From positions 1,120,001 to 1,184,000 of the forward strand of contig OZ245006.1 in NCBI GenBank assembly GCA_965223545.1: a stretch of DNA of 64,000 nucleotides, in the 5' to 3' direction. This stretch comes from Planctomycetota bacterium (GTDB taxonomy: Bacteria; Planctomycetota; UBA1135; UBA2386). Under the pieces are notes generated by a model. The model had not been told where the DNA came from. It saw nothing but the letters and a program-made list of their open reading frames with translations, and searched no databases. Below are positions 1 through 64,000 of the stretch, one piece after another. Numbering within the stretch: position 1 is the stretch's first letter; each line of letters starts with the position of its first letter. Position numbers and translations under genes: made by a program.

Positions 1-553
1 CGTCGTACTCGAGGAACCCGTGACTTCTTGCGCCAGCTGCGTCGATCGCAGTGACCGCACCCATCCTCCACCCAGCCCCATTGGAGTCTCGAAACGCGAG
101 ACCCCGCCCCTCCGCAACACCGTGCAGGTCGCACTCCACCCCGAGCTCGATCAAGAGATCGCCACTGCCCTCCGGCAACGCCGTGAAGAGGAAGCTCTGC
201 TCGAGACCGCCGGCGACGATCTCGTAGCGCTCGGTGACCACGCCGTGGACGTACTCGGCGCGACGGCGACCATCCACGATCCGTGGCATGCCGACGGCGG
301 CAGCCAGCCGCTCCCCTCTCTCCCGCCGAACGCCGATCAGGCGCAGGGCGAAACAGACCCGGTCGCCTGCCACGGAGAACGCGACTTGGTCAGGGCGCAA
401 CGTGACGGAGAGGCCTCCGGCCAACACCGCGCGATGATCCGCCCCGAACCGATCCTCTCCAACCGATCGGTCGGAAATGTCAACGAGAGCATCAGCCGTG
501 GGGGTCTGCGCGTTGGCTAGCGCGGCAACAGCAACAACCAATAGGGTTCTCAT
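1..553 (-). CDS. Secreted protein, 3'-truncated by the window edge; N-terminal domain of the type found ahead of FG-GAP/SBBP repeats (DUF7948-like)
   Basis: Not in the ORF track because it runs off the edge. Manual translation from ATG 553: MRTLLVVAVAALANAQ...RRAEYVHGVVTERYEIVAGGLEQSFLFTALPEGSGDLLIEL...GAVTAIDAAG. Has a signal peptide and a GGAG RBS upstream, and no stop to the window edge. Confidence 0.75.
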   Translation of the reverse strand, partial: MRTLLVVAVAALANAQTPTADALVDISDRSVGEDRFGADHRAVLAGGLSVTLRPDQVAFSVAGDRVCFALRLIGVRRERGERLAAAVGMPRIVDGRRRAEYVHGVVTERYEIVAGGLEQSFLFTALPEGSGDLLIELGVECDLHGVAEGRGLAFRDSNGAGWRMGAVTAIDAAGARSHGFLEYD

Positions 554-593
554 GATCACGGTCTCCGTGTCGAGGTGTCGGAGTGGTCGGCGG

Positions 594-2502
<1,909 letters not shown>

Positions 2503-2712
2503 TCCTTCTACCTCAGCCTTCGAGCCTCAGAGCGTCCTGAGCACCTTGACACGATCACGAGTATCAACGCCTACGCCAAATGGTCAACCCCCACGGCCTC
2601 GCCCTGAAGCCGCGACGCATCGACCGGAAACCCGTGGATCGCGCCCGCCCGCCGCCTATTCTCTGCCGGCGAATGCCGGGCCGGCGCGCCGGCCCCCAAC
2701 CCCTCTCGAGCC

Positions 2713-3603
2713 ATGACTTTCGAACAGCAGCTGAACAAGATCAAGACCGCCGACGGCTTCATCGCCGCGCTCGACCAGAGCGGTGGCAGCACCCCCAAGG
2801 CCCTGCGTCTGTATGGCGTGGAGGAGTCGGATTACTCGGGCGAAGCCGAGATGTTCGACAAGATCCACGAGATGCGCACGCGCATCGTCACCGACCGCAC
2901 CTTCAACGGGGATCGCATCCTCGGCGCCATTCTGTTCGAGATGACCATGGACCGGCAGATCGGCGGCAAGGGTTCGGCCGAGTATCTGTGGCAGGACAAG
3001 AACGTGGTGCCGTTCTTGAAGATCGACAAGGGGCTCGAGGCGGAAGCCGACGGTGCGCAGCGGATGAAGCCGATGCCGGGGTTGGACGCGCTGCTGGCGC
3101 GCGCCAAGACGCACGGCGTGTTCGGCACCAAGGAGCGCTCGGTGATCAAGCACGCCAACGAGACCGGCGTCAACGCGGTCGTCGACCAGCAGTTCGAGGT
3201 CGGCCACCAGGTGCTCGCCGCGGGGCTGGTGCCGATCTTGGAGCCCGAGGTCGACATCAACAGCCCGACCAAGGCCGAGGCCGAGCAGATGCTGAAGAAG
3301 CGCATCCACGAGCAGCTCGGCAGCGTCGCCGACGGCAAGCAAATCATGCTCAAGCTGACGCTGCCCAGTGAGGACGGCTTCTATGCGGACGTGATCGCCC
3401 ACCCCAAGGTGCTCAAGGTCGTGGCGCTCTCCGGCGGCTACAGCCGCGAGGAAGCCAACGCCAAGCTCACCAACAACAAGGGCATGATCGCCAGCTTCAG
3501 CCGCGCGCTCACCGAGGGGCTGAGCGCGCAGCAGAGTGACGACGAGTTCAGCCGCACTCTCGACGGCGCCATCCAAAGCATCTTCGACGCGTCGAAGACC
3601 TGA
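2713..3603 (+). CDS. fda: Fructose-1,6-bisphosphate aldolase, class I
   Basis: GFIAALDQSGGSTPKAL, VPFLKIDKGL, FGTKERS, PILEPEV, VALSGGYSR and ASFSRAL motifs. Confidence 0.95.
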   Translation: MTFEQQLNKIKTADGFIAALDQSGGSTPKALRLYGVEESDYSGEAEMFDKIHEMRTRIVTDRTFNGDRILGAILFEMTMDRQIGGKGSAEYLWQDKNVVPFLKIDKGLEAEADGAQRMKPMPGLDALLARAKTHGVFGTKERSVIKHANETGVNAVVDQQFEVGHQVLAAGLVPILEPEVDINSPTKAEAEQMLKKRIHEQLGSVADGKQIMLKLTLPSEDGFYADVIAHPKVLKVVALSGGYSREEANAKLTNNKGMIASFSRALTEGLSAQQSDDEFSRTLDGAIQSIFDASKT

Positions 3604-3628
3604 GCGGCGGCGGCCGCGCGGCGATGCG

Positions 3629-5017
3629 ATGACGGCGGGCGCGGACAGCGGGTCGCCCCGGCCGCGCGGCCGGCCGGTGGCGGTCGGCGACATCCGGCGC
3701 CTGCACATCGAGCGCCTCGCCGACGGCCCGGACGGGCTGGCGCGGATCGACGGCTACGTCGTCTTCGTACCCGGCGCGTTGCCGGGTGAGGACGTGCGCG
3801 CCGAGATCACCAGCGCCAAGGCCAAGCTCGCGCGCGCCGCGCTGCGCGGCGTCGAGCGGCCCGCGGCGACGCGCGTCGCGCCCGAGTGCCGGCACTTCGA
3901 CGAGTGCGGCGGCTGCGACTGGCAGCACTGCGCCTACGATGCCCAGCTGCAGTTGAAGACCGCCCGCGTGCGCAGTGCGCTGCAGCACGCCCTCGGCGCT
4001 GCCGCAGCGGAGGTCGTGGCCCCGATGGTCGGTCCGCTGCAACCGTACGAGCAGCGCACCAAGGTCGCGCTACAGCTCGAAGTCCACGGCGGGCGGCTGC
4101 GCGCCGGCCTGCGGCAGCGGCGCAGCATGCAGCTGGTGCCGCTGCACGAGTGCCCGGTGAGCCAGGCGTCGGCGTTCGCGCTGGCGCGCGCCGCCGCCAC
4201 CGCCCTGCGGCGCGGCGTGCCGGAGGCGGAGCAGTCCGCGCTACGCGCGGTCGTGGTGCGCGCCGCGGCGGGCACCGGCGAACACGCGGTGCTGCTGGTC
4301 GCCGGCCGCCAGCACGTGACCGGGGTCGACGCGGTCGCCGGCGAGCTCGCCGACGCAGGCGCGACGACGGTCGCGGTCAACCTCAACCCCGGCCCGCGCG
4401 CGCGCCTGCTCGGGCCGCGCACGCACGTTGTGCACGGCCCACCGCGCATCACCGAGCGGATCGACGGCCTGACCTACCAGTGCTCCCCGGCCGCGTTTTT
4501 CCAGACCTCGGCCTTCGGCGCGGAATGGCTGGTGCAGAACGTGCCCGCCCTGCTGCGCGCCGGCGCCGACGACCGCGCGCTGGATCTCTACTGCGGCGGA
4601 GGACTCCTGTCGCTGGCGCTGGCACGGACCTGCCGCGCGGTGACCGGCGTCGAGCGCAACGCGGCCGCGGTCGGCGACGCGCGCGCGTCGGCCGCGGCCA
4701 GCGGGCTGCACAACGCGAAGTTCACCTGCGGCGCGGCCGCGCAGGTCGCCCGCCGGCTGCTCGACCGCCGCGGCCCGCGCACGCAGATCGCGGTGCTCGA
4801 TCCACCGCGCGCCGGCTGCGACGCCGAGTTGCTGGATCTGATCGGCAAATCGGACCTGCAACGATTGGCCTACGTATCGTGCGATCCATCCGCGCTGGCC
4901 CGCGACGCGGATGCGCTGACCGAGCGCGGCTTCGCCCTGCAGCACGTCCAGCCGCTCGACATGTTTCCCCACACGCACCACGTCGAGTGCGTCGCGGTGA
5001 TGCAGCGCCGCCGGTAG
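3629..5017 (+). CDS. rlmD: 23S rRNA (uracil-5)-methyltransferase, RlmD/TrmA family
   Basis: TRAM domain (VFVPGALPGE), [4Fe-4S] motif CRHFDECGGC, FFQ, DLYCGGG, LDPPRAG, YVSCDP and DMFPHTHHVE. Confidence 0.9.
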   Translation: MTAGADSGSPRPRGRPVAVGDIRRLHIERLADGPDGLARIDGYVVFVPGALPGEDVRAEITSAKAKLARAALRGVERPAATRVAPECRHFDECGGCDWQHCAYDAQLQLKTARVRSALQHALGAAAAEVVAPMVGPLQPYEQRTKVALQLEVHGGRLRAGLRQRRSMQLVPLHECPVSQASAFALARAAATALRRGVPEAEQSALRAVVVRAAAGTGEHAVLLVAGRQHVTGVDAVAGELADAGATTVAVNLNPGPRARLLGPRTHVVHGPPRITERIDGLTYQCSPAAFFQTSAFGAEWLVQNVPALLRAGADDRALDLYCGGGLLSLALARTCRAVTGVERNAAAVGDARASAAASGLHNAKFTCGAAAQVARRLLDRRGPRTQIAVLDPPRAGCDAELLDLIGKSDLQRLAYVSCDPSALARDADALTERGFALQHVQPLDMFPHTHHVECVAVMQRRR

Positions 5018-5117
5018 GGACACCCCCCCAACGCGCGCAGTTTCTCGCCGATTCGGCCTCCGGTGCCGGCACGCGCTGCCGGTTTCAGAGTCGTCTCCCA
5101 CACCGGAAAGGCCATCG

Positions 5118-5537
5118 ATGCTCTCAACCAAGCGCTTCCCGATCTCCGCACTGCTAACCCTATCGACTGTGTGGCTCTGCACCGCCGCGGTGCCGGCACC
5201 GCCGGCCGACCACGCTCGCGCGGACCGAGCCGCCGCCGTCGCCCTCGATGCCCGGATGGAGACCGGAATCGGCGTCTGGATCTTGCCCGGTGCCGCGCAA
5301 GTCCCGCTCGGCGCGCTGATTCAGGTGCTCAACGACACCCCCCACACGATCTCCGTCACCATCCGTAACCAAACCACCGGAACTCTCGAGCACAAGGTCG
5401 ACGTCAAGGCCTGGGGGTCGACCTCATGGACGGTTGCGGGCACTGCCGGGGACACCCTCAAGACCGAGGCCAAGCGCGGCTCCCGGCTGCTCGAGGATCA
5501 CGTCCACACCATCGTACTGGACAACAAGGTCCCGTGA
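5118..5537 (+). CDS. Small secreted hypothetical protein, beta-strand-rich
   Basis: N-terminal hydrophobic signal and protein-like composition; fills the gap between two genes. Confidence 0.6.
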   Translation: MLSTKRFPISALLTLSTVWLCTAAVPAPPADHARADRAAAVALDARMETGIGVWILPGAAQVPLGALIQVLNDTPHTISVTIRNQTTGTLEHKVDVKAWGSTSWTVAGTAGDTLKTEAKRGSRLLEDHVHTIVLDNKVP

Positions 5538-5559
5538 GCACGGTGCACGGCTCCGGCGA

Positions 5560-7902
5560 TCACGGCACGGTGACGCGGGCGACGTTGGACACCGCCTGCA
5601 CGCGCCCCTGTGCGTCGTACACGAACCCCACCGCGTCCAACGTGGTCCCGCTCAACGCAACCGCCACCGCCGCCGGCAGCCGGAACGGCGCGTTTGGGTA
5701 CGCCCCGGCGGCCCCCGTCGCGGCGAAGTGGAACGGGTTGCCGACCGCCATGGCCGCACCGAGGCTGGCCGCCGTCAACGCGTCCGGCTCGAGCCCGAGG
5801 ATGTGGCCCGCCGCGAGCGGCCGGTGCGTCGCCAACGAGAACAGCGTATAGCCGCCGGCGAACCCGCTCGGCGCGCGCAGCAGCTGCACGTCGAGCTGAC
5901 CCGGCGCCGGCGCGTCGAGCCGCAGCTCCATCGCCGAGCGGTCGCGCAGCCCGCCGGTGCCGCTGGTCACCAGCGCGTAGTCGACGTCGAACGCCGCCGT
6001 CTGCACGTGCGCATCCTGGCGCACGGCCGTGGCGCGCACGTCGATGCGCGCGACACCGCTCGGCGGCGACGCGAGCCACACGTTCTCCAGCGTGTCGACG
6101 TCGTTGGCGGTCCCGCCCGGCAGGCTGAACATGTTGGCCTCCAGCCCGAAGTTGCCCCAGTAGGCCTGCCCGTCCGGCGCGGTCACCGCCAAGTCGACGC
6201 TGTTGATCCGCGTCGGGTTCGCCGCCGGCATCGCCGGCGGCTCGGCGTGCGTCATCGTCACCCGCAGCTCCGGCGTGCCGGGCGGCACCCAGACCCAGTA
6301 CGTCTGCGTCTCGCCCTGCCGCAGCACGTCGAGCTCATCGATGACCAGCATGCCGTCGCGCTGACGCCACAGCTGGGCGACGTCGGGCATGCCCCAACCC
6401 TGGTGGTTGCGCGCCATGTCGTGGTTGGCACCCGAGAACGCGTGCTGCCGCGCGGTGTTGACCAGCAGCGCCTTCGTCGTGGTGAAGTGCGGCGTGTAGT
6501 CGAAGCGCGACTGCCAACCGGGCGCCGCCGGATAGCCGAACGCGCCGTCGGTGAACAGCTCGATCGCCAGGCCGACGAAGCCCGCCACGATCGAGGTCGA
6601 GCCCGAGGTTCCGCCGAAGCTTGCGTAGCCGGTCGGCCCACCGCCAACCGTATCGATCGAGTCGTAGTGGTGGCTCAGCTCGGGCTTGATACGCCCGTCG
6701 GTCGTCGGCCCGCCAGCCGACGTGTTGCACCAGCAGTCATCGGCGAAGTTGAGGTTCTCGAAGTGCATGTAGCCCGCGACGGCGATGATGTTCTTCGCCC
6801 ACGCGGTCGGCCGCCCGACGTTGCCGGGGCTGTTGCCGGTCGGCTGCGTGATCGGCAGGTCGTGGTCGAACAGGATCTGGTCCATCTCCGCCGACCGCGC
6901 CGTGTAGGCGTTGGTGCGCGGATAGCCCCACGCCGCCGACTGGAACATCGCGCGGTAGGGCTGCGCCGGATCGACCAGCATGCCGACCAAGGAGTGGCGG
7001 GTGGACTGGTTGATGACGTAGGCGAGGTCGGTGTAGAGCCCCTGCCCGTCGGGCAAGACACCGCGCACCTTGGGCACCAACCCCGCGGCGAACATCACGC
7101 CGAAAGTCGCGGTGCCGTGCGCACTCGTGCCGCCCTGCACGACCGGGATCGGCGCCGAGCGGTAGGGGTTGGCGGCAAACTCCGGGTGCGTGGCGTGCAC
7201 GGCCTCGAGCACGTGCCCGCGCACACCCTTGCCGGTGTGGCCGCCGATCGACTCGAGGAACGTCGCGCCGCCGAGAATGCGCACCAGGTCCATGTCCAGC
7301 TCGATCGCGCCGGCCGGCTCGATCCAGCACACCTGATCGGCGCGCGCGACCGCCAGCAGCTGCGCCGGCGTCAGCGTCGCCTCCGCCACCAGCCCTTCTC
7401 CCGGTGGCAGCTCGAGCGTGCCGCCGACGCGCTCGATGGCGCGCGCCAGCGGCGCGGCGTCGACGACCGGCTCGGTCAACACCAACACGTAGCGATCGCG
7501 CACCAGCGTGCCGGCATCCAGCGCACACAGCAGCTCGGGGGCCAGGCGGAACGCCGGATGCCACGGCCCCACCCAGCGGATTCCATCGCGCGCGGCGACC
7601 TGGGCGGCCGCGGCGGCCGGGCCGCGCACGAGGTATGCCTGCTCCGGCACGTAGCGACACAGGGCCAAGCCTGCACCAGTGACCGCCGCGCGCAGGTCGT
7701 CGGTCCACGGCGCCTCGGCCTGCACGCAGAACAACGCCTCGCCCGGCGCCGCGCGCAGCGCGTCGGGCACGACGAGTGGCACGGCGAGCGGATCGACCGA
7801 GTGCCCCGCGACACAGACCGACTGCGCGCGCGGCGCGGCGCCAACGGCGAGGGTGGTGAGGACGGCGGCGAACAGAGACGCGGGGTGGCACGGATTCGGC
7901 AC
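5560..7902 (-). CDS. S8 subtilisin-like serine peptidase with prodomain and C-terminal extensions
   Basis: Signal peptide, GKGVRG, HGTAT (His), TGN (oxyanion Asn), DGRIKPE, GGTSGS (Ser), KALLVNTA and QGWG. Confidence 0.9.
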   Translation of the reverse strand: MPNPCHPASLFAAVLTTLAVGAAPRAQSVCVAGHSVDPLAVPLVVPDALRAAPGEALFCVQAEAPWTDDLRAAVTGAGLALCRYVPEQAYLVRGPAAAAAQVAARDGIRWVGPWHPAFRLAPELLCALDAGTLVRDRYVLVLTEPVVDAAPLARAIERVGGTLELPPGEGLVAEATLTPAQLLAVARADQVCWIEPAGAIELDMDLVRILGGATFLESIGGHTGKGVRGHVLEAVHATHPEFAANPYRSAPIPVVQGGTSAHGTATFGVMFAAGLVPKVRGVLPDGQGLYTDLAYVINQSTRHSLVGMLVDPAQPYRAMFQSAAWGYPRTNAYTARSAEMDQILFDHDLPITQPTGNSPGNVGRPTAWAKNIIAVAGYMHFENLNFADDCWCNTSAGGPTTDGRIKPELSHHYDSIDTVGGGPTGYASFGGTSGSTSIVAGFVGLAIELFTDGAFGYPAAPGWQSRFDYTPHFTTTKALLVNTARQHAFSGANHDMARNHQGWGMPDVAQLWRQRDGMLVIDELDVLRQGETQTYWVWVPPGTPELRVTMTHAEPPAMPAANPTRINSVDLAVTAPDGQAYWGNFGLEANMFSLPGGTANDVDTLENVWLASPPSGVARIDVRATAVRQDAHVQTAAFDVDYALVTSGTGGLRDRSAMELRLDAPAPGQLDVQLLRAPSGFAGGYTLFSLATHRPLAAGHILGLEPDALTAASLGAAMAVGNPFHFAATGAAGAYPNAPFRLPAAVAVALSGTTLDAVGFVYDAQGRVQAVSNVARVTVP

Positions 7903-7941
7903 GGCGAGAACCTCCGCCGAGATCCTAAGTGCCCGGCGACC

Positions 7942-10290
7942 TCAGGGCGTCAACCGCAACGCCACCGGGTTCGAAACCATGGCAAAGCTCCCGAGCAGGG
8001 TGTAGGCGAAGTGCGCGGTCAGACCCGTGGCCGCCGGCAAGGGCGGCAGCGCCACCCCGGCGGTGCCCGCCCCGGCGGCGTCGAGCGTGCCGACGAAGCC
8101 GGGGAACAACGAAGTGTTGGCGAAGGTCGCCACGATCTGGGTGAACGGGTCGGGGTTGAGGGGTAGCCGCGCGCCCCCCGGCAGCGGCAGGCCCGGCGCC
8201 GTGCCGGACACCGAGCCTAGCACGGCGTAGCTCTGGCCGGCGTGCAGTGCGCCGGCGACCAGGCTCAGGCCCAGGTCTCCGCCCGTCGATGCCGGCAGCG
8301 CGCTGCGATCCCGCCGCAACGGCATCGCCGGATCGAGCAGCACGGCTGCCCCTTCACTGATCGCCGATACCCAGAGATTGCCCTCGCCGTCGAACGCGCA
8401 GTCGCCGAGCTGATAGTGCGGCAACGGCGACGAGCCGAAGCTCCACGTCTGCCAGCGGCTGGGATCGCGGATGTCGCCGTCGATGATCACCGCGCCGTTG
8501 GGGTACGGCACCACGGTCGAGGTGTCGCGCGTCGCCAAGCCGAGGACGCCGTCGGCACGCACGTCGACGCCGGTGACGACGGGCGCGGGCAACGGCGAGT
8601 TGCGCAGGTTGTAGACCCAAAACGCCTGCCGGTCCCAGTGCACGAGACCGCGGCCGGTGCCGAACCACAGGGTGTCGTCGGGCGCCACCGCGAAGCTCTG
8701 CACGCCGCGGAGGTCGAAGAAGAAGTTGACGTTGGGCAGCTCGAGCTTGCCCCACTGCGATCCGTTCCAGTGGTGCACCTCATCGCCGTCCGCCACCCAC
8801 AGCTCGCCGCGGCTGTCGGCGACCATGCCGGGCAAGCCCGAGTTGGAGAACGACGCCACCGGCTCGAGCACCCACGTCGTGCCGTCGAAGCGGTAGATCG
8901 GGCCGAAGGTCGAGGCGGCGAACAACCGGCCCTGCGCGTCTTCCGCGAAGTGCGTGATCAGCGTGGTGCCGAGCGCCGGCGTGTTCCGGTAGTTCCAGAA
9001 GCCGGTGAACGTCCCGCTCGCCGGATCCCAGCGCCCGATGCCGTTGCCCCCCATCCAGCCGACGCCGTTGCGGTCCTCGTAGTAGCCGCCCATCGGCTCG
9101 CTGCCGGCGAACGGATACGGCTCGGAGCCGCCGTTGTGCTCGCCCCAGTTGCGCCACCGCGACCCGTCGAACCGGCTCAGCCCCGACTCCCCACTGGCAA
9201 CCCACAAGTTGCCCGAGCGATCGAGGTCGAAGCGGTCGACGAAGTAGTCGCCGATGCCGGTGTTGAACGTGCTGTAGACCGCGACGACCGATCCTGCAGC
9301 GTCGAAGCGCCGCACCGCCCCGGGCCCCGCGATCCACACCTCGTCGCTGCCCGGATCGGGCGCGATGTCGACGGCGCGGATGCCGAGCTGGGCGAACGTC
9401 GAGAACGACTGGCCACCGTCGCGCGTGACGCGCACCGTGCCGTTCCAATCGCCGAGGAACACGCTGCCGTCGTCGTCGACGCCGATCGAGTACGGCGTCG
9501 CGCCGGCCGGGATCCGGGTGAATGCGGTCGCCGGCGGCGCCGCCGGGTCGAAGCGGTAGAAGGCATTGCTGCGCCCCGAGCGCACGCGCAGCCAGACGAT
9601 GCCGGCGGTGTCGACGGCCATGCGGCTGAAGATGTCCACCCCGGCGCCGTGTAGCTGCCAGGTCACGCCATCGAACTCGGCCACGCCGAAGTGCGACTCC
9701 GCGGCGACGAACACGTGGCCGCGCTGGTCGACGGCGAGCCCGCTCAAGCCGGAGAACACGCCGGGCCAGGGCAGCTCGGCGCCGATCGTGAACTGGCGCC
9801 ACGACCCGCCGTCGAACTCGAACAGAGCGCCACCGGTGATCGACGAGGTGTTGTTGACCCAGATGTGCCCGTCGGGCGCCACCGCGACGTCGCGGATCAC
9901 CGGATGCAACAGCGGCGAATTCGCCGGCGTGTAGGTGGTGGAGACCCCGTTGGCCCAGTGCACGAGACCGCCGTCCGTCGCGATCCAGGCGGAACCGTCC
10001 GTAGCCCAAGCAAGATCGTTCGGGAAGGCCGACGGAAAGCCCCCGACCCGGGTGCCGTACGTGGTCCACAGGTCGGTGCCGCGGTGGTAGAGGCCGACGC
10101 CCCCCTCCCGCCAGAACGGCCAGCGCGCGCCGACCCAGAACAGTCCGTCCGGGGCGAACCCGATGGTGCGGATCTCTTCGCCCGGAACACCGCTCCCACC
10201 GGGACGGACGAGCTCCATGGTTTGCGTACGGGGAACACCGGAGAGGGCGGCCAGGAGGGCCAGGGCACATACGGAAGAGACGGGGCGCAT
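7942..10290 (-). CDS. Secreted multi-beta-propeller protein (two-component-regulator propeller/PorZ-like repeats)
   Basis: Repeats such as D-x-x-G-x-x-W-x-x-T-x-x-GL, NSPLP and FDG-x-x-W. Signal peptide MRPVSSVCALALLAALSG. The ORF-track start at 10962 overlaps the divergent gene and is too long. Confidence 0.8.
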   Translation of the reverse strand: MRPVSSVCALALLAALSGVPRTQTMELVRPGGSGVPGEEIRTIGFAPDGLFWVGARWPFWREGGVGLYHRGTDLWTTYGTRVGGFPSAFPNDLAWATDGSAWIATDGGLVHWANGVSTTYTPANSPLLHPVIRDVAVAPDGHIWVNNTSSITGGALFEFDGGSWRQFTIGAELPWPGVFSGLSGLAVDQRGHVFVAAESHFGVAEFDGVTWQLHGAGVDIFSRMAVDTAGIVWLRVRSGRSNAFYRFDPAAPPATAFTRIPAGATPYSIGVDDDGSVFLGDWNGTVRVTRDGGQSFSTFAQLGIRAVDIAPDPGSDEVWIAGPGAVRRFDAAGSVVAVYSTFNTGIGDYFVDRFDLDRSGNLWVASGESGLSRFDGSRWRNWGEHNGGSEPYPFAGSEPMGGYYEDRNGVGWMGGNGIGRWDPASGTFTGFWNYRNTPALGTTLITHFAEDAQGRLFAASTFGPIYRFDGTTWVLEPVASFSNSGLPGMVADSRGELWVADGDEVHHWNGSQWGKLELPNVNFFFDLRGVQSFAVAPDDTLWFGTGRGLVHWDRQAFWVYNLRNSPLPAPVVTGVDVRADGVLGLATRDTSTVVPYPNGAVIIDGDIRDPSRWQTWSFGSSPLPHYQLGDCAFDGEGNLWVSAISEGAAVLLDPAMPLRRDRSALPASTGGDLGLSLVAGALHAGQSYAVLGSVSGTAPGLPLPGGARLPLNPDPFTQIVATFANTSLFPGFVGTLDAAGAGTAGVALPPLPAATGLTAHFAYTLLGSFAMVSNPVALRLTP

Positions 10291-10489
10291 CGTTTGGCTC
10301 ACTCGCATCAGAAGACGTTCACTCGAGATGGAGTTGCCGGTCGGTGGGGATCGACTGCACTCCTGATCGGGGATGGGCCCGCACGCCCACCGAGTTCGCG
10401 TTACTCGCTCGTAACAGAGCGCGGGCGCAGCGGGCCAGAAGACGCGCACGAGCCGCACGGCCCGGGGCTTGCACGTTGCGGCGATCGCG

Positions 10490-11872
10490 ATGGCAAGCAA
10501 CTCCGTACTGTGGTTCCTCGGCGCGACCGCGACGCTCGCCGCCGGATGCACGCAGCCCATGCCAGTGCGCCCACCGGCGCACGGCCAGGAGCGCGTCGAG
10601 GATTTTGGCGCGTTGGTCCCCCGAGCCGGCACTCCGCGCGCGCACACTGCGGTGCGCCTGGAGCGCGTCACGACCGCGGTGCCGTGGCCGCGCGGACTCG
10701 CCTGGGTCGACGGCGAGCTGGTCGTGCTGGCCCGCGGCCGGCACCGCCGCGCCGGCGGCATCGACACCGCGATCGCCGATCGCTCCGGCAGTCTGTTCGC
10801 CGTCGATCCACACATCGTCGAACCGGTCCAGCCAGGCCGTGCCGCCGGCGCCGCGGTGCGCAAAAACGCGCGCCTGCTCACCGCCCCCCAGCAGAATCCG
10901 TTCTTGCTGTACACGGGCGGCGAGCCCCGCGCCGACACGCGCATGGATCGGCCGTACTGCACGCTGATCTACGACGACGCGTCGCGCAATCTGTTCGTCT
11001 GCGGCTACAGCGGCGTGGATCTGCCGGCCAACGTCTTCCGCAAGAACGCCACCGACTCGATCCACCGCTTCGACCTGCGCACCCAACGCTGGCTGCCGGT
11101 CGAGCTGCACGACGCTTCGATCGTGCCACCGGCGGCACTCGGCCGGGTCGTCGCCAACACCTACTACCCCCACCACGACCCCGCACAGAACGCGGCGCCG
11201 CACGGCTGGCTCAACGGCCCCAATGGCGGCTGCGTCGCTGGCCGCTATCTGTACTGCACCGGCAAGGACAACCACAGCATCGCGCGCTACGACCTCGAGG
11301 CGGTGCGCCGCGACCCGCACGCTGCACCACCGCCGAGTCAGCGCGTGCTCGGCGCCGAGGTGCTGGTGCGGCATCCCGGCGGCACGCGAACGATGCAGGC
11401 CCTCGGGCCGAGCGCCGCGGTGGCGCGTGACGGCTGGCTGTACGTCGGCTACCGCACCTCGTCGGTCGTGCTGCGCTTCGCCATCGACGACGACGGCGCG
11501 CTGCGGCAGCCGGCGATCGGCGAGCTGATCGCGGTGTTCGAGCCGTGGCGCGCGGCGCGCGGGCGCAGCGCCAACTTGATCGACCTGGCCTTCAACCACC
11601 GCGGCGAGCTGTTCGCGTCGTGCGCGACCGATGGCCGCATCTGGCGCATCGGTATCCCCGACCCAGCCACGCCATTCTTCGGTGACGACAGCGGCGAGCG
11701 GCCGGCCAGCGCGCCGCCGTACATCGACCTCGCCGCCCACGTCGGCCACAAGACCAACTGCGGCAACATCACGTTCGACGCCGAGGACCGGCTGTACCTA
11801 TGCTCCGGCAACTACGACGCCGGCACCGACTTGGCGGGTGTCATCTACCGCGTCGTCGAGCAGTCCGAGTGA
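10490..11872 (+). CDS. Hypothetical lipoprotein, probable beta-propeller
   Basis: Lipobox LAAGC; WPRGLA, GPNG and GNITFD propeller-like motifs. Confidence 0.7.
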   Translation: MASNSVLWFLGATATLAAGCTQPMPVRPPAHGQERVEDFGALVPRAGTPRAHTAVRLERVTTAVPWPRGLAWVDGELVVLARGRHRRAGGIDTAIADRSGSLFAVDPHIVEPVQPGRAAGAAVRKNARLLTAPQQNPFLLYTGGEPRADTRMDRPYCTLIYDDASRNLFVCGYSGVDLPANVFRKNATDSIHRFDLRTQRWLPVELHDASIVPPAALGRVVANTYYPHHDPAQNAAPHGWLNGPNGGCVAGRYLYCTGKDNHSIARYDLEAVRRDPHAAPPPSQRVLGAEVLVRHPGGTRTMQALGPSAAVARDGWLYVGYRTSSVVLRFAIDDDGALRQPAIGELIAVFEPWRAARGRSANLIDLAFNHRGELFASCATDGRIWRIGIPDPATPFFGDDSGERPASAPPYIDLAAHVGHKTNCGNITFDAEDRLYLCSGNYDAGTDLAGVIYRVVEQSE

Positions 11873-11894
11873 GCAGGGAGACTTGGCCCCCACC

Positions 11895-12914
11895 ATGCGC
11901 CTTCATCCGACCGTGCGCCTCGCCCCCGTCCTGCTGCTGCTGACCGCCTGTGGAGGCAGCACCGACGTCACGCTGTACGTCGCGCTGGACGAGATGCACA
12001 GCAAGCAGCTGATCGAGCAGTTCACCGCCGAGACCGGGATCCGGGTCAACGCGCGCTTCGACACCGAGGCCTCGAAGACGGTCGGTCTCGTCAGCGCGAT
12101 CGTCGAGGAAGCCGCGCGGCCCCGCTGCGACGTGTTCTGGAACAACGAGCTGGCGCACACCGTCCGCCTGGCGCAGAACGGCCTGCTGGCGGCCTACGCG
12201 TCGCCGGCGGCGGCGACCATCCCGGCGCAGTTCAAGGACGCGGAGCACCACTGGACCGGCTTCGCCGCGCGCGCGCGCATCTTGATCGTCAACACCGAGC
12301 GAATGCCCGACCCCGCGCGGTACCCGACCAGCATGCGGGATCTGCTGCAGCCGCGATTCGCCGGCCAGTGCGCCGTGGCGCGCCCGCTGACCGGCACGAC
12401 GCTGACGCACTTCGCCGCGCTCGAGCACGTGCTCGGCGAAGCCGAGTTCGACCGCTTCGTCGACGGCCTGTTCGCCAACCGGGTGCAGCTGCTGCAGAGC
12501 AACGGCGCGACGATGCGGGCGTGCGCCGAGGGCGCGGTCGCGTTCGCCTTCACCGACACCGACGACTTCCACGTCGCGCTCACCAAGGGCCATCCGGTGG
12601 CGGCGGTGTTCCCCGACCAGGGCGAGGGCGAGATCGGCACGATGCTGATCCCCAACTCGATCGCCCTGGTGAAGGGCGCGCCGCACGCCGAGGCCGGGCG
12701 GCGGCTGATCGACTGGGTGTTGGCGGAGCGGGTCGAGGCGTTGTTGGCGGCCTCCCGCTCGGCGCAGATCCCGGTGCGCGCCTCGGTGCCCGGCCCCGGC
12801 GCACCGCAGATCCTCGGCATCGGCGCATTCCGCGCGATGCGGTGGGACCCGGCGGCCACGGCTGCCGATCTCCAAGGCGCCGCGACGCGGTTCGCGCGTC
12901 GGTTCAGCCAGTGA
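11895..12914 (+). CDS. Fe(III)-type ABC transporter substrate-binding lipoprotein (AfuA/FutA family)
   Basis: Lipobox LTAC, FTAETGIRV, CDVFW, WTGFAARARILIVN, TDTDD and VFPDQG. Confidence 0.85.
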   Translation: MRLHPTVRLAPVLLLLTACGGSTDVTLYVALDEMHSKQLIEQFTAETGIRVNARFDTEASKTVGLVSAIVEEAARPRCDVFWNNELAHTVRLAQNGLLAAYASPAAATIPAQFKDAEHHWTGFAARARILIVNTERMPDPARYPTSMRDLLQPRFAGQCAVARPLTGTTLTHFAALEHVLGEAEFDRFVDGLFANRVQLLQSNGATMRACAEGAVAFAFTDTDDFHVALTKGHPVAAVFPDQGEGEIGTMLIPNSIALVKGAPHAEAGRRLIDWVLAERVEALLAASRSAQIPVRASVPGPGAPQILGIGAFRAMRWDPAATAADLQGAATRFARRFSQ

Positions 12915-14518
12915 GCCGGAACGCCGTGGCACGCCTTTGGCCGCTGTGGTGCGCGCTCGGCTTCGTCGCGGTCTTCGTCATCGCGCCGCTCGCGCTCCTG
13001 CTGGCGCAAACCGCGCTCGACGACGGCGGCTTCTCGCTCGACGCCTACCGGCAGATCCTGGCCGAGCCGAACGACCGCCGCCAGCTGCTCGCCTCGCTGC
13101 TGCTGGCGACCACCGCCACCGCGGTCGCGTGCGCGCTCGGCTTCGGCCACGCCTGGTGCACCTACCGCACCGACGTGCCCCTCGGCCGCTGGCTCGGCCC
13201 ACTCGGCGTCGCGCCGCTGGTGCTGCCGCCGATCCTGATCGCGATGGGCTTCGCCGACCTCGCCGACGTCGCCGGCTTCTGGCCGTGCGCGGTGCTACTC
13301 GGCATCTGCTACGCGCCCTTCGTCGCGGTGATGACCGCGCGCGGTCTGCGCAGCGTCGACGGGCGCAGCTACGAGGCCGCGCTGCTCGCCCGCGGGCGCG
13401 GCCCGGCCGATCGGATGCTGCTGCGCATGGTCCTGCCCGAGGTCGCCGCCGGCTGCCTGTTCGCGTTTCTGTTCGTGATCTCCGAGCACGGCGTGCCCGA
13501 GTTCCTCACCGTCAAGGGCAAGACCTGGCACACCTACGCCGAGGGGATCTTCGCGCGTTGGACCCGGCGCGCCACCGGCGTCGAGCACGCGGACCTGATG
13601 AGCCCGATCGTCACCGCGGTGCCGCTGGTTTGCATCATCCTGGTGGCGCTGGCGGCGGCGCTCCGGTTGCGGGCACACACCACGGTGGGCGGCGACTTCC
13701 GCCCCCTCCCGCTGCGGCGGTTCGGCGCGGCGCGCGCCCCCGCGCTCGGCTGGTGCCTGCTGTACCTCGGCGCCGGCGTCGGCCTGCCGCTGGTCGTCAT
13801 GGCGCGCTGGGCGGCCGGTTCGACCGCCGCCGCGCCGATGTCGATCGACACCCTGCGCGCCAGCTTTCGCGGCGCCCTCGCCGAGGACGGCACCGACCTC
13901 GCCTACACCGCGGCGATCGCCGCCGCCGCCGCGCTCACCGTCGCCCTGGTCGCGCTGCCGCTGGCGCGGCGCGCGGCGCGCGGTGTGCGCGGCATCGAGG
14001 CGCTCAGCGCCCTGCCGCTGGCGGTGCCGGCAGTCGTGCTCGCCATCGGCATGGTGGCGCTGTTCAACAACCCCACCGCCGCCCGCGTCTACGCGGTCAC
14101 CGGCGACTTCTACGACTCGTGGGGCATTCTGGTGGCCGCCTATGCCGCCCGGCTGCTGCCGTTCGGTGTGCTGACGTTGGCGCACGCGCAGCGCCGGCTG
14201 GCGCCGAGCCTCGAGGACGCCGCCCGGCTCACCGGGCGCGGCCGATGGGCGATCGCGCGGCGCATCCACCTGCCCTTGGTCGCGCCAGCGCTCGCCTCGA
14301 TGGCGTGCCTGGTCTTCATCCTCGGCATGCGCGAGCTGGACACCGCGGTCGTGCTGCCGGCCGGCAACGGCACCGTGCCGCGCCGGCTGTCCAACATCGT
14401 CCACTTCGGCGGCGAGGAGGCCGGCGGCGCGCTCGCGTTGCTGGCGCTCGGAGTTGCCATCCTGGTGCCGGCCGTCGTGGTCGTCGTCACGGGCCGTAAG
14501 CTGCAATCCCTGTCATGA
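12911..14518 (+). CDS. Fe(III)-type ABC transporter permease (FbpB-like, two TM repeats)
   Basis: Two EAA-type loops (YEAALLARG, LEDAARLTG); GTGA overlap with the upstream stop. Confidence 0.85.
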   Translation: MSRNAVARLWPLWCALGFVAVFVIAPLALLLAQTALDDGGFSLDAYRQILAEPNDRRQLLASLLLATTATAVACALGFGHAWCTYRTDVPLGRWLGPLGVAPLVLPPILIAMGFADLADVAGFWPCAVLLGICYAPFVAVMTARGLRSVDGRSYEAALLARGRGPADRMLLRMVLPEVAAGCLFAFLFVISEHGVPEFLTVKGKTWHTYAEGIFARWTRRATGVEHADLMSPIVTAVPLVCIILVALAAALRLRAHTTVGGDFRPLPLRRFGAARAPALGWCLLYLGAGVGLPLVVMARWAAGSTAAAPMSIDTLRASFRGALAEDGTDLAYTAAIAAAAALTVALVALPLARRAARGVRGIEALSALPLAVPAVVLAIGMVALFNNPTAARVYAVTGDFYDSWGILVAAYAARLLPFGVLTLAHAQRRLAPSLEDAARLTGRGRWAIARRIHLPLVAPALASMACLVFILGMRELDTAVVLPAGNGTVPRRLSNIVHFGGEEAGGALALLALGVAILVPAVVVVVTGRKLQSLS

Positions 14519-15528
14519 ACATCGAGCTCCACGACGTCGCCCTGCAACGCCGCGGCTTCGGCCTCGGGCCGCTCTCGTTGCGGATCCCCGCCGGCGGCAG
14601 GGCAGCGGTCATCGGCCCGTCCGGCTGCGGCAAGACCAGCCTGCTGCGCTGTATCGCCGGCCTCGAGTCGCCGAGCGGCCGCGTCGAGCTCGGCGGGCGC
14701 ACCGTGAGTGGCGACGGCACCAACGTCGCGGCGGGCGACCGCGGCATCGGCTTCGTGTTCCAAGACGGAGGCCTTTGGCCGCATCTCGACGCGGTGGAGC
14801 ACGTGCGCTTCGCCGCTCCACGGCTGGACGTCAAAGCGGCGCGCCGGCAGCTGGCGCAAGTCGGCATCGAGCACCTCGCCGGGCGCCGGCCCAACGCGAT
14901 GTCGGGCGGCGAGCGCCAGCGGCTGGCGCTGGCGCGCGCCCTGGCCGGCGAGCCCCGCGCCTTGCTGCTGGACGAACCACTGCAAGCGGTCGACGTCCAT
15001 CTGCGCGACAGCCTGCGGATGCTGATCCGCGACCTGGCGACCGAGCGCGGACTGACCACCGTCTTGGTCACGCACGACCGCGAGGACGCGCTGGCGGTCG
15101 CCGACGACCTCTTCATCCTGCACGGCGGACAGCTGGTCGAGCACGGCGACGCCGCGGCCCTGCTGGCCGCCCCGGCGAGCGCCTGGACCGCGGAGTTCCT
15201 CTGCGGCGCCGCATGCTTCCCGGTCACCGCCCGCGGCGACGGCGACGTCGACACCCTGTTCGGGCGATGCCCGGCGCCACCGACCCCCGACGCCGAGCTC
15301 GTCGTGCTCGGCCACGACCTGTCGCTCTCGCCGGCGACCAACGGCGCCCCGCGCGCGCGGATCCTGCAGCAGCTGCCCACCGAGCGCGGCCTGCTGGCGA
15401 CCATCGAGCTCGGCGGTCGCACGCTGCACGTCGCCTGCCCCGAGTCCCTGCGCGGGGCCACCGACGCCGGGGTCGCGCTGCGCAACCCGCCGCGGCTGCT
15501 GCCGCGCCACGCCGAGGTGCGGCCATGA
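14515..15528 (+). CDS. ABC transporter ATP-binding subunit (FbpC-like)
   Basis: GPSGCGKT, MSGGERQR, LLLDEP and VTHD. Confidence 0.9.
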   Translation: MNIELHDVALQRRGFGLGPLSLRIPAGGRAAVIGPSGCGKTSLLRCIAGLESPSGRVELGGRTVSGDGTNVAAGDRGIGFVFQDGGLWPHLDAVEHVRFAAPRLDVKAARRQLAQVGIEHLAGRRPNAMSGGERQRLALARALAGEPRALLLDEPLQAVDVHLRDSLRMLIRDLATERGLTTVLVTHDREDALAVADDLFILHGGQLVEHGDAAALLAAPASAWTAEFLCGAACFPVTARGDGDVDTLFGRCPAPPTPDAELVVLGHDLSLSPATNGAPRARILQQLPTERGLLATIELGGRTLHVACPESLRGATDAGVALRNPPRLLPRHAEVRP

Positions 15529-16487
15529 GCGGCGTCGCCCGCGCCGGTGCGGCCCTGCTGCTGGCCTCGGCCATCGCCGCCTTCGTGTGGTTCGTCGCCG
15601 GCGACGAGCAACCGAGTGGCGCCGACGCGCCGCGCTGGCACAGCGCGGCCCAATGCGCCGATTGCCATCGCGAGGTGTACGACGAGTGGCACGACTCACA
15701 CCACCAGATCGCGTTTCTCAACCCCGAGGTGCGCAAGCTCAGCGACGACTTCCGCAACAAGGAGTGCCAGGCGTGCCACCTGCCGCGGCCGGTATCGCTG
15801 ACGGGCTACGAGCAGCGCACGCTGCCGCGCATGACCGAGCCGGACGAGGGCATCAGCTGCATCACCTGCCATCTCGGCGCCGACGGCGGCATCCTCGCGC
15901 GGCACGACCGACCGGATGCGCCGTGCGCGCCGCGCGCCGATGACGCGTTCACGACCGAGCGCATGTGCGCCAGCTGCCACAACCAGCACAAGACGACGGA
16001 CCAGTGGCGCGCAAGCGGCTACGCGTTCGACGGCGTCGGCTGCAACGACTGCCACATGCCCGAGCGCACGCGAATCAGCGGACGCATCGGCCGCTTCCAC
16101 GGTTATCCGGGCGCGCACGACGTCGACATGCTGCGGGCGGCGGCGACGTTCACCGTCGAGAAGGGCGAGGGCGAGCTGCGCGTCGCGGTGACCAACAGCG
16201 GCGCGGGACACAACTTTCCCACCGAGGAACGGCACCGGGCGGTCGACGTGGTCGTGCGTTTCGACGACGGCGAGTGGAACCAGGTGTACCGCCTCCGCCA
16301 GCCCTACCGCGACGAGGTCGGCGAGGACACCCAGCTGCCGGCCGGCGAGACGGTGACCATCCCAGTGCCGATCCCGCCGGGCAGCGAACGCGCCACGGCG
16401 CGGCTCTGGTACCGGCTGACGCCGTACATCGGCGATGACGACCCGCGCAGCACGCTGCTGTTCGAACGCGAGGTGACGCTGCGGTGA
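15525..16487 (+). CDS. Multiheme (5 x CXXCH) cytochrome c, c554-like, with an N-terminal membrane anchor and C-terminal beta domain
   Basis: CADCH, CQACH, CITCH, CASCH, CNDCH and NSGAGHNFPT; ATGA overlap with the upstream stop. Confidence 0.9.
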   Translation: MSGVARAGAALLLASAIAAFVWFVAGDEQPSGADAPRWHSAAQCADCHREVYDEWHDSHHQIAFLNPEVRKLSDDFRNKECQACHLPRPVSLTGYEQRTLPRMTEPDEGISCITCHLGADGGILARHDRPDAPCAPRADDAFTTERMCASCHNQHKTTDQWRASGYAFDGVGCNDCHMPERTRISGRIGRFHGYPGAHDVDMLRAAATFTVEKGEGELRVAVTNSGAGHNFPTEERHRAVDVVVRFDDGEWNQVYRLRQPYRDEVGEDTQLPAGETVTIPVPIPPGSERATARLWYRLTPYIGDDDPRSTLLFEREVTLR

Positions 16488-17734
16488 GTGGTCGTCCGGG
16501 CCTCCGCACCGCGACCGCAGCAATGGCGGGTCTGCTCGTCGCCGGGTGCGGCGACGAGCCACACCCCCCGCCTAGACCTCCGTTGGTATTGCAGCCGCGC
16601 GCGGACGAGCTCGAGGCCATCGCGCGGGGCGCGCCGGCGGAGGCCGCGGCCGAAGGCGACCGCGAGCTGCACGACCTGGTCGACGCGGCGTTCCTGCCGG
16701 GGGTTGCCACGCCGCGGCTGGCGGCCAGCGCGAAGCGCACTCTGCTGGAGCACTCCAGCGCCGCGCGCGCGCTCGAAGGCGCGCTCGGACACGACGACGC
16801 GACCGTGCGCAGCCATGCCGCCTACGAGCTCGGCCTGCGCGGCGCGCAGTCGGCGCAGCTGCCGTTGTTGCACCGGCTGCGCTACGAGACCGACGATGGG
16901 GTGCGCATCTGGCTCGCCAGCGCGCTGGCCCAGCTGGGCAACGACGCCGCGCTGCCGGTGCTGATCGAGGCGATGGACGACGGCCAGCTGGCACCGGTCG
17001 CGGGCGCGCGCGCCATCGAGCGGTGTCGGGCCGCCGGCGTGCCGCTCGCCGACGAGCCCACCTACGCCAGCCTGCGCGCGGAGTTGGCGCGCCTCCACCG
17101 GCACTGGGTCGAGCACGGCCACCCCGGCACCGATCCAGCGGTCTTGCAAGAGGACACCGCGGGCCGCATCGCGCAGCGACTGCTCGGCCTGCGCGCGTTC
17201 CAGCTGCGGGGGGTCGACGAAGCGCGCTACGTGTTGGCGCGACTCGGCACGCTGCCGCTGCCGCTGTTGCGCACGGCCCTGTCGGCCGAGGAGCGTTACC
17301 TGCGCGTCCACGCGCTGGAGATCGTCAGCACCATCGGCCACCCGGCCCGGCCACTCGCCGACGCGGTGTTGCCGCTGCTCGACGATCCACTGGCCAAGGG
17401 ACAGGCCGCACAATGCCTGGGTGCGTTGGGCGCGACGCGCGCGATCCCGCATCTGCGCGCGCTGCTCGAGACCCCCGACGTCGAGCTCCGTGCCGCCGCC
17501 GCCGGCGCCCTCGGTCCGCTCGGTGACCGCGCCTCCGCCCCCGCGCTGCAGGGTCTCCTCGACGACGAACGCCAACCGATGGACGTGCGTGTCATGGCCG
17601 CCTTCAGCCTGGGCTGGTTCGAGCTCGATCGGCCGGCGCTCGGCTTCCTGCGGGATCTGGAGCAGCGCGACGGCTATCACGCGCCCACGCTGCGGGCGCT
17701 GATCGACGCGCTGGACGCGGCGAGCCGCCGCTGA
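16484..17734 (+). CDS. HEAT-repeat lipoprotein
   Basis: Lipobox VAGC; repeated VR-x-x-AA-x-x-LG units. Confidence 0.8.
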   Translation: MSGRPGLRTATAAMAGLLVAGCGDEPHPPPRPPLVLQPRADELEAIARGAPAEAAAEGDRELHDLVDAAFLPGVATPRLAASAKRTLLEHSSAARALEGALGHDDATVRSHAAYELGLRGAQSAQLPLLHRLRYETDDGVRIWLASALAQLGNDAALPVLIEAMDDGQLAPVAGARAIERCRAAGVPLADEPTYASLRAELARLHRHWVEHGHPGTDPAVLQEDTAGRIAQRLLGLRAFQLRGVDEARYVLARLGTLPLPLLRTALSAEERYLRVHALEIVSTIGHPARPLADAVLPLLDDPLAKGQAAQCLGALGATRAIPHLRALLETPDVELRAAAAGALGPLGDRASAPALQGLLDDERQPMDVRVMAAFSLGWFELDRPALGFLRDLEQRDGYHAPTLRALIDALDAASRR

Positions 17735-17785
17735 CCCCCACCGCGACGTTGCAGTCGCTCGACCACTGCGCAGCGCTACGCGCAG

Positions 17786-18940
17786 TTGCTAAGCTATCCC
17801 GACGTGAAGTCAAGCAAGGGTTACGCCCTGGTGACGTCGGCCGTCCTCGGTGCCTTTGCCATCGGCGCGCTGCTACAGCGGCTGGGGGGCTGGCCGTTTC
17901 CCGGTCATGCCGGGCCTCGGCTCGAGTTCTTGGGCACGCTCGCCGATCCAACGCGCACGGCACGCGGCCGGTTCTTCGTGCCGAAGGTGGCCCGCGGCAA
18001 GAAGGACCTGCTGCGGTGGCATCCCGTCGCCGGCCACGTCTACGTGCCGCACGCGCGGCTCGAGTGGGACTGGCCGGAGTACGAGCGTGGCACGATGCAC
18101 CGCCGGATCAACAACCTGGGATTCTGCCGCGACACGGCGGTCACCCTCGACCGTCCGGCCGACACCTATCGCGTCTTGGTGACCGGCGACTCGCACGTCG
18201 CGGGCTTCGTCGACAACGATCACAACTTCTGCCACTTGCTCGAGCAGAAGCTGACCGCCGCGACCGGCCGCCGCTACGAAGTCCTCAACGCCGGAGTCAT
18301 CGCCAGCGGCCCACACAACTACGCGGGTCAGATCGAGCGTCACTACGACATGGAGCTGGACTGCGTGTTGGTCGTCGTCTACGGCGGCAACGATTTTCTC
18401 AACGCCTGCTCGACCGCGGCCGTGCGCGGCACGTTGACCTATCCGGAGCGCAGCCCGGAAGAGCTCGACGCGATCGAGCGCGCGACTGACTACACGCCGG
18501 TGCAGCAGGGCGCGAACCAGGCGTTCCTGTTCGGGCGCTATCCGGACCTGCGCGACCGCGTCGAGGCCGAGGTCCGCGACCAGATCCGCTGGATCCGCAC
18601 CCTAACCCATCGCTCGAATCTCGAGCTGGTGATCGCCCTGCTGCCGACCAAGGACGAGGTCGAATGGCCACGGATGACCGAGGATGCGCTCCGCGCTGCC
18701 TACGCAGTGACCGTCGATCCCCTGGGAATGCGCGCGGACGAGCTGCGCGTCAACCGCGAAATGACCGTGCGGCTGCGCGACTGGCTCGCAGAAGCCGACT
18801 TCCGCGCCATCGACCTGCACGACCCACTGACCCGCGCCGGCGGCAAGCTGTTCTGGGACACGGACTATCACCTCGCCACCGCCGGCCACCGCGCCGTGGC
18901 CGAGGCGCTGGTCGAGCCGATCCTCGACGTCAGTCGTTGA
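17786..18940 (+). CDS. SGNH/GDSL hydrolase-family membrane-anchored protein
   Basis: VTGDS, VLNAG, GGND and DYH blocks; N-terminal TM helix. Confidence 0.8.
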   Translation: MLSYPDVKSSKGYALVTSAVLGAFAIGALLQRLGGWPFPGHAGPRLEFLGTLADPTRTARGRFFVPKVARGKKDLLRWHPVAGHVYVPHARLEWDWPEYERGTMHRRINNLGFCRDTAVTLDRPADTYRVLVTGDSHVAGFVDNDHNFCHLLEQKLTAATGRRYEVLNAGVIASGPHNYAGQIERHYDMELDCVLVVVYGGNDFLNACSTAAVRGTLTYPERSPEELDAIERATDYTPVQQGANQAFLFGRYPDLRDRVEAEVRDQIRWIRTLTHRSNLELVIALLPTKDEVEWPRMTEDALRAAYAVTVDPLGMRADELRVNREMTVRLRDWLAEADFRAIDLHDPLTRAGGKLFWDTDYHLATAGHRAVAEALVEPILDVSR

Positions 18941-18970
18941 CCGGCTTCTTGGCGGGCGTCGCGGCCACCG

Positions 18971-19933
18971 TCACTTCTGCCCGCGCGCGCGCAGCCGCGC
19001 GCGGCTCTCGCGCGTGTGCTGATACACGCCGCGCGCATCGGTCGCGACCAGCACCCCCTGACGCAGCCAAGTCGCGATGGTGCCCGCCGGAACTCCGCGC
19101 TCGAGAAGCTGCGCGCGCGTGATCCGCGCCGCCGCACGCCGCGCGCCGCGCTTCGCCGCGGACTTCCGGCGTCCCTTGCCCGCACGACGGCCGGCGGCTG
19201 GCGCCTGCTCCAGCGCGCCGTCCCAGTCGATGGTGATGCCGAAGACGGCTTCGAGGTCCGCATCGAGATTGGGATCGCGCGCTTTGCCGGACTCCGGCGC
19301 TGCTGGCGCCGCGTGGGCGATCAGCTCGGCCGGAGACACGCCGCGCAGCGTGAACAACAGCTCGGGCTGCTCGTCGAGGCGCGCACCGACGCCGTACAGC
19401 ACGGCTGCCAGGTGCTTGCACAGATGCGCCCAATCGGGACACGTGCAGGTCATTTCGACGTGGGCCAAGTCGGGCAGCAAGCCGGCCCGCGGCTCGACCA
19501 TCGCCTTCATCACCTCATCGGCGAGCCGCCCCTCGAGCAGCTCGACCAACGAGCGGACTCCGCCCGCGCATCGACTGACGATGTCGCGCCAGCGCCGCGC
19601 CGGACACGGCGCGATCTCGATCGCCTGGGAGTAGAGCGTCGAGCCCATGACCGAGGCCTTGATCGCGCCGACCTCGATCGACAGGTCGATCACCGACCCG
19701 TTGCGCACGTAGGTGCGCCCGCGCGGCAGGCGGTTGGCGAAGTCGTGGAACGACTCGATGTGCCGGCACCAGGTCTTGCCCCAAAAGGAGTACGCGATCT
19801 TCTTGCCGACGCTCACCGGGGACAGCGGCCGCCCCAGCTGCTTGGCATAGTAGGCCTCGCGGGCCGAGGCCCAGCGCCGCTGCTCGACCGGTACGTAGCG
19901 ACCGAACTTCCGACCTCCGCGGCGGCTAGCCAT
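18971..19933 (-). CDS. SWIM zinc-finger protein
   Basis: NRLPRGRTY, CTCPDW-x3-CKH and LFTLRG; overlaps the SNF2 stop. Confidence 0.9.
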   Translation of the reverse strand: MASRRGGRKFGRYVPVEQRRWASAREAYYAKQLGRPLSPVSVGKKIAYSFWGKTWCRHIESFHDFANRLPRGRTYVRNGSVIDLSIEVGAIKASVMGSTLYSQAIEIAPCPARRWRDIVSRCAGGVRSLVELLEGRLADEVMKAMVEPRAGLLPDLAHVEMTCTCPDWAHLCKHLAAVLYGVGARLDEQPELLFTLRGVSPAELIAHAAPAAPESGKARDPNLDADLEAVFGITIDWDGALEQAPAAGRRAGKGRRKSAAKRGARRAAARITRAQLLERGVPAGTIATWLRQGVLVATDARGVYQHTRESRARLRARGQK

Positions 19934-22643
19934 CGCCGAGGCTCGCCTTGCGGTGATCGAGGGCCAGCAGCGCGAGCAGCTCGTCGCTGTCGAGCTCGGT
20001 CAGCGCCTGCTCGGCGCCGCCGCTGACCAGGACCTCGCGCGCCAACGCCTGCTTGCCGTGGATCATCGCATCGATCCGCTCTTCGATGGTCCCGCGGCAA
20101 ACCATCTTGTGGACGACGACCGGTTGCCGTTGGCCGATGCGAAAGGCGCGGTCGGTGGCCTGATCCTCGACTGCCGGGTTCCACCACCGATCGAAGTGCA
20201 CGACGTGCGCAGCCTGCGTCAGATTGAGACCGGTGCCGCCTGCACGCAGTGACAACACGAAGAACGGCGGCCCCTCGTCGCGCTGGAAGTCCTCCACCAG
20301 CGCGCGCCGCGCGGCGACTCGCGTGCTTCCGTCCAGCGTCAGACCGGGCCGCCCGAAGACCTCTTCGAGATGCCGCGCGAGGGGCGCGACCATCTGGCGG
20401 AACTGGGTGAACACCAAGACCTTCTCCTGGCGCGCGGCGAGCACGCCGGCAATCTCACGCAACCGCGTGAGCTTGCCCGAGTGGCGCGCGTCGTACTGCT
20501 CCTCTTTCAGCCACTGCGAAGGGTGATTGCAGATCTGCTTGAGAGCCAGCAGGGTCGCGAGCACCAACCCCCGACGCGCGATGCCGTCCGCCTCCGTCAG
20601 CTTGCGCTCGAGATCCTTTACCGCGGCCGCATAGAGCGAGGTCTGCCGGCCGCTCAGCCCACAGTGCACCGACATCTCGGTCTTCTCGGGCAGATCGTCG
20701 ATCACCGACCGGTCGGTCTTCATCCGGCGCAAGACATACGGGGCGATCAAGCGGCGCAGCGGCGCATAGCCGAGCCCGGGACTCGCGTCGAGTCGCCGGA
20801 TCCAGTCGGCGAACTGCTTGGCCGAGCCGAGCAGGCCGGGGCACAGGAAATCGAACAGCGACCACAGATCGGCGAGGTGGTTCTCGATCGGCGTGCCCGT
20901 CAACGCGACCCGGCTGCGGCAACGGACGGCCTTGACCGCGCGCGCGCGCTTGGTGCGCGCGTTCTTGATCGCCTGCGCTTCGTCGACGACGACCAGACCG
21001 TACTCGTGCTCGGCCAGCCCGGCGTGGCGCGCAACCGTCTCGTAGGTCGTGATCCTGACGTCGGCTCGCGGCGGCGCCGCCACCGCGTCCCGCAGCTCAG
21101 CGGGGCCAAGCTCGCTGCCGTGCAGGACCTCGACGCGCAGCTTCGGCGCGAAGCGTTCGAGCTCGCTGCTCCAGTTCGCGATCAGCGACGCCGGCACCAC
21201 CAGCAGGTGCGGGCCGCGCTCGCCCTGCGCCCGCAGCGCGAGGATCGCGGCGATGACTTGCACCGTCTTGCCGAGCCCCATGTCGTCGGCCAGACACGCC
21301 CCCAACCCGAGCCGGCTCAACAGAATGACCCAGCGCACGCCATCGCGCTGGTAGGGGCGGAGCTCGCCGGCCAAGCCGGCGATCGGTGCCTCGTCGGCGA
21401 CGGGCGCGCGCAGCTGCCCGAGCAACTCCGCCAACCACGGACCGGCCTCCACCGCCGACCACTCGGCATCGTCGTCGCCGACCGCGGCGGAGTCCTCGGC
21501 CACGCCCCCGACGCCGGCGAGCAGACGCATCCCCTCGCTGAACGACAGCTTGCCGTCCGCGGCCTCGTCGACGATGCGCTCCAGCTGATCGATGGCCTGG
21601 TTGAGCTTCTCGGGATCCACCTCCACCCAGCGCCCGCGCACCAGCCGCAGACCGGCTGGCCCCGAGAGAAGCTCGCCGATCTCGTCGGGGTCGAGCACTT
21701 CTCCGCCGAGCTGCAGGTCGATGCCGAAATCGAGCATCGCGTCGAGGCCGATGCCCGAGCACCGCTCGACGCCCAGCGTCAGCCGCGCCTGCGGCCGCGC
21801 ACGCCGGCCGCGCCACCAGTCGGGGACGCGGACGATCACGCCGCTCGCCTCGCAATCCGGCACCGCGTTGAGGAACTCCCAGGCCTGCGCGGCGGTCCAC
21901 GCCACCGGGCGGTAGATCTCGTCCGTCTGCACGAGCCGGTCGATGACCGCGCTGCGCCGCGCCGCGGCGTCGACGGGTCGCAGCATGTGGAGCAGGGCGT
22001 CTCGATCACCCTTCGCGCGATGCACGGCACGGCCGAGCGGCACGTGCACGAGCGCACCGCGGCGGTCGACGCCGCCGACGTAGGTGGCGAGGAACGCGAA
22101 CGGCCACAGGGGATTCGACTTCTGCTCCGCCAGGTGGAACACGACCCGACCCGCACCGTGCCATGCGCGGTTTTGGCGCTGCAGGAACTCGTGCACGGTC
22201 TCCCCGGTTTCGCCCAACGCCGCGCGCACGTAACCGTGCAAAGCCCGCCAGCTGTCCGCCAGGCCGTCGGCGGTCAGGTACTCGGCGCCGCGCATGGGCG
22301 GTGCACGCTCGACCAACCCGGCCAACGCGCCAGCTGGCGGCGGCAGCTCCTCCTCGAGCTCTGTGCGCCGCGCGAGGCACAGGACGTACTCGGTACTCAG
22401 CTGGCGGCCGAACGCCAGCGTCGCCGGCAGCTCGGTCTTCAGCTCGCGGCCGGCGAGGTGCAGCAACCCCGCCCCGAGGCCCTCGTCGAACGCCTTGCGG
22501 ATTCGACCCGCCGCGGCCGCCGACAAGGAGCCAGGAGCCGCCGCGCTCTCGAGGCGCAGCGCCCCCGCCGGCGTAACCACGAGCTCGACCCCGGCGCGCG
22601 CGCCGGTGCCGGTCGCGGGGCGAGATCGACTCGTGGCGGGCAT
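19926..22643 (-). CDS. SNF2-family DEAD/DEAH-box helicase-like ATPase
   Basis: LRPYQ, LADDMGLGKT, DEAQ, LTGTPIEN, GGTGLNL, DRWWNPAVEDQATDRAFRIGQ. The start is uncertain (22643 or 22691). Confidence 0.93.
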   Translation of the reverse strand: MPATSRSRPATGTGARAGVELVVTPAGALRLESAAAPGSLSAAAAGRIRKAFDEGLGAGLLHLAGRELKTELPATLAFGRQLSTEYVLCLARRTELEEELPPPAGALAGLVERAPPMRGAEYLTADGLADSWRALHGYVRAALGETGETVHEFLQRQNRAWHGAGRVVFHLAEQKSNPLWPFAFLATYVGGVDRRGALVHVPLGRAVHRAKGDRDALLHMLRPVDAAARRSAVIDRLVQTDEIYRPVAWTAAQAWEFLNAVPDCEASGVIVRVPDWWRGRRARPQARLTLGVERCSGIGLDAMLDFGIDLQLGGEVLDPDEIGELLSGPAGLRLVRGRWVEVDPEKLNQAIDQLERIVDEAADGKLSFSEGMRLLAGVGGVAEDSAAVGDDDAEWSAVEAGPWLAELLGQLRAPVADEAPIAGLAGELRPYQRDGVRWVILLSRLGLGACLADDMGLGKTVQVIAAILALRAQGERGPHLLVVPASLIANWSSELERFAPKLRVEVLHGSELGPAELRDAVAAPPRADVRITTYETVARHAGLAEHEYGLVVVDEAQAIKNARTKRARAVKAVRCRSRVALTGTPIENHLADLWSLFDFLCPGLLGSAKQFADWIRRLDASPGLGYAPLRRLIAPYVLRRMKTDRSVIDDLPEKTEMSVHCGLSGRQTSLYAAAVKDLERKLTEADGIARRGLVLATLLALKQICNHPSQWLKEEQYDARHSGKLTRLREIAGVLAARQEKVLVFTQFRQMVAPLARHLEEVFGRPGLTLDGSTRVAARRALVEDFQRDEGPPFFVLSLRAGGTGLNLTQAAHVVHFDRWWNPAVEDQATDRAFRIGQRQPVVVHKMVCRGTIEERIDAMIHGKQALAREVLVSGGAEQALTELDSDELLALLALDHRKASLGDG

Positions 22644-22849
22644 GCGGATCGCCAGCGTGCCGTCACCGCCTGCCGCGCGCAACAGCACCACGCACGGGGA
22701 GGCACCCTGCCGACCGCGTTATTCTCATCACGGTGAACCACCCGAGTTTCCGAGGTTCGAATGAAGGGCTTGCATGCCCTGATCGTCAGGGGATGACTGC
22801 GCGAGGGACCACTCCCGGCCTTCTCATTCCAACTTCGTGGTGCCCCCCC

Positions 22850-25546
22850 TCAGTGGCCCGGCCCCAACAGCACGGCGTTGCCGAACAACACTCGCAGCCC
22901 CCCCTGCATGCCGCGAAAGTTGGGGTCGTCGGCGAACGCGATGACGTGGCCGCGGCCGTGCGGCTGGTGGACCAAGAACGCTTTCTGCGCCAGCTGCCGC
23001 GCGGTGTCGTCCCACGCCAAGCCGGAGACCACCAGCTCGTCTTTGGGGGCGTAGACCGCGACGTTGCGCCCCTGGTCGAGCTTGACCGGCGTGTAGATGT
23101 TGCGCGTGGTCACGATGGCCTGCGCCTCGCCGGAGTAGCCGGCGGCGAGCCAGTGCTCGTCGTCGAGGTGCAGGCGGACGATCGCGCCGGGAATGCGGTC
23201 CGGTGGCTCGGAGTCAGGCAAGACCGCCTTCTCGTAGTCGAAGGGCTGCGCGGCGGGCGCACCGCCCTCGGCGGGAGAGGCTTGCTCGGCACCGTCGCCC
23301 GTGTTGCGGGGCGCCGCCTTCTCGCCGGCGGCCGTCGGCTGGCGCTGCTCCTGCTTGGTGGCCAGCAGGGCCACCTTCTCCCCCGTCAACCAACGCGTCG
23401 CCTCACCCAACGCGACCAGCGTGCCGCCCGCCCGCACCCAGGCGCGCAGGCGGTCCGCCGCGCCGTCGAGCACGCCGCCATAGCCACCGCCGCTGGGGAT
23501 GACTAGCACGTCGTAGCGGTCGAGCTCGGCGCGGCTCAACCGGCGCGCGCGCAGCAGCGTCACCGGCTGCCCGATCTGCCGCTCGAGCGCGAATCGGCAC
23601 CACCCCGCCGAGTAGGAGCTGGTCGGGGAATCCCACAGCAGCGCGACGCGCGCCGCCGGCAGGTAGCGGACGTGGTTGCTGCCGAAGCCAACGCCATCCT
23701 CCACCCACGACGAATCGACGGCGACGAACTCGGCCGCCGAGTCCGCCGCCGCCTCGACCACCAGCTCGTGCAGGTCGTCCGGGTTGTGGGCAACCTTGAC
23801 CAGCAGGGTTCCCGCCGGATAGCGACGCCCGTCATGCGTGAACGGACGGTCGGTGCCGTGCACCCGCACTCCGGCACGCCAGAGCGCGGCGAGCGCACGC
23901 AGCGCCGCGTGGCTTCCCCACGGTACCAAGTAGGCCAGCTTGGCGACCGCCGGCGGCGGCGCCGACAGCGCGGGCGCATCCTCCTGCCGCCGCAAGTCGG
24001 CTGGCAGGACCTCGTGGGTCGTCCACGCCTCGACGCCCCACAGCAGCGGCAGCGACCAAGCGGTGACGTCGTAGATGTCGGTCGAGCGGCGCTGCCGCCG
24101 GCGCTGCTCGGCGCGCTCGACGAACGCCGCGTCCATCGGGGTGTGCCGCGACAAGAGCGCGTCGACGAGTCGGCGCGCCGGCTGTGCGCGGCGCACGACC
24201 CAGGTTCCCGCCGGCATCACCCGCGCCTGCGCCTCGTCGCGATCGATGCGTTTGACCGCCGCCAGCCGCAACGCAGCCGGCGCCGAGTGCACTTCCACTC
24301 CTTGCTGCATCAGCGATCGCACCAACTCGATCGTACGGCCGGGGTCGCGGCCGGGTGGCAACAGGTACGCCGACGGCCCGTCCGCCGGTGGCTGCGCGGC
24401 GCTCTGGCGGAACGCGAGGAAGCTGCGCAGCAGCCCCTGCCGCTCGCGCGCCGCGGTCTCGATGGTCGCCAGCGAAGCCACGAAGTGACGCCGCACGCTG
24501 TCGGCATAGGTCAGCGTGGTCTCGTCGTTGCGCCGCAACAGCAGGCCGCGCACCGAGGCCTGCTCGTAGGTCATGCCGATGCTGCCGTGGAACATCGGCC
24601 AGCCCTCGCCATAGCCGGGGTAGAACGCGTCGAACACCTCGCGGGTGAAGTAGTCGAACCGCATGGCGTCGAACCACCGCCCGTTGTTGCGGCCGAAGAC
24701 CTCGAGCCAGCGCCGCTGGTCCGCGGTGATCTCGGGGTTGATCGGGTCGGCCGGCGGCGGGAAGTAGTAGCTCGAGTCCCCTCCCATTTCGTGCAGGTCG
24801 ACGTAGACCAGCGGAAACCAGCGCAGGAACGCGCGCACGCGCGCCGCGGTCTCGGGTTGGGTCAACCCGATCCAGTCCCGGTTCATGTCGAACAGGTAGT
24901 GGTTGGTGCGCCCACCGGGCCACGGCTCGTCGTGCTCGGCCGCCTGCCCATCGGCGTCCGGCCACCGGCCCACCGTCTGGCGGAAGTGATGCACGAAGCG
25001 CTCCCGGCCATCCGGATTCTCGAGCGGGTCGATGATCACCAGCGCTTCGCGACGGGCCAGGTCCGCCACTTCTTCGTCCTGCGCCGCCGCCAGGTGATAG
25101 GCGGTCAACAGCGCCGCGTCGGTGCCGGAAATCTCGTTGCCGTGTACCGCGTAGGCAAGCCAGGTCACCGCCGGCAGAGTCTCGACGAGCGAGGCGGCCC
25201 GCTCGGCGGCGAGACCGCGCGGGTCAGCCAGCGCCTGCATGCCGGCACGCACCTCGGCCGCGTTCGCCAGTCGGTCCGGCGACCCGATGACGAGATAGTG
25301 CAGCGGCCGCCCCTGCCAACTCTCTCCGTAGCGATGAAACGCGACCCGCGGCGACGCTTCGGCGAGCGCGCGCGCATACGCGGTGGCCTCGTCGGGCGTG
25401 GTGATGCGCGTGCCGAAGTCGTGGCCGACGACATCGCGCAGCCTCGGCACCGCCGGGTCGTACGCCGCTCCGGGAAGCGGTTCGAACTCCTGACCAAAGA
25501 CGGCGCCTGCCAACAGCAGCGGCGCCACACGACCGAGCCCACGCAT
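22850..25546 (-). CDS. M14-family zinc carboxypeptidase with a C-terminal GATase-like domain
   Basis: HGNE, NPDGR, DMNRD and DLHEM; signal peptide. Confidence 0.9.
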
Positions 25547-25599
25547 CGCGCCAGGCTACGGCGCAGCCGGGGCCGGGCCAAGCCGGGGGCCGCGAACGG

Positions 25600-26247
25600 T
25601 CAGCTCGGCAGCGACTGCAAGAACGCGTCGGCCTCGTCGATCGAGCGCTGCATTTCCTGGATCAGCTGCCCGACGTTGGACTCGATCTGCACGACCTGGT
25701 CCTGCAGCGAGCTGATCGCCTGGGCATTGAGGTTGTGCTTGAGGAACAAGACCTGGTCGTTGAACGCGGTCAGCACCGGAGCCATACGGGTCTCGGCCGC
25801 CCGCATCGCGCCGATCAACTGGTCGTAGCGCCGCTGCGTATCGGCGCGCAGCGCCTCGCTCTTGCGCTTCATCTCCGGCGAGCTGAACTGCTCGATCTCC
25901 TCGCCCCACTCCGAAAACATGTCACCCGCCACCGCCTCGATGCTGGCGATCCGTTGGGTGACGTCGTCCGCCGAATTCTTCGACCGGGTGTACTCCTTCG
26001 ACAGCGTCGTGTAGCGGCTCTCGAGCTCGCCACCCTCGAAGCCGGTGAGCGCCTTGAAGGCCTCGAACGTGGTCTGAAACTGCTCCTTGGCCTCGGTCTG
26101 GCTCTCGCGCGCATCCTCGACGCGGTCGACCAGAAGGTCGCGCTTGGCGAAGCCGAACGCCTCCATGGTGGAGTAATAGACGCTGTCGCAACCCGCCACG
26201 ACACAGGCGAGCAACGGCACGACGCAGCGAAGCGTGGACGTGTTCAT
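25600..26247 (-). CDS. DUF2959-family coiled-coil lipoprotein
   Basis: Lipobox [35 protein letters not shown] and SIDEADAF. Confidence 0.88.
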
Positions 26248-26415
26248 GGCAGCAAAGAATGCCGATGGCGCGCGACGCGAACAAGCGCGCGCTCCGGTCT
26301 CCGGAAACCCCGGAGCGCCAATCCCGGAGAATTCCGGAAGGCCTTGCCCGCCGGCGTGCGCGATCCTGGACGGGTTGCAGTCCTTAGAGCGCGCGCCCAG
26401 CGCGCCGGAGCCCTC

Positions 26416-27117
26416 ATGTCCACCATGCCCCAGCGCCTCGGCGCAGAGTTCCTCGGCACCTTCTGGCTCGTCCTCGGCGGTTGCGGCAGCGCCGTGCTCG
26501 CCGCCGCGTTCCCCGACGTCGGCATCGGCTTGCTCGGCGTGTCCCTCGCGTTCGGCCTGACGGTGTTGACGATGGCGTACGCGATCGGCCACATCTCCGG
26601 CTGCCACCTCAACCCGGCGGTGTCCTTGGGGCTTTGCGTCGGCGGGCGGTTTCCGGCGCGCGAGCTGCTGCCGTACACCGTCGCGCAGCTCGCCGGTGCC
26701 GCCGCCGCGGCGGCCGTCCTCTACGTCATCGCCAGCGGCAAGGCCGGCTTCGAACTCGGCGGCTTCGCCGCCAACGGTTACGACGGGCACAGCCCCGGCG
26801 GCTACGCGCTGGTGGCGTGTTTCGTCGCCGAGGCGGTGCTGACCTTCGTGTTCTTGTTCGTCATCCTCGGCAGCACCGACCGCCGCGCGCCCGCGGGCTT
26901 GGCGCCAATCGCGATCGGCCTGTGCCTCACGCTGATCCACTTGGTCAGCATCCCGGTGACCAACACCTCGGTGAACCCGGCGCGCTCGACCTCGCAAGCG
27001 CTGTTCGTGGGCGACTGGGCGCTGTCTCAGCTGTGGCTGTTCTGGGTCGCGCCGCTCGCCGGTGCCGCTGTCGCCGGCATCGTCTACCCGCTGGTCGCCG
27101 GCAGGGACGAGGGCTGA
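26416..27117 (+). CDS. aqpZ: Aquaporin Z
   Basis: [26 protein letters not shown] and NTSVNPARS (two NPA motifs); GGAG RBS. Confidence 0.96.
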
Positions 27118-27148
27118 GCCCGCCGCGGACGCGCGGACGGAACCGACC

Positions 27149-28135
27149 TCACCGCACGGCGGCCTCGCGCAGACGCAGCTGCGCCGGCCCGCCGGCATCG
27201 CGACAGTCCAGGCGGGCGCCGGCGCCGAACGGCAGCGTCCAAGAGCGCGGGCGATGCCCGAACGGGAAGCCATAGGCGACCGGGATGCCGAGATCGGCGG
27301 TGCGCTCGTGCAGCACGGCGGTGATCGCCGGGTCCTCGCTGGCGAGCGGTCGCCCCTCGGTGTGGAAGTCGCCGAAGATCACGCCGGCGGCGCGCTGCAG
27401 GAAGCCGCCCAGCCGCAGCTGGGTCAGCATTCGGTCGACGCGGTACGGAGCCTCGTCGACGTCTTCCAAGAACAGCAGCGCGCCGCGGGTCTCGATCTGC
27501 CACCGGCTGCCGAGCAGCGCGGTGACCAGCGTCAAGTTGCCGCCGACCAACCGCCCCTCCGCCGTGCCCGGCGTGATCGCGTGCGGCACGTGCTCGCCGT
27601 CCGCCGGCAAGGGCACCGGCGCCGCGCGGCCGAGCAACGTGCGCTGCAAAGTCTCGAAAGCGCCACTCGGCGCCAGCTCCTCGCCGTGCGCCACCATCGG
27701 CCCGTGCAGACCGACCAGCCCGACCTCGCGCCACACGGCCGCCAGCAGCGCGGTCAGGTCACTGAAGCCGACGATGGGCTTGGGATCCCGGGCGAGGCCC
27801 TCGAACTCCAGCCGCTCGAGAATGCGCATGCAGCCGTAGCCACCGCGGGTCGCGAAGATGCCGCGGATCTCCGGGTCGTCGATCGCAGCCTGTAGATCGG
27901 CCGCCCGCGCCTCGTCGGTGCCGCCGAGATAGTCGCGCTGGTCGCGCGCGTGTGGCATCAACACCGGCTCGAGCCGCCAGCTCTTCAGCCGCGCCAAACC
28001 GCGCCGCAAACCCTCGGCGTCGCGCACTGGGCCGGCGGGAGAGAGCACGGCGACGCGGTCCCCCAGCCGCAGTGCCGGTGCGCGCCGCACCCGCCGCTGC
28101 GGCGACTCGATGGAATCTGGAACGGAAGCCGGCAT
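27149..28135 (-). CDS. ldcA: LD-carboxypeptidase (S66, LdcA/MccF family)
   Basis: RGGYG, GFSD, HGP, GGNL, LEDVDE and FGH. Confidence 0.9.
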   Translation of the reverse strand: MPASVPDSIESPQRRVRRAPALRLGDRVAVLSPAGPVRDAEGLRRGLARLKSWRLEPVLMPHARDQRDYLGGTDEARAADLQAAIDDPEIRGIFATRGGYGCMRILERLEFEGLARDPKPIVGFSDLTALLAAVWREVGLVGLHGPMVAHGEELAPSGAFETLQRTLLGRAAPVPLPADGEHVPHAITPGTAEGRLVGGNLTLVTALLGSRWQIETRGALLFLEDVDEAPYRVDRMLTQLRLGGFLQRAAGVIFGDFHTEGRPLASEDPAITAVLHERTADLGIPVAYGFPFGHRPRSWTLPFGAGARLDCRDAGGPAQLRLREAAVR

Positions 28136-28147
28136 CGCCCGCCGACG

Positions 28148-29071
28148 TTACCCGTTGGCCGGCACGGGATCGACGCGCGCCAGCCGCGCGTAGAGCGCGG
28201 TGAGCCGTGCGGCCGCGGCACGGTGGCGCGCCGCGCGCCCCGCCGGGGGAAGCTGATGGCGCAGATCGCGCGCCCGCCACAAATGGTACACCGCGCGCTC
28301 CAGCGCTCCCTCGTGCTCGGCGATCGCGGCCATCTCCCAGTGCGCCTCGCCGTGGTCGGGGTCGAGCAGCAGCAGCTCGCCGAGCAGCGCCCGCGCCTCG
28401 TCCAGCGCGCCGGCATCGACCTCCAAGCGCGCCAGCTCGAGCAGCGCCGGCGCCCGGCCAGCGGCGCGCTGCCGCGCCATCGTCAGCGCCGCGCGGGCGC
28501 CCTCGAGGTCACCGCCGGCCCGCAGCGCCCGCCCGAGCAGCAGCTGCGCCGCGGCGTCGCCCGGCACCCGCGCCACCGCCTGCCGCAACAACCGCACGGC
28601 GGCCTCACGCCGTCCCGCCCGCAGCCAATGGGCGGCCAACGCGGTGCGCGGCTCTGCCAACTCGGGGCGCGCCTCGATCAACGCCCGCAGCCGCGCCTCG
28701 GCACCGGCCGGATCGTCAGCGACGTCGGCCGCCGCGCGGTTGATGGCGGCGCGCACGTGGCCCGGGCGCCGCGAGAGCAGCGCGTCGTAGTGGCGCGTCG
28801 CCTCGGTGCGGAGCGCGGCCGCACGCGGCCCGGACTCCAGCTCGGCGGCGCGCTGCTCGAGCGCCACCGCGAGGTTGAACTGCGCGTTGTCGTCGGCGGG
28901 ATCGTCCGCCAGCGCGGTGCGATACTCGGCGACGGCCGCTTCGAGCTCCCCGCCGGCGTGGTGATAGACGCCGCGGTTGAACGCGGTGCGCACCGGGGTG
29001 ATGCCGGGGCCGCCGCCGAAACAACCAGCCGCGGCGAGCACACCGGCGACGACGAACACCCTAACGCCCAC
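28148..29071 (-). CDS. TPR-repeat lipoprotein
   Basis: Lipobox AAGC; TPR motifs (A-x-FNLA, DPDHGEAH). Confidence 0.8.
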   Translation of the reverse strand: MGVRVFVVAGVLAAAGCFGGGPGITPVRTAFNRGVYHHAGGELEAAVAEYRTALADDPADDNAQFNLAVALEQRAAELESGPRAAALRTEATRHYDALLSRRPGHVRAAINRAAADVADDPAGAEARLRALIEARPELAEPRTALAAHWLRAGRREAAVRLLRQAVARVPGDAAAQLLLGRALRAGGDLEGARAALTMARQRAAGRAPALLELARLEVDAGALDEARALLGELLLLDPDHGEAHWEMAAIAEHEGALERAVYHLWRARDLRHQLPPAGRAARHRAAAARLTALYARLARVDPVPANG

Positions 29072-30230
29072 GGCGCTCCTCTCGCTGACCGAACGGCGCG
29101 GCCCGCCCTTCGTTCCACAGCGGACTGAAGTCGCCGACCGGCGCCTCGAGATCGGGCTCGTCGTCGCCGAACAGCAGCACGGACGGATCCGCGCGCATCT
29201 TGCGCAGCGCCATCTCCGCCTGCCACACCGCCCGGCGCAGGCGACGCACGGTCTCCGCCACTTCGCCCCGGTTGTCGGCGATCACACCGCCGGCGCCGCG
29301 CAACATCCCGGTGGCGTCGCCGAGCACGGTGCGCAGGTCGGTCTCCAGCGCCGCCAGCCGCGCATCAGCGTCCCGGGTGGCAGCCACCAACTCCGCCAAG
29401 ACGTCACGGACACCGGGGCGCACGTCGCCGACCAGCGCGCTGCTCTCGTCGAGCAGCTGCTCGGCGCGCGGCAGGGTCTCGTCGAGCACGCGGCCGCGCA
29501 GCGCGGTGATGGCCTCGTCCAGGTTCCGCACCATGGCTTGCGCCGGTTGCAGGATGCGCTGGTCGACGCCGGTCGCCGCGCCGGCGTCCAACAGGCGTCG
29601 CGCGTCGGCCAGCCCGGCGCCCAGGGTCTCCAGGACGGCGCGCACCCGGCCGAGGCCGTCCGGCCCCAGCAGGTCGTCGTTGATGGTGCTGACGACCGCG
29701 TCGATCCCGCGCAGGATCGGCACCGTGGCATCGACGACCGCGTCCCAACCGGCGACGGGTCGAGCCCGCAACTCGACGGGGGCCGCCGCCAGCTGCTCGC
29801 CGGCGGTGGGCGCGGGAGCGTCGGCTGGCCACGTGCCGGGATCGAGCACCAGGTAGTGGCGGCCCAAGAACCCGTCCTGGCCCAAGCCGACACTCGCGCG
29901 CTCCACCGCCAGCCGCAGATCGAGGGCGTCGAGCGAGAACGAGACCTCGACCAGATGCCCGTGCCGCGGCGTCGGGCTCGCCGGGTCGACCTCGCGCGCT
30001 ACGAGGCGCAGCTCGCGCACCGTGCCGACGCGGCGGCCGGCGACGGTGACCTTGGCGCCGGCGTCCAGCGTCTTGACGTCCGAGAAGTGCGCGTGGCACA
30101 AGAGCTCGCTGCCGCGCGCGGCGGCGAACAGGTCCAGATCACCGACGCGGAAGGCAAACAGCGCGAACAGCGCGACGGCCGCCAGGACGAACAGGCCGGA
30201 GACGATCTCGTTGCGCCGGTAGCTCGCCAT
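29061..30230 (-). CDS. mlaD: MlaD/MCE-family protein with a long helical extension
   Basis: N-terminal TM (EIVSGLFV), GAKVTVAGRRVGTV, DGFLG-x-x-YL and a C-terminal DPSVLLFG. Confidence 0.85.
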   Translation of the reverse strand: MASYRRNEIVSGLFVLAAVALFALFAFRVGDLDLFAAARGSELLCHAHFSDVKTLDAGAKVTVAGRRVGTVRELRLVAREVDPASPTPRHGHLVEVSFSLDALDLRLAVERASVGLGQDGFLGRHYLVLDPGTWPADAPAPTAGEQLAAAPVELRARPVAGWDAVVDATVPILRGIDAVVSTINDDLLGPDGLGRVRAVLETLGAGLADARRLLDAGAATGVDQRILQPAQAMVRNLDEAITALRGRVLDETLPRAEQLLDESSALVGDVRPGVRDVLAELVAATRDADARLAALETDLRTVLGDATGMLRGAGGVIADNRGEVAETVRRLRRAVWQAEMALRKMRADPSVLLFGDDEPDLEAPVGDFSPLWNEGRAAPFGQREERRGR

Positions 30231-30235
30231 CTCGT

Positions 30236-31051
30236 CTACATCAACAGGTCGCGCAGGTAGTCGCGTTCGCTGGTGGCACCGCGCTGCGGGCCCTCGAGGG
30301 CACCGGTGCGAAACTGCCGCACGCGCGGATCGTCACTCGAGCGCAGGGTGTCGAGATCGCCGTCCAGGATCACCTGTCCGCGGTCCAGCATCACGACATG
30401 ATCGGCGATGCGCTCGACGCTTTCCATCACGTGGGTGACCACGCAGCTGGTGATGCCCATGGTCGTCTTCAGCTCGTTGATCAAGTGATCGATCCGCGTC
30501 GTCGCGATCGGGTCTAAGCCGGCGGAGGGCTCGTCGTAGAACAGGATGCGCGGATCGAGCGCCAGGGCGCGCGCCACCGCCGCGCGTTTCTGCATGCCGC
30601 CCGACAGCTCGCTCGGCAGCCGGTCGGCGGCGTGCAGCAGGTCGACCTGGTGCAGCTTGATCTTCACCATCGTGTCGATGGTGTCCGCGTCGAGGTCGGT
30701 GTGGTAGCGCAGCGGCAGCGCCACGTTTTGGGCGACGGTGAGCGAGTTGAGCAGCGCGCCGCTCTGGAACATCACGCCGAACTGCCGGCGGATCCGGTCG
30801 GCGTGCCGCCCCCGTGCCGCGCCGAGATCGTCGCCGAGGATCACGACCTGGCCCGCACTGGCCGGCTCGGCGCCGATCATCACTTTCAGCAGGGTCGACT
30901 TGCCGCCCCCCGAGCCACCGAGAATGCACAGCGTCTCGCCCCGCCGCACCGAGAACGACACGCCGCGCAGTACCTCGACCGCGCCGTAGCGCTTCTCGAC
31001 GGCGCGCACCTCGACCGCCACTGCGCCGTCGTCGGTGCCGACTCCCGTCAT
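30236..31051 (-). CDS. mlaF: MlaF-family ABC ATPase
   Basis: GGSGGGKST, FQSGALLNSL, LSGGMQKR and YDEPSAGLDP. Confidence 0.92.
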   Translation of the reverse strand: MTGVGTDDGAVAVEVRAVEKRYGAVEVLRGVSFSVRRGETLCILGGSGGGKSTLLKVMIGAEPASAGQVVILGDDLGAARGRHADRIRRQFGVMFQSGALLNSLTVAQNVALPLRYHTDLDADTIDTMVKIKLHQVDLLHAADRLPSELSGGMQKRAAVARALALDPRILFYDEPSAGLDPIATTRIDHLINELKTTMGITSCVVTHVMESVERIADHVVMLDRGQVILDGDLDTLRSSDDPRVRQFRTGALEGPQRGATSERDYLRDLLM

Positions 31052-31857
31052 GACAGCAGGTAGTTGACCGAGAACGCGGTCAGCACGGCGTCGGCGACGA
31101 CGACCACCACCAGCCCGGTGACGACGGCGACCATGGTATAGCGGCCGAGTCCGGTGGGCCCGCCCTCGGCGATCAGGCCGAAGTAGCAGGAGACGACGCT
31201 GATCAACACGGCGAACACCGTGGCCTTCAACAGGCCGCTCCACAGGTCGGCCAGGCCGAGGTACTGGAACGTGTTCTCGGCGTAGTAGGACAGCGGCAGG
31301 TCGTACACCGCGTCGGCGACGACCGCGCCGCCGAGGATACCCATCAGATAGGCGATCACCGTCAGACACGGCAGCATCACCAGCAGCGCCAAGAAGCGCG
31401 GCGCGACCAGGTAGCCGGACGGCGGAATCGCCATCGTCTCCAGCGCCAGCACCTCTTCGTTCAGCTTCATCGAGGCCAACACCGCCGTGAACGAAGCGCC
31501 GATCCGCGCGGTCATCACCACCGCGGTCATCAGCGGACCCAGCTCGCGCACCACCGCCAGCGCGACCAGCCCGGGCGCTTCGTGGATCTGGCCGTAGCGC
31601 TGCATCACGTCGCCGGTCTGCAACACCATGATGGCGCCGACCAGGAAGTTCACCAGCGCGACGATCGGCAGCGAACGCGCGCCGACGTTGCAGAGCAAAG
31701 GCGGCAGCTGGTCGCGCAGCGCGCCGGCGCCGCGCAGCGGTGCCACGGTCGAGTGGTACAGCGCCGCGCCGAACACGTGCGCCATGCCGGAGGCGTGCTC
31801 GAGCGGCCGCCGCACCGCGGCGTGCACGAGCCCCTCGCGCGCCGGCACCGCCGTCAC
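31048..31857 (-). CDS. mlaE: MlaE-family ABC permease
   Basis: RELGPLMTA, RIGA, MKLNEEV-x-ALE and LVAPR. Confidence 0.92.
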   Translation of the reverse strand: MTAVPAREGLVHAAVRRPLEHASGMAHVFGAALYHSTVAPLRGAGALRDQLPPLLCNVGARSLPIVALVNFLVGAIMVLQTGDVMQRYGQIHEAPGLVALAVVRELGPLMTAVVMTARIGASFTAVLASMKLNEEVLALETMAIPPSGYLVAPRFLALLVMLPCLTVIAYLMGILGGAVVADAVYDLPLSYYAENTFQYLGLADLWSGLLKATVFAVLISVVSCYFGLIAEGGPTGLGRYTMVAVVTGLVVVVVADAVLTAFSVNYLLS

Positions 31858-32174
31858 CGCTTCTGACCGTCCCGCTCGATGACGAACAGCGGCTGCAGCT
31901 GCGCCAGCTCCAGCACCGAGTCGACGCGCGCGCTGGGATTGCGCAGCACGAAGCGCGCGCCCTGGCGCCCGGCCTGCTTGAGGCCCTGGATCAGCACCGC
32001 GACGCCGGACGAGTCGATGTAGCGCACGCCCTGCAGGTCGACGGCCACCGAAGCGCCGGCGCGCAGCGCGCCGCGGATCGCCTGCAGCAGCCGCGGCGAG
32101 GCGTCGAGATCGACGTCTCCGCGCACCACCAAGCGCTGCTCGCCCGGGCCGGGCTCGACCTGCTCGAGCTCCAT
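31854..32174 (-). CDS. STAS-domain protein (anti-sigma-factor antagonist/MlaB-like)
   Basis: GDVDL and VDLQGVRYIDSSG, with the conserved phosphoacceptor Ser. Confidence 0.9.
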   Translation of the reverse strand: MELEQVEPGPGEQRLVVRGDVDLDASPRLLQAIRGALRAGASVAVDLQGVRYIDSSGVAVLIQGLKQAGRQGARFVLRNPSARVDSVLELAQLQPLFVIERDGQKR

Positions 32175-32584
32175 CAAGATTCCTCGTGCTCCATGACCAA
32201 CGCCAGCCCGCCCTCCGACTCCGGGTCCGGCTCGTAGCCGACGCGCTGCATGATCTGCGCGATGAACGACGTGCCGAGCCCGCCGGGGCGGACCTCGGCC
32301 AGCGGCCGCGGCTTGATCTGGTCGACGTCCTTGGCCGCACAGAATCCGCCGATGCGACACACGGTCCGCTGCCCGTCGATGCGCAGCGAGACCCGCAGCT
32401 GGCCGTCGTCGATGGAGGGACAGCGGTGCTTGACCACGTTGCTGCAGGCCTCGTCGAGGGCCAACACGATGCGCTCCGGCTCGGCGCGGCCCTCGGCGCG
32501 CAGCACGTTCTCGAAGAAGGCCCGCAGACAGCGCAGGCTGGCCGGGGTGACAGGAGCGGAGGCCGCGTAGGTCCGGGCAGACAT
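32174..32584 (-). CDS. RsbW/SpoIIAB-like Ser kinase/anti-sigma factor (HATPase_c_2)
   Basis: LALDEACSNVVKH (N box) and RPGGLG-x-x-FI-x-x-IM (G2 box). The G1 box (DxG) looks degenerate. Confidence 0.85.
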   Translation of the reverse strand: MSARTYAASAPVTPASLRCLRAFFENVLRAEGRAEPERIVLALDEACSNVVKHRCPSIDDGQLRVSLRIDGQRTVCRIGGFCAAKDVDQIKPRPLAEVRPGGLGTSFIAQIMQRVGYEPDPESEGGLALVMEHEES

Positions 32585-32856
32585 CGGCAGCCGGCCAGTA
32601 TGGACCGCGCCGGGCCAAACTACAGCCCTCGTCCGGTTGGGGCCGCGCAGCGCGCCGCCGCGGTGCGACGGGAGCTGCGGGACCGAACCGGCAGAGGATG
32701 CAGCCGCCGGCCGCCGCGGGCCGAAAGAACCTCTGGGCCGCCGGGTTTACGGCAATCCAACGGCGCGTACCGTCCATCCCGATCCAAACCCAGCAAGAGA
32801 CCTGCGCCGAAGACGCCGCGGACGGCTCCCCCGGCTTGCAAACGCACACCTCGAAC

Positions 32857-34125
32857 ATGCCCGCGGCAGACCGACAGCCAGAGCCGAGCACCGCCGATCT
32901 CGCCCTGTTCGGCGGTTCTCCGGCGTTCGCCGAGCCAGCCCACGTCGGCCGCCCCAACCTGCTGCACACCGAGCGCTTCGAGGAGCGGCTGCGCGGCGCG
33001 CTGGAACGCGGCTGGCTGACCAACCAAGGGCCCTTGGTCACGGAGTTCGAGCGCGCCCTCGCGGCGCGGCTCGACACCGCCGAGTGCGTCGCGGTGTGCA
33101 ACGCCACCATTGCGTTGGCTCTGCTGGTGCGCGGGCTCGACCTGAGCGGCGAAGTCATCCTGCCGGCGTTCACCTTCGTCGCCGGCCCCCACGCGCTGTG
33201 GTGGCAACGCATTCGGCCGGTGTTCTGCGACATCGATCCGCGCACGCACTGCCTGGACCCCGAGGCTGTCGAGGCACTGGTCACGCCGCAGACCAGCGGC
33301 ATCCTCGGCGTCCACGTGTGGGGCAACGCCTGCGATGTGCCGGCGCTGGCCGAGATCGCGGCGCGCCACGACCTCGCCCTCGTGTTCGACGCCGCCCACG
33401 CGCTCGGCTGCCGTGCCCACGGCCGCCCGATCGGCGGCTTCGGCCGCGCCGAGGTGTTCAGCCTGCACGCCACGAAGTGCGTGCACGCCTTCGAGGGCGG
33501 GGTCATCGCCACCGACGACCGCGAGCTCGCCGTGCGCCTGCGCCTGATGCAGAACTTCGGCTTCGCCGGCGAGGACCGCGTCGACTACATCGGCATCAAC
33601 GGCAAGATGAGCGAGGTGTCGGCGGCGATGGGATTGACGTCGCTGGAAAGCCTCGACGAGATCGTCGGCTGCAACCGCCGCAACCATGAGCTCTACGCCC
33701 GTGGACTTGGGGCGGTGCCCGGGGTCGAGTTGCGCCCGGCGCCGGCGGAGGACCACAACCACCACTACGTCGTCGCCGAGGTCGACGCCGGCCGGACCGG
33801 CTTGACGCGCGACGAGTTGGTCGCCGCGCTCAGACTGGAGAACGTCGTCGCCCGGCGTTACTTCACGCCGGGCTGTCACCGCATGGAGCCCTACCGCTCG
33901 CTGCTGCCCGCACCGCCAGGGCTGCCGGTCACCGAGGCGGTCTGCGAGCGAGTCCTCGTGCTGCCGACCGGTCTGGCGATGGGGCCCGATGACGTGCAGC
34001 GCCTGTGCGCGCGGCTGGCGCTGATCGTCGACCACGCCGCGGCAGTGCGCGCCCGCCTGGCCACCAGCGAAGACCCTCGGCTGCCCGACTTCTGGCGTGA
34101 CAGGCGGAAGGCGCGCCGTGGCTGA
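32857..34125 (+). CDS. DegT/DnrJ/EryC1/StrS PLP-dependent nucleotide-sugar aminotransferase (VioA/DesI-like)
   Basis: WLTNQGP, CNAT, VHVWG, FDAAHA, FSLHATK (PLP Lys), GINGKMSE and RRYF. Confidence 0.9.
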   Translation: MPAADRQPEPSTADLALFGGSPAFAEPAHVGRPNLLHTERFEERLRGALERGWLTNQGPLVTEFERALAARLDTAECVAVCNATIALALLVRGLDLSGEVILPAFTFVAGPHALWWQRIRPVFCDIDPRTHCLDPEAVEALVTPQTSGILGVHVWGNACDVPALAEIAARHDLALVFDAAHALGCRAHGRPIGGFGRAEVFSLHATKCVHAFEGGVIATDDRELAVRLRLMQNFGFAGEDRVDYIGINGKMSEVSAAMGLTSLESLDEIVGCNRRNHELYARGLGAVPGVELRPAPAEDHNHHYVVAEVDAGRTGLTRDELVAALRLENVVARRYFTPGCHRMEPYRSLLPAPPGLPVTEAVCERVLVLPTGLAMGPDDVQRLCARLALIVDHAAAVRARLATSEDPRLPDFWRDRRKARRG

Positions 34126-35002
34126 GCACCCGGGGCCCAGCCGTCGGATCGATCCGGCGCTACTGCCGACCGAGGCTCAGGTGGTCGAGTACGAGGCCCG
34201 CGGCTGGCACGTCGCGCCCCGGGTGTTCGACGACGCCGTGCTCGATGCGGTACGCGCCGCCATCGATCGCTACCACGCAGGTCGACGCGACCACACCCTG
34301 CCGCCGGCGGACTACGCCGACTGGCGGCCCGGCGATGGCGACGGCGTGCGCAACAACGAGTTCTTCTCGCTGCAGTGCGAGGCGGCCCGCGCGCTGTGCT
34401 GGAGCCCGGTGCTCGGCGCGATCGCGGCGCGGCTGGCGCGCACCGATTGCGTCCGCCTGTTCGACGACCAGTCGGTCTACAAGCCGCCGCGCGGCGGCAG
34501 CGACACGGGGACGGTCGGCTGGCACACCGACCACTCGTACTGGTCGACGTGCACATCGACGCGCATGCTCACCGCCTGGGTGCCGCTGCAGGACGCCGAC
34601 GCCGACAGCGGCACGCTGACGGTGATCGACGGCAGCCACCGGTGGCCGGAATCGGAGCACGTCCGCGACTTCAACAACCCCGACCTCGATCAGCTCGCCA
34701 GTCGGCTCGGGCGGCCGATCCCGCCCGGCGCGCGGCTGCCGCTGCAACTGCGGCGCGGCCAAGTGAGCTTTCATCACATGCGCCTGCTGCACGCCAGCGA
34801 CGTCAACCGCGGCCCCGAGCCCCGCTACGCCGTCGCCGTGCACCTGCAGGACGGCGACAACGGCTACCGCGCGTTCCACGCGGCCGGCGTGCGCATCGTG
34901 CTCCCCCACGACCGCCTGTGCCGGGCCATGCCAAGCGGTGAGCCCGACTACTCCGATCCGCGCGTGTTCCCGGTGCTCTGGCAGGAAGGGCGCAGTGGCT
35001 GA
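34118..35002 (+). CDS. PhyH-family Fe(II)/2-oxoglutarate dioxygenase
   Basis: YKPP, WHTD (HxD), AWVPL, GSH, LLHAS and the terminal Arg of PRY. Confidence 0.88.
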   Translation: MAEHPGPSRRIDPALLPTEAQVVEYEARGWHVAPRVFDDAVLDAVRAAIDRYHAGRRDHTLPPADYADWRPGDGDGVRNNEFFSLQCEAARALCWSPVLGAIAARLARTDCVRLFDDQSVYKPPRGGSDTGTVGWHTDHSYWSTCTSTRMLTAWVPLQDADADSGTLTVIDGSHRWPESEHVRDFNNPDLDQLASRLGRPIPPGARLPLQLRRGQVSFHHMRLLHASDVNRGPEPRYAVAVHLQDGDNGYRAFHAAGVRIVLPHDRLCRAMPSGEPDYSDPRVFPVLWQEGRSG

Positions 35003-36068
35003 CGTGCTCTTGCTGCGGCCCGACGACGCCGACTGGGACCGCTGGATCGGTCGGGCCCGGGCGGACTTCTACCACAGCGCGGCGTATCACCGCTTCTCCG
35101 AGCAAGCCGGCGAAGGCACGGCGCACCTCGCGGTCTACGGCACCGCCGAGCGGTTCGTCGCCTGGCCCTACCTGCGCGTCGAGATCGACGGCAGCGATTG
35201 CGCCGACGCGACCTCGGTCTACGGCTACACCGGCCCGGTCGTCGGCGGCTCGCACGACGATGCCTTCCGCCGCGAGGCCTTCGCCGCGCTGTGCTCCGCG
35301 TGGCGGGCGCAGGGCCTGGTGACGCTGTTCACCCGGCTGCACCCCTTGCTGCAGAACCGCGACTGGTGTCTCGATCTGCCGGGCGACGGCACACCCCAAG
35401 GCGCGTCGCTGATCGAGCTCGGCCGCACGGTGTCGATCGATGCCACACTGGACGCCGAGACTCGGATGAGTGGCTATCCCAAGCGGATGCGGCAGGAGCT
35501 GCGCCGGGCGGTCAAGGCCGGCCTCGAGGTCGAGGTAGACGACGAGTGGCAGCACTTCGACCGGTTCGTCGAGCTCTACGGCGCGACCATGGACAAGAAC
35601 CTCGCCGAGGGGCGCTATCGCTTCTCGCGCGAGTACCTCGCCGGGCTGCGCGCGGCGCTCGGCGCACACGCACACCTGGCGGTGGTGCACTGTGGCGACG
35701 CGATCGCCACGGCACTGCTGTTCGTCATCTACGACGACATCGCCCAGGCCCACCTGACCGGGGTCGACGAGCGCTTCCTGCCGCACTCGCCGCTCAAGCT
35801 GCTCCTGCACGAGCTGGCCGGTCTGTGCCACCGCCGCGGCGCAAAGGTCCTGCATCTCGGTGCCGGCCGCGGCGGAGCCGAGGACGCGTTGTTCGCCTTC
35901 AAGGCCCGCTTCTCCGACCGCCGCCACCCGTTCACCTTGGGCCGCTGGGTCCTGGATGCCGAGCGCTATGCCGCGCTGAGCGACGCCGCCGACGCGCGCG
36001 CCGGCCCGCCACTGCAGCCGCACTTCTTTCCGGCCTACCGCGCCCCCCGCGGCGTGTGCCGCCAATGA
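34995..36068 (+). CDS. GNAT/FemAB-like acyl- or aminoacyl-transferase
   Basis: SVYGYTGP, RLHP, LHLGAG, LFAFK-x-x-F and FFPAYR. Confidence 0.85.
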   Translation: MADVLLLRPDDADWDRWIGRARADFYHSAAYHRFSEQAGEGTAHLAVYGTAERFVAWPYLRVEIDGSDCADATSVYGYTGPVVGGSHDDAFRREAFAALCSAWRAQGLVTLFTRLHPLLQNRDWCLDLPGDGTPQGASLIELGRTVSIDATLDAETRMSGYPKRMRQELRRAVKAGLEVEVDDEWQHFDRFVELYGATMDKNLAEGRYRFSREYLAGLRAALGAHAHLAVVHCGDAIATALLFVIYDDIAQAHLTGVDERFLPHSPLKLLLHELAGLCHRRGAKVLHLGAGRGGAEDALFAFKARFSDRRHPFTLGRWVLDAERYAALSDAADARAGPPLQPHFFPAYRAPRGVCRQ

Positions 36069-37345
36069 GCGAACCCGTCGCGGGCGACCCCGGCGGCGCG
36101 TCGGTTCGGGCCAACTTTCTGGCGCTGGCCGCGGGCCGCATCATCGCGGCGTTGGCGCAGTGGCTGGCGCTGATCGCGCTGACCAAGCTCGCCGACGTCG
36201 GCACGGTGGGCGCCTACGGCCTGGCGATGGCGATCTGCATCCCGATCACCGAGGTCGCGCGCATGGGCCTGCGCGAGGTGCGCGCCAGCGACGTGCAGCA
36301 CGAGTTCCGGTTCCGGGACTACATGGGAATGCGCGCCGCCGCCACCGCCATCGCGGTGCTGGCGATGGCCGCCACCGGCTGGGTGCTGGCCGACGACGCC
36401 ACCGGCTTCGCCGTGGTCTGCCTGTACGCTCTGTCGCGCGGGATCGAGCTGATCTCGGACATGATCTACGGCCTGTTCCAGCTGCAGGAGCGGCTCGATT
36501 TGGTCGGCCGCTCGCTGGCGCTGCAGGCGCCGCTCTCGCTCACTCTCCTCGCCGGCGGCTACGCCGCCACCGGCTCCCTGCAACTGGCAGTCGCCGGCCA
36601 AGTGCTCGCGCATCTGGTCGTGCTGCTCGGCTACGACGTCCGCGTCGCGCGGCAGCGCCTGCGCCACGAGCCCGCTGGCGACTCGCTGTGGCCGCGCTTC
36701 GACGCGGCGGTGCTGCGCCGCTTGGTCCGCCCAGCGGCGCCGCTGCTGCTCGCGTCGTTGTTGGCGATGACGGCGCTGCACTGGCCGCGCATCGCCGTCA
36801 AGCAGGAGCTCGGCGTGATCGCCCTGGGCTTTTTCTTGCCCCTGCTGCAGCCAGCCATGGCGCCCAGCCGCCTGGTGCACGCCCTCGGCGCGGCGGCGAC
36901 GGCGCGGCTGGCCCGCCTGCACGTCGGCGGCCAGCGCCGCGCTTTCGTCCGGCTGATCGCCTCGATGATGACGGCGGCCGGTGCCGTCGGCGCCATCGGC
37001 TTGCTGATTGCGTGGGCCGCGGGCGAGTGGGTCCTGACCCTGCTCTACCGGCAAGAGTACGCCGCGTACCAGACCGTGTTCGTCCTCGTCGTCGCCGGCG
37101 GCGCGCTGCGCTACGTCGCCGAGGCGCTGCAGTACGGGATGATCGCGGCCCGCGGCTTCTGGTGGCTGGCACTGCAGTACGGCAGCGCCGCGGTCGTCGC
37201 GGTCGTCGCCTGTGCGCTTCTGCTGCCGGAGCGCGGTCTCGAAGGCGCTGGCTGCGTCGTCCTGGCGGTGTCGGCGACCCAGCTGGCAGTCGTCGGCGGC
37301 GGCGTCCTCTGCCACCTGCCCCGAGCCGCGGAGGCCACGCCGTGA
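36065..37345 (+). CDS. Wzx-like polysaccharide flippase
   Basis: Many TM helices; N-terminal NFLAL-x-x-G and VGAYGLA MOP-family pattern. Confidence 0.85.
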   Translation: MSEPVAGDPGGASVRANFLALAAGRIIAALAQWLALIALTKLADVGTVGAYGLAMAICIPITEVARMGLREVRASDVQHEFRFRDYMGMRAAATAIAVLAMAATGWVLADDATGFAVVCLYALSRGIELISDMIYGLFQLQERLDLVGRSLALQAPLSLTLLAGGYAATGSLQLAVAGQVLAHLVVLLGYDVRVARQRLRHEPAGDSLWPRFDAAVLRRLVRPAAPLLLASLLAMTALHWPRIAVKQELGVIALGFFLPLLQPAMAPSRLVHALGAAATARLARLHVGGQRRAFVRLIASMMTAAGAVGAIGLLIAWAAGEWVLTLLYRQEYAAYQTVFVLVVAGGALRYVAEALQYGMIAARGFWWLALQYGSAAVVAVVACALLLPERGLEGAGCVVLAVSATQLAVVGGGVLCHLPRAAEATP

Positions 37346-38169
37346 AGCTCAGCGTCGCGGTGGTCACCTTCCAAGAGGTCGACTACGTGCGCCAAGCGGT
37401 GCTGTCGGCACTGCGGCAGAACACGACGTTCCCGTTCGAGGTCGTCGTGGGAGATGACGCCTCCACGGACGGTACGCGCGCCGTGCTCGAGGAGCTGCGG
37501 CGCGACTGGCCCGACCGCCTGCGGCTGGTGTTGGCAGAGCGCAATTACGGCGACTACGGCCTCACCAACTTCCTGCACGTGCTCACCGGTTGCCGCGGCG
37601 AGTACATCGCGCTGCTCGACGGCGACGACTACTGGACCGCCGCCGACAAGCTGCAGCAGCAGGTCGACTTCTTCGCCGCCCACCCCGAGTGCGCCGTCGT
37701 CGGCCACACCGTCGAGCACCGGCGGGACGACGGCTTCCGCGAGGTCTCGCGCCACCGCGACGGCACCGGGGTCTACGACGTCGGCGCGCTCTTGATCGAC
37801 AACTTCGCCCACAAGATCTCCTGCGTGCACCGCGCCGACAACATCGCGCAACTGCCCGAGTGGTTCCGCACGACCCGCGTCGCCTCCGCCGATTGGGTCT
37901 TCAACGTGCTCGGCGGCCGCTTCGGCAAGATCGGCTTCATCGACGAGGTCATGGGCATCCACCGCAAGCGCAAGCAGAGCCTGTCCACCGGCTACGGCAT
38001 GCCGCGCATGCTGGCCGACCGCCTGCTGGCGTTCGACCACCTGCGGCCACACTTCCCCGAGCACGGTGACGCGATCGCGAAGGCGGAGCGCCGGATCCGG
38101 TGGAAGATGCGCATCGCGCGGCTGGGTCCGCGCGCCTACGACCTGGCGAAGCGGCTGCGCGTAACCTGA
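37342..38169 (+). CDS. Glycosyltransferase family 2
   Basis: GDDASTDGT, GEYIALLDGDDYW and KLQQQV. Confidence 0.92.
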   Translation: MKLSVAVVTFQEVDYVRQAVLSALRQNTTFPFEVVVGDDASTDGTRAVLEELRRDWPDRLRLVLAERNYGDYGLTNFLHVLTGCRGEYIALLDGDDYWTAADKLQQQVDFFAAHPECAVVGHTVEHRRDDGFREVSRHRDGTGVYDVGALLIDNFAHKISCVHRADNIAQLPEWFRTTRVASADWVFNVLGGRFGKIGFIDEVMGIHRKRKQSLSTGYGMPRMLADRLLAFDHLRPHFPEHGDAIAKAERRIRWKMRIARLGPRAYDLAKRLRVT

Positions 38170-38286
38170 GCGCGCGGCTTGGGCCAACGGCCGGAGCCGG
38201 GCGAGGCACGTCTGGATCGGATCAGCTCGCACCTGGAAGCCATCCGCAACCCGCCCGGGCCCGAGCTCGTGTTTGCAACGAATACC

Positions 38287-38751
38287 CTATGGCCTCATGT
38301 CAGCAGACACTGAGGCTGCCAGATTGGCCACTCTCCGCAATTCGGTGCGGGCAAGGTGAATCACAAGACGCCTGACTCCGAAACCCGACAAGCCAATACC
38401 CAAAGCAGTCATCAGAATGACAGGGAAGCTATCCCCTAGACCTACTCGCGCCACCCAGTCCGTCAACAACCAGAGCCCAGAGAAACACCCCATCCCCACA
38501 ATGACCACGGTTGCAATGCGCGCTGGCACTCTTGTGTGCCCGCGCACGACGACGTTCGACCCCTTCGAAAACCTCAAAGTGTCGAACCAGATAATCGCCG
38601 ATTGCGAGTTCTTCAGGTAAACACTGCGCTCCACAAAAACCAGCTCCTGGTCACTCGTGTTCAATCTCACGAAACCGTGCCGTTCGAGGAACTCCTCGAG
38701 GGTTTCAGCCGCTCGCTCGGCTCCCTCAGCGCACGTCGCTTCGAGCCACAT
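38287..38751 (-). CDS. Orphan membrane protein (two C-terminal TM helices), lower GC
   Basis: About 155-aa ORF with two hydrophobic helices and many A/T-ending codons. Confidence 0.55.
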   Translation of the reverse strand: MWLEATCAEGAERAAETLEEFLERHGFVRLNTSDQELVFVERSVYLKNSQSAIIWFDTLRFSKGSNVVVRGHTRVPARIATVVIVGMGCFSGLWLLTDWVARVGLGDSFPVILMTALGIGLSGFGVRRLVIHLARTELRRVANLAASVSADMRP

Positions 38752-38971
38752 CAATCTACATTGGGCTGGAGTTTCCCGAGAACCTCATAAACACAGTATC
38801 CGTTTCCGACACGTCTAAGATTGTCAAGAGTTACCACCATACACGATTCCTTGCACCTACACGAAACCAGCATTCCTGTTCAAACGGAAACTCCAGCGGG
38901 CAGGTAATCGGCGGCTCGATGACCCACGTCCTGCGCGCCAAGGCGGTCGGAGCGGCTTGGGGACGCGTTGA

Positions 38972-40594
38972 TCAACACGCGAAGCAAACGACCGTCACGT
39001 CATCGTGCGCCTCCCCGTCGCCGACGAACGCGTTCAGCGCATCGAGCACGGACCGGCCGACCGCTTCGGCGCCACCACCGGCCGCGGCGACCGCGGCGTT
39101 CAACCGTGCCTCGCCGAACTCCTCGTCGCCGGCACGCGCCTCGGTGATCCCGTCCGAGTAGAGAACCACGACCTCACCGACGGCGAGCTCCAGCGCGCCG
39201 GTGGTTCCGCGCAGCGCTGGCTCCCCGGCGACGTTGAGCGGCACTCCGGTGCGCTCCGCCCGCAGCGGTCGCACAGCACCGCTCGCGTCACGTAGCAGAG
39301 GCGGGGGGTGCCCGGCGTTGGCGAACGACAGGCGGTGGGTTCGAGGATCCAGCACCGCCAGGGCAAACGTCACGAACTGGCTCTCCGGCGAGCTCTCCAG
39401 CAGAGCATCGTCGATCAGCGCCAAGACCTCGGCCGGGTCGGCGGTCTGCCCCAAGGCGTGGCGCACGTCGGCCGAGAGGCGCGCCATCTGTAGCGCCGCC
39501 GGCAGCCCCTTGCCGGAGACGTCGGCCACGCCGACCGCCAGCTTGCCGTCGCGCCCGCCGACGAAGCAGTAGTAGTCGCCACCGACGGCCCGCGCCGGTT
39601 CGTAGTGGGCGAAGAACTCGAAGCCCGGCATCTCCGGCAGTCGCCGTGGCAACAGGCTGCGCTGCACTTCGTGCGCGTTCTGCAGGTCGCGCACCAGCCG
39701 CTCCTGCTCCAGCTGGGCGGCGTGGAGCTGTGCGTTCTGCACCGCGATACCGACCGCGTTGGCGACGCTGGCGAGCACGTCGAGACAATCACCGGTGAAC
39801 GGAGCGTGCGCCGCCTCGCTGTGCAGCTGGATCACGCCCAGCGCCTGGTCCCCGCTGCCGAGCAACGGCGCGCACATCAGCGAGCGGATCGGCAGCGCCA
39901 TGAGCGAATGCGAGCCGCCGAACTGCGCATCGGTGGCGGCATCCGTCGACAGCACCGCCTGACGGCCCTGCATCGCCCGCTCGATCACCGTGCGGCTGAC
40001 CTGCAGCCCACCGGTGGCGGCGCCGCGGCTGCGCGCCGCCGCCGGCCGAAGCGCGCCGCGCTCGTCGGCCAATACGATCACGCCCTGGTCGGCGTGCGGA
40101 TACAGCGCGAACACGTGGTCCAGCACCCGCGGCAGCAGCTGCTCGAGGTCGGCGCCCCGGCCGAGCTCCCGCGTCACCGCCAGCACCGCCTGGAGTGCGC
40201 GCTCGGCATCGACCCGACACGCGCTGCCACCGCGGACGTCGATCGTCGACACGATCTCGCCGCCGGCGGGCGCGTCGAGCAGGGTGACGTCCAGCCCCTC
40301 GCCGACTTCGGCACCGAAGCGCAGGCGTTGGTCGCAGACGACGATCAGATCGCCCGGCTGCAGCCGTGTCGCCCGGTCGATGCGCTTGCCGTTCAGCAGA
40401 GTGCCATTGCGGCTACCCAGGTCGTCGAGCCAGTAGTCCCCGTGCTCGCACGTCACCAGGGCGTGCTGGCGGGACACCGCGCTGGACGGCAGCTGGACGC
40501 CACACGAGGGATGCCGCCCCACCGTGACCGGCTCTCCGGCCAGCGTCACCCGCCGGCCGGCGGGGTCGTCGAGCAGATCGAGGTAGCAAGCCAT
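38972..40594 (-). CDS. FHA-GAF-SpoIIE (PP2C/RsbU-like) phosphatase
   Basis: FHA: GR, SRQHA, DLGSRNGT. GAF: RSLMCAPL. PP2C: GGDYY, ADVSGKG, NAGH, SDGITEA, DDVT. Confidence 0.93.
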   Translation of the reverse strand: MACYLDLLDDPAGRRVTLAGEPVTVGRHPSCGVQLPSSAVSRQHALVTCEHGDYWLDDLGSRNGTLLNGKRIDRATRLQPGDLIVVCDQRLRFGAEVGEGLDVTLLDAPAGGEIVSTIDVRGGSACRVDAERALQAVLAVTRELGRGADLEQLLPRVLDHVFALYPHADQGVIVLADERGALRPAAARSRGAATGGLQVSRTVIERAMQGRQAVLSTDAATDAQFGGSHSLMALPIRSLMCAPLLGSGDQALGVIQLHSEAAHAPFTGDCLDVLASVANAVGIAVQNAQLHAAQLEQERLVRDLQNAHEVQRSLLPRRLPEMPGFEFFAHYEPARAVGGDYYCFVGGRDGKLAVGVADVSGKGLPAALQMARLSADVRHALGQTADPAEVLALIDDALLESSPESQFVTFALAVLDPRTHRLSFANAGHPPPLLRDASGAVRPLRAERTGVPLNVAGEPALRGTTGALELAVGEVVVLYSDGITEARAGDEEFGEARLNAAVAAAGGGAEAVGRSVLDALNAFVGDGEAHDDVTVVCFAC

Positions 40595-40671
40595 GCCCGG
40601 CTCATGATCGCGGATCGGCGGGGCTGGCGCCACGCATGCACCGCGCCGTGACAACGGCTACGCTGCCCGGC

Positions 40672-41652
40672 ATGCTGACCCGCCGGACCGGCGCCGTTTG
40701 CGCGGTCGCCTGGCTGACGCTCGCCGCCGCCAGTGCGCAGCCGACGCACATCAACATCCCGGGGCCCACGCCGGGGGTCTCGGTGATCGACACGATCGAC
40801 GCGATCGACGCCGAGCGGGAGAAGGAGCTCAACGAGCTGTGCCAGCGACTGCTCGACGAGCACGCCACGCAGATGTTGGTGGTCACCATCGACTTGATGG
40901 CCGAGTACGGGCACGACGACATCGACGAGATGGCCCACGCCCTGTTCAACCAGTGGCAGGTCGGACTGCGCGAAATTCACGGCCAGGACTGGGACACCGG
41001 CGTCATGGTGCTGTTCTCGCGGCTCGACCGCCGCGTCAAGATCGAGCTCGGGCGTGGCCTCGGCCGGCGCTACGACGCCGCGGCCGCGCGCGTGATCGAG
41101 CAGTACATGAAGCCCGACTTCCTCGAGGGCAACTTCGGCCACGGCCTGGTGGCCGGCGCGGTGGCGCTCGACAAGATGGTGCGCGGCGAGCCGCTGCCGC
41201 AGCCGCCGGGGGGCGGCGCGGTCGCTCCCCGCGGCGAGACCGAACCCCGACCCGGGCCAACGGCGCCCCAACCCGTGCCCTCGAGCTCCGGCGGCGGCAT
41301 CCCCTGGTGGGCGATCCTGCTGATCATCATCGTGGTCGTGGTCCTGCTGAAATCGCGGGGTGGCGGCGGGTTGTCGTTGCCGCGCGGCCGGTGGCGCCTG
41401 CCGCGCTTGCCGAGAGGCGGCGGCTTTGGCGGTGGACACCGGCGTGGCGGTGGCTTCCCCTTTCCGTGGCCGGGCGGCTCGCGGCGGCGGCGCGAACGCC
41501 GTGACGACGATCGCGGCGGCGCCGGCGGCGGCTGGGGAGGCGGCGGCAGCGGCCGGGGCGGCGGCTTCGGAGGGGGCTTCGGCGGCTGGACCGGTGGCAA
41601 GTGGAGCGGCGGTGGTTCGTCCGGCGGTGGCGGCGCCAGCGGCAGCTGGTGA
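40672..41652 (+). CDS. TPM-domain (DUF477/YgcG) protein with a Gly-rich tail
   Basis: LFNQWQVG, DRRVKIELGRG, a TM helix and the terminal GGGSSGGGGASGSW. Confidence 0.9.
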   Translation: MLTRRTGAVCAVAWLTLAAASAQPTHINIPGPTPGVSVIDTIDAIDAEREKELNELCQRLLDEHATQMLVVTIDLMAEYGHDDIDEMAHALFNQWQVGLREIHGQDWDTGVMVLFSRLDRRVKIELGRGLGRRYDAAAARVIEQYMKPDFLEGNFGHGLVAGAVALDKMVRGEPLPQPPGGGAVAPRGETEPRPGPTAPQPVPSSSGGGIPWWAILLIIIVVVVLLKSRGGGGLSLPRGRWRLPRLPRGGGFGGGHRRGGGFPFPWPGGSRRRRERRDDDRGGAGGGWGGGGSGRGGGFGGGFGGWTGGKWSGGGSSGGGGASGSW

Positions 41653-43198
41653 GCAGCAGCGTGCTCGCCGCCCTCCTCATCGCCTGTTGCCAGGCGACTG
41701 CCCAGCCTGCCGAAGCGGCGAGCCGCTTTCCCGGCTTCGCCGAGCAAGACATGCTGCGCTACGAGGTCGACCTGACGGTCGACCTGGCCGGGAGCGCGCT
41801 CACGGGCACCATTGGCTACACGGTGCGCGCCGCGGCCCCGCTGACGACGGTGCGGCTACACGCGCGGCGGACGGCCGACTGGCAACCCCGCTTCTCGCTG
41901 CCGGCGCAATGGAGTGAGACAGACGAAGACGTGGTCACGCTGACCCTGCCGCACGCGCTCGCCCCGGGCGACACCGTCCGGTTCACCGCCTCGCTGTCGG
42001 GAACCCCGGGCGATGGGTTCTACTTCCGCGACAACCGCTACGGTGCGCGGCTGGGGTTCACCGACCACTACTCTATCCGCGCCCGCGGCTGGCTGCCGTG
42101 CGAGGACCACCCGAGCGACCGCGCGCACTTCGCGGTGGTGCTGCGCCACCCGGAAGGGACGCGCGCGCTCGCCAGCGGCCAGGCCGGGCGACCGACCACC
42201 ACCGGCGCGGGCAAGCTCGAGCTGCGGACCGAGACCCGGAGCGAGATCCCCCCGTACATGTTCGCGATCGCCGTCGGTCCGTACGCCGAAGTCGAGGAGG
42301 CGGGCGACCCGCGCCTGCGCCCCCACCTGGTGTACACCGAGGACGTCGACGCGCGCGACCGGCGCTGCGCCACCACGCCGCGTGGCTGCGCCGGATGGAG
42401 CGCACCTTTGGCCGCTACCCCTTCGGCAAGTATCGCACGGTCCAGTGCCCCACTCGCTGGGGCGGTTTCGAGGCCCCGGGGAACGTTCAGCTGTCCGAGT
42501 CGCTGTTCGACACGCCGCGGGGAGTCGGCACGCTGGCGCACGAGCTGGCGCACATGTGGTTCGGCTGCGGCGTCGGTTACGCCGAGTGGCGCGAGGTCTG
42601 GCTATCCGAGGGATTCGCCTCCTACTTCGGGCCGTGGTTGTTCGCCGAAAGTGGCGGACCACCGTTCGTCGACAGCCTGGCGGCGATGCGGGACCGTTGG
42701 CGCCGGTCGGCGGACGGTCGCACCAAGAGCGTGCGCTGGGTCGGCTTCGCGCACCCCGACCTCGCGCTCAACGCCAACACTTACCCGAAGGGTGCGTGGG
42801 TGTTGCACATGCTGCGCCGGGAGCTGGGCGACGCTGCGTTCTTTGCAGCACTGCACTCCTACTTCGAGACCTTCGCCGGCCAGTCGATCGTCACCGCCGA
42901 CTTCGTCGCCCACGTCGAGCGCAGCGCCGGTCGATCGCTGTCGTGGTTCTTCGATCAATGGCTCGATCGCCGCGATTGCCCGCACCTCGAAGCGCGGGTC
43001 GAGGACGGCTTCATCGTCGTGGAGCAGACCCAAGCCGCGGCGCCATTCCGCTGCGCGCTCGACCTCGCTTGGCGCGACGACCAAGGCGTCCCGCGCACAG
43101 CGACCCTGCAGCTGACAGACCGCCTCCATCGGCTGCCGGTGCCGGGAGGGGCCCACGAGCTGCAGCTCGATCCGGACACCTGGCTGCTGTACCGCTGA
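41649..43198 (+). pseudogene. M1-family aminopeptidase, frameshifted near 42350 (pseudogene or sequencing error)
   Basis: The N-terminal half (YEVDL, ARGWLPCEDHPSDRA, PYMFAIAVG) is in one frame. The catalytic half (YPFGKY, GGFE, HELAHMWFG, WLSEGFASY, YPKGAWVLHMLR) is in another. Confidence 0.85.
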
Positions 43199-43325
43199 CC
43201 GCCGCACCACCCGGGCGTATGATCGATGGCATGGGCCCGGGGACGCTTCGCCTCGCGCGACGAGCACCCGCCGTGCCGATAGCATCCATACCGCAACGCC
43301 ACGCCGCACTGCACCGACCCAGCCC

Positions 43326-44660
43326 ATGCGCGCACGCACCACCGTCCCGATCTGGTTGATCCCGCTCAACTTCGCGCTGGTGCTGATCGTCGGCATCCTG
43401 GCCGCGCGCGTCCTGCTGCTCGACCACCCGCTGCCCGATGCGCAGATGCAGGCGCTGCGCCTGGTCTACCGCCAGATCGAGGCCGAGCACGTCGCGCCCC
43501 GCGAGGGAGACGATCTGATGTGGTCGGCGATCGAGGGCATGGTCAACAGCCTCGACCGGCACAGCGAGTTCATCCGCCCGTCGGGGGTGGCCGACTTCGA
43601 GGAGCAGACCACGGGAAGCTACGAGGGCATCGGCATCCGCATGGTGCGCGACGCGACGCCCGCCACCGTGGAGTTTCCGATGGTCGGCGGTCCGGCCGAG
43701 CGCGCCGGCCTGCTCCCGGGCGACCGGATCGTCGCCGTCGACGGCGTCCCCCTGGAGGCGGCGGAGGGCGAGACCGTGCTCGAGGCGGCGCGCCGGGCGT
43801 TGCTCGGCCCGGCCGGTACGGACGTGCGACTGCAGATCGAGCGCGGTGACGGCGAGCGCCTGGAACGGACGCTGACGCGCGGTGCAGTGCAGCGGCGCAG
43901 CGTCAAGTGGGCGACGCTGCACGCCGACAACATCGGCTACATCTACCTGTCCGCGTTCCAGCACAACACCACCGAAGAGCTGCGCGAGGCGGTGCTGCGA
44001 CTCGATACCCGGGCCGAGGGTGGCCTGGCGGCCCTGATCCTCGACCTCCGCTTCAACCCGGGCGGGCTGCTCGAGCAGGCGGTGGGCGTGACCAATCTGT
44101 TTCTCGCCCAAGGCCGCATCGTCACGCTCAGGCGACGGCATCACGAAGTCGAACGGCACGAGGCCGTAGCCGAGCGCTGCGTGCTGCCGCGGACTCCAAT
44201 CGTGATCCTGGTGAACGGCAGCTCGGCGAGCGCCAGCGAAGTGGTCAGCGGAGCACTGCAGGATCACGGCCGCGCGCGCGTCGTCGGCGAGCGGACCTTC
44301 GGCAAGGGAGTCGTGCAGAGCATCTATCGCTGGCAGGACCTCGCCTTCCGCCTCAAGCTGACGACCGCGCACTACTACACCCCCAACGGCCGCAACATCG
44401 AGGGCGAGAACCGGCGGCCGGAAGACGGCCAAGCCGAGGGCGGCATCCCGCCCGATATCGAGGTGCCGGTCGACGACGCCATCCAGCACGCGGTGGCACG
44501 ATCGGTGCACTCGGTCGAGGTGCCCGAGCGCTACGCGGCGGCCGTCCAGCAGCTGGCCGAACGGTTCGACTTCCCGGTCGCCCAACCGCCGAGCTCCGAC
44601 GCCGACCCACAGCTGGAGAAGGCGCTCGAAGTCGCACGACAGCTCGCCGCGGGCGGCTGA
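43326..44660 (+). CDS. ctpA: S41 carboxyl-terminal processing protease
   Basis: LDRHS, PDZ GIG, LDLRFNPGG, SASASE, TFGKGVVQ and YYTPNG. Confidence 0.92.
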   Translation: MRARTTVPIWLIPLNFALVLIVGILAARVLLLDHPLPDAQMQALRLVYRQIEAEHVAPREGDDLMWSAIEGMVNSLDRHSEFIRPSGVADFEEQTTGSYEGIGIRMVRDATPATVEFPMVGGPAERAGLLPGDRIVAVDGVPLEAAEGETVLEAARRALLGPAGTDVRLQIERGDGERLERTLTRGAVQRRSVKWATLHADNIGYIYLSAFQHNTTEELREAVLRLDTRAEGGLAALILDLRFNPGGLLEQAVGVTNLFLAQGRIVTLRRRHHEVERHEAVAERCVLPRTPIVILVNGSSASASEVVSGALQDHGRARVVGERTFGKGVVQSIYRWQDLAFRLKLTTAHYYTPNGRNIEGENRRPEDGQAEGGIPPDIEVPVDDAIQHAVARSVHSVEVPERYAAAVQQLAERFDFPVAQPPSSDADPQLEKALEVARQLAAGG

Positions 44661-44667
44661 CGGACCG

Positions 44668-47118
44668 GTGGCCGGTGCCGTCGCCGCCCGCCTCGCAATC
44701 CTGCGCCGAGCGGACGCCCTCTACGAGCTGAGCGCTCGTCTCGAAGACGGCACGGTACGCGTGTCGGCAACGCCACTCGCCGCGGACCACGCGTTGGCCC
44801 TCTGCTGGGCGCGCATGGCCCGGGTCCGCACCATCGATTCGGCCCTGCTGCACGATCTGCGCGCCGTCGCCCGGGATACGCGCATCGATCCCCTCGCCGA
44901 GCCTCCGACCCTCCAACCTCTGCGCGTCGCGCCCCCACCACCGCCACACCGACCGACCGCCGCCAATCCGCGCGCCTACAAGGGCACCAAGGACCGACCG
45001 CCCAAACCGAGGCGTCCCGATCCGCAGGACCTGCGGCCTCACCTCTGCTCCACCGTGCATCAGGACCGACTGTTCGCCGCAGTCTGCGCAGAGCTCGACG
45101 CGACCGTGGTCGATGCCGGGCCGGAGTTCCGCGACGCACCCGCCGGCTTCCGCCGCGAGCTGGCGTGGCTGCTGCGGGACGCACCGGAGGCGGCGCGAGT
45201 GCGCGCCGCGTACTGGAGCCTCGATCTCGACAGCGACACCGCGCTGCGCGCGCTGCTCGCGCTCACCCTGGCCTGCCACGGCGCTCCGGCGGCACTCGAC
45301 TGGAGCCGCGTGCTGCCGTTGATGGAACCCGGCGACCGCACCCCGATCCTCGCCCGCGCACTGGCAGCGCATGCCATCGAGGCACTGCCGCCGCCAGTTG
45401 CCGACCACAGTCTCGCCGCCGCGGTGGCAGCGTGTTCCGGACCGGCAGTCGACGCCCGGCGCGACTATGTGATTGCCTGCCTGCGGCGCGGCGATGACCT
45501 GCAGGCTGTCGTGGCGGGCTTCGCGCTCGCCGATGCCCATCTGCCGGAGCACGAGTTCACCGGCCCCCCGGCACCACCGGCGGCGGCGACTGCGATCGCG
45601 ACGATCCCCACCACCCATCTGGACGTGCTTGCCCCCCTCCGGCTCTGGCAGCAGTGCGGCTCGCGCCCGGAGCTGATCGAGGTCATCGCCGGCACCGACT
45701 GGAACAGGCTGACGCCCGACGCCGGCCGCCGATTGACGGAAGTCCTGCGGCACCCCCCGGCGCGGCGCGGAGTCGAGGCGGAGCTGGTGCAGGCCGTGAT
45801 CGACACGCCCCGTTCGCACCAAACCAAAGCCGTCGGGATCCTCTGGGACATCGTCGAGTTCTGCCGAGACACCCGCCATTTCCAAGGCGCGCTCGGCATC
45901 GGGCTCGAGGCGATGCGCGCGGTGTGCGAGCCCCCCGCCCCCACCGGCGGCCACGGCAGCTGGCCGATCGAGCGCCTCGCGCTGCTGCACGGCTCCGGCC
46001 GCGCCGACTTCGCCGCGCTGCCGGCGAGTGGCTGGCGCGCCCTGGACGCAGCGTCTGCCCGCCGCAACGACGCCGTCTGCATCGGCGCCGGCCTCCGTGC
46101 GCTGGGCGACGCCTGCGCCGATCTGGTGCGCCGGGGATTGGCCGAGCACCCGTCGCCGTTGTTGCGCGCAGCGCGCACGCTCGGCTTGCTGGCTCCACCG
46201 TACGCGGAGCTGCTGATCGAGCAGGCGATGCAGCATCCGGTGTGGTGCGACGCCGCGTCGATCGGTCTGCAAGAGCTGCTCGAACGGCTTCCCGACCCCG
46301 CGGTCACCGGCGGTTTCAACCCGGTGCCACGCCGCCTGCGCGAGTACCGAGCGGGCAAACGGTCGCTGTCGCCGGCGCAGCTCGAACGCGACACCGCGCG
46401 GGTGCGCGCCGCCTGGCCTGCCGTGGTGCTGCACGCGCTGCACCATCACTGCACGCGGGCGCTGGCCGAGTCCGCCCTCGGCGAGCACGCCGACCGCGCG
46501 TTCTCCGACGAGCGCCTGGCCCACGCGGTGTTGCTGCACGCCGAGACGGAAGAGTCCCGGCGCGCCCTGCGCCGCGCGTTGCGCCGGTACGCAGAGGACA
46601 ACTCCGCCGGAACCGAACGGCACCCGGCCAATGTCCAGTGGCTGCGCCGTCACCCGCGGGTCGACGCCACCCTGTGGACGCGCGGTGTGGTGCTGGAGGA
46701 GACGCTGCCGGATGGGCGATCGGTCCGCATCGCCATCGAACGGGATCCACTCGAGGCCCTGCGGCTCGGCACGCACGTCGGCAGCTGCTTCGGCCTCGGC
46801 GGCGCCTACAACCACTCCGCCATCGCCGTCGCGCTCGACATCAACAAGCAGGTCGCCTTCGCGCGCGACGCGGACGGCACCTTCATCGCGCGCCAGATCG
46901 TCGCCATCACCGACGAGGACCGGCTGCAGTGCCTGGCGGTCTACCCGCTGGCCACCGGCCCGGAGCTGCGCCGGTTGTTCCAGCGGTGGAACCGACAGCT
47001 GGCCGACGCGCTCGACCTGCCACTGGCGCCGGCCAAGGGCGACGTGCCCCGCGTCGAGCTCCTGGTCGCCGAGTCGTGGTGGAACGACGGCGTCTGGTAC
47101 CCGAAGGTATCGCCGTGA
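44668..47118 (+). CDS. Large hypothetical protein (816 aa) with a structured-looking C-terminal domain
   Basis: Long ORF with native codon pattern that fills the operon gap and has a GTGA overlap with tsaD. C-terminal motif: GSCFGLGG...ALDINKQV...ARQIV. Confidence 0.75.
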   Translation: MAGAVAARLAILRRADALYELSARLEDGTVRVSATPLAADHALALCWARMARVRTIDSALLHDLRAVARDTRIDPLAEPPTLQPLRVAPPPPPHRPTAANPRAYKGTKDRPPKPRRPDPQDLRPHLCSTVHQDRLFAAVCAELDATVVDAGPEFRDAPAGFRRELAWLLRDAPEAARVRAAYWSLDLDSDTALRALLALTLACHGAPAALDWSRVLPLMEPGDRTPILARALAAHAIEALPPPVADHSLAAAVAACSGPAVDARRDYVIACLRRGDDLQAVVAGFALADAHLPEHEFTGPPAPPAAATAIATIPTTHLDVLAPLRLWQQCGSRPELIEVIAGTDWNRLTPDAGRRLTEVLRHPPARRGVEAELVQAVIDTPRSHQTKAVGILWDIVEFCRDTRHFQGALGIGLEAMRAVCEPPAPTGGHGSWPIERLALLHGSGRADFAALPASGWRALDAASARRNDAVCIGAGLRALGDACADLVRRGLAEHPSPLLRAARTLGLLAPPYAELLIEQAMQHPVWCDAASIGLQELLERLPDPAVTGGFNPVPRRLREYRAGKRSLSPAQLERDTARVRAAWPAVVLHALHHHCTRALAESALGEHADRAFSDERLAHAVLLHAETEESRRALRRALRRYAEDNSAGTERHPANVQWLRRHPRVDATLWTRGVVLEETLPDGRSVRIAIERDPLEALRLGTHVGSCFGLGGAYNHSAIAVALDINKQVAFARDADGTFIARQIVAITDEDRLQCLAVYPLATGPELRRLFQRWNRQLADALDLPLAPAKGDVPRVELLVAESWWNDGVWYPKVSP

Positions 47119-48140
47119 CGCTGGTGCTGGGCATCGAGACCTCTTGTGACGAGACCGCGGCCGCCGTGGTGCGCGACGGCACCGACGTGCTCAGCAACGT
47201 GATCCACTCGCAGACCGCGCTGCACGAGCGCTACCGGGGCGTCGTACCGGAGGTCGCGAGTCGCTCGCACACCGAGCGCATCACCGGCATCATCGAAGGC
47301 GCGGTGGCGGACGCCGGCGTCGACCTGCACGCGCTCGACGCCATCGCCGTCACCCACCGCCCCGGCATGATCGGCTGCCTTCTGGTCGGCATCTCCAGCG
47401 CGCAGGCGTTGAGCTGGTGGTTGGACCGCCCGCTGATCGGCGTCGATCACATCCGCGCGCACGTACACGCCGCGTTCATGGTGCAGCCCGCGCTCCCGCT
47501 CCCCTGCCTCTCGCTGGTCGCCTCGGGCGGTCACACCGCGCTCTATCTGGTCGACGCCGAGCGCAACGTGCACCGCATCGGCCGCACCCGCGACGACGCC
47601 GCCGGCGAGGCCTTCGACAAGGGCGCCGCCCTGCTCGGCCTGCCCTACCCGGGGGGGCCCGCCATCGAGGCAGCGGCCGCGGATGGCGATCCGAAGGGCC
47701 TGGCCCTGCCGCGCCCGATGCTGCGCGACGGCTCGCACGACTTCTCGTTCAGCGGCGTCAAGACCGCGCTGCTGTACCACCTCCGCGGCAGCGGCGTCGA
47801 ACGCCCGATGCCGGAGCTGGGCCAGGCGCAGATCGCGGATCTGGCGGCGGCCTACCAGGCCGCGATTCTCGACGTGCTGGTGAGCAAGCTGGCGCGCGCG
47901 GCGGAGGCGCACTCCGCCGCCAGCGTGGCGATCGGCGGCGGCGTCGCCTGCAACGGCGAGCTGCGCCGGCGGATCGCCGCCCACCCGGGGTTGGGCGAAC
48001 GCGAGATCGTGTTTCCGCCCATGTCGCTGTGCTCCGACAACGGCGCCATGGTCGCCGGTCTCGGCACCGAGCTGCTGCGCCGTGGCACCATCGCCGACCT
48101 GACGCTGCGGCCGGTCGCCACCTCGCGGAGAGGACCGTGA
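47115..48140 (+). CDS. tsaD: tRNA N6-adenosine threonylcarbamoyltransferase
   Basis: LGIETSCDET, GVVPEVASRSH, H-x3-H, SGGHT, DDAAGEAFDK, FSFSG-x-KT and SDNGAM. Confidence 0.96.
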   Translation: MTLVLGIETSCDETAAAVVRDGTDVLSNVIHSQTALHERYRGVVPEVASRSHTERITGIIEGAVADAGVDLHALDAIAVTHRPGMIGCLLVGISSAQALSWWLDRPLIGVDHIRAHVHAAFMVQPALPLPCLSLVASGGHTALYLVDAERNVHRIGRTRDDAAGEAFDKGAALLGLPYPGGPAIEAAAADGDPKGLALPRPMLRDGSHDFSFSGVKTALLYHLRGSGVERPMPELGQAQIADLAAAYQAAILDVLVSKLARAAEAHSAASVAIGGGVACNGELRRRIAAHPGLGEREIVFPPMSLCSDNGAMVAGLGTELLRRGTIADLTLRPVATSRRGP

Positions 48141-48916
48141 CTCCCGGATTCTCGCTCCGCGATCTGCTGGCCCAGGTCGCGCGCGGTGACCTCGGCGTCG
48201 ACGATGCGCTGGCCTCGCTGGCGGAGGCCCGCACCGGCGCCGTTTCGGACTTCGCCCGCATCGACCACGACCGGGCCCAGCGCTGCGGCACCCCCGAGGT
48301 CGTGTTCTGCCAGGGCAAGCAGCCGGCGGACGCGGTGGCGATCGCCGCCGAGATCTTGCAGCGCGCGCCGCGCGTGCTGCTGACCCGGGTCGAGGACGCC
48401 CACTGGCGGGCGCTGGCCCAGCGCTGGCCCGACGCGCGGCACGACCCGCGCGCCCGCTGCGCGATCATCGGGCCGCCACCGAGGGCCAGCGGCCTGGTGG
48501 CGGTGCTCGCCGCCGGCACCGCCGATCTGCCGGTCGCCGCCGAGGCCACCGTGACGGCCACGGCGTTGGGGGCCGAAGTGCGCACTTTCCACGACGTCGG
48601 CGTCGCCGGCCTGCACCGGCTGCTGGAACCGCTGGAGGAGATCCGCCGGGCGCGGGCCATCGTCGCCGTCGCCGGCATGGAAGGCGCCTTGCCGTCGGTG
48701 GTCGCCGGTCTGGTGCGCGTGCCGGTCATCGCGGTGCCGACCAGCGTCGGCTACGGCGCCAGCTACGGCGGCCTCGCCGCCCTGCTGGCGATGCTCAACG
48801 CGTGTGCCGCCGGCGTGGCCGTGGTCAACATTGACAACGGCTTCGGCGCCGGCTATCTCGCAGCGCAAATCAACCGTCAGACGCGCGCTGAGGCGCGCCG
48901 CGAAGACCGATCTTGA
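48137..48916 (+). CDS. larB: LarB/NCAIR-mutase-like (PurE-related) protein
   Basis: [38 protein letters not shown] and [10 protein letters not shown]. Confidence 0.92.
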
Positions 48917-50049
48917 CCTCCACGACGCGCAAGCCCGCCCGCCTCGTCCTCGAGGACGGCACTGTCCAGCACGGCCGCTCCTTCGGCGCCCCGGTCGACT
49001 CGATCGGTGAGCTGGTGTTCAACACCTCCATCACCGGCTACCAAGAGATCCTCACCGACCCGTCGTACCGCGGGCAGACCGTCTTGTTGACGCAGCCCCA
49101 CATCGGCAACTACGGCGTCAACAGCGAGGACGAGGAGTCGCTCCGCCTCTGGCTGTCGGGCCTGGTGGTGCGCGAGGCGTGCCACCGCGCCAGCAACTTC
49201 CGCGCGGGCGGCGAGCTGTCCGATTACCTGGTGCAACACGGCGTCCCCGGCATCGAAGAAGTCGACACGCGCATGCTCACGCGGCGGGTGCGCACCGGCG
49301 GCGCGCTCCGGGTGCTGATCACCGAGGACATGAGCACACCGGAAGAAGAGCTGCTCGAGCGCGTGCGCAGCGCGCCCTCGATCAGCGACGAGGACCACGT
49401 CAAGGCGGTCACCTTGGACGCGCCGACACCTTGGACCAAGGGCCACGAGTCCCCGTTCTCGGTGCCGGTGCCCGACACCGGCGAAACGCGTTACTCGCTG
49501 GTCGCCTACGACTTCGGCGCCAAGCGCAACATCCTGAGGTCGCTGGTGGCCACCGGCTTCGACGTCACCGTGGTGCCGGCCGACACTCCCGCCGAGGCAG
49601 TGCTCGAACGCAAGCCCGACGGCGTCTTCCTCAGCAACGGCCCGGGTGACCCGGCGGTCGTCGACTACGCGGTGCGCGCCGTCTCACAGCTGGTCGAGCG
49701 GGTGCCGGTGTTCGGCATCTGCCTGGGCCACCAGATTCTCGGTCAGGTGTTCGGCGCCAAGACCTTCAAGATGAAGTTCGGCCACCACGGCGGCAACCAA
49801 CCGGTGATGGACCTGACCACCGAGAAGGTCGAGATCACCTCGCAAAACCACTCGTTCGCCGTCGATCCGGGCGCGCTGCCGGATCGGGTCGAAGTCACCC
49901 ACAAGAACCTCAACGATCAGACCGTAGAGGGGCTGCGGCACGTCGAGCTGCCGGTGTTCTCGGTGCAGTACCACCCCGAGGCGGCTCCGGGCCCACACGA
50001 CTCGCTCTACCTGTTCGAGCGGTTCCGCGACGTCATCCGCGGCGCCTGA
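48913..50049 (+). CDS. carA: Carbamoyl-phosphate synthase small subunit
   Basis: [36 protein letters not shown] and [12 protein letters not shown]. Confidence 0.97.
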
Positions 50050-50055
50050 CGCACA

Positions 50056-51657
50056 TCAGCGCATCGCCGCCTGTTCGTGCAGGCGCTTGTCGTAGAACTC
50101 GAGAAAGAACGGGTTCCACCGCCGCTCTTCCCGCGCGAACTGGTCCATGTCGTCGAGCTCTGAGAAGTAGTCCAGCTCCGACCATTCGTCGGGGAAGTCG
50201 ACCGGCGACACCCGCAGCGCGTTCTTGCGCTCCTCCATCAGGATCAGCGGGTGCAACACGACGTCTTCGCCGCTTTCGATCCGCATCAGCACCGACCGGC
50301 TGCGCCGCAGAACGAACACGCGCCGCTCCTCGTTGCGCTTGAACATGGACGCCATGTGCACCGAGAACACGTCGCTCTTGGTGGTCACCAGGTCCATGAA
50401 CTGCTGCTTGATCTCCGGGTTGCCCAAGTTCTCGAACTCCGGCAGCTGCTCGAGGTCGGCGACCTCCTCGAAGATCTTGCGCCGCACCGTGGCCCCCAGG
50501 TCGAAGTCGGCGTAGGTCGCCTCGTCGCCGTAGCCGCCGTCGCCGGTGTCTTCGACCTCCTCGTTGCGGTAGCGCAGGATCGCCTCGATCACGCTGTCGG
50601 GCACCTCGTGCGTCGAGAACAGGCTGCGCAGCACGGGGCGCGACGCGGTGTTGATGTTGATCCGCACGCCGAGCCCGATCGGCTGCTCGGGCGGCGCGTT
50701 GGGGTCGACCGGCTCGGGCACCGGCGGCGCCGCGGCGGCGGGGTCGGCATTGCCGTCGGGACCGGCGGGGTTCTGTCCCGGCACGCCGGGGTCCATCACC
50801 TGCGACGTGTAGACGGTCAGCACCGACTCGAGGCCGGGGATCAAGCGCCCATCGAGCACCTTGTTGTAGAAGATGTCCTCGGTGACCTCGCGCAGCAGCA
50901 GCAAGTCGTCCAGGTGCAGCATCGGCGTCTGCTCGACGCCGAGCTCCTGGTCGCTCTTCAGCGGCGGCCGGGGCATGGCCTCGGTCCGGCCCCGCCCCTC
51001 CATCCACTCGACGATGTAGCGCGCCAGATCGTGGCCGTGGGTCGAGCTCAGGTCGAACTCGGTGCCCTCGCGCATCGCGTCGATCAACCGCACCAGACGC
51101 TCCCGCGAGGCCTCGGCGAACTCGCGATCGGGGCTCAGCAGGGTGAGGATGTTGAACTTGCGGTTCTCGTCCTCGACCCACACGTAGGTGGTGAGGTCGT
51201 CGTCGGCGTAGCCGGTCGGCTCGTACCAAGAATCCTGGCTGCTGTCGGCGGCACTCGCGCCCTCACCGGCACCCTCGCCCTCGCCCTCGCCGGGGAGCCC
51301 GCTCTCCCCACCCGGAGCCATCCCCGGCAGCGCGTTGCCGAGATCCCCCATCCCCGGCGCGGCCCCCAAGCCGGCGCCGCTGCCCGCGGCGCTGGCCATC
51401 AGGTCGTCGACCAGCTGCTCCTCGACCTGGCTGAGCGTGTAGGTCATGTGGTTCTGCATGCGCGCGAGCAGGGCCTCGTTCTCGCCGCTCAAGCGCGCCA
51501 GGCGGGCGGTGACCACCAGCTCGGCGACCAGGACGTAGAGCAGCACGACGAAGATCAGCACCATGATCAGCGCGATGCCGCGCTGGGACCGCGCGACTGC
51601 GCGGCCGGGCATCGGCCGCGGTCTGCAGTCAGCGCCGAGGCGTTCACCCGGCGCCAT
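50056..51657 (-). CDS. gspK: Type II secretion minor pseudopilin GspK-like protein
   Basis: Prepilin site QRG|IALIMVL, VEDENRKFNI, ININTAS-x-x-VL and TTKSDVF. The start is uncertain (51612-51702). Confidence 0.85.
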   Translation of the reverse strand: MAPGERLGADCRPRPMPGRAVARSQRGIALIMVLIFVVLLYVLVAELVVTARLARLSGENEALLARMQNHMTYTLSQVEEQLVDDLMASAAGSGAGLGAAPGMGDLGNALPGMAPGGESGLPGEGEGEGAGEGASAADSSQDSWYEPTGYADDDLTTYVWVEDENRKFNILTLLSPDREFAEASRERLVRLIDAMREGTEFDLSSTHGHDLARYIVEWMEGRGRTEAMPRPPLKSDQELGVEQTPMLHLDDLLLLREVTEDIFYNKVLDGRLIPGLESVLTVYTSQVMDPGVPGQNPAGPDGNADPAAAAPPVPEPVDPNAPPEQPIGLGVRININTASRPVLRSLFSTHEVPDSVIEAILRYRNEEVEDTGDGGYGDEATYADFDLGATVRRKIFEEVADLEQLPEFENLGNPEIKQQFMDLVTTKSDVFSVHMASMFKRNEERRVFVLRRSRSVLMRIESGEDVVLHPLILMEERKNALRVSPVDFPDEWSELDYFSELDDMDQFAREERRWNPFFLEFYDKRLHEQAAMR

Positions 51658-51736
51658 GGGATCTTGGCTGGTGGTCGTCACGAGCGTGGAGGTCGCCAGC
51701 ATACAGACGGCCGCGCGCGCTTGGGTCTTCCCGGAA

Positions 51737-53233
51737 TCAGTCGCCGCCGCCCAGGCCGTGCAGGCCCTCGGGGCCGAAGAGGATCGTCGGGGTGATGTGG
51801 AACTCGAGCGTGGTCTTGCGGGTCTGCTCGGAGGTCGAGCGGAACAGGAAGCCGAGGATCGGAATGTCTCCGAGGATCGGGAACTTGGTCTCGGTCTGGA
51901 AGGTGCTCTCGCTGACCAGGCCGCCGATCACGGTGGTCTTGCCGTCGGACAAGTGCACCGAGGTCATCGCCTCGCGGCTGGCGATGATCGGCGTCGGCAC
52001 CGGGGACGTGTTGGCGAAGCTGTTGACCGCCGAGACACTGGCGAACACCTGGAGAATCACCGTCTCGGTGCCGGCGATCACCGGCCGGATGTTGAGGTTG
52101 ATGCCGACCGGCTTGAACACGATGCTCGCCGAGACGTTCTGCCCCGACGACGTGATCCGCGCCTGCGGATAGGGCAGGTCGGTGGTCAGGGTCACCGACG
52201 CCAACCCGCCGTTGCGCACGGTCAGGCGCGGGTTGCTGACGACGTCCGCCGCGCCACGCGATTCGAGCACCTGCAGCTGGGCATCGAGTTGCCAGCTGTC
52301 GTGGATGCCCCCGAGCGAGAACAGGCCGCGGCCCTCGCTCGAGCCCGCGCCCACCACCGGCGGCGCCAACGGAAACCGCGAGATCAAGCTCTCGATCAGC
52401 TTGCCGGTCGAGGTGTTGGTCAGGGTCGGGCCGGAGATCGGCTGGCCCTTGTCGTCGCGGAACTGGTCGATGCCGATGCCGAAGAAGCTGTCGCTCGAGT
52501 ACTCGACGACCTTCACGTCGATCTCGATCTGCGGAACGTTGGAGAAGAACAGGTTGAGGGCGGCCTCGAACGCGCGCAGACCGGCAGGCGCCGCGGTCAC
52601 CAGAATCAAGCTGTTGCCCGGCCAAGTCTGCGGCACGACCGCGGTCTGGTTGACCTGGGCACGGATGTCGACGGCCTCGGGGTGCTCGAATCCGTCGAGG
52701 AACAAGAACTCGACCACGTGCTCCCCCAGCTGGCGGCCGAGGATGCTCTGCCCCGCGTGTCCGCCGCCGGCCAGGAAACGCTGCTTGCGCGGCGCTTGGT
52801 CCTGCTGCGGCTCGGTCAGCAAATTGAGCAAGACCTCGCCGGAGCGCTCGGCGATGAAGTACTGCTTGGCCACGCGCCCGTCGGCCCGCACCGAGATGTG
52901 GGAGCCGAACTCGGCGCGGAGCCGGGCGGCTTCGGTGTCCTGCCCAACGCCGTCCTGGGCGCCACCGGGCTCGGGCCACGCCGCCTCGACCGGCACCGGC
53001 CAAGCCGCCGCCACCGCGTCGACGTCGCCCGGCGCGGCGCCGGCGAGCGCCTGGCTCTGCGGATCGACGGTCGCCCGCACGCGGTAGCCCGCGCTGACTG
53101 GCTCGACCGGCACCACTTGGCAGGCTGCCAGCACGCAGCCGCACAACAGCACTGCCAGGCGGTGAGGCACAGCCGCAGCGCGCGGCGCGCCAATTCGGCG
53201 TTCGGGCCCTGCCTGCGCGTCAGGTACCGACAT
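51737..53233 (-). CDS. Short secretin (type II/III secretion GspD family), lipoprotein
   Basis: Lipobox LAAC, NSLILV, PQIEIDVKVVE, SNPRL, TVIGGL and PILGDIPILGFLFRS. Confidence 0.88.
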   Translation of the reverse strand: MSVPDAQAGPERRIGAPRAAAVPHRLAVLLCGCVLAACQVVPVEPVSAGYRVRATVDPQSQALAGAAPGDVDAVAAAWPVPVEAAWPEPGGAQDGVGQDTEAARLRAEFGSHISVRADGRVAKQYFIAERSGEVLLNLLTEPQQDQAPRKQRFLAGGGHAGQSILGRQLGEHVVEFLFLDGFEHPEAVDIRAQVNQTAVVPQTWPGNSLILVTAAPAGLRAFEAALNLFFSNVPQIEIDVKVVEYSSDSFFGIGIDQFRDDKGQPISGPTLTNTSTGKLIESLISRFPLAPPVVGAGSSEGRGLFSLGGIHDSWQLDAQLQVLESRGAADVVSNPRLTVRNGGLASVTLTTDLPYPQARITSSGQNVSASIVFKPVGINLNIRPVIAGTETVILQVFASVSAVNSFANTSPVPTPIIASREAMTSVHLSDGKTTVIGGLVSESTFQTETKFPILGDIPILGFLFRSTSEQTRKTTLEFHITPTILFGPEGLHGLGGGD

Positions 53234-54692
53234 AGCTCCGCGGGCCTTGCACGATGCGAGGCGTGATGTGGAAATCGAGCGTGGTGCGCGACTGCGTCGT
53301 CGAGGTCGAGCGAAACAGATAGCCGAGGATCGGGATGTCGCCGAGGATCGGCACCTGTGCGGTCTGCTCGAACTCCTGGGTACTGACCAGTCCGCCGATC
53401 ACCGTGGTCTTGCCGCTGGCGACGTGTACCGACGTCACCACCTCGCGGTTGGACACGATCGGCGTGTTGACCGGCTGCGTGCTGGCAAAGCTCGTCACCA
53501 CCGAGATGTTGGCGTAGATCTGCAGGATCACCGTCTGCGTGCCGGCGATCACCGGCCGGATGTTGAGCGTCACGCCGACCGGCCGGAACTTGATGTTCGA
53601 GGTCACGTTCTGGCCGGAGGACGAGATGCTGGCGTCCGGGTACGGGAACTCGGTCCGGGTCACGATCGACGCCAAGCCGCCATTGCGCACCGCCAGCCGG
53701 GGGTTGCTGATGATGTCGGCCTCGCCCTGCGCCTCCAGCGCCTGCAGGTTGGCGGTCAGCTGCCAGCTGTCGTGGATACCGCCGAGCGCGACGATGCCGC
53801 GGTCGGCGATGCTGGCACTGCCGACCAGGGGCGCCGCCAGCGGGAACTGCGCCACGATCTCCTGCACCAGCTTGTTGTCGGACAGGTTGGTGAGGGTCGG
53901 TCCCGGCGGCACGGTGCTCACCGCCGGTGAGATGCCGAACGCGAGCGTGTCGCTGGTGCTGTACTCGACGACCCGCACCTCGATCTCGATCTGCGGAATG
54001 CTGCCGAAGAAAAGGTCGAGCGCGTCCTCGAACGCGACCAAACCCGCTTCGGGCGCGGAGACCACGAGGAGGCTGTTGGGCGTGCCGTCCTGCTGCTTCT
54101 CGGGCGCGCCGCTGATCGGCACGTTCTTGGCGGGGTTCGGTCCGCGAATCTGCACGCTGCGCGGCTTCTCGAAGTCGCGGACGAAGAAGATGTCCACCCG
54201 CTGCTCGCCCAACATCTCGGCGAGCACGCAGTCCGCCGCCTCGCCACCGCCGACCGCGACCGGGCCGTAGGTCGCCGGCAGCTTCTCGTGCTCCGGAGTC
54301 GCCAGGTGCTCCGCCGGCGGCCGCAGCAAGTTGAGCAGCATGCGACTGGTCTCGCCGGTGACGAAGTACTGCTTGGTGATGGTGCCGTCGGGAGCGATCA
54401 ACACCGAGGGTCCGAACTTGGCGCGCAGCGCGCTCGCGCGCAGTGGCCCGGTCCGGGCCGGATCCTGCGGACCGCGGTCAGTGGATTGCGCCGGCGGCAC
54501 CGCCGCCGGCGCCTCCCCCCAAACGCGCTCGGCGAGGCCGTGCACGGCGGGCACCGGCGCGTCGACGGTCGCCTCGACGTGATGCCGCAACGCCGGAGCG
54601 GGCGAGACGGTACACCCCGGGTGCAGGCACACACCCAGTGCCACCGCCGTCGGCCATCGACCGCGCCACACCCCGCCCATGGTGCGACCCAT
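53220..54692 (-). CDS. Short secretin (GspD family), paralog of the downstream gene, putative lipoprotein
   Basis: LHPGC lipobox-like motif, NSLLVV, PQIEIEVRVVE, SNPRL and PILGDIPILGYLFRS. Confidence 0.88.
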   Translation of the reverse strand: MGRTMGGVWRGRWPTAVALGVCLHPGCTVSPAPALRHHVEATVDAPVPAVHGLAERVWGEAPAAVPPAQSTDRGPQDPARTGPLRASALRAKFGPSVLIAPDGTITKQYFVTGETSRMLLNLLRPPAEHLATPEHEKLPATYGPVAVGGGEAADCVLAEMLGEQRVDIFFVRDFEKPRSVQIRGPNPAKNVPISGAPEKQQDGTPNSLLVVSAPEAGLVAFEDALDLFFGSIPQIEIEVRVVEYSTSDTLAFGISPAVSTVPPGPTLTNLSDNKLVQEIVAQFPLAAPLVGSASIADRGIVALGGIHDSWQLTANLQALEAQGEADIISNPRLAVRNGGLASIVTRTEFPYPDASISSSGQNVTSNIKFRPVGVTLNIRPVIAGTQTVILQIYANISVVTSFASTQPVNTPIVSNREVVTSVHVASGKTTVIGGLVSTQEFEQTAQVPILGDIPILGYLFRSTSTTQSRTTLDFHITPRIVQGPRSYVGT

Positions 54693-54704
54693 TGGCCGAC
54701 GATG

Positions 54705-55112
54705 TTAGGGCGTGCCGTCGTCGGACTCCAGCTGCTCGACGACTGCCTCGGTCAAGTCCGCGACCTCCAGCCCGCGCGCATCCTTGATGTCGCCGTCGCG
54801 GACGACACAGTCGTGCCCCTCGGCCTCGGCCGCTGCCTTGCAGGCGCGCTGGATGCGCTTGTGCATCTTGGCGATCAGCAGCTCGTAGCGCGCGGATCCG
54901 CGCCGCACCCCGTCGGACTTGATGGTGTCGTACTCCGGTGTCTCCTTCTCCACCTTGTCCATCTCGATGGTCGCCGGCCGCGACGTGTTGGACGCCGAGC
55001 CGTGCAGGACCACGGCACCGCTCTTGGTGCCCACCCCCTGCGCGGGAGCGAGGGCGCAGACCAGCGCCAGGGCCATGCCGATCGACACGATTCGAAAAGT
55101 GGGAGCTAACAT
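54705..55112 (-). CDS. Small exported OmpH/Skp-like protein with a shortened coiled-coil
   Basis: Signal peptide ending APAQ; C-terminal I-x3-CK-x-x-A-x3-G-x-D-x-V...DLTEAVVEQL resembles the Skp core. Confidence 0.6.
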   Translation of the reverse strand: MLAPTFRIVSIGMALALVCALAPAQGVGTKSGAVVLHGSASNTSRPATIEMDKVEKETPEYDTIKSDGVRRGSARYELLIAKMHKRIQRACKAAAEAEGHDCVVRDGDIKDARGLEVADLTEAVVEQLESDDGTP

Positions 55113-55200
55113 GGCGGTCGCTTGGGTTGTCTGGGAGCGGGGGTGAATCCCATCGGACACAGCTGAGCGTCAACAGCATCCGGCGAGGGGCAGAAAACCA

Positions 55201-55216
55201 GGCAAGATCAGTGCCT
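55201..55216 (-). promoter_or_regulatory. Sigma-54 (-24/-12) promoter for the skp-like/secretin/secretin/gspK operon
   Basis: The minus strand reads AGGCACTGATCTTGCC, i.e. GG-N10-GC matching TGGCAC-N5-TTGC, about 90 nt upstream of ATG 55112. Confidence 0.8.
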
Positions 55217-55333
55217 CGAGATTCCGCCAATCCCGACCGAACGATGGAACATCTTCCTTAGGAAGGAGTTCTGACTTCCGGCGCGTCTCTGACTTTTTTC
55301 GGTGGCGCATTTCTCGGTGCAGCGGGATCGCGA

Positions 55334-55364
55334 ATTCCGCCACAATCCGCCACGATTCCGCCAC
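55334..55364. promoter_or_regulatory. Three phased direct repeats, AWTCCGCCAC; candidate enhancer (UAS)
   Basis: ATTCCGCCAC at 55334, AATCCGCCAC at 55344 and ATTCCGCCAC at 55355, about 120-150 nt upstream of the -24 box. A fourth near-copy, ATTCCGCCAA, is at 55221. Confidence 0.55.
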
Positions 55365-55420
55365 CCGCGACTGTCGCGGTGCGATCGGTTCTTGGTTGCG
55401 GCCCCGGCCGCGCTGAGGTT

Positions 55421-58400
55421 TCAGGCTCCGCGCTGTGCACGGAGACGATAGCGCGCGCCGCGGCGGCGACCGACGCGCTCGAGGTCGCCGCGCGCCACGA
55501 GGCCGGCCAGGTCGCGCACGGCGGTCCGCGCGCTGACGCCGGAGAGCTGCATGTACTCGGCGCTGGTCAGCTCACCGCGGCTGCGCACCCACTCGAGTGC
55601 CATGGCGCGCCGCCCCTCGATCCCTGGCCCCGGAGTGGGAGCAGCAGGCTCCGCCGGCTCCTCCGACCCCGCCCCGGTCCGCGGCTCGGCGAGGTCTTGG
55701 CGGCCGGGCGGTCGCAGAGACCGCGACCCCTTCACTGGCGTTCCCTTCACCGACGATCCCGCGGCGGTCGCCCCGAGCGGCGACGGTGCGGGGTCTGCAG
55801 ACCGCCGCGCGTCGACGCGGCGCGCCTCCGGAGACGCAGCGGGCGCTTCCCCGTCCAGCACCCCGAGCAGATCTTCGCGACGGACCTGCGGACCGGTCGC
55901 GAGCACCATCGCGCGCAACACCGTGTTGCGCAGCTCGCGGACGTTGCCCGGCCAATCGTGCTGGAACAGCTCGTCGAGGGCGTCGGGATGGAACTCGGCG
56001 GCACTGGTGTAGCCCGCGCGCACCCCCTCGGCGTGGAACCGCGCCACCAGGTCGGGAATCTCCTGCTTGCGCGCGCGCAGAGGCGGCACGGTGATCACCA
56101 TGCCCTGCAAGCGGTAGTAGAGGTCCTCGCGAAAGCGCCCCTCGGCGACCAGCCGCCGCATGTCGCGGTTGGTCGCGGCGATCACGCGCACGTCGACCGG
56201 CACCGGCTCGAGCCCGCCGACGCGGTCGATCTCGCGCTCCTGCAGGACCCGCAGCAGCTTGACCTGCGTCTGCAGCGAGATCTCGCCGATCTCGTCGAGG
56301 AACACCGTGCCGCCGTCGGCGAGCTCGAACTTGCCCACCTTGGCCGCGGTCGCCCCGGTGAACGCGCCCTTCTCGTGGCCGAACAGCTCGGACTGCAGCA
56401 GACTCTCCGACAGCGCCGCGCAGTGCACCTTGACCAGTGGGCCTGCGGCGCGGCGGCTCATGCGGTGGATCAGCTCGGTGAGGACCTCCTTGCCGGTGCC
56501 GGTCTCGCCTTCCAAGAGCACGGTCAGATCGGTCGGCGCCACGCGCTGCAGGGTGCGCAGCACCGCCTGCATGGCCGGGCTGCGGAACACCACGCCGTGG
56601 CTCTCGAGCTCGGCGACGGCCCGCGGCGCCGCCTCCTCGTCGCTCGGCAGCACCGGGCTGCGCATCGCGTCGAACAAGAACTCGGCGCTGGCGGCGGTCT
56701 CGGGGAAGGCGGCCGCCGCGGTGTCGAAACGCAACCGGCCGCTGCCCTCGAACCCACTCGCGGCCAAGCGTTCGAGCTCTTCGCCGATCCGCGCGCGACA
56801 GCGCTCGGCCTCGGCGGCACCGGTGTCGGGCAGACCCGCCCAGAACTCCGCGTCGGCGGCCCGACCGAGCAGCGCCCCGGCCGGCAGTGCGCGCCGCAGC
56901 ACGGAGGCGACGTGCTCGAGCAACCGGCTGAAGCGGCGCGCCCCCAAGCTCTCGGCGAGGCGCCCGCCTTCGGACAGTGCGACCCCGACCAGCGCCACCG
57001 AGCCCCCCGATTCCCGCGCGCTGGACACCTGCTCCGCGATCCGCCGGCGAAAGTAGTCGGCGACGAACGCCCCGGTGTCGAGGTCTTCGACCGCGTGCCG
57101 ATACAGCCGCGCGTTCTCGAGCGCGACCGCTGCCTGGGCGGCGATCGTGGTCAGCAGCTCGAGGTGCACCGGCGGCGGCGTGTGTGCGTCGAACACCAAC
57201 ACCAGCGCCCCGCGACGGCGCGCGGCGAGCACCAAGGGCAGCACCAGGAGCGACCCCGCACCCGCCCAAAGGGCGTGCGGGGCGTCGCGGTCCAACACCA
57301 CACTGCACGGGCCGACCGCCGCCAGCACCGGCACCAGGTCCGGATCCTCGCGGTCGAGCTCGCCGTCGACCGCCCCGTAGCCCCGCACGGTGCCGCGGTC
57401 CGACTCGCGCAACACGGCGCACACGCGATCGGCATCGCTGTGCTGCGCGCAGAAACCGATCGCCCGGGTGACGATCTCGGCGGGGTCGAGCCGCTCGGTG
57501 ACGTCCTGGATCCCCCGGTTGAGGTGGCGGAGCTCCTGCATGCGGTCCTGCAGGTCATCTGCCATCAGGTTGAACGTGCGCGTCAACCGGCCGAGCTGCC
57601 CCCGCTCATCGCTCCGCACCCGCACGCCGAAGTCGCCGCGCCGCAGCGCCTGGGCGCCCCGTTCCAGCCGCTCGAGCGGCTTGGTGAGCCGCGCGGTGAT
57701 CACCGAAGCCAACAACACGGACAATGCCAGCAGCAGGCAGCCCACCGCGGCGAAGTACTCTCGCACCGGCACCGGCCCCAGGCGCAGCGGAAGCTCGGCT
57801 TGGCGATCCACGTCGACCACGCCCAACAGCGCGCGCGGCGTCTCCTCGAGGTCGCGCAGCACGTCGTAGACCGCCACCCAGGGCGCCGTGTCGGTCTCGT
57901 GTCGCGTGACCGTGGACTGGCCGTGATCGAGCGCCACCGCGAGCGCCTCGCGCCGGGCCTCCATCATCGCCGGCTGCACCGCGGTGTGCTCGAGTTGGCG
58001 CCGGCCCAGATCGGCGTCCGCCACCGCCAGCGGGTAGCCCCTGGTGTCGCAGAGCACGATGCCCCGGCCCGGCGCGAGGCCGCCGAGCAGGCCCTGGTCG
58101 AGGGGCCGCGCCACCGACAGCGAGCATCTGCCGCCGCCGGCCGCCTCGACCTCCCAACGCACGCCGAGCAGCGGGATCCCCCAGGTCACGTAGAACCCCG
58201 GCACCCGCCGCAGCGGGGTCTCCGCCGCGCGCAGGGCGGGATCACCGACGTAGGCGTGCACGCCGACCCCGTCCTCGGCGCTCACCAGCTCGAAGCGCAG
58301 GAAGCCGCCGTCCCACTCGGGCGGCTTCTGGCTGTCCATGATCGCCACCAGAGCATCGTGCAGGGCATCCCAGTCGACGGCGCCGTCCTCGCCGACCGGG

Positions 58401-61174
58401 GCGCCGGCCACCTCGGCGGCGAGCGGCTCGATCCACTGCCTGGCCGAGTCCAGCAGTTCGTTCTGCTCGTCCTGCAGCTGACGGGTCGCCGCCGACATCG
58501 CCTGCTGCATGGTGCCCTGTCGCTGCTCGTCGTGGCCACTCTCCAACACCGACACCAGGACCAGCGACAGGACGACGAGGGGCACGACCGTGCTGACGAT
58601 GAGCACGGCGATCAGCCGCGCGCGCAGGCTGCCGAGCACGCCGAGCAGATCGCCGAACAGCAACAGCAGCAATGGCGCTGACAGCAGGCACAGCACCGCT
58701 CCGAGGCGATGCACCCACCGCCGGTACTCGGTGTGGCCGGGATCGTCGAGGAACGCCGCCAGCACGGCGTCCGACCAGCCCTCGCCGACCAGCGGAAAAT
58801 AGGCCTCGTAGGCCCGCTCCGGCCCGGTGTCGACGGGCCGGAGCTCGAACGGTGTCGCTGCCAGGCGCCGCTCGAGCCCGCGCGGGAGGTTCATCGGCAC
58901 GCGCGCCACCGTGGTCTCTTGCAGCACACCGCCGCGGTAGATGGCGAACTCCGCTCCGCGCATCTGCTCCAGACGCCCGCGGGCCATCGCCACCGAACGG
59001 TTGTCCGCCGTGATCTCCAGCGGCGAATCAGGGGGCTCGACCCGCACCTGCGGCTTGGAGGCGCGGAACGTCGCCGAGCGAAAACGGATCGGGTAGCTCG
59101 CGGTGGTACTGCGCAGGCGAATCTCGCGCACCACCGCCGTGCTGTCGAGCTCGACCTCGTAGCCCAGCGTGATGCGCTGCTCCTGATCCTGGTCCTCCCA
59201 CCGCAACGCGACGCTGGCCGCCGCCGCGCTGGGCTCCGGGTCGATGTTGTGGGCCGCGAGCTCGAAGAACATCGACTCCTGGTGGGTGAAGGCGATGACC
59301 TTCGGCGGCACGGAGTCACCGGCAAAGTGCAGCTCGACCTCGCAGACCCGCTCCCCCACCAGCGGCAACGGCTTGTCGGCGCCGGGGAAGTCGGCGCGGT
59401 AGAACAGAAAGAGCCGCTCGAAGGACTGCGCGCGATCCCGCGCGATCGACAACACCCGCTCTTGACCCGGCGCGAGGAGCACGCCCGCGTCCTCGGGGTA
59501 CGGACCCCGCAAGCCGGTCTCCACGCCGCCCAACGAGGCCTGGCCCAGGTCGATCGCGCGCCCGACCGCGTCGCTCGCCGACGCCGTACTCAGCCCGACC
59601 AAGCCGACACCGTCGGCGCGCAGCGGAGTCAATCCCAGCGACTGCAGCGGCGCGGACAGCTCGAGGCGCACGGTGGTCATGTCGCGCTCGGGATGCCCCA
59701 GCGCAAACGCCGGAATCCACGGCCGACTGATCGGCAGCTCCTCGACGACCGGGTCCTCCTGGCCGGCGTACTGCAGCACGCAGCGCAGCGCCGCCGCCGA
59801 GTTGTCGACGCCGAAGGCCGGCGCCCACAGCACGACGTTGAGCACCGGCCCGCCCAGCGGCTCGCGGAACGCGATCCGCTCGAGCTCGTCGCCGCTCAGC
59901 GGCAGCCAGTACGGCCGCACCGGAAAGCCATCGACGGGGTAGTGGCGGACCGGCAACAGCTCCCCCGCGCCGACCAAGTCGGCGAGGGGCACGTGGGTCA
60001 CCACCTGCTTGCGCGGCACGGACTCGCCCGACAGCAGCCGCAGCAGCGGAGCATCGCGCTCGCCGCCTCGGTAGCTGCCGAGCGTTCCCTGCTCCATCGC
60101 CGGCAGCGCGGCGCGCACCCGCTCGGTCACCAAGCGCAGCTCGGTCTGCCGCGACAGCTCGCGCCCGTGCGTGAGCGCCGCGGGCAGCAGCAAGCCCAAC
60201 AACAGCAACAGACCGCCCGCGACCCGACACCAGCGGCCGAGCGCCGGCCGGCCGCGCACCGCGCGCCGCCCGACCCAGAGAACCACGACCGCGACGACGA
60301 CGGCGAGCAGCGCCCACGCCGCGCGCAGGAAGACGACGGTCCAGGTCGACCACCAGCTCGGCCGACTCTGGCCTGCGGCGGTCAACGGGGGCGCACCCGC
60401 GAAGCGCAACAGGCGCAGCTGTCGCACGTCGTCGACCGGGTTGGTGCCGGTCCAGGTGATGTAGTTGTAGCGGTCCGGATCGTCGCAGTCGTCGACCGCC
60501 AGGTTGAAGGCCACGCGCTCCGTGCCGGGCTCGAAACCGGGCAGACTGTGGAACGGGATCGCGGCCTCGAAGTCGTAGCCGCGTCCCTGACGCTCCAACG
60601 CCGCCACCCGGACTCCGGTCAACGCCGCTCCGCCGTAGTGCGGTGCCTCGCCGACCGCGCCCGACCACGCCACCAGCCCCCACGGCCGGCTGGGGTTGAG
60701 TGGCATCAGGAAGATCTGCAGGTCGTCCGCGTTGAAGCGGTGGCCGGCCTCCTCGCCCGCGTCGTTGTCGGGGTCGACATCCAAGAACAGCTCGACCGCG
60801 TCCCCTTGGTGCCAGTAGGACGACTTGCGCTGTCGCACCAGCTGGTCGTCGCGCACGCTGCCGGCCACGTAGAGGTGCGCCGCGTCGTAGCTCAGCCAGA
60901 AGGTCGCCGACAGGTCCTCGGGGCCGCGCCACGCGCCACCGCGCGAGTGCGCCACCCGGTCGCCGGCAGCGAGCTCCATCTTCCACGCCGCCGACCACTC
61001 ACCGTCGGTCAGATCGCCGTCGATCTGGACCGCCGCCGACTGCCACGGCAATCCTTTGGGCGGGGCCTGTCGCGGACTCTGCGCCGCGCCCTGCGCCGCC
61101 GAGGGGACAGCCAGCCCCAGAGCGAGCAGAGCGCGGGCGGCGCACCGGAACCAGGGAGCGTAGAGTGGATTCAT
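55421..61174 (-). CDS. Membrane-bound sigma-54-dependent activator: CBM9-like / 5 TM / HAMP / GAF / degenerate GGDEF / AAA+ / wHTH
   Basis: CBM9/DOMON-like: IDGDL-x-[29 protein letters not shown]...[23 protein letters not shown]+: [55 protein letters not shown]. Confidence 0.9.
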
Positions 61175-61263
61175 CGACTGCGTGCACCCGCGGCGGGCGG
61201 TCGGAGCCCCCCGGGCTGGACCACTGCGCGGGGTGCGCGCGGCTCCGAGCACGCATCATAGCG

Positions 61264-61294
61264 GCGGCCGCGGCGCGCGTCGCGCCGCGGCCGC
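61264..61294 (-). terminator. Perfect 14-bp GC-only hairpin just downstream of pnp (terminator or stabilising stem, no U-tract)
   Basis: GCGGCCGCGGCGCG-cgt-CGCGCCGCGGCCGC, about 20 nt after the pnp stop. Confidence 0.5.
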
Positions 61295-61313
61295 TCACCC
61301 GGTGCCGCGGCGC

Positions 61314-64000
<2,687 letters not shown>

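Follow-up and report, generated by a model that had tools for sequence, protein, structure and literature searches.

A membrane-integral sigma-54 activator with a predicted role in control of an adjacent Skp-like, secretin and GspK-like operon in an uncultured Planctomycetota lineage

A membrane activator encoded in the 64-kb stretch of DNA analyzed here (the window) is proposed, from its sequence and with moderate confidence, to bind repeats adjacent to its gene and to turn on an operon of one Skp-like, two secretin and one GspK-like gene upon a periplasmic cue. Comparison with related genomes supports the view that the activator, promoter and operon constitute one conserved unit.

Locus and gene order

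The source genome is that of an uncultured Planctomycetota lineage (8.1 Mb). Two rpoN genes were found in it. Every element listed in the initial annotation, including a ~1917-aa bEBP gene, phased repeats, a near-consensus sigma-54 promoter, a Skp-like gene and two paralogous secretins, was confirmed at its coordinates. All are on the minus strand and are arranged in the following order, from activator to gspK-like gene:

55421-61174, minus strand: 1917-aa membrane-integral sigma-54 activator (bEBP), stop codon included, likely start ATG 61174
55334-55363, minus strand: three phased direct repeats, presumed enhancer, ~120-150 bp upstream of the -24 element
55221-55229, minus strand: fourth copy of TGGCGGAAT, 5 nt upstream of the -24 GG
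55202-55215, minus strand: sigma-54-type promoter core GGCAC-N5-TTGC, GGCACTGATCTTGC, with GG at 55214-55215 and GC at 55202-55203
54705-55112, minus strand: Skp/OmpH-like secreted protein, 135 aa, signal peptide and short helical arms
53220-54692, minus strand: secretin 1, 490 aa, N3-like region and secretin domain (Pfam Secretin E 6.5e-40)
51737-53233, minus strand: secretin 2, 498 aa, paralogue of secretin 1 (Secretin domain E ~1e-40)
50056-51702, minus strand: GspK-like minor pseudopilin, 548 aa, N-terminal RGIALIMVL hydrophobic helix, Gly-rich insert and INxNTA helix-hairpin-helix region

Junctions between the operon genes were gaps or overlaps of 12-34 nt, and the only terminator-like site detected among these genes was a weak one within secretin 1. 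The locus is surrounded by housekeeping genes (pnp, carA, tsaD). No published description of the activator/Skp-like/secretin/gspK-like arrangement was found in the literature. A 250-aa ORF overlapping the promoter (54478-55230) was rejected as being in the wrong frame.

Domain composition of the activator

The longest ORF of the activator (55421-61252) would begin at GTG 61252; orthologues are 1830-1990 aa in length. Pfam matches were obtained for Sigma54_activat, AAA_lid_14, HAMP, GAF_2, CBM9_1, GGDEF (sub-threshold) and a C-terminal winged-helix-type domain. Five membrane helices were predicted, and the domains were assigned as follows:

60440-61024, minus strand: CBM9-like carbohydrate-binding module, residues 51-245 (Pfam CBM9_1 E 1.9e-13, 51.2 bits vs cut-off 23.4)
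58700-60157, minus strand: beta-rich domain A, periplasmic, residues ~340-825, flanked by membrane helices 2 and 3
57770-58561, minus strand: dCache (double Cache) domain for periplasmic ligand binding, residues ~872-1135, flanked by membrane helices 4 and 5
56756-57700, minus strand: cytoplasmic HAMP, GAF and degenerate GGDEF-like modules, residues 1159-1473 (Pfam)
55829-56590, minus strand: sigma-54-interaction AAA+ module and lid, residues 1529-1782 (Pfam Sigma54_activat E 4.8e-69)
55439-55603, minus strand: predicted C-terminal winged-helix-type DNA-binding domain, residues 1858-1912 (Pfam)

The CBM9-like module follows the signal peptide and is predicted to be periplasmic (topology by hydropathy). 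Domain A was modelled with AF2 at a pLDDT of 84 and gave middling VIA matches to jelly-roll CBMs (CBM8, Z 8.4; CBM29 and CBM15, Z 8.2) and also to AziU3/U2 (Z 10.2). The dCache domain matched chemoreceptor dCache domains with Foldseek (E 1.5e-8 to 1e-5) and VIA (Z 12.2 to Tlp3, Z 11.8 to TlpA and TlpC); this domain, a small-molecule sensor type, is the sensor domain nearest to HAMP. The carbohydrate-sensing reading rests on the CBM9 match and the CBM-like beta domain. The cue would be external and possibly sugar-related, a glycan signal being plausible.

The cytoplasmic modules matched HAMP (E 1.1e-10), GAF_2 (E 2e-6) and GGDEF (E 2.3e-4, under its cut-off), with a GG(D/E)EF motif that is degenerate in 15/15 orthologues. 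Walker A and the Walker B DE were retained in 15/15 orthologues and GAFTGA in 14/15, the remaining one having GSFTGA. The C-terminal domain matched DIP2311-like_C (E 1.5e-6) and HTH_DeoR (E 0.0033) and is not of the Fis-type HTH usual in bEBPs.

Skp-like protein, secretins and GspK-like protein

The Skp-like protein matched Pfam OmpH under its cut-off (E 0.0035), and OmpH was matched by 10 of 16 orthologues. Its fold was identified by an alignment profile against PDB Skp (E 5e-4) and by Foldseek with an AF2 model (pLDDT 89), for which the top six matches were all Skp (probability 1.00, E 0.012).

The two secretins are 48% identical. N0 and Secretin_N domains, which couple secretins to the inner-membrane platform, were undetected in both with Pfam and NCBIfam. 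Secretin 1 matched NCBIfam GspD over its C-terminal half only (150.6 bits vs cut-off 351), and on the window's secretins the PilQ model came close to the GspD model in match strength. The signal peptide of secretin 2 ends in a lipobox-like VLAAC; as read from sequence, the lipidation signal is clear in secretin 2 and most orthologues and doubtful in secretin 1. Apart from the window, two secretin copies were found only in its closest relative and in two separate lineages. The twin secretin, previously taken as a feature of the system, is a local duplication, one secretin being the rule.

The best match of the GspK-like protein was GspK in all libraries searched. NCBIfam GspK was matched with E 1.3e-14 (54.5 bits vs cut-off 130), Pfam T2SSK with 23 bits (cut-off 24.2) and T2SSK_1st in 6/16 orthologues, and the profile aligned with XcpX (PDB 5vtm) at two GspK motifs. 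A genome search placed a T2SS core operon, gspDEFGHIJ, 470 kb from the cluster, as the initial annotation had anticipated in proposing that the core is encoded elsewhere. This operon encodes its own full-length GspD, and gspK was absent from it in the window's genome and at 14/14 relatives' loci examined. The GspK-like gene of the window was the only such match in its genome; across the family and order, GspK-like proteins were found in 40/41 genomes and GspJ-like proteins in 39/41, never at the same place as gspK-like. An alternative pseudopilus tip, as first suggested, is not borne out. Since the distant core lacks gspK, the GspK-like protein is probably its regular and sole cap subunit.

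Gene order in related genomes

Around gspK-like, 80 loci were collected, of which the 53 with at least 8.4 kb of upstream flank were used for content counts. The recurring order was pnp, activator, skp-like, secretin and gspK-like. A secretin was present in 48/53 flanked loci, a Skp-like gene in 44/53, an activator in 45/53 and all three in 41/53, these counts being drawn from related genomes and non-independent. Among the first 20 loci the activator was adjacent in 16, one locus was cut by a contig end and three had no activator. Of 20 activator loci from the phylum's other families, 10 had a secretin next to the activator and 10 had unrelated neighbours there.

Five loci had gspK-like beside pnp and none of activator, Skp-like gene and secretin, which shows that the unit can be broken up. 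At 17/68 loci more than 1 kb of other genes separated gspK-like from the secretin; together with the five module-free loci, this means that membership of gspK-like in the regulated operon is not universal.

These same loci would fit a different and rather unlikely reading, in which the sigma-54 circuit is real, the secretin is a stand-alone, T2SS-free outer-membrane nozzle (e.g. for exopolymer or slime) and gspK-like is a separately expressed neighbour. One insert between secretin and gspK-like encodes a UDP-GlcNAc 2-epimerase and a CarboxypepD_reg-repeat protein, and the undetected N0 and Secretin_N domains and the separate GspD of the T2SS operon also point this way. In cyanobacteria and myxobacteria, secretion of exopolymer slime is reported to require secretins (PMC12475490). 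However, in the window gspK-like is separated from secretin 2 by 34 nt that contain no terminator-like site, the gap between secretin and gspK-like is at most 400 nt in 43/68 loci, and no polysaccharide synthesis or export genes were found in the window's cluster.

Repeats and promoter

The phased repeats comprise TGGCGGAAT at 55355-55363, TGGCGGATT at 55344-55352 and TGGCGGAAT at 55334-55342, spaced by 11 and 10 nt. A search of the 8.1-Mb genome allowing up to 1 mismatch gave 1498 sites, and the only cluster among them (at least 3 sites within 200 bp) was the one made up of these repeats and the proximal copy. Nearly all anchored orthologous regions had an equivalent motif directly next to the -24 element.

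The promoter is the only GGCAC-N5-TTGC match in the window and is imperfect (9/11 consensus positions); because 0.79 matches per window are expected by chance, the match is not significant by itself, and its weight comes from position and conservation. Among 47 orthologous intergenic regions a score of at least 9/11 was reached in 30 on the forward strand vs one on the reverse strand, and in 2.3% of mononucleotide shuffles. GG-N10-GC has therefore kept its strand and its place in relatives, mostly 40-100 nt ahead of the skp-like start. Transcription would be expected to start near 55190.

Repeat type co-varied with residue x of an S-x-RT motif in the C-terminal helix-turn-helix of the activator. 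P accompanied TGGCG(A/G)A in 8/10 cases, H accompanied TGGCC(A/G)A in 16/26 (plus 5 ties), R accompanied TGGCGCA in 2/2 and Q accompanied TGTCCGA in 1/1, with H and G-type repeats at 3 loci and A and C-type repeats at 1 locus as exceptions; these too are non-independent events from related genomes.

The co-variation with the adjacent activator, the genome-unique cluster between activator gene and promoter, and the joint conservation of promoter and activator argue against a reading to which we give little credence, namely that the promoter is non-functional or served by another activator, the giant protein acts elsewhere and adjacency is inherited with a stable housekeeping neighbourhood. That reading would accommodate the housekeeping surroundings, the unrelated neighbours of the activator in half of the loci of other families, and three loci with Skp-like gene and secretin and no adjacent activator, two of which still carry a GG-N10-GC element.

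Proposed mechanism

A DNA-uptake or type IV pilus-like module, with a PilQ-like secretin pore and a ComEA-like helix-hairpin-helix protein instead of GspK, is highly improbable: the second PDB match of the GspK-like profile was ComE operon protein 1 (8dfk, E 0.044), the PilQ model nearly equals that of GspD on the secretins and Pfam T2SSK also matches T2SS-free genomes of the control set, e.g. Bacillus, but the best matches are all GspK, the protein has a pseudopilin-type N-terminal helix and GspK is exactly the subunit missing from the T2SS operon of this genome.

In the preferred reading, that of cue-dependent control of the operon by the adjacent activator, the activator would be a one-component transmembrane regulator. 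A signal picked up by the periplasmic domains (CBM9, beta-rich, dCache) would be relayed via HAMP, GAF and the dead GGDEF and would free the AAA+ module, which would oligomerise on the phased repeats and remodel sigma-54 RNA polymerase at 55202-55215. Adjacency of gene and target would give the membrane-held activator access to the promoter in cis. For ring assembly on DNA by a bEBP tethered to the membrane, we know of no precedent and none was found. The operon would supply a periplasmic Skp-like chaperone, N0-less secretin pores (which in orthologues are mostly lipoprotein-like) and the cap pseudopilin missing from the distant T2SS, and it is proposed that T2SS-type export would therefore be cue-gated. 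Candidate cargo would be glycan-degrading enzymes or an exopolymer.

Comparison with known systems

The activator shares with NtrC-family bEBPs (NtrC, NifA, NorR, PilR) the central AAA+ module for sigma-54 interaction, which carries GAFTGA and Walker motifs, a DNA-binding domain at the C-terminus, a GG-N10-GC target promoter and upstream repeats. It differs in having no receiver domain, in reaching no NCBIfam equivalog cut-off (best NifA, 336 bits vs 529), in its integration into the membrane (signal peptide, five predicted membrane helices, three periplasmic domains), in a winged-helix or DeoR-like rather than Fis-type DNA-binding domain, and in the repeat motif that abuts the -24 element. 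ToxR, CadC and the Bacteroides hybrid two-component glycan sensors, the last with a glycan as cue, likewise combine a periplasmic sensor and a cytoplasmic DNA-binding output in one membrane protein. They act by sigma-70-type activation through OmpR- or AraC-type domains, whereas the output here would be an ATP-driven sigma-54 activator that requires oligomerisation.

The GspK-like protein is best matched by the T2SS cap pseudopilin GspK (XcpX, PDB 5vtm/6utu; NF037980; PF03934, PF21687), with which it shares the N-terminal hydrophobic pseudopilin helix, a T2SSK_1st-like region and the INxNTA helix-hairpin-helix. It differs in falling under the curated cut-offs, in its length of 548 aa with Gly- and Pro-rich inserts, and in a gene that lies 470 kb from gspGHIJ, beside secretins and under a sigma-54-type promoter. 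The liposecretin HxcQ of Pseudomonas aeruginosa is a T2SS-type secretin with a lipoprotein-like N-terminal signal, as in secretin 2; in HxcQ this signal makes a pilotin unnecessary (Viarre 2009, cited by PMC12475490). Compared with HxcQ as described there, the window's secretins are of ~490 aa, have no detectable N0 or Secretin_N domain and are paired with a Skp-like gene. The Skp-like protein shares the fold of Skp/OmpH (PDB 1sg2, 1u2m; Foldseek and profile) and differs in a mature length of only ~110 aa, short helical arms and a score under the Pfam cut-off. The translocon-associated SkpA of the T9SS (8gl8) shows that a Skp-like protein can attach to an outer-membrane translocon.

Gene organization of the locus

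All relevant genes are carried on the minus strand, in a region of ∼70% G+C. Features are given as window coordinates, strand and description.

61314-63998, minus, pnp
55421-61252, minus, longest ORF of the sigma-54 activator (bEBP) gene; probable start ATG 61174, where a signal-peptide-like stretch begins
308 bp, minus, intergenic region from the activator stop to the Skp-like start
54705-55112, minus, Skp-like gene, 135 aa, ATG at 55112
53220-54692, minus, secretin 1
51737-53233, minus, secretin 2
50056-51702, minus, GspK-like gene
48913-50049, convergent to the GspK-like gene, carA

A start at ATG 61174 agrees with the length of 1917 aa given for the activator in the initial annotation. The Skp-like, secretin and GspK-like genes follow each other with a 12-nt gap, a 14-nt overlap and a 34-nt gap, and no terminator-like site was found between them by a terminator scan. 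A 250-aa ORF at 54478-55230 was considered as the Skp-like gene and rejected, as it overlaps the promoter and matches no family. Plus-strand housekeeping genes beside the cluster (44668-50049) comprise a TsaD-domain ORF, an AIR-carboxylase-family ORF and carA; the proximity of tsaD and an AIR-carboxylase-family gene marks the neighbourhood as a housekeeping one.

Domain architecture of the activator

Pfam ranges were converted from the 1943-aa ORF to the 1917-aa numbering and are listed by activator residue.

51-245, CBM9_1 (E 1.9e-13, 51.2 bits against a cut-off of 23.4)
1159-1210, HAMP
1230-1353, GAF
1374-1473 (window 56756-57055), GGDEF, sub-threshold
1529-1782, Sigma54_activat and lid (E 4.8e-69; PF00158 231.8 bits against a cut-off of 20.2)
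C-terminus, winged-helix-type match (DIP2311-like_C E 1.5e-6; HTH_DeoR E 0.0033)

None of the NCBIfam equivalog cut-offs was reached by the activator, and the public names of its orthologues are generic, for example 'sigma 54-interacting transcriptional regulator'. Five membrane helices were predicted from hydropathy after the signal peptide, near residues 289, 325, 835, 864 and 1150. This topology would place the CBM9 domain, a domain of ∼485 aa (domain A, residues 340-825) and a domain of ∼260 aa (domain B, residues 872-1135) outside the membrane, and everything from HAMP to the C-terminus inside.

An AlphaFold model of residues 336-1145 was produced from 15 orthologues with a mean pLDDT of 84. 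Domain B of the model matched chemoreceptor ligand-binding domains in Foldseek (E 1.5e-8), and VIA returned Z 12.2 to Tlp3 (4xmq; rmsd 4.7 over 217 residues) and ∼11.8 to TlpA and TlpC. As modeled, domain B is a dCache sensor, having a double PAS-like fold on a long helix, held between two membrane helices and followed by HAMP. Domain A is beta-rich. Its VIA matches were only middling because the dCache domain filled the match list; they comprised jelly-roll carbohydrate-binding modules (Z 8.2-8.4) and AziU3/U2 (Z 10.2), and the likeness of the modeled domain to the former is suggestive, no more.

The window activator has an intact GAFTGA loop, Walker A and Walker B, the last reading FLDEIGE. 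Among the 15 aligned orthologues Walker A and Walker B were kept in 15/15 and GAFTGA in 14/15, the other reading GSFTGA. With these AAA+ motifs kept and joined to a transmembrane multi-sensor regulatory part, the protein looks, from its sequence, like a competent sigma-54 activator regulated by that sensor. None of the 15 aligned orthologues has an intact GG(D/E)EF motif, although the GGDEF-like domain itself, situated between GAF and AAA+, is kept.

The Skp-like protein and the secretins

The Skp-like protein scored below the PF03938 (OmpH) cut-off, at 18 bits against 32.4. An OmpH match was obtained for 10 of 16 Skp-like orthologues at E ≤0.01 (best 1.7e-6), and the PDB entry for E. coli Skp was recovered with a profile of their alignment (E 5e-4). 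The structural model (pLDDT 89) has a small beta core and a helical hairpin arm. Its top six Foldseek matches were Skp chains (E 0.012-0.37, TM to target ≤0.63), followed by T9SS SkpA, all matches being weaker than E 0.001. By fold and profile, the 135-aa gene product as modeled is a short-armed Skp-like protein.

Both secretins belong to the secretin superfamily, with PF00263 scores of 136.9 and 135.5 bits against a cut-off of 27.5. The GspD equivalog TIGR02517 was not reached (150.6 and 146.9 bits against 351), the matches covering model positions ∼290-600 only, and neither Secretin_N nor N0 domains were detected in either protein. Judged by eye, the signal peptide of secretin 2 (VLAAC), like that of most orthologues, has a lipobox-like end, which the LHPGC of secretin 1 fits less well.

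The GspK-like protein and a distant T2SS operon

GspK was the best match of the GspK-like protein in NCBIfam (E 1.3e-14), in Pfam and in the PDB (XcpX 5vtm, E 0.002), always below curated cut-offs. Scores were 54.5 bits against 130 for NF037980, 18.9 against 26.2 for PF21687, and 23.0 against 24.2 for PF03934, the last rising to 24.4 with neighbouring stretches; a T2SSK (PF03934) match at E ≤0.01 was found in 15 of 16 orthologues. GspK is typified by a pseudopilin helix that is hydrophobic, lies at the N-terminus behind a Gly and lacks Glu at +5; the GspK-like protein has such a helix. It reads QRG followed by IALIMVLIFVVLLYVLVAEL, and this helix is conserved in the alignment of GspK-like orthologues. 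Besides the hydrophobic RG/IALI helix, the protein has a T2SSK_1st-like stretch and an INxNTA region.

The window's genome contains six secretin matches and 18 T2SSE-type ATPase matches. The initial annotation had expected gspE, gspF and gspG to be encoded elsewhere, and they were located in a T2SS core operon outside the window, at ∼690.3-698.5 kb of contig C1 (6315-14523 of the extracted locus, L113). It consists of gspD (761 aa, with Secretin_N), gspE, gspF, gspG and three pseudopilin genes best matching GspH, GspI (L113 12731-13423) and GspJ (L113 13420-14523), and ends at a convergent serS. No gspK, gspL, gspM or gspC is present in this operon. Across the genome GspM (T2SSM) was not found, GspL (T2SSL) gave one weak match elsewhere (27.6 bits), and GspK models matched only the window's gene and two weak fragments. 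An alternative pseudopilus tip, as had been proposed for this locus, is thus probably not what the GspK-like gene encodes: apart from the weak fragments it is the genome's only GspK match, and the distant operon has no gspK. On the simplest reading of these sequences, the window's GspK-like gene would encode the cap subunit of the distant T2SS machine.

The same division was found in relatives. The order gspG-H-I-J recurs in 13 of 14 relatives' loci, gspF preceding it wherever the stretch reaches that far (7 loci), and no GspK-like match follows gspJ in any of the 14 within the ∼1 kb examined. GspJ-like matches occur in 39 of 41 genomes of the family and order, always at another place than the gspK-like gene, itself matched in 40 of the 41. 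Ahead of the distant T2SS operon, the coding strand has no sigma-54 promoter site with a score of 10 or more, which gives no indication that the core is co-regulated.

Synteny across relatives

A single-sequence search of genome contigs with secretin 1 found no relative. Public genomes were searched with the GspK-like alignment, yielding 80 loci, almost all from Planctomycetota bacterium MAGs. In the first 20, the activator gene lies beside the Skp-like, secretin and gspK-like genes in 16; one ends at a contig end and three have no activator. Presence was counted in the 53 loci with at least 8.4 kb upstream of the gspK-like gene. The linkage predicted for the locus was recovered there, with a secretin in 48, a Skp-like gene in 44, an activator in 45 and all three in 41. 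The Skp-like gene was undetected in 4/53 loci, and a secretin without adjacent activator occurred in 3/53. Twin secretins did not hold up as a feature of the system, two copies being confined to the window, the relative closest to it and two separate lineages.

A secretin was lacking in 5/53 loci, with pnp just upstream of the gspK-like gene in L044, L050, L083 and L098, and no other match in L079. The gspK-like gene directly follows pnp in the first four and in L096, with activator, Skp-like gene and secretin absent between. Its position beside pnp without the other members makes it the most stable member of the neighbourhood.

The secretin module might instead work alone, for example as an exopolymer nozzle, with the gspK-like gene merely a neighbour. 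A role in exopolymer secretion is reported for other secretins (PMC12475490), and the secretin-to-gspK-like distance exceeds 1 kb in 17 of 68 loci; in the window, on the other side, the gspK-like gene starts 34 nt after secretin 2. We regard this alternative as unlikely. In L052, L058, L060, L064, L071, L085 and L092-L094, 1.3-5.5 kb of same-strand genes lie between secretin and gspK-like gene; the insert in L052 (4935-9566) encodes a CarboxypepD_reg-repeat protein of 1156 aa and a UDP-GlcNAc 2-epimerase.

Of 301 genomes sampled from the phylum, 86 have a match to the sensor half at the activator's N-terminus, and many of these matches lie in frames of 1800-2050 aa. Among 20 such loci from other families, 10 have an adjacent secretin (with a Skp-like match in 6 of these and a GspK-like match in 3), and in the remaining 10 the activator's neighbours are unrelated.

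Promoter and repeats in the intergenic region

Elements of the intergenic region are listed in the direction of transcription.

55398-55411, minus, GC-rich palindrome GCGGCCGGGGCCGC, 10 nt past the activator stop codon, without a T run
55355-55363, minus, direct repeat TGGCGGAAT
55344-55352, minus, direct repeat TGGCGGATT, 11 nt spacing from the preceding copy
55334-55342, minus, direct repeat TGGCGGAAT, 10 nt spacing from the preceding copy
55221-55229, minus, fourth copy TGGCGGAAT, the promoter core starting 5 nt further on
55202-55215, minus, sigma-54-type promoter core GGCACTGATCTTGC, within the wider stretch AGGCACTGATCTTGCC at 55201-55216

The palindrome may form a hairpin ending the activator mRNA. 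The promoter has GG-N10-GC in a TGGCAC-N5-TTGCW context, on the strand of the operon and with a gene downstream, in a genome that encodes sigma-54. Two rpoN genes were identified with the Sigma54_DBD model, at C1 7705393-7705866 (E 6e-62) and 411949-412419 (E 6e-51); one of them has another secretin gene (404030-404602) no more than 8 kb away. A 5-bp stem at 55200-55216 was flagged as a terminator by the terminator scan, a reading rejected because the GG and GC elements are conserved and the stem is not.

The GGCAC-N5-TTGC core occurs once in the window against 0.79 expected by chance, and TGGCGGAAT with at most one mismatch is not enriched window-wide (15 observed against 10.9 expected), its clustering alone being special. 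Taken alone, the window sequence thus gives weak evidence; it is context and comparison that carry the case. The four repeats at 55221-55363 form the genome's only cluster of at least three sites within 200 bp, among 1498 sites with at most one mismatch.

Conservation and co-variation

Promoters were compared in 47 intergenic regions, taken from the activator stop to the Skp-like start. The conservation of GG-N10-GC anticipated by the initial annotation was borne out: at least 9 of 11 consensus positions were matched in 30/47 regions on the coding strand against 1/47 on the reverse, and by 2.3% of mononucleotide shuffles. Regions scoring below 9 mostly read GGxCC-N5-TTGCT. The element usually lies 40-100 nt ahead of the Skp-like start codon. 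Once the regions are anchored on the promoter element, nearly all show a motif of the type TGGC(G/C)(G/A)A(A/T) directly against -24, in either orientation, with more copies upstream. Comparison thus gives the activator a further feature of bEBPs, a DNA-binding domain with putative cognate upstream sites near a sigma-54 promoter.

The class of repeat is tracked by residue x of an S-x-RT motif in the activator's C-terminal domain.

Residue x and repeat class, by locus
P: TGGCG(A/G)A in 8/10
A: TGGCG(A/G)A class in 3/4
H: TGGCC(A/G)A in 16/26, with 5 ties and 3 contrary
R: TGGCGCA in 2/2
Q: TGTCCGA in 1/1

These counts overstate the number of independent events because the loci are related; the co-variation is the pattern expected if the C-terminal domain reads the repeats. 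The adjacency of activator and promoter could also be incidental, the promoter being served by another activator, which we consider improbable beside this co-variation. Two loci without an adjacent activator, L062 and L089, share GGCAAG-N4-CTTGCC, a GG-N10-GC element ∼90 nt upstream of the Skp-like start; since they keep the element, their activator may be encoded elsewhere.

Proposed mechanism

With the adjacent activator as regulator, a periplasmic cue would be read by the CBM9 domain, domain A and/or the dCache domain, and the signal would travel via HAMP, GAF and the dead GGDEF domain, releasing the AAA+ module. The activator would then bind the phased repeats and the promoter-proximal site and open the sigma-54 promoter, with a start expected near 55190. 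Its gene adjoins the target and the site touches the -24 element, which together suggest that a membrane-held activator could act in cis, without long-range looping. One transcript would run through the Skp-like gene, both secretin genes and the gspK-like gene, and its products would provide a secretin pore with its chaperone and complete the pseudopilus tip; that the module would serve DNA uptake or a pilus instead is highly improbable.

Comparison with known systems

All parts of the system belong to known families. The largely open-access literature searched contained no account of this locus, of a CBM9 or dCache bEBP integral to the membrane, of a sigma-54-controlled secretin of Planctomycetes, or of any of the new features named next. 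What is new is that a sigma-54 activator is built as a membrane-integral multi-sensor protein, that its output domain is of winged-helix type with a putative site abutting the promoter, that its pairing with a mini-Skp and a secretin lacking N0 is conserved, and that a probable T2SS cap gene is encoded, and probably regulated, apart from the core. Three points can be drawn from this: the probable cap subunit of a T2SS stands apart from the core in coding and probably in control; a mini-Skp accompanies a short secretin that resembles a lipoprotein in most orthologues; and the specificity of a defined DNA motif appears to follow a single residue of the helix-turn-helix. The locus offers a testable entry into secretion in uncultured Planctomycetota.

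Planctomycetota are major polysaccharide degraders. As a tentative generalization, which we consider less likely than not, one-component sigma-54 activators integral to the membrane may be widespread in the phylum, sensing extracellular polymers directly via CBM9, jelly-roll and dCache domains and firing the promoter beside their own gene while membrane-held. In the present locus such an activator would gate type II secretion by providing the only cap pseudopilin of the machine, along with a dedicated chaperone of the Skp type and a lipoprotein secretin pore lacking N0; this pore would be a candidate outer-membrane portal for polymer export or uptake.

This architecture would extend how sigma-54 control can be wired, and raises the question of how a membrane-held AAA+ ring reaches RNA polymerase. 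Classic sigma-54 activators are soluble, are fed by kinases or small ligands, and act from distant enhancers via DNA looping, whereas the activator described here is predicted to span the membrane five times, with three periplasmic sensor domains and a motif touching the -24 element.
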